Assembly: GCA_964016885.1 (NCBI GenBank) | Contig: OZ024741.1 | Location: 409,510,001-409,574,000, forward strand | From: Eledone cirrhosa | Lineage: Eukaryota | Reading direction: 5' to 3' | DNA length: 64,000 nucleotides | Shown: positions 1-64,000 of the stretch, piece by piece | Layout: each line of letters starts with the position of its first letter | Position numbering within the stretch: position 1 is the stretch's first letter | Made by a program: the position numbers and the translations under genes | Notes under the pieces: model-generated | Database searches by the model: none | Told to the model about the DNA's origin: nothing | What the model saw: only the letters and a program-made list of their open reading frames with translations

Positions 1-79
1 CAGATCTTTTAAACCATTCCAAGAATCCTTCATAAATTGACTGTATTAAACAGTCATTAATACTTTTTTCAAATATCAC
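1..79 (-). CDS. candidate coding exon of an unidentified gene (runs off the window)
   Basis: Strong acceptor ttttcttcttcttctccag|GTG, then an open phase-0 frame VIFEKSINDCLIQSIYEGFLEWFKRS. No homology recognised. Confidence 0.4.
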   Translation of the reverse strand, partial: MIFEKSINDCLIQSIYEGFLEWFKRS

Positions 80-169
80 CTGGAGAAGAAGAAGAAAAGA
101 AACTATACCTCAATTGGCTCTTTACTTTATACCTTGTAGATCTTTAGAATTTGGGGAGAAACATCCCAC

Positions 170-250
170 CTGAGCCCCTACCCATTGGCCCTGTTCACCC
201 CATCTCACTACAGCTAGGGTCACAAAACTATTGACCCAAATATTTTCCAC
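170..250 (-). CDS. candidate 81-nt coding exon of the same unidentified gene
   Basis: ctacag|GTG...GCTCAG|gtggga encodes VENIWVNSFVTLAVVRWGEQGQWVGAQ. It splices in frame over a 90-nt intron to the 1-79 exon, but the pyrimidine tract is weak. Confidence 0.3.
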
Positions 251-276
251 CTGTAGACATTCCACTTGGAATTCAT

Positions 277-567
277 TATATATATAAACACATATATGTA
301 TAAATATATACATACACACACGCACATACATATATACACACACACATATTTATACACATATACAAGTATATTATTATATACATTTTTTTTCTTTTTTTCC
401 ACTGGAAATCTTTTTTCCATCTGTAGAATTTTCTATACAAATTGTATAAAACTATTTCTTTTCATCCAGAAGTTTCTCTCTATGTCTTGGTCTCTCTCTC
501 TATATATATATATATGTATATATATAGTCCATCACTCTCTTTCTCTCTGTATCTTGGTCTTTCTCTA

Positions 568-600
<33 letters not shown>
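277..600. repeat. (TA)n/(CA)n/(TC)n microsatellite cluster
   Basis: Dinucleotide runs are directly visible. Confidence 0.85.
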
Positions 601-602
<2 letters not shown>

Positions 603-1359
603 CTTGGTATCTGCAGAGAACTTCAGAAATTCCAACAATAACAACAACAATATCAAGAAAATATGAAAATAAATCAATAACAATAAAAAAAATGAAATAA
701 AATTTTTTAAAATGTGAAGAAAAGGAAGAAAAGGAAGGTGATGACAAATTTTCAAAATTTTTCAAAATTTTTTTCCCAACAATCTGTATTTACCATTATA
801 CTAGAGAATGAGAGGAACAGCAAGTAATTCCTTTTGTTTTGGGTTTATTATGAATTCTATTATTATTATTATTATTATTAATTAATTATTATTAATTATT
901 ATTTTGTTGGTTTTTGTTTTTTTGACATTTTGGAAGTAAAATAACGATTTAAACAATGACTGTGGTTTTGTTTTATTTTTTGTGGGGGTTCTTAGAACAA
1001 AGAACTGGAATCATCCAGACATTGTGTTATCTGGTTTCAGAGACAGAGAAGAGATTGCTGTCTGAACATTTGGTAAGTGTTCTTGGAACAATTTGATAGA
1101 GGAATAACTGGTATCACCCTTGCATTCTTTGTCATCAGGTTTTACCAAAGTACAAATCTTTGCTGTGTAAACATATGGTGTGGCACCTCTCTACTATGGC
1201 ACCACTAATTCACTACATATTACTCTAGTATGTGTAAGGGTAAAAGTTGAAAATGCAAGACTTTAAGAGTCTTGAAGAAGGTTTATTGAAATTAATTCCT
1301 AACTTAACCAGTTTCACAAGATTCATGATTTTCAAAAGTTAAGATGGAGAGATTGGTGG

Positions 1360-2037
1360 GTTAGACAGCTGAACGAGAAGTGCATGGAACAAGGTTTGGA
1401 TCTGTATCAGGTTTCTGTCGATCTGACAAAAGCTTTCAATACTGTTTTGTGGAAGATTCTCCAGAAACTTAGTTGCCCTGATAAGTTCCTTGCTTTAGTT
1501 AGGTCTTTCCATGACGACATGAAGGCTTGGGTTAATGTCAGAGGTAACATGTTGGAACCTATCTCAGTGAAAAATGGAGTGAAACGGGGATATTCCAGCA
1601 CCAACCCTGTTTGCCATATGCTTTGCAATAGTTTTCTATATTGTATTCAGGAATTGCAAGTATGGTGTTTACATCCAATATCAAACCTCTGGCAGCATAT
1701 TTAACATCAGGCACTTTGCTGCAAAAACATAAGTATTTACATAAATCATAGGAGACCTCTTGTATGCAGATGATTGCGATCTTGTAGCGCGCACAGTGAT
1801 ATGCAGCACATTTTGAATGCATTTTCTGATGCTTGCACTGCCCTAGGATTGACTGTCAGTCTCAAGAAAACCGTCATGTACCAACCTGCCTCTGGTAAGC
1901 AGTACAGTGAACCAAATATCTATGTGTATGGTAAACGACTTGGAGTGGTTGATCAGTTTGTCTACCTGGGAAGCACTGTCTATTGATACAGCAATCTTGA
2001 TGAAATTCAACTCAGGATTAGGAAAGCAAGTGATGCA
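1360..2037 (+). mobile_element. decayed RTE (BovB-like) LINE reverse transcriptase fragment
   Basis: Frameshifted RT motifs: EKCMEQ..VDLTKAF, LWKILQKLSCPDKF, NGVKRG, DLLYADD, GLTVSLKKT, FVYLGS. Confidence 0.8.
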
Positions 2038-2445
2038 GTGAACTACCATCCAATCTCACTCACCTCTCATATCATCAAGGTATTTGAGATGGTGGTGAGA
2101 TCACGAATAACCCACTTTCTCAAAAATAACAGATGGCTGAACTCCAACCAACATGGGTTCCGTAATGGAAGGGACTGCCTAACACAGCCTCTGCATCACT
2201 TTGATGATGTTTTGAGAGCTTTGGGAGAGGGCTCCAACACTGATGTCACCTACCTTGATTTCAGCAAGGCCTTTGACAGGGTTGATCATAAGATTCTATT
2301 GAAAAAACTATCCAACGTTGGTGTTTCAGGAAAGTTACTAGAGTGGATGAAGTGTTTCATGACAGAGCCCAACATGTTGAAGGAGTAAAATCAAGCCCAG
2401 CCAAAGTCAGCAGTGGTGTCCTGCAAGGCACTGTGTTAGGGACAC
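2038..2445 (+). mobile_element. CR1/L2-type LINE RT fragment
   Basis: NYHPISLTSHIIKVFE, NQHGFR, YLDFSKAFDRVDHKILLKKL, and SGVLQGTVLG in another frame. Confidence 0.8.
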
Positions 2446-2639
2446 AGGTTTTTGGCCAGGATTGGTCCAGGCCATGTCTAACTTAATAGCACCACCTGAC
2501 AAAGCCTTTCAAATCAGGATTTGGACACCATAGCCCACTCAAGTAGAGAGTTATTGTTTACAGAGACATATCTGGGAGTAGGAAGTTTATTCAGAATTTC
2601 TTGAAGGAAACAGACCCCCATAAAGTTCAAGAAGTCTGA

Positions 2640-2742
2640 ACAAATAAAGTGTCTTGCTCAAGGACATAACATCACTGTCCAGGAATCAAACTCACAACCT
2701 CAGGATTGTGAATCCAATTCTCTAACCACTCAGCCACATGCC
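2640..2742 (-). mobile_element. tRNA-derived SINE head fragment
   Basis: A-box-like TGGCTGAGTGG, B-box-like GAGTTTGATTCC and core CCTTGAGCAAGACACTTTA. Homologous to 19060-19197. Confidence 0.7.
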
Positions 2743-2791
2743 TATATATGTATATATCTACCTATATATATTTATTAAAATAACAGATTAA

Positions 2792-2842
2792 AGTTTAAGC
2801 AAAGAATCGCTGCTTTCACCCTTAATGGGATCTTCTGAAACT
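2792..2842 (-). ncRNA. degenerate type I hammerhead ribozyme
   Basis: The minus strand reads AGTTT-CAGAAGA-TCCCATTAAGGGT-GAAA-GCA-gcgattctt-TGCT-T-AAACT. Stems I (5 bp), II (3 bp) and III (4 bp) all pair. The core has A in place of U4. Confidence 0.6.
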
Positions 2843-3103
2843 AAAAAAGTCAATCTGTGAACGCAGAAGTAAATATTTCGAAAAACGTTGCAACCGAAGG
2901 AAAACAGGAAGACGATACTTTGGTTCGTGAAGACGTTCCCTGGCAAAGAACGACAAAAAAATGAAGATAATACATTGTTATGTGGAGCGATGAGAACAAT
3001 TACACGCAAAGACAAAACCACGTTTATGGTATAAATGAAGTCATAGACTAATATTCTATTTAGGAAACCGAATGATTCTCAACTTCAGAGTTAACAATAA
3101 TTG

Positions 3104-3290
3104 TTTCTACTTTTGGCACACGGCCAGCAATCCCCCAGTGAATTACTGGTACTTTATTTTATCGACCCCGTAAGGATGAAAGGCAAAGTTAACCTCGGCG
3201 GGATTTGAACTGAGATCATAAAGGGAGGTAACTCTATGCTTCAAAGCATGGTGTCCGACCCTCTACCGATACTGCCAATCCACCGCCTTA
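3104..3290 (-). mobile_element. tRNA-derived SINE with ~16-bp target-site duplication
   Basis: A-box-like TGGCAGTATCGG and B-box-like AGTTCAAATCC. Flanked by cagagttaacaataat (3087) and cagagttaagaataat (3291). Confidence 0.75.
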
Positions 3291-4681
3291 CAGAGTTAAG
3301 AATAATGTAAATAAATTAGTAGAACGAAAATAGAGGTTATTAAAATCAATAATAATTGAATATATACATACACGCATCTATAACGTACATACGCGAAAAC
3401 ACCCTGCCATGCATGCATATACATGCATGTTTGCATAAACACGAACCCACATACATAAATCTGCTCGACACATGTACCCGCACACATACAAACGTATACA
3501 CCAAATACACATAAAAAATATATATATATGTGTGCGTGTAAACATAATTTTATAAACGTATATAAATATACACACATAAATATGTATATAGCGCACGCAT
3601 ACACATACCTACGGGTAAAACATGTTCACCAAACGTACGTCAACCAAAACACAATGTACACATATACACCTTACATACGTGCAAACACGCATACACACAC
3701 AAACACAAAATACACATATACGAGTATATATAATATAATATATACACCATAATAAATACAAGCATATATATGTACGAGAAAGTATACGTACCTTCACAAA
3801 ACATACGGGTAATATATACTTACCTATACAAATAAGTAATGGTATAAACATAAAATATACTTAGCTACCACACCAAGACGTAAATATCCGCGTATTGTTG
3901 GTACTATCCGTTAGGGTATAATGTGGGGCTGTAATACAGGAAAGTTTTATGCAATTTGTGTTTACAAGCCGAAATTGCCTCAGATTTTTTGTTTAAGTAT
4001 TTCCAGGTTTTCAGCAGCGCAAAGATCGCATGGTCTTTTATTTCCGTTATACAATCTAGCCTTAGCTAGGATCTTCCAGTGTAACTTATATTGGGTGTGG
4101 TTGTCTTTTAGACTCCAGATATAAGCTGAAAGTGACGTCATATTCCTTCTTAAAGGGTTAAGAAAAGAATGGGTGAGCTGCTTGAATCTATTGGCGGTTA
4201 ACCCTATGTAGGCCCTACAGGACGTGGGTGTTTCGACCTTACATTTGAGCGCTCTTTGGATTTTAGTCTTCACATTTATTATTATTACTATATATATCAT
4301 CATCATCATCATCATCAACGTTTAACGTCCGTGTTCCACGCTTGCATGGGTTTGGACGGGGGTATTCCCACTTGAGGCAAGAGTGATTGTCTTGCTCGCA
4401 TAGGACTGCCTGGCAGGTTTTCTACAGTTGGATGCCCTTCCTAACACCAACCACATTTATAGTGTGGGTCTGGGAGGTTTTTACCGTGTTGCCTACACGG
4501 CAACATTACAGCGTGGACTGTGTGTTTTTTTGTCGTGACACCTACATGATCTCATTTGTTTCGGCCTGGATGGTGTGGCACCAACATAACTTTACATAGA
4601 AGGGAGTGGTGTGGATGGGGTGGGGGGGGGGGTGTATTTTGTTAGAGATGCCTACTGGCTGTAGTAGGTTTTACTATGTAT

Positions 4682-7600
4682 TTAGGTAAGGCGGGTCTTC
4701 TCTATTACTGAGTACCGCCAAAGGTCTCGGTCCAGTGACATTGTCTTGGAGAGGTGTAAGTGTGTGAGGTCGGAGTTTATCAGCTCGTCCCAGGTTTTTC
4801 TAGGTCTGCCTATTCCGTGGCTACCGTCTATCTTTATTGCCCTGCACTTTGTTATACAGCTATCGACTTTCATGCGCATCACGTGTCCATACCAACGTAG
4901 CCTTCTCTCGAGTAAACAACATCTGATCCCTCTTATTTCTAATTTTTTCCTTAGTTCGTTTATGCTTTGCCGTTCACGTATATTACTATTACACATCCAG
5001 CGGAGCATGCAAGCTTCGTTCCTCTCTAGTCTGCATATATCCTCTGCACACAATGCCCAGGTTTCACTGCCATGCAACATTGCTGTTCGTATGCAGGCAT
5101 CATACAACCTGCCTTTCATTTTTAGGGAGAACCCTTTAGCGGCTAATAGTGGTATAAGCTCTCTGAACTTTTTCCATCCAGTTCTGACTCTAGCTACTGT
5201 ACTTTCAGAGCACCCTCCCCCACTGCTGATTTTGTCACCCAGGTAACGGAAGCTGTCCACTATTTCTATAGAGCCCTCTGCGCAGTTGTAAGAGCTAGTA
5301 TTTTGTGGGCACTTGCTGCTACTTATTGCACCAGAGCACCGGCCACATGTAAAATCTATGTTCTTAGTTAGTTTACCTGTGATCCCACTACATCTTTTAT
5401 GCACCCATACTTTGCATTTGGGACATAAAATAGAGTTTCTACCTACGCCTTTCCTACACACTGAGCATGGCCATTTCCCGGAAGGGACCGCCGCCTTATT
5501 TTCTTTCCTACAAACTAGAACTTTAGTCTTAGCCAGGTTAATTTTAAGGCCTTTTGATTCTAGGCCGTGCTTCCATGTTTGGAATTTCTTCTCTAGTTCG
5601 GCCATTGATTCAGCTATGAGTGTCAGGTCGTCTGCGTATAGGAGTTCCCATGGGCAGCCGGTCTTGAACTCCTCTGTTATAGCCTGAAGGGCAATAATAA
5701 ATAGTAGGGGGCTGAGAACAGAGCCCTGTTGGACGCCAACTTTTACGCTAAACTCTTCACTATATTCGTTGTTAATTCTAACCTTGCTGACTGTTTCTTT
5801 ATACATGGCTTGTATAGCTCTCACAAGCCATTCGTCGACACCTAGTTTTCTAAGGGCCCACCAGATAATGGAACGGGGGACTCTGTCGAAGGCTTTCTCC
5901 AAGTCGACAAAAGCTAAGTAGAGGGGTTTACCTTTAGCTAGGTACTTCTCCTGTAGTTGTCGTACAATGAAAAGAGCGTCTGTGGTACTTTTGCCTGACA
6001 CAAACCCGAACTGCATTTCATCTAGGTCAATTCTCTCTCTGATTAGTTGCGCTATTACTTTTTCCGTGACCTTCATGACCTGGTCGATTAATTTAATGCC
6101 TCTATAGTTACTCCTATCTAGGGCATCTCCTTTACCCTTATAACAGTTAACGATGATGCTGCTATGCCAGTCCTTCGGAACAACCCCATTCTGTACGACT
6201 TGGTTAACTATGAGGGTGACCATGGTGTGTCCCACCATGCCAGATGCCTTCAGTATCTCAGCAACTATTTCCGAAGGACTGCTGGTCCCTCTATTGGGTC
6301 GATGTGGGGGAGACTGTCTTTCCCCCATTTATTCTCCTCATTTAGTAGCCTTTCATAGTGACACTTCCAAGCTACCTTCTTATCAGCGTCGGTGATGGCA
6401 AGTACGCCGTCATCATTAAGTACACACTTCTCCCCAACAATATCACGGTTTTCCTTGACACATTGCCTAGCAATCCTGAACACCTCACGTTTTTGGTCCT
6501 CGCGTTGTAGAACATGCTTGAACTTTCTTTCCTCTGCTTCTCTTCTTGCGAAGTACACTTGTCTCCTAGCTTCCCTCCTGGCCACTTGATAGTCTTCTCT
6601 ACTTCCCCCATCCCGCCATACTTTCCAAGCCTGCTTTTTGGCCTTAATTGACCCCTCCACCTTACTGTTCCACCACCATGTTACTCTCCTCCTGCCTACA
6701 GGCCTGCTCCAGCCACAGACTTCGTCTGTCGCCATCAGCAGGTTTGCTTTCAGAAATTCCCACTGTCCCTCTATATTGTCCGACTCTAAATGCTCTTCCT
6801 TACTGTCGAAAGCATCAAGTAATATGCTTTGAAATTTATTTCTGGCTGTGGGGTCCTTTAGCTTCCATATTTTTCTCCTGAGGATAGTCCTCTTCTGCTG
6901 TCGAGTACGTCTCGTCCTGACTATGAGGTCACTAATTATCAGTCTATGTTGGGAGGTGCATTCTTCATGGGGGAGGGATTTAGTGTTTACAACAGACACT
7001 CTGTCACGTCTTCTGGTAAGGATATAATCTACCTGGCTTGTGTGTTCCCTGGATCTATAGGTGATCAGGTGATTGTCACGTTTTTTGAAGTTAGTGTTAC
7101 AGATAGTTAGGTTATTTGCGTCACAGAATTCCAGGATTCTGGAGCCTTCCTCATTTCTAGTACCAAACCCATAGCCTCCATGGATTTCGTCGTAGCCGTC
7201 ACAATGTTGTCCAACGTGACCATTTAGGTCGCCTGCAATAATTATATAGTCACTGTCGGTTATTTGGGGGGTAGTGAGCATCAGTGTCTCATAGAATCTG
7301 TCTTTTATAGTGCCAGGCAGTCCGGATTGGGGTGCGTACGCAGATATTACTGTCACCGTAGTTCTATTGAGGACAAGTCTTATTTTAATTATTCTGTCGT
7401 TCACTCTATTTACGTCTATTATCTTATCTGCCCACTTTTCTGCTACCATGATTCCTACTCCACCCAGCCCATCGTCGTTTCCCACCCAGAAAAGCTTATA
7501 ACATCGTTTTTTACCCTCAATGAATCTAGCAGACCCACCCCTCCACCTGGTCTCTTGAATACAACAAACATCGACCTCCTTACGTTCAAGCATTTCTACA

Positions 7601-7824
7601 ACTTCGTTAGCGCAACCCTTTAAGGTGCCTACATTTATGGTACCAACTCTGAAGTTTTGGATTGCGTTTGGAGGGTGGGGGCGGTGGGGGGCGGGGGGAG
7701 ATGGGGTTATGTTAGCCGTCCGCGGTCGAAACAAAGAGGAGTGCTCGCATTCTCGTCCACGAGGTGAATTTGTCTTTATCTTTGGCATTGTCGCTGAGCG
7801 TCCAGATTTTTCTCTCTCTTCCAC
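4682..7824 (-). pseudogene. RTE-a ORF: APE endonuclease + RT + PHD finger, frameshifted by an internal deletion near 6280
   Basis: Motifs GTINVGTL, QETRW, SAYAPQ, GDLNGHVG, SQHRL, FVDLEKAFD, QGSVLSP and YADD. About 19 codons are missing relative to RTE-b between PIEGPAV and PSEIVAE. Confidence 0.92.
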
Positions 7825-8017
7825 TCTCCAGGATTCCGTAGTCTATCCATCCATCATATATCGAAAGGCAACCGGGCAAGCGATAGTATAGGCCTCTGGC
7901 TTATGATTGGTCCGCGTAATAATAATGGTGATGCGTGGGGGCTCTGGTTTATGATTGGTCCACGTAATAACAATGGTGGTGAGTGGGGGCGGGAGGGATG
8001 GGTGTTGGGTAGCTAGC

Positions 8018-8128
8018 TAGAAGGTAAGGATTGAATGAGGTCCTCGTATTTAACAAGCGATTAACAAAAATACAAGATTTGTTCTGTTCAATACGACAAA
8101 AACTCTCGTATTTAACAAGTAATAACAA
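8018..8128 (+). repeat. 111-bp direct repeat, copy 1 (copy 2 at 12526-12636)
   Basis: tagaaggtaaggattg...aagtaataacaa, identical between copies except for one base. Confidence 0.9.
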
Positions 8129-8326
8129 AAAATACAGATTTGTTTTAGGAATACGGCCGCTACATTTAGGATTTGGCAAGATTGGATGTTTGGACTGGAT
8201 ACGAAATGGAAGTGTGGAGATGATAGAAAAATGTGTACATTACGTTACATGATATACCGTGAAGGAGCAGCGATGAATTTGGCGAAAGTGATTTACTTGA
8301 AGGGGTTTATCTTATATATATATAGC

Positions 8327-8360
<34 letters not shown>

Positions 8361-8559
8361 GGGGGGGTTGGCCGCATGCTGTAGGTATTGGGGTGGCTGA
8401 CCGCGAAGCCCTCGTGAAGTAGAGGGAGGGGGTCGAGGGATAGTAGAAGCGGGAGTTTAGAGTTTTCGAAGTAGCATAATATATTTAAAGGAATTTATAA
8501 GAAGAAGAAGAAGGAAAGGATTTTGTTTTGTTTTGAAAATATGAAGAGATAAGACACTT

Positions 8560-11500
8560 TCCCATTCTTCTCTGCTAAAATGTATCACTAGAGTTGATTC
8601 CAATTGTTCCAGCCATCCATCCATCCTTACTAATCTCCGAAGGTATTTTAGCCTACATATTGTTGGTAATATTAATGATGTTCCCTGCTGTATTAGCGAT
8701 AAATTTTCGAGGGTTTTTCTTAGTAGTTTTCATGACGTTATTATTGTTAATTTTACTGATGTAGTATTAACTTGGATATTTACCATGCGGTATTCTAATT
8801 CTATTGTATCTCTCTCAGTTATTTACCATGCGACCCTCAGTTCCTACCTCACAAGCTCCCCCCCCCCCCACACACACACCACCATAGTCTATTCAACCAA
8901 TCAAATCTAGCGTGCCATTTCCACTGCTGCTGCTACTACCTGCCTAACTAACTCTCTCCTCCTCTGGCGCATCCCAACACACCCTGCCATTACCCCACCA
9001 CCACTGTTCTTCTAGCCCTCAATTTTCCCACCGTTATGGATGGATGAGCTGAGAATACATTTGAGCAACTCTGAATCAATAGATGAAATATGAATCTGCG
9101 AGCTACCAAGCACCCACGTGAAGCGCCAACCCAGAGACCCTCCCCTACGAGTGTCGACAAATGCCCAAAACTCCGAGTTGGTACCATCAATGTAGGCTCA
9201 ATGAAAGGAAGAGCAGGGGAAATCGTAGAAATGCTAGAGCGAAAGGAAGTTGATGTATGCTGTGTGCAAGAGAATAGATGGAGAGGAGGGTCTGCTAGAG
9301 TCCTTGTAGGAAAAAGCAAGTGCTACAAATTTTTCTGGGTGGGAAATGACGATGGGATGGGTGGTGTAGGTATACTATTAGCTGACAAGTGGGTAGATAA
9401 AGTAATCTCAGTGTACAGGGTAAATGCAAGAATCATTAAACTCAGACTAGTCCTGAATAAGACAATTACAACAATAATATCAGCTTACGCACCCCAATCG
9501 GGGCTGCCAGATGAACTTAAGGATAGGTTTTACGAGTCCCTAATACACACTACTGCTCTAACAGACGACAAGGACTTCCTAATCATTGCAGGAGATTTTA
9601 ACGGACACGTAGGTAAACACTGCGACGGCTTCAATAGAGTACATGGAGGCCATGGAGTTGGCACAAGGAATGAGGAAGGATTCAGACTTCTAGAATTCTG
9701 CGACGCCAATGACATGTCGATATGTAACACAAACTTTAAAAAACCCGACAACCACCTGATCACCTATAGATCAGGGGAGCACTCTAGTCAGTTAGATTTT
9801 ATCCTCATCAGAGGACGTGACAGATGGACGGTCGTAAACACAAAAGCCTTCCCTAGTGAGGAATGTACATCCCAACATAGCTTAGTTGTCAGCGACCTCA
9901 CGGTCAGAACTAGACGAGCCCTGAAACAGAGGCCAACCTGGAGAAGAAAGATCTGGAAGCTGAAAGTCCCCTCAACCAGTAACAGATTTAAAGATATTTT
10001 ACTCAACGCCTACGACAGTAAAGAAGAACAGATACAGACATTTAACGTAGAAGAGAACTGGGAGTTCCTAAAAAATAACTTACTAGAGGCGACAGATGAG
10101 GTTTGTGGCTGGAGTAAGACCTCAAGCAGGAGGAGAGTGACTTGGTGGTGGAACAATAAGGTAGATGAAGCAGTCAAGGCCAAGAGACAGGCATGGAAAG
10201 AATGGAAGAACGGGGGGAGCAGGGTACATTACATAGAGACCAAGAGGGAAGCTAGGCGACAAGTATACTTAGCTAGGAGGGAAGCAGAGGATAGAAAATT
10301 CAAGCATGTTTTACAACGTGAGGACCAGAAACAGGAGGTATTCAAGATTGCGAGGCAGTGTGTCAGAGATAGTTGTGATGTAATTGGAGAGAAGTGTATC
10401 CGGAATGATAAAGGTGAGCTTGCCCTCACAAGTGCTGAGAAGAAAGATGCATGGAAGAATCATTATGATAGATTACTAAATGAGGAGAATGCATGGGAAG
10501 AAGAGACCCTACCCCATGTAGACCCTATAGAGGGACCAGCAGTACAAGTCAGCGGCAGCGTAGTAAGTAAGGCAATCAGAGATATGAAGATGGGGAAGGC
10601 AACCGGTCCATCGGGTATAGCTGCCGAGATGCTGAAGGCATCTGGGTCTGTAGGTCACACTATAACCACATGTATCGTTAACCAGGTAATACTAGAAGGG
10701 GCCATACCAAAAGATTGGTGCAGTAGCATCATTGTCAACTGCTATAAAGGTAAAGGCGATGCACTAGATAGAGGAAACTATAGAGGTATAAAGTTGATGG
10801 ACCAGGTCATGAAAGTAACAGAAAGAGTTATAGCACAGCTGATTAGGGACCGGGTGAATATAGACGAGATGCAATTTGGGTTTGTACCAGGGAGAGGCAC
10901 CACTGATGCCCTCTTCCTTGTGAGGCAATTACAGGAAAAGTACCTAGCTAAAAGTAAGCCACTCTACTTGGCATTTGTCGACCTTGAGAAAGCCTTTGAC
11001 AGAGTTCCACGTGCTGTAATCTGGTGGGCTCTTAGAAAACTAGGAGTAGATGAATGGCTTGTGAAAGCGGTACAAGCCATGTATAGGGGAGCAGTCAGCA
11101 AAGTTAGGATTAGCAATGAGTATAGCGAGGAATTTAGCGTACAGGTTGGGGTCCACCAGGGCTCTGTTCTTAGCCCTCTCCTGTTCATCATAGGCCTGCA
11201 GGCAATAACGGAGGAGTTTAAGACCGGATGCCCATGGGAACTCCTGTATGCTGATGACCTCGCACTCATAGCTGAATCTATGGTAGAACTAGAGAATAAA
11301 TTCCAAACCTGGAAGCAGGGACTAGAGAGAAAGGGCCTCAAAGTCAACATGACAAAGACTAAGGTCCTTGTAAGTAGACGAGAAAACAGAACCCAGATCC
11401 CCTCAGGGAAATGGCCTTGCTCAGTATGTAGGAAAGGTGTAGGTAGGAACTCCATTCTCTGCCCCAAATGCAAACAATGGGTACACAAGAGATGTAGCGG

Positions 11501-12502
11501 GATCTCAGGAAGCTTAATTAAGAATGTAGGATTCACATGCAGCAGCTGTGCTGAAACAGCAAGCAAACAGCCACAGGAAACAAGTACCACCAATCTCTGG
11601 GAGGGCCCTGTAGAAACAGTAGACAGCTTCTGCTATCTAGCTTCTGCTATTCGGTGACCGAATTAGCAACGGAGGTGGGTGCTCAGAAAGTACAATAACT
11701 AGGGTAAGAACGGGATGGAAGAAGTTTAGGGAACTACTACCACTGCTAGCTGCAAAAGGCTTCTCCCTCAGAATGAAAGGCAGACTGTATGATGCGTGTA
11801 TCCGAACAGCAATGTTGCATGGTAGTGAGACCTGGGCGCTGAAGGTGGAAGACTTACGTAGATTAGAGAGAAACGAAGCCTGCATGCTCCGATGGATGTG
11901 TAACAGTAATATACGTGAACGACAAAGCATAAAGGAATTGAGAGAGAGACTGAGCATAAGAGGAATCAAATGCTGCGTGCAGGAGAGGCGGTTACGCTGG
12001 TATGGACATGTGATGCGTATGAAGGATGACAGCTGCATAAAAAGGTGCAGAGCACTAGAAGTTGATGGAAACCGCGGAGTGGGGAGACCCAAGATGACTT
12101 GGGATGAGGTGATAAAAGCCGACCTTACCCAACTACACCTCTCAAAGACAATGACACACGACCGTGACTTCTGGCGTCACGCAGTAATACAGGGTACCCG
12201 ACCTCCCATGGGTACATGCTGAAGCATATAAACAATATGCCCCCACTCCCCCCACCGCAAAAAAGCACCCAGCCCACACTGTAAAGTGGACGTGTAGGCG
12301 CCACGAAAAAGCACCCAGCACTCACTGTAAATGAGGTTGGTGTTAGGAAGGGCATCCAGCTGTAGAAATCAAGCCAGATCAGTTCCTGTATGAGCAAGGC
12401 ATGGTCAGCCGACCAGACACTGCCCACAACAGGACAACCCGTCTAACCCATGCTAGCGTGGAAGAACGGACGTAAAACGGTGATGATGATGATGATGATG
12501 AT
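8560..12502 (+). mobile_element. near full-length RTE-clade LINE (family RTE-b)
   Basis: APE-RT ORF from 9090, 3' UTR at 12223-12480 and (TGA)n tail at 12481-12502. The 5' boundary is approximate. Confidence 0.93.
9090..12222 (+). pseudogene. RTE-b ORF: APE + RT + PHD finger, single frameshift near 11640
   Basis: An 855-aa ORF followed by a 149-aa ORF. The break is a short tandem duplication (agcttctgctatct-agcttctgctatt), where the copies at 13340 and 63211 read agcttctgctacctagg. Confidence 0.93.
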
Positions 12503-12525
12503 AGAATTAAGGAATTAAGGTTGGT

Positions 12526-12636
12526 TAGAAGGTAAGGATTGAATGAGGTCCTCGTATTTAACAAGCGATTAACAAAAATACAAGATTTGTTCTGTTCAAT
12601 ACAACAAAAACTCTCGTATTTAACAAGTAATAACAA
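12526..12636 (+). repeat. 111-bp direct repeat, copy 2
   Basis: Matches 8018-8128. Confidence 0.9.
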
Positions 12637-13059
12637 TATATATATATCCCTATATATAACTTTGATAGGTTTCGGCCAGTATTGGCCCAGGCCATGTCTA
12701 ACTTAATAACACCACCTGGCGACAAAAGATCATTGATGAAATAAATAGCAGATATGAAAATAAAAAATATACTGAAGTCAATATAACTGTACAATTCCCT
12801 TCAAGACAGTGCCCCTTCAAGACAGTGCCCCAGCATAGCCATGTCCCAAACCTATCAAAGTATATATAGATATATATACAGTAAAAACAATAGAACATTT
12901 CTTCATTACTTAAAGATTTTTAATCAGAGATGTCAAAATATATCTTTGGCAAGTGTTATCATTAGAAAATAGTTCTTTATTGATTAAAACATAAAAAAAG
13001 TTATATATAAATTACACACATACACACACACATATATATACACACACATATATATATAT

Positions 13060-14208
13060 ATGACAAAGACTAAGGTCCTTGTAAGTAGACGAGAAAACAG
13101 AACCCAGATCCCCTCAGGGAAATAGCCTTGCTCAGTATGTAGGAAAGGTGTAGGTAGGAACTCCATTCTCTGCCCCAAATGTAAACAATGGGTACACAAG
13201 AGATGTAGCGGGATCTCAGGAAGCTTAATTAAGAATGTAGGATTCACATGCAGCAGCTGTGCTGAAACAGCAAGCAGCAAACAGCCACAGGAAACAAGCA
13301 CCACCAATCTCTGGGAGGGCCCTGTAGAAACAGTAGACAGCTTCTGCTACCTAGGTGACTGAATTAACAGCAGAAGTGGGTGTTCAGAAAGTACAATAAC
13401 TAGGGTAAGAACGGGATGGAAGAAGTTTAGGGAACTACTACCACTGCTAGCTGCAAAAGGCTTCTCCCTCAGAATGAAAGGCAGACTGTATGATGCGTGT
13501 ATCCGAACAGCAATGTTACATGGTAGTGAGACCTGGGCGCTGAAGGTGGAAGACTTACGTGGATTAGAAAAAAAACGAAGCCTGCATGCTCCGATGGATG
13601 TGTAACAGTAATATACGTGAACGACAAAGCATAAATGAATTGAGAGAGAGACTGAGCATAAGAGGAATCAAATGCTGTGTGCAGGAGAGGCGGTTGCGTT
13701 GGTATGGACATGTGATGCGTATGAAGGATGACAGCTGCATAAAAAGGTGCAGAGCACTAGAAGTCAATGGAAACCGCGGAGTGGGAAGACCCAAGAAGAC
13801 GTGGGATGAGATGATAAAAGCCGACCTTACCCAATTACACCTCTCAAAGGCGATGACACACGACCGTGACCTCTGGCGTCACGCAGTAATACAGAGTACC
13901 CGACCTCCCATGGGTACATGCTGAAGCATATAAACAATATGCCCCCACTCCCCCCACCGCAAAAAAGCACCCAGCCCACACTGTAAAGTGGACGTGTAGG
14001 CGCCACGAAAAAAGCACCCAGCACTCACTGTAAATGAGGTTGGTGTTAGGAAGGGCATCCAGCTGTAGAAATCAAGCCAAAATCAGTTCCTGTATGAGCA
14101 AGGCATGGTCAGCCGACCAGACACTGCCCACAACAGGACAACCCGTCTAACCCATGCTAGCGTGGAAGAACGGACGTAAAATGGTGATGATGATGATGAT
14201 GATGATGA
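13060..14208 (+). mobile_element. 5'-truncated RTE-b copy
   Basis: Near-identical to 11349-12500. Starts in a (TA)n tract, carries a TGG>TAG stop and a frameshift, and ends in (TGA)n. Confidence 0.95.
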
Positions 14209-14223
14209 TATACATACATACAT

Positions 14224-14263
<40 letters not shown>

Positions 14264-14293
14264 ACATACATACACACACACACACACATATAT

Positions 14294-14336
<43 letters not shown>

Positions 14337-14364
14337 CATACATACACACAAACCTATACATATA

Positions 14365-14486
14365 TAGCCAAAATCGGTTCTGTATAAGCAAGACATGGTT
14401 ACCTGACCTGGCATTGCTCACAACAGGATAACTTGTCTAACCCATGCCAACATGGAAAATGGACGTTAAAAGGTGTTGAGGATGAT
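14365..14486 (+). mobile_element. old RTE 3'-tail fragment
   Basis: Degenerate match to the RTE-b terminus (tctaacccatgccaacatggaaaatggacgttaaa). Confidence 0.7.
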
Positions 14487-14500
14487 ATATATATATATAT

Positions 14501-14821
14501 TGTCATACTTTGGGAGGGTCACACTGCCAATAGAAACACATGCACCTGTTGGTTTGATAACTAGAAGGTTGTTTATATATTGTCAAAGCTCTTTTGTTTT
14601 TGACACAAAAACAAAATGGTGTAGGACAGAACAAAAGAGAGACACAAAATAAAAACCTAGTCACTGAGAAGGTCACGGAATGTGTGACGAAAGAACTTTG
14701 ACAATATATAAATAACCATCTAGTTTTCAAACCACCCAACCAGAAATTTATAGTAGATTGAAGTGAAAACCAACTGGTGCATGTGTTTTTATTGGCAGCA
14801 TGACCCACCCAAAGTATAACA
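14501..14821. mobile_element. foldback MITE with ~100-bp TIRs, TGT...ACA ends and an apparent ATAT TSD (Ginger-like)
   Basis: tgtcatactttgggagggtc...gtcaaagctctt is the imperfect inverse of aaagaactttgac...cccaaagtataaca. The right arm carries a ~36-bp insertion. Confidence 0.8.
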
Positions 14822-14894
14822 ATATCTGTTTCAACACACGTTTTCAGATAAGAAATCTTGCAAAACAAATTCAAAAACAATATATATATATATA

Positions 14895-15373
14895 CACAAA
14901 GCCAGTCAAATTTCATCCCATTAACATAAGGGTTAGATTTTTCTAATATACTCTATTTAATGGGAAAAGATGAGCTACTATTTTTAAGGCTCCATACTTG
15001 GTTTCTGAGCTGAGTGGCATGTTTCTTGTCAGGATGTCTGAAGGTTGTTTTGTGGTTCAAGTATCAGCTTTAGAACCACCTCTTAGACATTCCGACATAG
15101 TTCCAGGCTTCAGTTTGGTGGTTCTGGTTGGTGGTGGTCACTTTTGCTTGATATATCACCACTGGGTGTTGCACTGCTGATCTACTGAGTATGTCTCTCA
15201 CCTTCTACATGAGCAGCCGTAAGGTGATGTGAGCTGTTATTGCTACACGAGTAGCGTATTTTCAATATAGGCTGATTTAAACAAAATTCAGCCATCCTGA
15301 CAAAAAGCATTAAATGAAGTATATTAGAAAAATCTACCCCTTATGTTAATGGGATGAAATTTTGCTGGCTATG
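14895..15373. mobile_element. non-autonomous Tc1/mariner-like TIR element
   Basis: ~65-bp TIRs (agccagtcaaatttcatcccattaacataaggg... / ...cccttatgttaatgggatgaaattttgctggct), TA-flanked, with CA...TG ends. Confidence 0.8.
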
Positions 15374-15437
15374 TAACTCAGAAAAGTGGAATGTACTCTC
15401 ACAACTGGCTTCAGAGAAACACTGTTTAAATACTCAC

Positions 15438-15479
15438 CTTGACTGCTTTAGTCGCTGTTCACACAAAGCAAAATTCATT
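15438..15479 (-). CDS. candidate 42-nt exon (MNFALCEQRLKQS)
   Basis: ttttcttag|AATG...CAAG|gtgagt. Both splice sites match consensus and only one frame is open. No homology recognised. Confidence 0.3.
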
Positions 15480-15830
15480 CTAAGAAAATGGTATAGACCA
15501 GACTAATTTGAATTTCAAGGAATTTGATCTCTGAATTACTAACTTAGCACAAGTTTCCTACCTTTGTGATAGTTACCTCACTTTACACTAAAATTTGTGT
15601 TTATTTATAGCTAAATTCTAAATTACCTTGAAGAGCTCTCATGTATTTTTTTAAAAACCTCCAATCAACCAGTGGAGGTAGCCATTTTCTTTTTATATTA
15701 CAGGCTGAATGCATTGCGGTGTATAACCTGATATGTCATTGTTGTAACTAATTATACTTAACTTCATCCTATGGACTGGGTGCTCTTACCCTTGGATATT
15801 TCTAGCAAACTTATACTACAGTATGTATGT

Positions 15831-16158
15831 CATGATCATCATCATCATCATCATCATTTTACGTCCGCTTTTCCCTGCTTGCAAGGGTGGGACGGGTCTT
15901 ATTCAGCACAGCATCTCTCCACTCGTCACGGTCCCTCGTCATCTCCACCGTGAGCTTCAATGATCTGAGGTCTGTTCTCACCACCTCCGCCCATGTTTTT
16001 CGTGGTCTACCTCTACCACGTCTTCCTTCAACTGGCATTTCCTGGCACTTCTTCACCCATCGGTCATCCTCCATGCGCATCACATGTCCATACCACCTCA
16101 GTCTCCTCTCCCGTACACTACATTCTATCCCTCTCAGACACAGTTTCTCTCTCAACAC

Positions 16159-16160
<2 letters not shown>
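15831..16160 (-). mobile_element. 3' fragment of RTE family RTE-c
   Basis: RERRLRWYGHVMRM..GRPRKTW..TRPTLASREKRT* followed by a (TGA)n tail. The 5' end lies in (TA)n. Confidence 0.9.
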
Positions 16161-16245
<85 letters not shown>

Positions 16246-16482
16246 AGTCATTCTTTTCCTTTTTTACAAATATATATATATATATATATTTGTAAAAAAG
16301 GAAAAGAATGACTTCACTTGTAGTTCTAAATACTTTGATTTAATTTTATATTATAATATTTTATATTATAATATTATGAGTTGGTAGATCTAGTAAGTTC
16401 TTTGTTAACTTCGGTGGGAAGAATTTTAAAGATTCTTGGAGAACTTTCTCGCATTCATTGGTGGTGATTGTCAAACTGATAT

Positions 16483-16519
<37 letters not shown>

Positions 16520-16704
16520 CAATATAGAAATGTCTTCTACAGAACTAGAACTGTTTAATTGTGTGGGTGTACAAATATAGATCCAACAACCTTTAATTGT
16601 TAAATATTTCCAATAAAAGTGATGAGGAAGCAGGCAAGATTTTAGTGTAACTGCAGAATCATAAAAATCACAGGTATATAATTATTTTTTCATCACAGAA
16701 CTCG

Positions 16705-16932
16705 TTAACCTTTTCAGTACGAATGAAATACACTGTATTTTTACTAATCAACAAAGAATTTCAAAATAATTACATAAATAATTATTTAATTCATAATTAA
16801 GATGGTATTTTTAAGATAATTTAACAAAAGGTTCTTATATCAAATTATGTTGGAAGGTTTTAATTGAAATAAGAAGTCATTAAACCGATTGTCTCTTTAG
16901 AAATAGAGGTGGGGTTGGTATCAAAAGAGTCA
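16705..16932. mobile_element. degenerate piggyBac-like MITE
   Basis: Imperfect TIRs with TTAA-like ends: ttaaccttttcagtac ... ggtatcaaaagagtcaa. Confidence 0.35.
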
Positions 16933-17540
16933 ATAAACTAGCTACACGTTTGCCAAAATTTCTGGTTTTTGTGCCTAAGCTATAATGTTGCTATATAAGT
17001 TCAGAACACCCAATGGAACAAGGGTTGAGTATATCTAGATCATTTCATATAAAACTCCAAATGTGTTTGAGGACAGGTTCAAGTAAGATCTCTAAGAAGC
17101 TACTTAGGCGATGTCTCTCAAATTAAGCCGACTATAATGAGTCCTAGTTTTAAATTAATTAGCGATTTAAAACAATTGCTTTCTGCCTTTTTGTATGTCT
17201 TATTAATTACCAGGTCATTAATATGAAATATCCGATTTCAAATTGAAGGTGAATGAGGAAATCGGTCATTTTATAATTAAGGAACTAATACTTTATTGTT
17301 GTGCATTTTAGGTAGTCCACAGATATCTTCTATTTGTATTTGTCATTGTTGTGGTCTTCTACTATGGCTACATACACCTAGTCAATATATTCATGGTGTC
17401 ACACTTATATAACTTTATGTGTTAACTCAGGGTAAGAAATGTATAAACTTTTCGTACCATCAAGTGCTTTGTGACTACCTCAAATAATTTTATTGATATC
17501 TTCCCTTTCAGAGCTACAACTTTGATTTAGACTTAATATA

Positions 17541-17571
<31 letters not shown>

Positions 17572-17863
17572 CATCTAACCCATGTTAGCATGGAAAATGG
17601 ATGTAGACATTATGGAATCAGAGAACCTTTTAGCCATTTTAATACTAAATCACATGAAAGCAACCTTGGTTCTCAAATACAAAACTGTTTTAGACTGTTT
17701 ATCATTATCATCATCATCACCTAGAGACTTTCCATCATAATTTTATATCAGAGCCTTTCTAAAGTTATGTTCCAAACACCAGCTCAATAATGAGAAAGTT
17801 GGTTGTATTACTAAATCCCTCCAAATTCTTAATTATTTTCAAAAACGTAGATGATGATGAAAT

Positions 17864-18186
17864 ATTAGAAATATGGTAATGAAAGGGTTAAACAACATAG
17901 ACAGTGTCTTTCATTAGAAATATGGTAATGAAAGGGTTAAACAACATAGACAGTGTCTTTCATTAGAAATATGGTAATGAAAGGGTTAAACAACATAGAC
18001 AGTGTCTTTCATTAGAAATATGGTAATGAAAGGGTTAAACAACATAGACAGTGTCTTTCATTAGAAATATGGTAATGAAAGGGTTAAACAACATAGACAG
18101 TGTTTTACATTAGAAATATGGTAATGAAAGGGTTAAACAACATAGACAGTGTCTTTCATTAGAAATATAGAAACAGAAGGGTTAAG
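17864..18186. repeat. 49-bp minisatellite (6 full copies + partial) in the heparanase 3' UTR
   Basis: attagaaatatggtaatgaaagggttaaacaacatagacagtgtctttc at 17864, 17913, 17962, 18011, 18060 and 18109. Confidence 0.95.
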
Positions 18187-18191
18187 TAGTT

Positions 18192-18348
18192 CTAAGTGTA
18201 ACAAGCCTTTGCATTAGCATTAGGCAACACTATAAATCCAAATGTAAGTGGTGGTACAACAACTGGTTGTTTCTGTATCTTTGGTCTAAAAGAAGGTAAT
18301 TCATTATTGTTTGATAACCGAAGTGGAGTTCCATTTAACTTGACATTT
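18192..18348 (-). CDS. HPSE: heparanase-like (GH79) gene, final coding exon
   Basis: ttatttttcag|A AAT GTC gives NVKLNGTPLRLSNNNELPSFRPKIQKQPVVVPPLTFGFIVLPNANAKACYT*. This matches the heparanase C-terminus pattern V.LNG..L......LP......P..F.F.V..NA...AC. Confidence 0.88.
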
Positions 18349-18756
18349 CTGAAAAATAACAAATATTTATTTAAAACTACAAATAAATTGATACACATAA
18401 AATATTCAAAGCCTATATATATGATGGTTGCAACTCCATTTCGAGTAATGCCATCACTTGATATTTAAGCAGATGTGGCTTTGGGGATTGCCTATGGCCA
18501 GCAACAGCATACATCGCAAAAAATATCATATATCAAGCGATGCCAGTACTTGAAGCTTTTTTAAGTGAGGAAAGACTTTGTACAGGGCCAATCCCACTCT
18601 CTGAACATTGAATGCATTTACCCAAAAAGAACTGGTCTACATCATTGAATGTAAACGAAGTCGCAAGTTTTATATCAGAGTCACCTTCTCCTAGATAGAT
18701 GTCTTAATGAAAACTAGGAGTCTCTCGCTCCACTAATGATGATATATATATATATA

Positions 18757-19020
18757 TCATCATCATCCTTTAAACGTCTATCTTCCATGCTAGCATGGGT
18801 TAGACGGGAGTTGTCCTCCTTGAAGAAAGATTGGTCAGGTGACCGTGCCTCGCTCATATAGGACTCTCTTGTATCATCATCACCACTTTTCCCTGCTTGC
18901 AAGGGTGGGACGGGAACTGATTCTGGCTTGATTTCTACAGCTGGATGCCCTTCCTAACACCAACCTCATTTACAGTGAGTGCTGGGTGCTTTTTTGCCGT
19001 GGCACCTCCACGACCACTTT
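18757..19020 (-). mobile_element. cluster of three RTE 3'-end fragments (RTE-b-like tail, RTE-c tail, RTE-b UTR)
   Basis: (CAT)n tails at 18757 and 18873, and a ggatgcccttcctaacaccaac box near 18945. Confidence 0.75.
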
Positions 19021-19059
19021 GTAGTGGAGTAATAGAGACCCCAGTCCCTATCATCTCAT

Positions 19060-19197
19060 TTCTACAGCTGGGTAAACTGGAGCAATGTGAAATAAAGTGT
19101 CTTGCTCAAGGAAACAACACATCACCCGGTCTGAGAATTGAACTCACAACCTTTCGATTGCAAGGCCAATGCTGTAACCACTAAGCCATGTGCCTCC
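19060..19197 (-). mobile_element. tRNA-derived SINE
   Basis: A-box TGGCTTAGTGG, B-box-like GAGTTCAATTC and core CCTTGAGCAAGACACTTTA. Confidence 0.8.
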
Positions 19198-19750
19198 ATA
19201 TATGTGTGTATATATATATATACACACACACATATATACACACATATATATATACACATTCTAAATTGCTGTCTAATTGCCTGTTGGCATTTAATGTCCA
19301 GAAAGGTTTTAAGCACTACCATTGTTTACTATCACACTGTATTGGCTATGGTACCTGGAGACCAGAGCAGAATGCTGCCATTCTATTCTGCAGCAATTCA
19401 AGACAGATTTTCTCTAATAACTAATTTTTTCACTTCACTCAAGAGTTTATAAGAACACCGTTAAAAGTAAAAAAGTAAATTTTGATAAGAACGCATGTTT
19501 ATAAATAAAAACGTAATAAAACAAATGGAAATAACTCCAAGATGTAAATTTGAATTTTGAGATCAACCACGTGTTTGTGTTTGTATATTATAGCAGAAGT
19601 ATATTGTTTAATAGCTTGAGTAGGGTCTTATACACAAAATGGTAAACATCTAGTTGATTTATATTAACATCATGAAAAACTGGATATTATAGTGAATATA
19701 TGTGCGAGATACAGATTTTCATGAATAAGATAACATACAAATTAATATTT

Positions 19751-19951
19751 ACATAGACATAGCTATACCCTGGGGTCATTTTATACACAAGGATATAATA
19801 TATTCACACATTTCTATAGTTTCAGAATCAGGGGACGTAATATTTACATAGACTTAGGTTTACTCCGAGGTTATATATAAGGATGTAGTTTATTCCTGTT
19901 ATTTAATTTCAGAAATAAGGGACATAATAATTACATAGACATGGCTGTACT
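19751..19951. repeat. degenerate ~90-bp ancestral tandem repeat
   Basis: acatagac...ggtt..ata..aaggat...ttcagaa units start at 19751, 19846 and 19933. Unit tails recur at ~20245-20310 and ~22895-22950. Confidence 0.7.
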
Positions 19952-20197
19952 CTGGGGTTATATAATCAATATCAATAGGTCACACTACTTACAAGGATCC
20001 CTGGGGTTATATAATCAATATCAATAGGTCACACTACTTACAAGGATTCCTGGGGTTATATAATCAATATCAATAGGTCACACTACTTACAAGGATCCCT
20101 GGGGTTATATAATCAATATCAATAGGTCACACTACTTACAAGGATTCCTGGGGTTATATAATCAATATCAATAGGTCACACTACTTGCAAGGATTCC
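19952..20197. repeat. 49-bp minisatellite, 5 copies
   Basis: ctggggttatataatcaatatcaataggtcacactacttacaaggat(c/t)c at 19952, 20001, 20050, 20099 and 20148. Confidence 0.95.
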
Positions 20198-20309
20198 CGT
20201 CACTCTCTGTCACCATCCAATTCTATTGTTCGTCATATTTGGTATATTATACACAAGGATATAATTTACTCCCATTTTTTTAGAATCAAAAACAAGGGTT
20301 GAAATATTC

Positions 20310-22897
20310 ACATAGACATGGCTGTACTCTGGGGTTACATTATACATAGACATGGCTGTACTCTGGTGTTACAATATACACAGACATGGCTGTACTCTGG
20401 GGTTATATTATACACAGACATGGCTGTACTCTGGGGTTATATTATACACAGACATGGCTGTACTCTGGGGTTACATTATACACAGACATGGCTGTACTCT
20501 GGGGTTATATTATACACAGACATGGCTGTACTCTGGGGTTACATTATACACAGACATGGCTGTACTCTGGGGTTATATTATACATAGACATGGCTGTACT
20601 CTGGGGTTACATTATACACAGACATGGCTGTACTCTGGGGTTACATTATACACAGACATGGCTGTACTCTGGGGTTACATTATACACAGACATGGCTGTA
20701 CTCTGGGGTTATATTATACACAGACATGGCTGTACTCTGGGGTTACATTATACATAGACATGGCTGTACTCTGGGGTTATATTATACACAGACATGGCTG
20801 TACTCTGGTGTTACATTATACATAGACATGGCTGTACTCTGGGGTTATATTATACACAGACATGGCTGTACTCTGGTGTTACATTATACATAGACATGGC
20901 TGTACTCTGGGGTTATATTATACATAGACATGGCTGTACTCTGGGGTTATATTATACACAGACATGGCTGTACTCTGGTGTTACATTATACACAGACATG
21001 GCTGTACTCTGGGGTTATATTATACACAGACATGGCTGTACTCTGGGGTTATATTATACACAGACATGGCTGTACTCTGGTGTTACATTATACATAGACA
21101 TGGCTGTACTCTGGGGTTATATTATACATAGACATGGCTGTACTCTGGGGTTACATTATACACAGACATGGCTGTACTCTGGTGTTACATTATACACAGA
21201 CATGGCTGTACTCTGGGGTTACATTATACACAGACATGGCTGTACTCTGGGGTTACATTATACACAGACATGGCTGTACTCTGGGGTTATATTATACATA
21301 GACATGGCTGTACTCTGGGGTTACATTATACACAGACATGGCTGTACTCTGGGGTTACATTATACACAGAGATGGCTGTACTCTGGGGTTATATTATACA
21401 CAGACATGGCTGTACTCTGGGGTTATATTATACATAGACATGGCTGTACTCTGGGGTTATATTATACACAGACATGGCTGTACTCTTGGGTTATATTATA
21501 CACAGACATGGCTGTACTCTGGTGTTACATTATACACAGACATGGCTGTACTCTGGTGTTACATTATACACAGACATGGCTGTACTCTGGGGTTATATTA
21601 TACATAGACATGGCTGTACTCTGGGGTTATATTATACATAGACATGGCTGTACTCTGGGGTTACATTATACACAGACATGGCTGTACTCTGGGGTTATAT
21701 TATACACAGACATGGCTGTACTCTGGGGTTATATTATACACAGACATGGCTGTACTCTGGGGTTACATTATACACAGACATGGCTGTACTCTGGGGTTAT
21801 ATTATACATAGACATGGCTGTACTCTGGGGTTATATTATACATAGACATGGCTGTACTCTGGGGTTACATTATACACAGACATGGCTGTACTCTGGGGTT
21901 ACATTATACACAGACATGGCTGTACTCTGGGGTTATATTATACATAGACATGGCTGTACTCTGGGGTTACATTATACACAGACATGGCTGTACTCTGGGG
22001 TTATATTATACACAGACATGGCTGTACTCTGGGGTTACATTATACACAGACATGGCTGTACTCTGGGGTTACATTATACACAGACATGGCTGTACTCTGG
22101 GGTTATATTATACATAGACATGGCTGTACTCTGGGGTTATATTATACATAGACATGGCTGTACTCTGGGGTTACATTATACACAGACATGGCTGTACTCT
22201 GGGGTTATATTATACATAGACATGGCTGTACTCTGGGGTTATATTATACATAGACATGGCTGTACTCTGGGGTTACATTATACACAGACATGGCTGTACT
22301 CTGGGGTTATATTATACACAGACATGGCTGTACTCTGGGGTTATATTATACATAGACATGGCTGTACTCTGGGGTTACATTATACACAGACATGGCTGTA
22401 CTCTGGGGTTATATTATACACAGACATGACTGTACTCTGGGGTTACATTATACACAGACATGGCTGTACTCTGGGGTTATATTATACATAGACATGGCTG
22501 TACTCTGGGGTTATATTATACACAGACATGGCTGTACTCTGGGGTTACATTATACACAGACATGGCTGTACTCTGGGGTTATATTATACATAGACATGGC
22601 TGTACTCTGGGGTTATATTATACACAGACATGGCTGTACTCTGTGGTTATATTATACATAGACATGGCTGTACTCTGGGGTTATATTATACATAGACATG
22701 GCTGTACTCTGGGGTTATATTATACACAGACATGGCTGTACTCTGTGGTTATATTATACATAGACATGGCTGTACTCTGGTGTTACATTATACATAGACA
22801 TGGCTGTACTCTGGGGTTATATTATACACAGACATGGCTGTACTCTGGGGTTATATTATACATAGACATGGCTGTACTCTGGGGTTATATTATACAC
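20310..22897. repeat. 34-bp minisatellite, ~76 copies (last heparanase intron)
   Basis: ca(c/t)agacatggctgtactctgg(g/t)gtta(c/t)attata. Confidence 0.98.
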
Positions 22898-22980
22898 AAG
22901 GATGTAGTTTACTCCTATTTCTAAGCTTCAGAAACAGGTGGTATAATACTTAAAGAAATATGGTAGACTGTATGACTTAC

Positions 22981-23127
22981 CTTGATTTAAGACCCATTTC
23001 ATCAGCAGGTTCTAACAGGTATAAATGAACAGTTTGGTCCATGTGTTTAGGAAACTGAAGAGCAACAGGGTTACTTGAAAATATATTCAGGAAGTAAACA
23101 GTGACGGCTCCAGCTCCATATTGGGTC
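22981..23127 (-). CDS. HPSE: heparanase-like gene, penultimate coding exon (147 nt, phase 2/2)
   Basis: tatccatag|G ACC...TCA AG|gtaagt encodes TQYGAGAVTVYFLNIFSSNPVALQFPKHMDQTVHLYLLEPADEMGLKSR, matching heparanase Y..G..T.Y..N....V..YLL.P....GL.S. It joins the 18348 exon in frame (AG|A = Arg). Confidence 0.88.
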
Positions 23128-23156
23128 CTATGGATATAAACAACATATATTGATGG

Positions 23157-23163
23157 TAGATAG

Positions 23164-23199
<36 letters not shown>

Positions 23200-23200
23200 A
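23157..23200. repeat. (GATA)n tract at the left edge of the Tx1 array; further tracts at 28776-28792, 31903-31912, 33746-33775, 39113-39173, 40185-40216 and a remnant at 41248-41252
   Basis: Directly visible at every Tx1 junction. Confidence 0.95.
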
Positions 23201-26200
23201 TTTCTTTATTAGCCACAAGGGCGCACAAGAAAAGGGGACAAAACAAAGACATATGCCGGAGATTTTACATACAATCGTGTAAAAAAATATAAAACAAACA
23301 ATTATAACAATCGAAATCCTCAATAGGGGGGGAGGCGCCACAAATGAGTTATTTAATACCCCGTCGATAGAACAACCCTCAACTTCAGGAACGTGTTGTG
23401 CAAGTGCTCCTTTCTTCATTTTGCTCTCTTCAACCTACAGGTTTATATACAGAGAAGGCCCAATCGCTCGGGCCATTTTCGCTTCATTCACCCACCTTAC
23501 AGTAAATTTACTGGAGTGCAGTGCCTCTCTTTCCACTCTGATTCTCCTTCTAAAGTGGTATCTAAAGAAGGGAATTAGTTGTTGTCTGGAGAGAAAGGCA
23601 TTTCTCCTCAGTCCTCTCAATCCCGTCCACCATATAACCTCTTCCACCAAAGCCACAATACAGAGGAAAACCGCCTCTCTTTCATTTTGGAAAGAGTCTG
23701 GCGGTTTGATCCTTACTATGGACTCGGCAGTCAACTGGATTTGTTCCATACGCGACAGCAGTTGTTCTGCGTAGTTCCACAGGTCGGTTACGCCCGGGTA
23801 GTGTACAATTGCGTGCAGGACGGTTTCAATGTCCTGCACGCATCTTGGACACATCCTCTTGGAAGGATCCCTGCCGGGGCGTCCATGCCTGTAGATCTTG
23901 TCACAAACTGGTAGAGCTCCTCGGGAGCACTGCCAGGACAGGGACCTCTGGAAGTTGTCTATAGGTCCCGGGCAGAAAGTCCTACCACACAGACTGGTGA
24001 GTTTGTCGTCTTCGATGCCTAGAGTCTCTCTGAGCACGTCATTGCCCTTGTGACGTACTAACCCTCTATAGAATGTCGAAGTGGAGTCTCCACTGATTGC
24101 CATACCCGCTTGACAGAGGACTATGAGCGCCTGAGCGCATTCAATGTGCCAGGTGCCCATCTTCTTCGGTCTTCGCTTGACCCAGGACTGCAGCTCCGTC
24201 AGCGAGACAAGTTGCGGGAAGGTCTGTCTCACAAACGGTGGCCACACCGGTTGGGGGTCGGTGAGGAATACCTGGAGATGCCGTAGCCTCAGCTCATCAT
24301 CAGCCACAGCATTCCCAGCCCTCCGTTGGAAGGGTGCTGACAGCAGACGGATCTCCTCACCAGTGGAGCCTGCTTCTTCCAAAGGAACTGGAAGAGCATG
24401 CGTTCCATCTTGGTGAGGTGTTCACGGGGTCAAGGCACGACGGTCAAGTGGTAGTAGATGACAGACGCTATGAAAGTGTTCGCCACCTCCGCTCGACCTT
24501 TCAAAGACAGTTTGCACTCTGCCCACTTCTGGGTGAGCGCAAATACCTTGGCCGTGACCTCGTTCCAGTTTTTCTCTACCTGGAGGTCCGGACCAAACCA
24601 GACCCCGAGCAATTTCATTGGTCTGCCTGTCCAGCGTCCGACGACGCTGCCGGACGGCATCGGCTTGCCTCTCCACGTTCTGAGTTGCAAACCGACAGAC
24701 TTGTCTGGGTTCAGTTTTGCTCCTGTGAGCCTTTCGTATTCCTGCAGTAAGTTGCTGATCTCCCCGATTTCGGAGGCTTCCGAGACCATTACCGTTACGT
24801 TGTCCCCATAAGCCGACGCTGCTTTCCGCAGTTCCGGTTCCAACGGAATGCCCTGCAGCAGCTCCAGCTTCCGCAGTAGTGGCTCTAGAGTCCGTATGTA
24901 CGGAATGGAGGGGAGAGGGCATCCCTGTCGGATGGAACAGCAGGTGTTGGTGTGCATTGCCTCTGAAGACGGGTCCGAAACTGGCCGCCTTGAGAACCGC
25001 TTCCAAGTATCGATGGTCGACCCTATCGAATGCCTTAGACTGAACTAAATTGATCAGAGCCCCACTGAAGCCGGGTTTACACCCCACCATCTCTATGATG
25101 TATCGCAAGAGGTGGAGGTTGTCGTGTATGGACCTGGTCGGCATTGCACACGTTTCCGCTTTCCCTACCAGGTTCTCGACTACAAGCGCCAGCCTCGTTG
25201 CCAACACCTTGGCCAAAATCTTTAACTCTGTGTTGAGCAGAGTTATGGGCCTAAAGTTGTTTAGTTCCTCCCCCTTGTTCCCGTCTATCCTGATCAGCGT
25301 TACTACGCCCCTGCCTGCAGAACTGGGAATTCTCCCGTTCTGCTCCCAGTTGCAGTAGACGGCCTCAGGGTGCCAGAGAACAAGTCCAGCATGCCTATGT
25401 TAAACTCATATGGTAGACCATCTAGACCGGGTGATTTGCGTTTCCCGCAGCGGCCCAGAGTGTCCTGTATCTCAGTGGCTGTGATCGGTCTTTCGCAGAA
25501 CTCGGCATCCATGCTCGACAGACGCAGCAGGCCGTCGAGGTATGAACCGAAGACCATTGCCCCGTTCGATGCACCGCCACTCTGCCCGAACAGTTGTGCA
25601 AAGTGCCGCTGAAAGGCCACGCACATCCGCTTGGGGTGAACTTGTTGCCACTTTCAAAGAGAAAATCGTGAACTTGTTGCCACTTTTCGCCTCTACCACT
25701 TGGGCCCAGCTAACAGATTTCGCTCCCTTGTTTCCTAGAGCACGTGATTTACTTCTGACCACACACCCTTCGTGTTTCACGTCGAAGAACTGGTTCAGTG
25801 CCATTCTCATTGCTAGCACTCTAGCTGCGTTGCCACTCCTAAATGCCTCCTCTACCTTGGCTACTAGTTCCGTTTCTGTTTTGTTTCTCTCTAAGGCTAA
25901 CTCTCTGCTAAAGTCTATCGACTCTACTCTAATTGCTCTCTTGAGGGAGTACCACCATCTGTCAATTGTTGCTTAACTAATCTACTTATCAGTTCACTGT
26001 AGGCTTTACGTGTCGGTAGCAACACGTTCAGCTTCCAATATCCAGGTCCCTGTCTATGTATTCTATCACGGTTGACTATGCAGATGACTAGTTTGTGGTC
26101 TGAATAGGCAACCATGTGCATTTGTGGACAGCTTAACATCTTGTCCTTCTCTGTAAAGAAAACCCTATCTAGATACGATGTAGATGTCCCGCTGCGGTTT

Positions 26201-28776
26201 TCCCACGTCCACTGTGGTGCAGTCGGGAAATCTAGTCGATATCTATCGGCCAGTTGGAATTGGCCGATTAGATTTTTGAGGCTGTTGCACCCCCCTCTAC
26301 TGGGACATGAACCTACATAGTCCCATCGTGCATCTAGGATACCATTCCAGTCCCCCACTAAAAGTAAGGAGCGAGACGTTCCGAGAAAAGACTCTAGACG
26401 TTTAAAGAAGTCTGGCCGCGATTGCCCAGTCGAAGCATAAAAGGCCACCAGTCTGAAGGCTCCACCTCCAATACTGTTCACGTCTAGGACTACCAGTCTA
26501 TCCTCCGGGTCCAAGTGTACTTGCTGTACTTTGATGTCCAGGTTTTTCCGAAACATGACAGCCACTCCCCCTCCACCTCCTGGCTGACAGAGAGATGCGT
26601 AGATCTCAAAGTCATTGAAGATGGGGGTTAGTTGCTGCCTGTTGTGGATCCTGGACTCGGTGATAGCTATCACATCCATACCATGTGACTTAAGGTCGTT
26701 TAAAAGTTGGCCCCGTTTCCAGGGCATCCCTAGGCCACGCACATTCACACTTCCAACTCGTAAACTTGCCATGTTGGTGGAGAAGAGTTGGCGAAAAAGG
26801 ACGAAAAGGTGCACTTACTTTTCATTTCCTGGAGATCGGGTTGTTCAATCTCCATTTGGGTGCTGGAGGGGGTGTTGGGTGGGGTGAACAGGACACGGTT
26901 AATGGGCTTTTGACAGGGGTTGCCAATGTCCTGCAAAAATTTATTCTTCAGGTCACTATAGGTCTCCATAGAAACCCTTATAAGTTTAAGGTGTGGAGAC
27001 GATTCTGCTTTAACGAAAGTTTTGCCCTCTGTCTCACCTTGGGGTTTTTGGAGATGACCTCCATCAAACTCTTGTTGTTTGTGTTGGTGTATGCGTATTG
27101 TTGTTTGTGTTTTTGTTGTGTTGTTATTGTTTGTTGATCGTTCGGGAGTTTTCTTTTTATGCTGGGTGCTTGTTTGGGTTGGTGTTGATTTTGCTGGTAG
27201 GGGGATGTTTGACTGTGGTGTTGTTTGTGTCTGTAGTTGTGTGTTGGTGTTGGTGATTGGAGTTTTGGGGGTTTGTGGTGTCTATTTTTTTGCTTTGGGG
27301 ATTTTTGAGGCTCTCCTTCCTCTTCACTTAAAGGAGAAGCAGCCTTATCTGTTGATGAATAATCATCGTCAGGAGTGTGGGGTAGGGGTATGTTGTGTGG
27401 TGGTGGTGTTTCAGTGTGTGTGTGTTTGTGGTAGTGTTTGATGGAGTGGGATGGGGTGGGGCTGTGTACTTCAGGGGTGTTGTCTGTGTTGTTGTTGGTT
27501 GAGTGGCCATTTGTTTTGGTCTGTTTGCTTGTTTCGTGTGTTATTGTTGTGGTGGTGGTAGTTTTGGTGTTGATAACAGTATTTTCTTTTGGATCGTTTT
27601 GTTTGAGTATGTTTGTAAAGGGCAGGAGGCCTTTAGATGTGTGGTACTATTACAAGGAAAGCAATGTGGGTTTTCATCCTTCAACCGAAATGTTAATGTA
27701 GTTGTTGTTGTCGACTAGGAACTTTTCGGGTATTTTGGAGATTCTCTCCGACCTCATCTACACCAGAATCTCCAAATTGGTACCCGCCCACCTTTGTCTG
27801 GTCGACTTTCTGACCGAAAGAATTACATCATTTTCTAGCTCCACGAACCCCGCCAAAATCCACCAGATGTTGATGATGGTGGTATACTATTTATTTTTAT
27901 TTTTTGTGTTCTTTTTCCCATGTAAGTAGGGAAAAAGGTATGCATTTTCAAAATGATTGGCTGCACAGAATCCTTCTGTGCGAGGTGCTCGTTTTAAAAA
28001 AATTACCGAAATACTTCCATACAGTCTGACCCTTTGCAGAAAATCAATATTTTCCAAAGCCTCCTTCAAGGTGGCTTCAATTTCCCCTTGACTAAGGAAA
28101 ACTGGTTTTCTTGTATTATTCAAGACAGTTCTGAAGGCTACCGTCCTTCGAACTGTTTCATGTTTAATTTCCAAGGGTGAGTTTATATGAAATCCACCCC
28201 TTTCTTCAAATGTTATAAATTGTTTCGCATCAGACATCTGTTTTGAATTGTTGATGTCCAACTATTTATATTGTTTTGTTTATCACAGTCTGTGCGAATG
28301 TTGTTTTTTCAGTTTCGTTGTTGTTGGTTTTTCTTGTATAGTTGTGTTAATTGTTTCAATTTCTGCATTTTCTGTATTTTCTGTATTTTTTGGTGTCTGT
28401 TGTGGGCTGTTATTTTCATCTTTTGTTGTGCAAATATCCATTTCTTTACGAAATAAAGTTTTGTTGTTGTTTGTCTCCATAGGTACTTCTATGGAAGTAG
28501 AGGGAGATATAACACTTATATCTGCCTCTTTCCCTGTCTTCTCGCTGTCAACGCTGCCTAAGTCACACATTGTTACAGTTAGGAAAATTTTAAAACTTCT
28601 CAATAATTTTTAAAATTAAATTTTGTCCCACATGGGCGAACACTGAGATTACCACCCAGCTGACAATTCAGCCTGGGTGTTAATCTATCAATCAATATAA
28701 ATTTGCACACAATAAACTCTGTTTTTGTATAGAAAATTTACAAAAACTTACTGACGATCTATCGCACGTCTGGTGG
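23201..28776 (-). mobile_element. Tx1-clade LINE copy A (family 1), full-length, decayed
   Basis: ORF1 fragments with a CCHC knuckle (CFPCNSTTHLKASC) and a T/P/N-rich tail. ORF2 starts at 26772 (APE: GSVNVRGL, GDWNGILD, YLDR, SDHKLV; RT; C-terminal CPRC..ETVLH) and has many frameshifts. Confidence 0.92.
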
Positions 28777-28793
28777 ATAGATAGATAGATATA

Positions 28794-31700
28794 TTTCTTT
28801 TATTTGCCACCAGGGCATCAAAAGTGGGACAAGTACAAAGGGGGGAGTTTACACAAAAAGGCGTCCTCAATAGGGAGGAGGCAATAACAAAATATAAAAA
28901 TAAAATAAGATATAACAAAAAATAAAATTTTTAACAAAATCCTCAATAGAGAGGAGGCGCCTTGGGGGGTCGCACACACCCCCGAAAAAAGTGTGCAACC
29001 CTTCTCCTCAGGAGCACAGAGAAGGGGTGCTCCCTTGGTCTTTCATCTTCCTCACCTATAGTCTGATGTAGAGTGAAGGCCCATTCACACGGGCCATTCT
29101 CGCCACTTTCACCCATCTTTCATAGAAACGGCTGGGGTGCAGCACCTCTCTCTCCATCCTGATCCTTCTTCCGAAATGATATCGGAAGAAACGGACCAGT
29201 TGTTGGCCAGAGAGAAAGGTGTCCGACCTCAGTCCTTTCAGACGCGTCCACCATACAACCTCTATCGCCATGGCTATTACGCACAGAAACACCGCCTCTG
29301 CTTCATCTTTGAAGGGGGGAGGCGGCTTGATCATTACAATAGACTCGGTGGTCAACCGGATCGGTCCCACCCTTGACAGCAGTTGTTCGACATAGCCCCA
29401 CAGATCGGCTACGCCCGAGCAGTGTACTAATGCGTGTGCAACGGTTTCCTCGTCGCACACGCATCTGGGACAGATCTTTTTGGCGGGGTCCCTACCCGGG
29501 CGCCCGTGTCTGTAGAGCCTTTCTCGAACGGGTAAAGCCCCTCGGTAGCACTGCCAGGCCAGGGACTTCTGGAAGTTGTCCATAGGTCCCGGGCTGAATG
29601 TCCTACCGAACAGGCTGGCCAGTTCGTCCTCCTCCATGTCTAGGGCTTCTCCGAGGGCGTCGTCGCACCTGCTGCGTACCAGCCCTCTATAGAATGTTGC
29701 GGTGGAGTCTCCACTGATAACCGGATCCGCCTGCCAGAGGGCGGTGAGCGCCTGGGCACACTCAGTGTGCCAGGCGCCCAGTTTTCTCGGTCTTTGCTTG
29801 ACCCAGGATTGCAGCTCGGTGAGTGAGACGAGTCTGGGAAAGGTTCGTCTCACAAACGAGGCCCACACCGGTTGTCCGGTGAGGAATACGTAGAGGTGCC
29901 GTAGCCTTAATGCGTGTTTACGCATCATTAGCCACGGCATCCCCATCCCTCCTTTCGAAGGGTGTTGACAGCAGATGGATCTCCTCACCATAGGAGCCCG
30001 CCTCTTCCAAAGGAATTGGAAGAGCGCGCGCTCCATCTTGGTGAGGGTTTCCCTTGGGCAGGGCACTACGGTCAGGCGGTAGTAGATGACGGACGCTATG
30101 TAGGTGTTCGCCACCTCCGCCCGACCTTTCAGGGATAGTTTGCAACTGGCCCACTTCTGGGTCAGTGCAAACACCCTGTTCGTAACCTCCGCCCAGTTTT
30201 TCTCCACCTGGAGGTCCGGTCCGAACCAGACCCCGAGCAACTTCACCGGGCCCTCCGTCCAGCGTCCGACGACGCTATCGGAGGGCATCGGTCTGCCTCT
30301 CCACGTGCCGAGTTGCAAACCGATCGACTTGTCCCGGTTCAGCTTAGCCCCTGTGAACTTTTCGTACTCCTCCAGTAAGGTGCCGACCGCCTCGATTTCG
30401 GAGGCCGTCGACACCATTACTGTCACGTCATCGGCGTAGGCCGACACCGCTTTCCGCAATCCCGGTTCCAAAGGGATGCCCTGCAACAACTCCAACTTCC
30501 GCAGTAGTGGCTCGAGAGTCAACACATACAGAAGGGAGGAGAGAGGGCACCCTTGTCGGATGGACCGCGCGATTTTGAACGGCTCCGAGAGGTAGCCGTT
30601 CACCTTGACCCTAGAGCAGATGCGGCTGCTGTGCATAGCAGTGATCCAGCCCCTGAAAACGGGTCCGAAGCCTGCCGCCGCTAGCACCGCATCCAGGTAA
30701 CCATGGTCGACCCTATCGAACGCCTTAGATTGATCCAAGTTGATCAGAGCCCCACCAATGCCGGGTTCGTTCCCAACCCTCTCTATGATGTATCGCATGA
30801 GGTGGAGGTTGTCATGGATGGACCTGGACGGGATAGCGCATGTCTGCGCATCTCCCACCAGGTTGCCCACGACAAGCGCCAACCTCTTTGCTAGCACCTT
30901 GGCCAAAATCTGTAACTCTGTATTTAGCAGTGTTATGGGCCTGAAGTTACTTATTTCGTCCCCCTTGTTCTCGTCCTTCCTCACTAGCGTGACTACGCCC
31001 TTGGTCACAGTACAGGGAATTCTCCCGTTCTGTTGCCAGTTGCAGTAGACCGCCTCGAGGAGATCGGCGAACAAGTCCGGCATAGCTAGATATAATTCGT
31101 AAGGAAGACCATCGAGACCCGGGGATTTGCGTTTGCCGCATTGGCTCAGCACGTCCTCTATCTCAGCGGCCGAAATCGGCTCCTCGCAGGACTTCGCCTC
31201 CCTGTCCGAGAGACGCGGCAGGCCGTCGAGGTATGGACCGAAGTCCACGTTCCCAACCGGCTCCCCGCCCCTCCCGAACAGTCGGGCAAAGTGCCTTTGA
31301 AAGGCCTCACACATCTGCTTAGGCTCAAGAATCGCCCGTCCATCCAGGTCTCGCAAAGACCGGATGGTGGATTTAGTTCCACTGTTGGCCTCTGTCACGC
31401 GGGCCCAGCTAACAGCTTTGGTCCCCTCGTTCCCTAGAGCACGTATTTTACTTCGGACAACGCAGCCTTCGTGCTTCGCGTCGAAAAACTGGCTCAAAGC
31501 CGTTCTCGACGCTAGCACTCTGGCCACGTCGCCGCTTCTAATTGCCTCTTCTACTCTATCTATTAGCTCCCTTTCCTTCCTATTCCTATCCGCAGCTAGA
31601 ACCTTACTAAATTCTATCGAGACTACTCTAATCTCTCTCTTTAGAGATACCCACCACCTGCTGTTGACGATCGCTCCAGTCAACCGTTCCTTAACTAACG

Positions 31701-31905
31701 TACTAATCCGATTCCTGTAGGCTCTACTTGCCGGCAAGGACAAGTTGAGCTTCCAGTAACCGGGGCCCTGTCTATGAGTTCTGTCAAGGTTGACCATGCA
31801 GGTCACTAATTTGTGGTCTGAATAGCCAACCATGCGCATTTTTGGACAACTTAAAAAGTCCTTATCCTTAATTCTAACTAAGAACCTATCTAGGTACGAC
31901 CTAGA
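28794..31905 (-). mobile_element. Tx1 copy B (family 2), 5'-truncated, young
   Basis: Uninterrupted 927-aa ORF. The 3' end is AATAAA followed by (TATC)n. Confidence 0.95.
29056..31839 (-). CDS. Tx1 ORF2 (end of APE + RT + C-terminal zinc finger), open but lacking the N-terminus
   Basis: SDHKLV, KSPGLDGLPYE, NFRPITLLN, LDQSKAFDRV, RQGCPLS, AYADD and CPRC..ETVAHALVHC. Confidence 0.9.
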   Translation of the reverse strand: MRMVGYSDHKLVTCMVNLDRTHRQGPGYWKLNLSLPASRAYRNRISTLVKERLTGAIVNSRWWVSLKREIRVVSIEFSKVLAADRNRKERELIDRVEEAIRSGDVARVLASRTALSQFFDAKHEGCVVRSKIRALGNEGTKAVSWARVTEANSGTKSTIRSLRDLDGRAILEPKQMCEAFQRHFARLFGRGGEPVGNVDFGPYLDGLPRLSDREAKSCEEPISAAEIEDVLSQCGKRKSPGLDGLPYELYLAMPDLFADLLEAVYCNWQQNGRIPCTVTKGVVTLVRKDENKGDEISNFRPITLLNTELQILAKVLAKRLALVVGNLVGDAQTCAIPSRSIHDNLHLMRYIIERVGNEPGIGGALINLDQSKAFDRVDHGYLDAVLAAAGFGPVFRGWITAMHSSRICSRVKVNGYLSEPFKIARSIRQGCPLSSLLYVLTLEPLLRKLELLQGIPLEPGLRKAVSAYADDVTVMVSTASEIEAVGTLLEEYEKFTGAKLNRDKSIGLQLGTWRGRPMPSDSVVGRWTEGPVKLLGVWFGPDLQVEKNWAEVTNRVFALTQKWASCKLSLKGRAEVANTYIASVIYYRLTVVPCPRETLTKMERALFQFLWKRRAPMVRRSICCQHPSKGGMGMPWLMMRKHALRLRHLYVFLTGQPVWASFVRRTFPRLVSLTELQSWVKQRPRKLGAWHTECAQALTALWQADPVISGDSTATFYRGLVRSRCDDALGEALDMEEDELASLFGRTFSPGPMDNFQKSLAWQCYRGALPVRERLYRHGRPGRDPAKKICPRCVCDEETVAHALVHCSGVADLWGYVEQLLSRVGPIRLTTESIVMIKPPPPFKDEAEAVFLCVIAMAIEVVWWTRLKGLRSDTFLSGQQLVRFFRYHFGRRIRMEREVLHPSRFYERWVKVARMARVNGPSLYIRL

Positions 31906-31913
31906 TAGATATA

Positions 31914-33746
31914 TTTCTTTTATTTGCCACTAGGGCATCAAAAGTGGGACAAGTACAAAGGGGGGAGTTTACACAAAAAGGCGTCCTCAATAAGGAGGAG
32001 GCAATAACAAAATATAAAAATAAAATAAGATATAACAAAAAATAAAATTTTTAACAAAATCCTCAATAGAGAGGAGGCGCCTTGGGGGGTCGCACACACC
32101 CCCGAAAAAAGTGTGCAACCCTTCTCCTCAGGAGCACAGAGAAGGGGTGCTCCCTTGGTCTTTCATCTTCCTCACCTATAGTCTGATGTAGAGTGAAGGC
32201 CCATTCACACGGGCCATTCTCGCCACTTTCACCCATCTTTCATAGAAACGGCTGGGGTGCAGCACCTCTCTCTCCATCCTGATCCTTCTTCCGAAATGAT
32301 ATCAGAAGAAACGGACCAGTTGTTGGCCAGAGAGAAAGGTGCCCGACCTCAGTCCTTTCAGACGCGTCCACCATACAACCTCTTTCGCCATGGCTATTAC
32401 GCACAGAAACACCGCCTCTGCTTCATCTTTGAAGGGGGGAGGCGGCTTGATCATTACAATAGACTCGGTGGTCAACCGGATCGGTCCCACCCTTGACAGC
32501 AGTTGTTCGACATAGCCCCACAGATCGGCTACGCCCGAGCAGTGTACTAATGCGTGTGCAACGGTTTCCTCGTCGCACACGCATCTGGGACAGATCTTTT
32601 TGGCGGGGTCCCTACCCGGGCGCCCGTGTCTGTAGAGCCTTTCTCGAACGGGTAAAGCCCCTCGGTAGCACTGCCAGGCCAGGGACTTCTGGAAGTTGTC
32701 CATAGGTCCCGGGCTGAATGTCCTACCGAACAGGCTGGCAGTTCGTCCTCCTCCATGTCTAGGGCTTCTCCGAGGGCGTCGTCGCACCTGCTGCGCACCA
32801 GCCCTCTATAGAATGTTGCGGTGGAGTCTCCACTGATAACCGGATCCGCCTGCCAGAGGGCGGTGAGCGCCTGGGCACACTCAGTGTGCCAGGCGCCCAG
32901 TTTTCTCGGTCTTTGCTTGACCCAGGATTGCAGCTCGGTGAGTGAGACGAGTCTGGGAAAGGTTCGTCTCACAAACGAGGCCCACACCGGTTGTCCGGTG
33001 AGGAATACGTAGAGGTGCCGTAGCCTTAATGCGTGTTTACGCATCATTAGCCACGGCATCCCCATCCCTCCTTTCGAAGGGTGTTGACTGCAGATGGATC
33101 TCCTCACCATAGGAGCCCGCCTCTTCCAAAGGAATTGGAAGAGCGCGCGCTCCATCTTGGTGAGGGTTTCCCTTGGGCAGGGCACTACGGTCAGGCGGTA
33201 GTAGATGACGGACGCTATGTAGGTGTTCGCCACCTCCGCCCGACCTTTCAGGGATAGTTTGCAACTGGCCCACTTCTGGGTCAGTGCAAACACCCTGTTC
33301 GTAACCTCCGCCCAGTTTTTCTCCACCTGGAGGTCCGGTCCGAACCAGACCCCGAGCAACTTCACCGGGCCCTCCGTCCAGCGTCCGACGACGCTATCGG
33401 AGGGCATCGGTCTGCCCCTCCACGTGCCGAGTTGCAAACCGATCGACTTGTCCCGGTTCAGCTTAGCCCCTGTGAACTTTTCGTACTCCTCCAGTAAGGT
33501 GCCGACCACCTCGATTTCGGAGGCCGTCGACACCATTACTGTCACGTCATCGGCGTAGGCCGACACCGCTTTCCGCAATCCCGGTTCCAAAGGGATGCCC
33601 TGCAACAACTCCAACTTCCGCAGTAGTGGCTCGAGAGTCAACACATACAGAAGGGAGGAGAGAGGGCACCCTTGTCGGATGGACCGCGCGATTTTGAACG
33701 GCTCCGAGAGGTAGCCGTTCACCTTGACCCTAGAGCAGATGCGGCT
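31914..33746 (-). mobile_element. Tx1 copy C (family 2), 5'-truncated
   Basis: Nearly identical to 28794-30627, with a 1-bp deletion near 32738 and a CGA>TGA stop near 32303. Confidence 0.95.
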
Positions 33747-33776
33747 AGATAGATAGATAGATAGATAGATAGATAT

Positions 33777-36700
33777 GTTTCTTTATTTGCCACAGGGGCG
33801 TACAAAAATGGAACATTACAAGACGTGACGGCGGGGGTTTTAAATAAAATCTTTAACAATGATAAATAACAATAAACTATATATAATAAAATAACAATTG
33901 AAGTCCCCAATAGGGGGTAACGTTACTGCAGGGTTGTTTTACACCCCGTGGATAGAACAACCCTCAACACCAGGAGCACGTTTTGTAGGTGTTCCCGTCT
34001 TCCCTATGTTTATCTTCCTCAACCTACAGGTTTATATACAGAGAAGGCCCATTCACCCGATCAATTTTCGCCACATTCGCCCACCGCTCAGTGAATTTAC
34101 TGGAGTGTAACACCTCTCTCTCCACTTTTACCTTCCTTCTGAAGTGGTACTTAAAGAAGGGGATGAGTTGTCCGGAGAGAAGGGTGCTTGCCCTCAGTCC
34201 CTTTAACCTCGTCCACCATATTACCTCTTTCGCCATAGCCACCAGACAGAGGAAGACCGCCTCTCCTTCGTTCTTAAATGAAGGTGGCGGGGTGATCCTC
34301 ACGATGGACTCGGCTGACAACTGGATGTGTCCCACATGTGACAGCAGCTGTTCTACATAATTCCACAGGTTGGTCACCCCTGGGCACTGAACGATTGCGT
34401 GCAGAATGGTTTCGATGTCCTGCTTGCATCTTGGACAGGTCCTTTTGGCAAGATCTCTGCCAGGGCGTCCGTGCCTGTAGATTTTGTCTCGAACTGGTAG
34501 AGCTTCTCGGTAGCACTGCCAGGCGAGAGACCTCTGGAAGTTATCCATAGGTTCTGGAGGGAAAGTCCTCCCGAACACACTGGTCAGTTCATCCTCCTCG
34601 ATGCCTAGAGTTTCCCCGAGAACGTTGTCGCACCTATCCTTCACTAATCCCCTATAGAATGTCGAAGTGGAGTCTCCGCTGATTGCCGTTTCCGCTTGGT
34701 AGAGGGCTGTGAGTGCCTGTAGGCACTCGAGGTGCCAGGCACCCATTTTCATCTTCGCTTGACCCAGGACTGCAGCTCTGTTAGTGAGACGAGTTGTGGA
34801 AGAGCTTGTCTCACAAACGACATCTACACCGGTTCACCGGTCAGGAACCACCCTGAGATGACGTAGCCTCAGCGCATGTTTTTTGCGCATCATCAACCAT
34901 GGCATGCCCAGCCCTCCGTTAGAAGGGTGTTGACAGCAGATGGATCTCCTCACCAATGGAGCCTGTTTCTTCCAGAGGAACTTGAAGAGTAGGCGTTCCA
35001 TTTTGGTAAGGTATTTGCGGGGGCAAGGCACAACTGTCAAGCGGTAGTAGATGATGGATGCTATGTAAGTGTTCGCCACCTCTGCTCGACCTTTCAAGGA
35101 GAGTTTGCACTCAGCCCACTTCTGGGTGAGCGCAAACACCTTCGCCGTGACCGCGTTCCAGTTCTTGTCCACCTGGAGGTCTGGACCAAACCAGACCCCG
35201 AGCAATTTCACTGGTCCTTCCATCCCGCGTCCAACGACACTATTGGAAGGCATGGGTTTGCCTCTCCATGTGCCGAGTTGCAAACCGACAGACTTGTTTG
35301 GGTTTATTCTTGCTTCTGTCAACGTTTCGTATTCCTGTAATAGGTTGCCGATTACCCCGATGTCCGAGGTTTTCGACACCATTACGGTTATGTCGTCGGC
35401 ATAGGCCGACGCTGCTTTCTGCAGTCCTGGTTCAATCGGGATGCCCTGCAACAGCTCCAACTTCCGCAGTAATGGCTCGACAGTCAGTACATACAGAATG
35501 GAGGAGAGATGGCATCCCTGACGGATGGAACGCATGATTTGGAATGGTTCTGATAGGTAGTCATTCACCTTGACTGCCGAGAAGATGTTGCTGTGCATGC
35601 CAGCGATCCAGCCTCTGAAGACGAGACCGAAGCCAGCCGCATTGAGAACCGCTTCCAAGTATTGATGGTCGATCGTATCGAACGCCTTAGACTGATCTAA
35701 ATTGATCAGTGCCCCACCGAAGCAAGATTTACACCCTACCCTCTCTATGATGTATCGCAAGAGGTGGAGGTTGTCGTGTATGGACCTGGTCGGCATTGCA
35801 CACGTTGCCGCTTTCCCTACCAGGTTCTCGACTACAAGCGCCAGCCTCGTTGCCAACACCTTGGCCAAAATCTTTAACTCTGTGTTGAGCAGAGTTATGG
35901 GCCTAAAGTTGTTTAGTTCCTCCCCCTTGTTCCCGTCTATCCTGATCAGCGTTACTACGCCCCTGCCTGCAGAACTGGGAATTCTCCCGTTCTGCTCCCA
36001 GTTGCAGTAGACGGCCTCGAGGATGCCAGAGAACAAGTCCAGCATGCCTATGTTAAACTCATATGGTAGACCATCTAGACCGGGTGATTTGCGTTTCCCG
36101 CAGCGGCCCAGAGTGTCCCGTAAAGCTACTTCCTTGCTAAATGCTATCGATTCTATTCTAATTGCTCTCTTGAGAGAGCTCCACCACCTGTTGTTGACGA
36201 TCACCCCATCAACTGGCACTTAACTAAGGTGCTAATCCGTTTACTGTAGGCCTTACGCGCCGGGAGCGACATGTTTAGCTTCCAGTATCCGGGTCCCTGT
36301 CTATGTGTTCTATCAAGGTTGACTACGCAGGTGACTAATTTGTGGTCTGAATAGGCAACCATGTGCATTTGTGGATAGCTTAATGTTTCCTTATCATTCT
36401 GTCTAATTAAAAATCTATCTAAATACGATCTAGAAGACCCAGTGTGGTTGCTCCACGTCCACAGTGGTGTACTTCGGAAGTCTAGTCGATATCTATCAGC
36501 CAGTTGGAATTGGCTGATGAGATTTGTTCAGGCTATTACACCCCCCTCTATTATCACAAGCTCCTACATAGTCCCAACATGCGTCTAAGATGCCATTCCA
36601 GTCCCCCGCTAACACTAAGGAACAAGACGCTCCCAGGAATGGCTCCAGATGCTTGAAGAACTCAGGTCGCGATGTCCCAGTCGGGGCATATACGGCCACC

Positions 36701-39113
36701 AGTCTGAAAGCTCCACCTTCACTACCATTCACATCCAGGACCACCAGGCTGCCCTCCGGGTCCAAGTGAATTGTCTGTATTTTGAGATCCAAGTTTTTTC
36801 GAAACAGAACAGCAACTCCCCCTCCACCTCCTGGCTGACTGAGAGATGCGTTGATCTCAAAATCATCGATCATGGGGGTTAGCTGCTGCTTGTCGTGAAT
36901 CCTAGACTTGGTGATGGCTATCACATCTATACAATGTGACCTGAGATCATTTAAAAGCTGGCCTTGTTTCCAGGACATGCCCAGGCCATGTACATTCAAA
37001 CATCCAGCTTGTATAGTCGCCATGTTGGTGAAGAAGAGTTAAGGAGAGAAAAGGCAGGAACACTTACCTTTTCATTTCCTGGAGGTCGGGTTGTTCAATC
37101 TCCATGTCCAGATTGGGGGTGTTTGGGGAGGAAGGGAATCCTTTTAGCAGGACACGGTTAAGGGGCTTTTGGCAAGGGGGCCCCACATCATGTGGGAAGT
37201 TCTCTTTTAAAGTTTCATACTGTAGGGTTGTTACCCTGATAAGTTTGAGGTTTGAGGGTGGGTCGTTGGTGGGGAAGGTTTTCCCTTCCATTTGTATTGT
37301 GGGGTTCTTTCAGACAGTTTCCACCAGTTCTTTGTTTCTTGTTTTTATGTATGTGTAATGTGTTTTGTTTTTTATGTGTACTGTTTCTGTTTGTAGTTTT
37401 CTTTTTGTGGTTGGGGTTTGTGATTGTGGTGGTGTGGGTGTTTGTTTTGTTGGTGGTGATTGTGTTGTTGGTGTGTTTGTCGTTTGTGGCGGTGTGTTTA
37501 TGGGGGGGGGGGGGTGTTTCTGTAGATGTTTTTGTGACTTTTTTGTCTCTTTTTTGTTTTTTGGATTTCCTCTTCATTCTCACTTGGAGATGTAGAGGTT
37601 CCCGTGTCTGAGACTTCTGAATCAGGGGTAGATGGGAGGGGTATGTTGTGTGGTGGAGTGTTTGTGCAGGTGTTTGGGGAAGTATTTGACAGGGAGGTAG
37701 GAGGCAATGGAATGCTTTTCAGTGGGATTTTGTGTGTGTGGTTGTCTCTGGTCTGTGGTGGAGTGGGAGTGGATGTTGCAGGTTTTTGTGTTGTGTTTGA
37801 TTTGGGATGTTGATGTTGGGGTTTTGGTGTTGGTAATAACACCTTGTTTGTCCTAGGTTTGTTTAAGAGAGGGCAAAAGGCCTTTAAGTGTGTGGTTTTC
37901 CCACACTAATGGCACTGAGGTCTTTTCCCCTCCACTAAAATGGAGATGACATCTTCCTCAAGGACGATCCTGTCCGGTATTTTCTCAACTCTCTCTGGCC
38001 TCATTTGTACCAGAACCTCGATGCTGGTTCCAAACCAGTTATTCCGGTTTGTTCTGTCTACAGATAGGAGGGTGTCTTCATCCTTCTTCAGGATGTAGCA
38101 TAGGATCCACCGTATGTTGACCTCTGCTGGGATTCTGGTTATTTTTATTTTGTATGATCTTCTTCCCATGTATGTGAGGAAGAAGATGTGTTGATCCGTT
38201 TTTATTGGATGCACCGAGTGTTTTTGAGCCAGAGTTTCACTCTTAAAGAGCACTGACACACTTCCATACTGTTTAGCTCTTTGGAGGTATGCCACGTCTG
38301 GCTTGATATCTTTTAGTGCAGCATCAATAGTGCTTGTTGGGAGCGTTATGGGCTTTTTGGTAGTGATGTCAACTGTTCTATAAATTAGCTTCTTTTTCTG
38401 TGTCATTTCTCTTACTTGTGGAGGTATGTGTATGCGTGGGGTGTCTCCCTCAAACATCACATAGGTGGAAGCTTCTTCCAAATATTGGGACTTTTGGGAA
38501 ATGTCCATGGGGTAATACTTAAAATCCTGTTGCTTAGCAACGGTTGTTGCAAATGAAATTTTGTTGTTGCTGTTGGTGGTGATGATGGTCTCATGTGTTG
38601 TGTTGCCACTTTGTTGTGTTGTTGTTGTTCTCATTTATTGTGTTGTTGTTGTTGCTTGTGGTGGTGTTAGTATTTGCTACATATACTTCCTTCTGTGTGT
38701 GGATACATGTGACGTTTGTGACATCAGGCGTGTTCAGTTGCTTACAAGCAACTGAAGCTTGTTCCCCTTCTAAATGTTGAGGCGATAATATTGGCATTCC
38801 TTTGTCCATGTCTGCTACTACCTGCTGGTCAAGTAGGCATGGCTTTCCCTTCCCATCTTCTTGTATTGACAAAGTAGGTGCCTTTGCTTCGGCCATTTTT
38901 TTTAAATTGAAGTGTTTTGCAAAGATATTTTAGAAAATATGTTGGATGTTTTTGCCCTAAAGGGCACGATATTTTGGGAGACTGACCAGATCAAAATTTG
39001 ACCTGTTAGTCCCTCTACAAATTGGTATAAAAATAAAAGTTCACAATGACGAATTTCTAAAGAAATTTAAACAAAACTTACCAAGCAAGTTTAACACGTG
39101 TGTCCATCGTGGA
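33777..39113 (-). mobile_element. Tx1 copy D (family 3), full-length, decayed and chimeric
   Basis: ORF1 spans ~38896-37064, with CH*CGKTTHLKAFC (stop inside the knuckle). ORF2 starts at 37023 and has frameshifts and a deletion near 36120. Confidence 0.92.
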
Positions 39114-39123
39114 ATAGATAGAT

Positions 39124-39172
<49 letters not shown>

Positions 39173-39173
<1 letters not shown>

Positions 39174-40184
39174 TTCTTTATTAGCCACAAGGGCGCAACA
39201 AGAAAGGGGACAATACAAAGACATGCCGGGGATTTTACATACAGTCGTGTAAAAAATATAAAAACAAACAATGTCAACAATCGAAATCCCCAATAGGGGG
39301 GAGGCGCCACAAATGTGTTGTTTAATACCCCGTCGATAGAACAACCCTCAACTCAAGGAGCGTGTTGTGCAAGTGGTCCTTTCTTCCTTTTGCTCTCTTC
39401 CTCAACCTACAGGCTTATAAACAGAGAAGGCCCAATCACTCGGGCCATTTTCGCTTCATTCACCCACCTTTCAGTAAATTTACTGGGGTGCAGTGCCTCT
39501 CTCTCCACCCTGATTCTCCTTCTAAAATGATACTTAAAGAATGGAATCAATTGTTGTCCGGAGAGAAAGGCATCTGTCCTCAGTCCTCTCAACCTCGTCC
39601 ACCATATAACTTCTTTCACCATAGCCACCGTACAGAGGAAAACCGCCTCTCTTTCGTTTTTGAAAGAGTCTGGCGGTTTGATCCTTACTATGGACTCGGC
39701 AGTCAACTGTATTTGTCCCATACGCGACAGCAGTTGTTCTGCATAGTTCCACAGGTCGCTTACGCCCGGGCAGTGTACAATTGCGTGCAGAACTGTTTCA
39801 ATGTCCTGCGCACATCTTGGACACGTCCTCTTGGAAGGATCCCTGCCAGGGCGTCCGTGCCTGTAGATCTTGTCACGAACCGGTAGAGCTCCTCGGTAGC
39901 ACTGCCAGGCCAGGGACCTCTGGAAGTTGTCCATAGGTCCCAGGCGGAAAGTCCTACCAAACATACTGGTGAGCTCATCGTCTTCGACGCCCAGAGTCTC
40001 TCCGAGCACGTCGTCGCCCTTGTAACGTACAATCCCTCTATAGAATGTCGAAGTGGAGTCTCCACTGATTGCTGCGCCCGCTTGCCAGAGGACTGTGAGC
40101 GCCTGAGCGCATTCAATGTGCCAGGCGCCCATCGTTTTCGGTCTTTTCTTCACCCAGGACTGCAGCTCCGTTAGCGAGACGAGC
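39173..40184 (-). mobile_element. Tx1 copy E (family 1), 5'-truncated, ~1.0 kb
   Basis: The 3' UTR and ORF2 C-terminus match copy A. Confidence 0.93.
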
Positions 40185-40216
<32 letters not shown>

Positions 40217-41245
40217 TCTTTCTTAATTTGCCACAGGGGCGTACAAAAATGGGACATTACAAGACGTGACGGCAGGGGTTTTACACAAAAATCATATAAC
40301 TTTAACATTAATAAATAACAATAAACTATATATAATAAAATAACAATTGAAGTCCCCAATAGGGGGGAATGTTACTGCAGAGTTGTTTTACACCCCGTGG
40401 ATAGAACAACCCTTAAAACCAGGAGCACATTTTTTAGGTGTTCCCGTCCTCCCTCTGTTTATTTTCCTCAACCTACAGGTTTATATAGAGAAAGCCCATT
40501 CACTCGGGCCATTTTCGCCACATTCACCCACCTTTCAGCAAATTTACTGGAGTGTAACACCTCTCTCTCCACTCTCACCTTCCTTCTGAAGTGGTACTTA
40601 AAGAAGGGGATGAGTTGTCCGGAGAGAAAGGTGTTTGCCCTCAGTCCTTTTAACCTCGTCCACCATATTACCTCTTTCGCCATAGCCACCAGACAGAGGA
40701 AGACCGCCTCTCCTTCATTCTTAAATGAAGGCAGAGGGGTGATCCTCACGATGGACTCGGCTGACAACTGGATGTGTCCTACACGTGACAGTAGTTGTTC
40801 GACATAGTTCCACAGGTTGGTCACCCCAGGGCACTGAAAAATTGTGTGCAGAACGGTTTCGATGTCCTGCTCGCATCTTGGACAGGTCCTTTTGGCAGGA
40901 TCTCTGCCAGGGCGTCCGTGCCTGTAGATTTTGTCTCGAACTGGTAGAGCTTCTCGGTAGCACTGCCAGGCCAGAGACCTCTGGAAGTTATCCATAGGTT
41001 CTGGACGGAAAGTCCTCTCGAACAGACTGGTCAGTTCATCCTCCTCGATGCCTTGAGTCTCCCAGAGAACATCGTCGCACTTATTCTCCATAGAATGTCG
41101 AAGTGGAGTCTCCGCTGATTGCCGTTTCCGCTCGGTAGGGGGCTGTGAGTGCCTGAACGCACTTGAGGTGCCAGGCACCCATTTTCGGTCTTTGCTTGAC
41201 CCAGGACTGCAGCTCCGATAACGAGACAAGTGGTGGAAAAGCTTG
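40217..41245 (-). mobile_element. Tx1 copy F (family 3), 5'-truncated, ~1.0 kb
   Basis: The 3' UTR and ORF2 C-terminus match copy D. Confidence 0.93.
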
Positions 41246-41295
41246 ACAGATACACACACACGCACATTGTATGGATATGTCTGTGTATGTATGTT

Positions 41296-41684
41296 TGCAT
41301 GAATGTAGCGAAACATACAGTCTGTAGGCACCTCTAACAAAAATACACCCCCGTCCCACTACCCCTATCTGCACCCCCATCCACACCACCCCTTTCGATG
41401 TAAAGTTATGTTGGTACCACAACATCCAGTCCGAAATAAATGAGGTCGTGTAGGTATCACGACAAAAAAACACACAGTCCACTCTGTAATGTGGCCGTGT
41501 AGGTAACATGGTAAAAACCTCCCAGTCCACACTAAATGTGGTTGGTGTTAGGAAGGGCATCCAGCTGTAGAAAACCCGCCACACAGTCCTATACGAGCAA
41601 GACAACCAATCTTGCCTCATGTGGGAAAATTCCTGTCCAAACCCATGCAAGCGTGGAAGATGGACGTTAAACGATGATGATGAT
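41296..41684 (+). mobile_element. RTE-a 3'-UTR-only copy
   Basis: Inverse homolog of ~4300-4670, ending ggacgttaaacgatgatgatgat. Confidence 0.88.
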
Positions 41685-41865
41685 AAGTGTGTATATTTAT
41701 GTATGTATGTATGTTTGCATGTATATGTGTATGTATGTATGTGTATATGTATGTGCATATGTGTATATGTATGTAGTTTCAGTCAGCAAAAGAATGGATA
41801 CAATATCTTTATAAACATCTAACATATAGTCTATACATCATGATGATATATATATGTATATATAT

Positions 41866-43950
41866 CACCATCATCATCATTTTACGTCCGCTTTTCCCTG
41901 CTTGCAAGGGTTGGACGGGTCCTATTCAGCACAGCATCTCTCCACTTGTCACAGTCCTTCGTCATCTCCTCAGTGAGTTTCAGCGATCTGAGGTCTGCTC
42001 CCACCAACTCCGCCTATGTTTTTCGTGGTCTTCCTCTATTGCATCTTCCTTCTACTGGTATTTCTTGGCACTTCTTCATCCATCGGTCATCCTCCATGTG
42101 CATCACATGTCCATACCATTGCACTCTCCTCTCCTGCACACAACAATTTATCCTTCTCAGACAGTTTCTCTCTCAACACATCCATGTTCGGCCGTTCACA
42201 CACATTGACATTGCACATCCAACATACTAATCTGATCACCTAGGTACCGGAAGCTATCAACCACTTCTATAGCACCCACCTACATTTGAAAAATGTGTCT
42301 ATCAATGCGACTTCTACTGTCAAATTTCCCTGTACATCTACTGCATGCATATTTTCCCCTACCTGTTAGTTTGCCTGCTATCCCACTACATCTCTTGTGT
42401 ACCCAAGATCTGCATTGTGTACATTTTATAGAATTTATGCCAGTTCCTTTTCTGCATATCGAACATGGCCATTTCCCTGATGGAATCAGAGTTTTGTCCT
42501 CTTTTCTACTCATCAAAACTTTTGTCTTAGCTAGGTTCACTCTCAGTCCTCTTGATTCCAACTGCTGTTTCCATAGCCAGAATTTATTCTATAGCTCCTC
42601 TACTGATTCTGCTATAAGAACCAGATCGTCAGCATAGAGAAGTTCCCATGGACAGCCAGTCTTAAACTGCTCTGTTATGGCTTGGAGGACTATAATGAGC
42701 AAGAGCAGGCTGAGGACCGAACCCTGATGTACTCCTACTTGTATCTGGAATTCCTCACTAAACTCCATTCCTACCCTCACTTTACTGACAGCACCTCTGT
42801 ACAAAGCTTGCACTGTCCTCACAAGTCATTCTTCAACACCTAGTTTCCTTAGGGACCACCAGATGACAAATCGGGGTACCCTATCAAAGGCCTTCTCTAG
42901 GTCAACAAAAGCTAAGTATAGTGGCTTATTCTTCTCTAAGAACCTCTCTTGTAATTGTCTCACCAAGAAGAGGGCATCTGTTGTACTTTTCCCAGGCACA
43001 AAACCAAACTGCATCTCATCTAGTTTGACCCTTTCTCTAATAACCTGATCCATCAGTTTTATACCCCTATAATTGCTCCTCTCTAGAGTATCCCCTTTAC
43101 CTTTGTAGCAATTTATGAGAATACTGCTGCACCAGTCTTTGGGTATGACACTACCTGATAGATGATGCGTGCAACCAGTTTAGTGCCTACGTCCCCTGAT
43201 GCCTTCAGCATCTCAGCAACTATCCCCGACGGTCCAGCGGCCTTACCATTCTTCATTTCTTTAATTGCCTCTTGGACCCTATATTCGTCAATCTCAATAG
43301 CTGGTCCCTCTGTCGGGTCTACTGGGGGTAATTTCTCTCTCTCCCATTCGTTTTCCACATTCATCAGTCTCTCATAATCACATTTCCAGACCTCCTATTT
43401 CTGGTCATTCGTGACACTAAGTACACCGGCATCATTCCGGACACATTTATCTCCAACAACATCCTGATTTGCACTGACACACTGCCTTGCAATGTGGAAC
43501 ACTGCACGCCTCTGATCTTCCCATCGCAGAACATTGGCAAACCTCCTACTCTCTGCCTCCATGCGTGTTAAGTACACCTAACGTCTAGCTTCTCTCTTAG
43601 TGGCTGTATATTCTTCCCTACTCCCACCCTTTTTCCAAGCCTTCCATGCTAGTCTTTTGTCTCTAATGGCCTTATCTACTGTGCTGTTCCACCACCAGGT
43701 CACTCTCTATCTGGTTGAAGCTCTGTCCCAACCACAAGTTTCATCAGTTGCCTGCAGCAAGTTGTCACGTAAGAAATTCCAGTTATTATCTGTCATACAA
43801 CTCTAAATCATCTTTTTTTCGTCATACACATCTTGAAGGGCTTTACTAAATTTTTTTTTTTCCAGACCTTTCTTCTCCACACCTTCCTGTATGTCTCATT
43901 CCATCTCGTGCTTACTTAGATATCACTAACAACTAACCTATGCTGTGGGA
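41866..43950 (-). mobile_element. decayed 5'-truncated RTE-c LINE
   Basis: Fragmented RT (FVDLEKAFD, HQGSVLS, YADD), PHD finger CSIC..CTQC..HKRC..CSRC, and a (TGA)n tail at 41866-41880. Confidence 0.9.
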
Positions 43951-46900
43951 TATATATATACATATCTAATATATATATACATTCTATACATAAATATATA
44001 TATACATTCTATACATCAAATATGTATATACATTCTATACATCAAATATGTATATACATTCTATACACATCTAATATATATATAAATTGTATACACATCT
44101 ACTATAAATATACATTCTATACACATCTACTATATATATATACATTGTATACACATCTACTATATATATATACATTGTAGACACATCTACTATATATATA
44201 TACATTGTATACACATCTACTATATATATACGTTGTATACACATCTACTATATATATATACATTGTATACACATCTACTATATATACATTGTATACACAT
44301 CTACTATATATATACGTTGTATACACATCTACTATATATATACATTGTATACACATCTACTATATATATACATTGTATACACATCTACTATATATATATA
44401 CATTGTAGACACATCTACTATATATATATACATTGTATACACATCTACTATATATATACATTGTATACACATCTACTATATATATATACATTGTATACAC
44501 ATCTACTATATATACATTGTATACACATCTACTATATGTATACGTTGTATACACATCTACTATATATATACATTGTATACACATCTACTATATATATACA
44601 TTGTATACACATCTACTATATATATACATTGTATACACATCTACTATATATATACATTGTATACACATCTACTGTATATATATTGTATACACATCTACTA
44701 TATATACATTGTATACACATCTACTATATATATATACATTGTATACACATCTACTATATATATATACATTGTATACACATCAACTATATATATATATATT
44801 GTATACACATCTACTATATATATATATTGTATACACATCTACTATATATATACATTGTATACACATCTACTATATATATATACATTGTATACACATCTAC
44901 TATATATATATACATTGTATACACATCTACTATATATACATTGTATACACATCTACTATATATATACATTGTATACACATCTACTATATATATATACATT
45001 GTATACACATGTACTATATATACATTGTATACACATCTACTATATATATATATTGTATACACGTCTACTATATATACATTGTATACACATCTACTATATA
45101 TATATACATTGTATACACATCTACTATATATATATACATTGTATACACATCTACTATATATATACATTATATACACATCTACTATATATATATTGTATAC
45201 ACATCTACTATATATATATTGTATACACATCTACTATATATATACATTGTATACACATCTACTATATATATATACATTGTATACACATCTACTATATATA
45301 TACATTGTATACACATCTACTATATATATATACATTGTATACACATCTACTATATATACATTGTATACACATCTACTATATATATACGTTGTATACACAT
45401 CTACTATATATATACATTGTATACACATCTACTATATATATACATTGTATACACATCTACTATATATATACATTGTATACACATCTACTATATATATACA
45501 TTGTATACACATCTACTATATATATACATTGTATACACATCTACTATATATATATTGTATACACATCTACTATATATACATTGTATACACATCTACTATA
45601 TATATATATTGTATACACATCTACTATATATATATACATTGTATACACATCTACTATATATATATACATTGTATACACATCTACTATATATATATATATT
45701 GTATACACATCTACTATATATATATATTGTATACACATCTACTATATATATACATTGTATACACATCTACTATATATATATACATTGTATACACATCTAC
45801 TATATATATAAACATTGTATACACATCTACTATATATACATTGTATACACATCTACTATATATATACATTGTATACACATCTACTATATATATATACATT
45901 GTATACACATGTACTATATATACATTGTATACACATCTACTATATATATATATTGTATACACGTCTACTATATATACATTGTATACACATCTACTATATA
46001 TATATACATTGTATACACATCTACTATATATATATACATTGTATACACATCTACTATATATATATATATTGTATACACATCTACTATATATATATATTGT
46101 ATACACATCTACTATATATATACATTGTATACACATCTACTATATATATATACATTGTATACACATCTACTATATATATAAACATTGTATACACATCTAC
46201 TATATATATACATTATATACACATCTACTATATATATATTGTATACACATCTACTATATATATATTGTATACACATCTACTATATATATACATTGTATAC
46301 ACATCTACTATATATATACATTGTATACACATCTACTTTATATATACATTGTATACACATCTACTTTATATATATACATTGTATACACATCTACTATATA
46401 TATATACATTGTATACACATCTACTATATATATATATATTGTATACACATCTACTATATATATACATTGTATACACATCTACTATATATATACATTGTAT
46501 ACACATCTACTATATATATATTGTATACACATCTACTATATATACATTGTATACACATCTACTATATATATATATTGTATACACATCTACAATATATATA
46601 TACATTGTATATACATCTACTATATATATATACATTGTATACACATCTACTATATATATACATTGTATACACATCTACTATATATATATACATTGTATAC
46701 ACATGTACTATATATACATTGTATACACATCTACTATATATATATACATTGTATACACATCTACTATATATATATACATTGTATACACATCTACTATATA
46801 TATATACATTGTATACACATCTACTATATATATACATTATATACACATCTACTATATATATATTGTATACACATCTACTATATATATCTTGTATACACAT

Positions 46901-49900
46901 CTACTATATATATACATTGTATACACATCTACTATATATATACATTGTATACACATCTACTATATATATACATTGTATACACATCTACTTTATATATACA
47001 TTGTATACACATCTACTTTATATATATACATTGTATACACATCTACTATATATATATACATTGTATACACATCTACTATATATATATACATTGTATACAC
47101 ATCTACTATATATACATTGTATACACTACTTTATATATATACATTGTATACACATCTACTATATATATACATTGTATACACATCTACTATATATATACAT
47201 TGTATACACATCTACTATATATATACATTGTATACACATCTACTATATATACATTATATACACATCTACTATATATATACATTGTATACACATCTACTAT
47301 ATATATACATTGTATACACATCTACTTTATATATATACATTGTATACACATCTACTATATATACATTATATACACATCTACTATATATACATTGTATACA
47401 CATCTACTATATATACATTGTATACACATCTACTATATATATACATTGTATACACATCTACTATATATATATACATTGTATACACATCTACTATATATAC
47501 ATTGTATACACATCTACTATATATATACGTTGTATACACATCTACTATATATATACATTGTATACACATCTACTATATATACACATTGTATACACATCTA
47601 CTATATATATACATTGTATACACATCTACTATATATATACATTGTATACACATCTACTATATATATACATTGTATACACATCTACTATATATATATTGTA
47701 TACACATCTACTATATATACATTGTATACACATCTACTATATATATATATTGTATACACATCTACTATATATATATACATTGTATACACATCTACTATAT
47801 ATATATACATTGTATACACATCTACTATATATACATATATTGTATACACATCTACTATATATATATATTGTATACACATCTACTATATATATACATTGTA
47901 TACACATCTACTATATATATATACATTGTATACACATCTACTATATATATATACATTGTATACACATCTACTATATATACATTGTATACACATCTACTAT
48001 ATATATACATTGTATACACATCTACTATATATATATACATTGTATACACATGTACTATATATACATTGTATACACATCTACTATATATATATATTGTATA
48101 CACGTCTACTATATATACATTGTATACACATCTACTATATATATATACATTGTATACACATCTACTATATATATATACATTGTATACACATCTACTATAT
48201 ATATACATTATATACACATCTACTATATATATATTGTATACACATCTACTATATATATATTGTATACACATCTACTATATATATACATTGTATACATATC
48301 TACTATATATATACATTGTATACACATCTACTTTATATATACATTGTATACACATCTACTTTATATATATACATTGTATACACATCTACTATATATATAT
48401 ACATTATATACACATCTACTATATATATATACATTGTATACACATCTACTATATATACATTGTATACACATCTACTATATATATACATTGTATACACATC
48501 TACTATATATATATACATTGTATACACATGTACTATATATACATTGTATACACATCTACTATATATATATATTGTATACACGTCTACTATATATACATTG
48601 TATACACATCTACTATATATATATACATTGTATACACATCTACTATATATATATACATTGTATACACATCTACTATATATATACATTATATACACATCTA
48701 CTATATATATATTGTATACACATCTACTATATATATACATTGTATACACATCTACTATATATATAAATTGTATACACATCTACTATATATATACATTGTA
48801 TACACATCTACTATATATATACATTGTATATACATCAAATATATATATACATTGTATACACATCTACTATATATATACATTGTATACACATCTACTATAT
48901 ATATATACATTGTATACACATCTACTTTATATATATATATTCTATACACATCTACTATATATATACATTGTATACACATCTACTATATATATACATTGTA
49001 TACACATCTACTTTATATATATACAGTCTATACACATCTACTATATATATACATTGTATACACATCTACTATATATATATACATTGTATACACATCTACT
49101 ATATATACATTATATACACATCTACTATATATATACATTGTATACACATCTATTATATATATATATTGTATACACATCTACTATATATATATACATTCAA
49201 TACACATCTACTATATATATACATTGTATACACATCTACTATATATATTGTATACACATCTACTATATATATACATTATATACACATCTACTATATATAT
49301 ATACATTGTATACACATCGACTATATATATATACATTGTATACACATCTACTATATATATACATTGTATATACATCAAATATATATATACATCGTATACA
49401 CATCTACTATATATATACATTGTATACACATCTACTATATATATACATTGTATACAACACATCTACTATATATATATATTATATACACATCTACTATATA
49501 TATACATTGTATACACATCTACTATATATATACATTGTATACACATCTACTTTATATATATATATTCTATACACATCTACTATATATATACATTGTATAC
49601 ACATCTACTATATATATATATTATATACAAATCTACTATATATATATATATTGTATACACATCTACTATATATATACATTGTATACACATCTACTATATA
49701 TACATTGTATACACATCTACTATATATATACATTGTATACATATCTACTATATATACATTGTATACACATCTACTATATATATACATTGTATACACATCT
49801 ACTATATATATATACATTGTATACACATCTATTATATATATACATTGTATACACATCTACTATATATATATTGTATACACATCTACTATATATACATACA

Positions 49901-52900
49901 TTGTATACACATCTACTATATATATGTTGTATACACATCTACTATATATATATATACATTGTATACACATCTACTTTATATATATATATTCTATACACAT
50001 TAACTATATATATACATTGTATACACATCTACTATATATATACATTATATACACATCTACTATATATATATTGTATACACATCTACTATATATACATATA
50101 TTGTATACACATCTACTATATATATATATTGTATACACATCTACTATATATATACATTGTATACACATCTACTATATATATATACATTGTATACACATCT
50201 ACTATATATATATACATTCTATACACATCTACTATATATATACATTGTATACACATCTACTATATATATACATTGTATACACATCTACTATATATATATA
50301 CATTGTATACACATCTACTATATATACATTGTATACACATCTACTATATATATACATTGTATACACATCTACTATATATATATATATTATATACACATCT
50401 ACTATATATATATACTGTATACACATCTACTATATATACATTGTATACACATCTACTATATATATATTGTATACACATCTACTATATATATACATTGTAT
50501 ACACATCTACTATATATACACATTGTATACACATCTACTATATATACATTGTATACACATCTACTATATATATATACATTGTATACACATCTACTATATA
50601 TATATTGTATACATATCTACTATATATATACATTGTATACACATCTACTATATATATATACATTGTATACACATCTACTATATATACATTGTATACACAT
50701 CTACTATATATACATTGTATACACATCTACTATATATACATTGTATACACATCTATTATATATATATACATTGTATACACATCTACTATATATATATATA
50801 TACATTGTATACACATCTACTATATATATATTGTATACACATCTACTATATATATATACATTGTATACACATCTACTATATATATACATTGTATACACAT
50901 CTACTATATATATATACATTGTATACACATCTACTATATACATTGTATACACATCTACTATATATATACATTGTATACACATCTACTTTATATATACATT
51001 GTATACACATCTACTTTATATATATACATTGTATACACATCAACTATATATATATACATTGTATACACATCTACTATATATATGTACATTGTATGCACAT
51101 CTACTATATATACATTGTATACACATCTACTATATATATACATTGTATACACATCTACTATATATATATACATTGTATACACATGTACTATATATACATT
51201 GTATACACATCTACTATATATATATATTGTATACACGTCTACTATATATACATTGTATACACATCTACTATATATATATACATTGTATACACATCTACTA
51301 TATATATATACATTGTATACACATCTACTATATATATACATTATATACACATCTACTATATATATATTGTATACACATCTACTATATATATATTGTATAC
51401 ACATCTACTATATATATACATTGTATACACATCTACTATATATATACATTGTATACACATCTACTATATATATATACATTGTATACACATTCTACTATAT
51501 ATACATTGTATACACATCTACTATATATATACATTGTATACACATCTACTATATATATACATTGTATACACATCTACTATATACATACATTATATACACA
51601 TCTACTATATATATATATATTGTATACACATCTACTATATATATATATATTGTATACACATCTACTATATATATACATTGTATACACATCTACTATATAT
51701 ATATTGTATACACATCTACTATATATGCATACATTGTATACACATCTACTATATATATATTGTATACACATCTACTATATATATATTGTATACACATCTA
51801 CTATATATATACATTGTATACACATCTACTATATATATATACATTGTATACACTTCTACTATATATATATATTGTATACACATCTACTATATATATACAT
51901 TATATACACATCTACTATATATATATACATTGTATACACATCTACTTTATATATATATATTCTATACACATCTACTATATATATACGTTGTATACACATC
52001 TACTATATATATACATTGTATACACATCTACTATATATATACATTGTATACACATCTACTATATACATACATTATATACACATCTACTATATATATACAT
52101 TGTATACACATCTACTATATATATATATTATATACACATCTACTATATATATACATTGTATACACATCTACTATATATATATACATTGTATACACATGTA
52201 CTATATATACATTGTATACACATCTACTATATATATATACATTGTATGCACATCTACTATATATATATACATTGTATACACATGTACTATATATACATTG
52301 TATACACATCTATTATATATATATATTGTATACACATCTACTATATATATACATTGTATACACATCTACTATATATACATTGTATACACGTCTACTATAT
52401 ATATTGTATACACATCTACTATATATATACATTATATACACATCTACTATATATATATACATTGTATACACATCTATTATATATATATACATTGTATACA
52501 CATCGACTATATATATACATTGTATATACATCAAATATATATATACATTGTATACACATCTACTATATATATACATTGTATACACATCTACTATATATAT
52601 ACATTGTATACACATCTACTATATATATACATTGTATACACATCTACTATATATATACATTGTATACACATCTACTATATATATACATTGTATACACATC
52701 TACTATATATATACATTGTATACACATCTACTTTATATATATACATTCTATACACATCTACTATATATATACATTGTATACACATCTACTTTATATATAT
52801 ACATTCTATACACATCTACTATATATATACATTGTATACACATCTACTATATATATATACATTGTATACACATCTACTATATATTCATTATATACACATC

Positions 52901-55900
52901 TACTATATATATACATTGTATACACATCTATTATATATATATATTGTATACACATCTACTATATATATATACATTCAATACACATCTACTATATATATAC
53001 ATTGTATACACATCTACTATATATATACATTATATACACATCTACTATATATATATACATTGTATACACATCGACTATATATATATACATTGTATACACA
53101 TCTACTATATATATACATTGTATACACATCTACTATATATATATACATTGTATACACATCTACTATATATATACATTGTATACACATCTACTATATATAC
53201 ATTGTATACACATCTACTATATATACATTGTATACACATCTACTATATATATATATACATTGTATACACATCTACTATATATATACATTGTATATACATC
53301 AAATATATATATACATCATATACACATCTACTATATATATACATTGTATACATATCTACTATATATATACATTGTATACACATCTACTATATATATATAC
53401 ATTGTATACACATCTACTATATATATACATTGTATACAACATATCTACTATATATATATATTGTATACACATCTACTATATATATACATTGTATACACAT
53501 CTACTATATATACATTGTATACACATCTACTATATATATACATTGTATACACATCTACTATATATACATTGTATACACATCTACTATATATATACATTGT
53601 ATACACATCTACTATATATACATTGTATACATATCTACTATATATACATTGTATACACATCTACTATATATATATACATTTTATACACATCTACTATATA
53701 TATATACATTGTATACACATCTACTATATATATACATTGTATACACATCTACTATATATATATATATTGTATACACATCTACTATATATATTGTATACAA
53801 ATCTACTATATATATACATTGTATACACATCTACTATATATAGATTGTATACACATCTACTATATATACATTGTATACACATCTACTATATATACATTGT
53901 ATACACATCTACTATATATATATATTGTATACAAATCTACTATATATATACATTGTATACACATCTACTATATATACATTGTATACACATCCACTATATA
54001 TATACATTGTATACACATCTACTATATATATACATTGTATACACATCTACTATATATATACATTATATACACATCTACTATATATACATTGTATACACAT
54101 CTACTATATATATATACATTGTATACACATCTACTATATATATACATTGTATATACATCAAATATATGTATACATTGTATACACATCTACTATATATATA
54201 CATTGTATGCACATCTACTATATATATATACATTGTATACACATCTACTATATATACATTGTATACACATCTACTATATATATACATTGTATACACATCT
54301 ACTATATATATACATTGTATACACATCTACTATATATATACATTGTATACACATCTACTATATATATATATATTGTATACACATCTACTATATATATACA
54401 TTGTATACACATCTACTAAATATATATTGTATACACATCTACTATATATACATACATTGTATACACATCTACTATATACATTGTATACACATCTACTATA
54501 TATATATATACATTGTATACACATCTACTATACATATACATTGTATACACATCTACTATATATATATACATTGTATACACATCTACTATATATATATTGT
54601 ATACACATCTACTATATATATATATACATTGTATACACATCTACTATACATATACATTGTATACACATCTACTATATACATACATTGTATACACATCTAC
54701 TATATATACATTGTATACACATCTACTATATATATACATTGTATACACATCTACTATATATATATACATTGTATACACATCTACTATATATATACATTGT
54801 ATACACATCTACTATATATATATACATTGTATACACATCAACTATATATATACATTGTATACACATCTACTATATATATATACATTGTATACACATCTAC
54901 TATATATATACATTGTATACACATCTACTATATATACATTGTATACACATCTACTATATATACATTGTATACACATCTACTATATATATATGTTGTATAC
55001 ACATCTACTATATATATATACATTGTATACACATCTACTATATATATATACATTGTATACACATGTACTATATATACATTGTATACACATCTATTATATA
55101 TATACATTGTATACACATCTACTATATATATATTGTATACACATCTACTATATATATATACATTGTATACACATCTACTATATATATACATTGTATACAC
55201 ATCTACTATATATATATTGTATACATATCTACTATATATATATACATTGTATACACATCTACTATATATATACATTGTATACACATCTACTATATATATA
55301 TTGTATACACATCTACTATATATATATACATTGTATACACATCTACTATATATATACATTGTATACACATCTACTATATATATATACATTGTATACACAT
55401 CTACTATACACATTGTATACACATCTACTATATATATATACATTGTATACACATCTACTATATATATATTGTATACACATCTACTATATATATATACATT
55501 GTATACACATCTACTATATATATATTGTATACACACCTACTATATACATACATTGTATACACATCTACTATATATACATTGCATACACATCTACTATATA
55601 TATACATTGTATACACATCTACTATATATATACATTGTATACACATCTACTATATATATACATTGTATATACATCTACTATATATATACATTGTATACAC
55701 ATCTACTATATATATATACATTGTATACACATCTACTATATATATACATTGTATACACATCTACTATATATATATACATTGTATACACATCTACTATATA
55801 TATACATTGTATACACATCTACTATATATATATACATTGTATACACATCTACTATATATATACATTGTATACACATCTACTATATATACATTGTATACAC

Positions 55901-58900
55901 ATCTACTATATATATACATTGTATACACATCTACTATATATACATTGTATACACATCTACTATATATATACATTGTATACACATCTACTATATATATACA
56001 TTGTATACACATCTACTATATATATACATTGTATACACATCTACTATATATACATTGTATACACATCTACTATATATATACATTGTATACACATCTACTA
56101 TATATATACATTGTATACACATCTACTATATATATACATTGTATACACATCCACTATATATATATATATTGTATACACATCTACTATATATATACATTGT
56201 ATACACATCTACTATATATATTGTATACACATCTACTATATATACATACATTGTATACACATCTACTATATACATTGTATACACATCTACTATATATATA
56301 TATACATTGTATACACATCTACTATACATATACATTGTATACACATCTACTATATATAAATACATTGTATACACATCTACTATATATATATTGTATACAC
56401 ACCTACTATATACATACATTGTATACACATCTACTATATATACATTGTATACACATCTACTATATATATACATTGTATACACATCTACTATATATATATA
56501 CATTGTGTACACATCTACTATATATATACATTGTATACACATCTACTATATATATATACATTGTATACACATCAACTATATATATACATTGTATACACAT
56601 CTACTATATATATATACATTGTATACACATCTACTATATATATACATTGTATACACATCTACTATATATACATTGTATACACATCTACTATATATACATT
56701 GTATACACATCTACTATATATATATGTTGTATACACATCTACTATATATATATACATTGTATACACATCTACTATATATATATACATTGTATACACATGT
56801 ACTATATATACATTGTATACACATCTATTATATATATACATTGTATACAAATCTACTATATATATATTGTATACACATCTACTATATATATATACATTGT
56901 ATACACATCTACTATATATATACATTGTATACACATCTACTATATATATATTGTATACACATCTACTATATATATATACATTGTATACACATCTACTATA
57001 TATATACATTGTATACACATCTACTATATATATATATTGTATACACATCTACTATATATATATACATTCTATACACATCTACTATATATATACATTGTAT
57101 ACACATCTACTATATATATACATTGTATACACATCTACTATATACATTGTATACACATCTACTATATATATATACATTGTATACACATCTACTATATATA
57201 TACATTGTATACACATCTACTTCATATATATACATTCTATACACATCTACTATATATATACATTGTATACACATCTACTATATATATACATTGTATACAC
57301 ATCTACTTTATATATATACATTCTATACACATCTACTATATATATACATTGTATACACATCTACTATATATATATACATTGTATACACATCTACTATATA
57401 TTCATTATATACACATCTACTATATATATACATTGTATACACATCTATTATATATATATATTGTATACACATCTACTATATATATATACATTCAATACAC
57501 ATCTACTATATATATACATTGTATACACATCTACTATATATATACATTATATACACATCTACTATATATATATACATTGTATACACATCGACTATATATA
57601 TATACATTGTATACACATCTACTATATATATACATTGTATACACATCTACTATATATATATACATTGTATACACATCTACTATATATATACATTGTATAC
57701 ACATCTACTATATATACATTGTATACACATCTACTATATATACATTGTATACACATCTACTATATATATATACATTGTATACACATCTACTATATATATA
57801 CATTGTATATACATCAAATATATATATACATCGTATACACATCTACTATATATATACATTGTATACACATCTACTATATATATACATTGTATACACATCT
57901 ACTATATATATATACATTGTATACACATCTACTATATATATACATTGTATACAACATATCTACTATATATATATATTGTATACACATCTACTATATATAT
58001 ACATTGTATACACATCTACTATATATACATTGTATACACATCTACTATATATATACATTGTATACACATCTACTATATATACATTGTATACACATCTACT
58101 ATATATATACATTGTATACACATCTACTATATATACATTGTATACACATCTACTATATATACATTGTATACATATCTACTATATATACATTGTATACACA
58201 TCTACTATATATATATATACATTTTATACACATCTACTATATATATATACATTGTATACACATCTACTATATATATATACGTTGTATACACATCTACTAT
58301 ATATATACATTGTATACACATCTACTATATATATATATTGTATACACATCTACTATATATATTGTATACACATCTACTATATATATACATTGTATACACA
58401 TCTACTATATATACATTGTATACACATCTACTATATATACATTGTATACACATCTACTATATATATATATTGTATACAAATCTACTATATATATACATTG
58501 TATACACATCTACTATATATACATTGTATACACATCCACTATATATATACATTGTATACACATCTACTATATATATACATTGTATACACATCTACTATAT
58601 ATATACATTATATACACATCTACTATATATACATTGTATACACATCTACTATATATATATACATTGTATACACACCTACTATATATATACATTGTATATA
58701 CATCAAATATATATATATACATTGTATACACATCTACTATATATATACATTGTATACACATCTACTATATATATATACATTGTATACACATCTACTATAT
58801 ATACATTGTATACACATCTACTATATATATACATTGTATACACATCTACTATATATATACATTGTATACACATCTACTATATATATACATTGTATACACA

Positions 58901-61900
58901 TCTACTATATATATATATATTGTATACACATCTACTATATATATACATTGTATACACATCTACTAAATATATATTGTATACACATCTACTATATATACAT
59001 ACATTGTATACACATCTACTATATACATTGTATACACATCTACTATATATATATATACATTGTATACACATCTACTATACATATACATTGTATACACATC
59101 TACTATATATATATACATTGTATACACATCTACTATATATATATTGTATACACATCTACTATATATATATATACATTGTATACACATCTACTATACATAT
59201 ACATTGTATACACATCTACTATATACATACATTGTATACACATCTACTATATATACATTGTATACACATCTACTATATATATACATTGTATACACATCTA
59301 CTATATATATATACATTGTATACACATCTACTATATATATACATTGTATACACATCTACTATATATATATACATTGTATACACATCAACTATATATATAC
59401 ATTGTATACACATCTACTATATATATATACATTGTATACACATCTACTATATATATACATTGTATACACATCTACTATATATACATTGTATACACATCTA
59501 CTATATATACATTGTATACACATCTACTATATATATATGTTGTATACACATCTACTATATATATATACATTGTATACACATCTACTATATATATATACAT
59601 TGTATACACATGTACTATATATACATTGTATACACATCTATTATATATATACATTGTATACACATCTACTATATATATATTGTATACACATCTACTATAT
59701 ATATATACATTGTATACACATCTACTATATATATACATTGTATACACATCTACTATATATATATTGTATACATATCTACTATATATATATACATTGTATA
59801 AACATCTACTATATATATACATTGTATACACATCTACTATATATATATTGTATACACATCTACTATATATATATACATTGTATACACATCTACTATATAT
59901 ATACATTGTATACACATCTACTATATATATACATTGTATACACATCTACTATATACATTGTATACACATCTACTATATATATATACATTGTATACACATC
60001 TACTATATATATATATATATACATTGTATACACATCTACTATATATATATTGTATACACATCTACTATATATATATTGTATACACACCTACTATATACAT
60101 ACATTGTATACACATCTACTATATATACATTGTATACACATCTACTATATATATACATTGTATACACATCTACTATATATATACATTGTATACACATCTA
60201 CTATATATATTCATTGTATATACATCTACTATATATATACATTGTATACACATCTACTATATATATATACATTGTATACACATCTACTATATATATACAT
60301 TGTATACACATCTACTATATATATATACATTGTATACACATCTACTATATATATACATTGTATACACATCTACTATATATATATACATTGTATACACATC
60401 TACTATATATATACATTGTATACACATCTACTATATATACATTGTATACACATCTACTATATATATACATTGTATACACATCTACTATATATACATTGTA
60501 TACACATCTACTATATATATACATTGTATACACATCTACTATATATATACATTGTATACACATCTACTATATATATACATTGTATACACATCTACTATAT
60601 ATATACATTGTATACACATCTACTATATATATACATTGTATACACATCTACTATATATACATTGTATACACATCTACTATATATATACATTGTATACACA
60701 TCTACTATATATATACATTGTATACACATCTACTATATATATACATTGTATACACATCTACTATATATATATATATTGTATACACATCTACTATATATAT
60801 ACATTGTATACACATCTACTATATATATATTGTATACACATCTACTATATATACATACATTGTATACACATCTACTATATACATTGTATACACATCTACT
60901 ATATATATATTGTATACACATCTACTATATATACATACATTGTATACACATCTACTATATACATTGTATACACATCTACTATACATATACATTGTATACA
61001 CATCTACTATATATATATACATTGTATACACATCTACTATATATATATTGTATACACACCTACTATATACATACATTGTATACACATCTACTATATATAC
61101 ATTGTATACACATCTACTATATATATACATTGTATACACATCTACTATATATATATACATTGTATACACATCTACTATATATATACATTGTATACACATC
61201 TACTATATATATATACATTGTATACACATCAACTATATATATACATTGTATACACATCTACTATATATATATACATTGTATACACATCTACTATATATAT
61301 ACATTGTATACACATCTACTATATATACATTGTATACACATCTACTATATATACATTGTATACACATCTACTATATGTATATGTTGTATACACATCTACT
61401 ATATATATATACATTGTATACACATCTACTATATATATATACATTGTATATACATGTACTATATATACATTGTATACACATCTATTATATATATACATTG
61501 TATACACATCTACTATATATATATTGTATACACATCTACTATATATATATACATTGTATACACATCTACTATATATATACATTGTATACACATCTACTAT
61601 ATATATATTGTATACACATCTACTATATATATATACATTGTATACACATCTACTATATATATACATTGTATACACATCTACTATATATATATATTGTATA
61701 CACATCTACTATATATATATACATTCTATACACATCTACTATATATATACATTGTATACACATCTACTATATATATACATTGTATACACATCTACTATAT
61801 ACATTGTATACACATCTACTATATATATATACATTGTATACACATCTACTATATATATATATATATATACATTGTATACACATGTACTATATATATATTG

Positions 61901-62967
61901 TATACACATCTACTATATATATATATATACATTGTATACACATCTACTATATATATATTGTATACACACCTACTATATACATACATTGTATACACATCTA
62001 CTATATATACATTGTATACACATCTACTATATATATACATTGTATACACATCTACTATATATATACATCTACTATATATATACATTGTATACACATCTAC
62101 TATATATATATACATTGTATACACATCTACTATATATATACATTGTATACACTATTACTATATATATATACATTGTATACACATCTACTATATATATACA
62201 TTGTATACACATCTACTATATATACATTGTATACACATCTACTATATATATATATATTGTATACACATCTACTATATATATATACATTGTATACACATCT
62301 ACTATATATATACATTATATACACATCTACTATATATATATATACATTGTATACACATCTACTATATATATACATTCTATACACATCTACTATATATATA
62401 CATTGTATACACATCTACTATATATATACATTGTATACACATCTACTATATACATACATTGTATACACATCTACTATATATATACATTGTATACACATCT
62501 ACTATATATATATTGTATACACATCTACTATATATATATTGTATACACTACTATATATATATACATTGTATACACATCTACTATATATATATATACATTG
62601 TATACACATCTACTATATATATATATACATTGTATACACATCTACTATATATATATATACATTGTATACACATCTACTATATATACATTGTATACACATC
62701 TACTATATATATATATATTGTATACACATCTACTATATATATATACATTGTATACACATCCACTATATATATACATTGTATACACATCCACTATATATAT
62801 ACATTGTATACACATCTACTATATATACATTGTATACACATCCACTATATATATACATTGTATACACATCTACTATATATATACTGTATACACATCCACT
62901 ATATATATACATTGTATACACATCTACTATATATACATTGTATACACATCCACTATATATATACATT
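43951..62967. repeat. ~19-kb satellite CATTGTATACACATCTAC(TA)n, units mostly 24-32 bp, roughly 650-700 copies
   Basis: Directly visible, with degenerate units at 43951-44120. Copy number is estimated from length divided by unit size. Confidence 0.98.
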
Positions 62968-64000
62968 GAAAACAGAACCCAGATCCCCTCAGGGAAATGG
63001 CCTTGCTCAGTATGTAGGAAAGGTGTAGGTAGGAACTCCATTCTCTACCCCAAATGCAAACAATGGGTACACAAGAGATGTAGCGGGATCTCAGGAAGCT
63101 TAATTAAGAATGTAGGATTCACATGCAGCAGCTGTGCTGAAACAGCAAGCAAACAGCCACAGGAAACAAGTACCACCAATCTCTGGGAGGGCCCTGTAGA
63201 AACAGTAGACAGCTTCTGCTACCTAGGTGACCGAATTAGCAACGGAGGTGGGTGCTCAGAAAGTACAATAACTAGGGTAAGAACGGGATGGAAGAAGTTT
63301 AGGGAACTACTACCACTGCTAGCTGCAAAAGGCTTCTCCCTCAGAATGAAAGGCAGACTGTATGATGCGTGTATCCGAACAGCGATGTTGCATGGTAGTG
63401 AGACCTGGGCGCTGAAGGTGGAAGACTTACGTAGATTAGAGAGAAACGACGCCTGCATGCTCCGATGGATGTGTAACAGTAATATACGTGAACGACAAAG
63501 CATAAAGGAATTGAGAGAGAGACTGAGCATAAGAGGAATCAAATGCTGCGTGCAGGAGAGGCGGTTACGCTGGTATGGACATGTGATGCGTATGAAGGAT
63601 GACAGCTGCATAAAAAGGTGCAGAGCACTAGAAGTTGATGGAAACCGCGGAGTGGGGAGACCCAAGATGACTTGGGATGAGGTGATAAAAGCCGACCTTA
63701 CCCAACTACACCTCTCAAAGTCAATGACACACGACCGTGACTTCTGGCGTCACGCAGTAATACAGGGTACCCGACCTCCCATGGGTACATGCTGAAGCAT
63801 ATAAACAATATGCCCCCCCCCCCCCCACCGCAAGGTGGTCGTGGAGATGCCACAGCAAAAAAGCACCCAGCCCACACTGTAAAGTGGACGTGTAGGCGCC
63901 ACGAAAAAGCACCCAGCACTCACTGTAAATGAGGTTGGTGTTAGGAAGGGCATCCAGCTGTAGAAATCAAGCCAGATCAGTTCCTGTATGAGCAAGGCAT
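62968..64000 (+). mobile_element. 5'-truncated RTE-b copy with an open frame (runs off the window)
   Basis: Near-identical to 11382-12400 but without the 11640 frameshift. Stop at 63795. Confidence 0.95.

Follow-up and report, generated by a model that had tools for sequence, protein, structure and literature searches.

A relocated splice-donor motif near the 5′ end of L1/Tx1-like LINEs of Eledone cirrhosa, a candidate U1-binding site

Penelope of D. virilis carries an intron of 75 bp located 46 bp from its start (described in passages of PMC2377424). It shares with Chlamys-3_cRei, and with the elements analyzed here, a short GT-AG segment near the 5′ end that is retained in genomic copies and conserved across diverged elements; those two elements differ in having a GIY-YIG endonuclease and demonstrated splicing, whereas ours are APE-type LINEs of the L1 group with a putative intron and two donor positions (passages of PMC2377424 and PMC8557442). 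A conserved leader donor in an L1-group LINE is described for human L1, where most RNA stays unspliced, mutation of the donor lowers RNA, and leader splicing leaves about 1.8% spliced copies (SpIREs) through cis preference; the same passages ascribe that donor to a RUNX3 site, whereas the one reported here is near-consensus, has been relocated and is accompanied by 0 spliced copies in about 2,800 leaders (PMC5860796, in part). Passages of PMC5580714 assign a dual role of U1 to the conserved donor of EVD and Drosophila copia, with splicing yielding a gag-only RNA and anti-termination a full-length RNA. This parallels the donor at the ORF1 end of our elements, although EVD and copia are LTR elements, with experimental proof and no leader mini-intron (same passages). 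Protection from Restrictor (ZC3H4/WDR82) likewise involves a sense, start-proximal donor with little or no splicing, and is described for host and synthetic sequences in mammalian cells, with no LINE and no mollusc in the passages of PMC12211998. Finally, the Tx1 elements Kibi and Koshi are L1-group LINEs that also insert into a short tandem repeat, their targets being (TC)n and (TTC)n in fish as opposed to (TCTA)n here, and the passages of PMC4494074 report no splice signals in them.

The literature searched, without most subscription papers and Repbase Reports, yielded no report of a leader donor in Tx1 or cephalopod LINEs. To our knowledge, LINEs are taken to be intronless and splice sites within them to be liabilities. 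The feature described below is real and conserved, and combines the known themes of a Penelope leader intron, an L1 leader donor and copia-type use of U1.

The LINE array and its leader segments

The window, meaning the whole 64,000-nt stretch analyzed from the 3.0-Gb genome, contains on the minus strand of positions 23150-41300 a tandem LINE array with (TCTA)n tracts between copies. Two L1/Tx1-like LINEs, both on the minus strand, 5′-complete and decayed, were delimited as element A (23197..28777; ORF1 ATG at 28570, ORF2 ATG at 26772, ORF2 stop at 23437-23435) and element D (33774..39114; ORF1 ATG at 38896, ORF2 ATG at 37023, ORF2 stop at 34026-34024). An earlier note on this DNA had called them full-length; both do reach the 5′ end, but their ORFs are broken and D has a deletion in ORF2. 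Minus-strand (TCTA)n target tracts lie 5′ of A (28778..28789) and of D (39115..39172), and such tracts were found at the 5′ junctions of most copies, in keeping with a target-sequence preference. Immediately upstream of A is a 5′-truncated minus-strand copy (28794..31900) of family B, a very young family in which all 40 scored matches were 100% identical across 401 nt and 8 of the 40 extended to the 5′ end. The ORF2 deletion in D is followed by a stretch that by eye is near-identical to A (window positions ~36120-35790 against 25470-25130), possibly through conversion or recombination inside the array.

ORF2 contains an APE endonuclease (PF03372) and a reverse transcriptase (PF00078), with a weak PF13966 (zf-RVT) match below cutoff; the Pfam search gave no GIY-YIG endonuclease match, which together with the APE-type endonuclease sets the elements apart from Penelope-like ones. 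Compared with solved structures, ORF2 was closest to L1 ORF2p (E 4.6e-50, against 1.8e-17 for R2), and its nearest named relative was from Argonauta hians (68% identity). These domains and the proximity to L1 ORF2p place the elements in the L1 group; the Tx1 label, taken from the earlier note, is putative and reflects resemblance. ORF1 has a visible CCHC motif and Atlas matches of 0.90-0.92 to CCHC, RRM and ZCCHC3-like clusters; the Pfam search gave no match for ORF1 and a homolog search no result.

Elsewhere in the window, a second LINE type (4682-7788 and 9090-12222), encoding a reverse transcriptase protein with a PHD-finger match, is present as several fragments in inverted and direct orientation. 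Positions 44000-62000 hold about 18 kb of AT-rich satellite with a 28-30-bp unit, and a 6,419-aa ORF across it is likely a repeat artefact. A tandem array of ~49-bp units (19990-22900) has minus-strand GTAAGT in four units, which is unrelated to the leader donor.

The leaders of both elements contain an intron-shaped minus-strand segment, at 28685..28751 in A (donor 28751-28746, AG 28686-28685) and at 39015..39081 in D (donor 39081-39076, AG 39016-39015). Each segment is 67 nt long, starts with GTAAGT, ends with TAG and is U-rich (43% in A, 51% in D), as the earlier note had described. The donor lies 27 nt (A) or 34 nt (D) downstream of the last TCTA unit. Sense-strand GTAAGT occurs four times in the 18-kb array, every time at a homologous site, namely the two leader donors and two donors at the ORF1 ends. 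The leaders of A and D are 50% identical and their segments match at 39/67 positions without gaps; the leaders of 20 families align collinearly. Because the segments are homologous, their equal length is inherited rather than an independent coincidence, and we dropped it as independent evidence. Among family A copies 25/31 kept the donor, with a modal segment of 68 nt (18 of the 25), so that the window copy is one base short of the family norm; family D kept the donor in 61/65 copies, 54 of them with a 67-nt segment.

Two hairpins follow in the minus-strand leader. Hairpin 1 of A (28646..28686), delimited by folding and by covariation over 15 families, starts at the acceptor AG and contains a branch-like YTRAC and a second YAG (28661-28660); hairpin 2 of A (28621..28640) is decayed in the window copy. 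Their counterparts in D lie at 38976..39015 (fold and family folds) and 38953..38967 (fold). In the 15 of 20 families compared, 9/15 pairs of hairpin 1 showed double changes, a level reached in 0/500 shuffles, and folding of the hairpin region gave z below -2 in 20/20 families. The second YAG is in the hairpin 1 stem and is ambiguous as an acceptor, because its pairing partners are equally invariant. An Rfam scan of four loci to E 1 gave no leader match to a ribozyme or other known RNA. A donor-masking hairpin inside the segment was considered and rejected, being supported in just 2/19 families.

Separately, C, D and B′ have a short upstream ORF that begins within a few bases of the 5′ end (in D at window positions 39110-39078; also L063, L093). 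By eye it ends at the TAA within the leader donor, a parallel to the ORF1 stop in the second donor.

Donor positions across leader families

Leaders of 20 families, whose letters are labels of the present analysis, were sampled. The first search pattern contained the donor and led to B, C, E, F and H; as a control for this bias, sampling also proceeded by ORF2 sequence, ORF1-end variants, array neighbours and donor-free leader-hairpin patterns. Donor-free queries recovered B, C, E and F again, H being known from one copy. The 20 leaders align collinearly, with a median identity of 49%, and share the order of a 5′ box, about 97 nt to hairpin 1, hairpin 2 and the ATG. A strict donor was present within the first 75 nt in 19/20 family representatives, compared with 1.9 expected from dinucleotide shuffles, and in 12/13 of the families found without the donor in the query (about 1.4 expected), so conservation in other families, on which the original proposal depended, is borne out. 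At the level of copies, 204/223 leaders had a donor match (138 early, 60 late, 6 both and 19 neither). Donors were scored by motif matching, as a simple U1-match score mis-ranked several families.

The donor is found at either of two sites. It is early, at +24 to +33, in eight families (A, B, C, D, E, F, H and J); in J, with one full copy, it reads GTAATT. All eight keep an AG, 67-69 nt on in seven and 31 nt on in H, a single copy that carries a deletion. In the seven families a consensus donor with a YAG at a workable distance, as in a U2-type intron, is therefore present, with a U-rich run before the acceptor; a YTRAY was seen by eye in B, E and F and was indistinct in A, C and D. Donor degeneracy and the branch-point consensus were taken as generally known. 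The other twelve families (K, M, N1, N2, P, Q, R, S, T, U, V and W) have no GT at the early position and carry a late donor at about +52 to +64, some 30-35 nt downstream, reading GTAAGT, GTGAGT or GTAGGT. Nine of the twelve have lost the early-position AG, which only R, V and M retain, 35 nt from the donor. The difference in AG retention (8/8 against 3/12) gave a Fisher p of 0.0014, or 0.044 after collapsing related families. Late donors are mostly followed by a YAG 49-69 nt on (mode 60), within hairpin 1 and after a YTRAC. E and K have an additional weaker GTAAGA, and the two positions are thus not strictly exclusive. Leader length is equal in both classes, and the spacing therefore needs no intron. 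The GT..AG arrangement proposed for testing is accordingly conserved among the early-donor families, which keep the AG in 8/8 cases (at 67-69 nt in seven), but not across the group, 12 of 20 families having a late donor. As judged from these alignments, the conserved feature is a donor near the start and not a 67-nt intron.

Support for the leader tree is low, and the families are related to one another; the donor position may have switched in a single event and did so at least once, with switches not countable from mosaic leaders and ORF1 types, and with B2 left out of the ORF1 tree for low coverage. Leader/ORF1 mosaics comprise an N1 leader with a C-type ORF1 and a Q leader with a P-type ORF1 (L189, L266), and the D leader resembles those of B and C while sitting on a distant ORF1 (L032), together pointing to module swapping. 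A GACGTG-like box is conserved in the first 20 nt of the leader in most families. We take it to resemble a downstream promoter element; if it is one, transcription might start inside the TCTA tract.

A conserved motif in such a leader could also act in DNA, as a promoter or transcription-factor site or as a structural element that merely looks like a donor. The box and the two hairpins show that other conserved elements share the leader, spliced copies were not found in about 2,800 leaders (see below), and the human L1 donor has been argued to lie inside a RUNX3 site (passages of PMC5860796). Such a site would nevertheless have had to move while its variants kept within donor degeneracy, to appear again at the ORF1 end, 2 kb further down, and to co-vary with an AG, and we consider this explanation improbable.

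Genomic copies and the second donor

The earlier note had spoken of a retained intron and had proposed a search for copies precisely lacking the 67 nt. With junction probes, no spliced copy was detected, whereas intact leaders numbered 77 for D and 27 for A. Pattern searches returned 766 intact donor-type leaders for B/C/D, with two variants that were both point mutants and none spliced, by a search blind to junctions with A at +3; 437 intact leaders for A/F, with 12 variants, none spliced; and 590 intact leaders for family P, with no variants. For the remaining families, a search spanning deletions of ~43-73 nt gave about 1,045 normal-length matches, a few of them spurious, and no shortened leader, four short-leader matches having been judged by eye to be the palindromic hairpin matched in antisense and therefore discarded. 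Full-length copies of young family B chosen by ORF2 sequence had intact leaders in 8/8 cases. Among the joints listed for two contig runs from one sample, none fell at the segment, a result to which we give no weight in either direction. Overall, the pattern searches detected no spliced, SpIRE-like leader in about 2,800 genomic leaders, and retention of the segment is upheld. The 95% upper bound on spliced copies is 0.17% for the B/C/D, A/F and P sets and ~0.1% for all sets, as counted with exact patterns that overlook decayed copies and with a final pattern letter D that drops about a quarter of variant matches.

Assuming cis preference, the lack of spliced copies would mean that the RNA from which ORF2 is made is essentially unspliced. 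This bears on the scheme of the earlier note, in which both proteins would be translated from spliced full-length RNA, with unspliced RNA serving as a separate transposition template. The canonical GT-AG shape in eight families is what that scheme would predict, and Penelope-like elements do retain such introns (passages of PMC8557442). It would require strict trans-selection of unspliced RNA, while L1-type cis preference predicts spliced copies, of which human L1 has about 1.8% and our elements ~0.1% at most; we regard it as very improbable.

A second donor, followed by a pyrimidine spacer, is located on the minus strand at the ORF1 end of A (26813..26818), and its counterpart in D (37062..37067) overlaps the TAA stop. 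It was found in 46/60 ORF2-start contexts, with one extra match off-site, and most of the 13 contexts without it had been fetched because they were mutated, or were truncated. The donor persists whether the site has TAA, TGA or no stop. The ORF2 stop is itself acceptor-like, in D (34022..34045, minus strand) with a pyrimidine run, TAG|GT and a purine tract, and likewise in A (23433..23456, minus strand); TAG|GT was present in 81/93 ORF2 ends. A pairing is predicted between the spacer behind the second donor and the purine tract that follows the ORF2 stop, ranking in the top ~1% of windows in 6/7 elements, the single failure having used a misplaced donor and 4/11 elements having remained unparsed. 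Two retrieved sets of non-canonical ORF1 ends, of 6 and 18, contained no ORF2-skipped copy; these sets have no counted denominator, and 3′ UTRs beginning with GTA would be missed in them.

These ends suggest a regulated leader mini-intron that would be excised along with an intron of 3.4 kb covering ORF2, giving an ORF1-only mRNA, with unspliced RNA making ORF2 and being copied in cis. Spliced copies would then not accumulate; such a strategy would resemble that of copia gag. The AG that tracks the early donor (8/8 against 3/12), the YAG ~60 nt after late donors, the ORF1-end donor kept whatever the stop and the TAG|GT at ORF2 ends all fit, and the 75-bp Penelope leader intron is spliced and required for protein output (passages of PMC2377424). 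Against this, no ORF2-skipped copy was retrieved, the second YAG sits in a stem with equally invariant partners, and the predicted pairing of spacer and ORF2 stop would account structurally for the second-donor and stop motifs. Because ORF2 is bracketed by these signals and the AG co-varies with the early donor, we keep the reading as a tentative one, clearly below even odds. It is with the same reserve that we put its wider form, an L1/Tx1-type LINE lineage with retrovirus- or copia-like splicing, in which a mini-intron whose donor and acceptor have shifted jointly from family to family, along with an ORF2-spanning intron, would yield the ORF1-only mRNA; in the genomic RNA, hairpins and long-range pairing would keep the sites locked, and only unspliced RNA would be copied.

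Some families depart from this arrangement. In P and Q (L261-L267) ORF1 reads on through the second donor, and L263 and L266 have no ORF2 ATG at the usual site but an ATA that overlaps the TAG stop of ORF1, which suggests that ORF2 begins at a non-AUG codon or by coupling. One type of ORF1-ORF2 spacer (L096, L098, L101, L202) closes with a pyrimidine tract and CAG immediately 5′ of the ORF2 ATG, and an ORF2-only message might use this as its acceptor.

A candidate U1-binding site and its meaning

The explanation that we favor, giving it about an even chance, is that the leader donor binds U1 close to the promoter and in this way protects a transcript that has no intron, without routine splicing. 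The earlier note had offered such a site as an alternative; given two donor positions and zero spliced copies, it is the better-fitting candidate when set against the spliced-mRNA scheme. U1 snRNP would bind the donor at the 5′ end of the nascent RNA, the start of transcription being taken as the element's own 5′ end, and would guard against early termination, while the RNA that is copied would remain unspliced. Pairing with U1 may protect the transcript against attenuation of the Restrictor type and against the AATAAA hexamers that precede ORF2, of which there are one to six per element in the five elements counted. With the second candidate AG hidden in the co-varying hairpin that opens at the first AG, splicing would seldom take place, and the ORF1-end donor would serve ORF2 in the same way, later being masked by pairing with the 3′ UTR.

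A donor shifted by ~30-35 nt and occurring as GTAAGT, GTGAGT or GTAGGT is as RNA pairing would allow. The U1 site gained weight from the retention counts and from the Restrictor precedent, in which a 5′ splice site in sense orientation keeps Restrictor from acting although no splicing follows (mammalian data, passages of PMC12211998); U1 at a donor also enables full-length EVD RNA (passages of PMC5580714). Against a role of U1 alone, the AG that tracks the early donor suggests an acceptor in use, and the accessibility of the early donor counts in the same direction, since no hairpin was found to block it.

Near-consensus donors have thus been kept by a LINE lineage that numbers thousands of copies and includes a very young family, and one donor has been relocated rather than lost. 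This retention and relocation suggests that, by way of U1, LINEs can pass for host mRNA, and the two natural leader classes make the idea directly testable. If the acceptors are used, the lineage would be a case of a non-LTR element with a message dedicated to ORF1.
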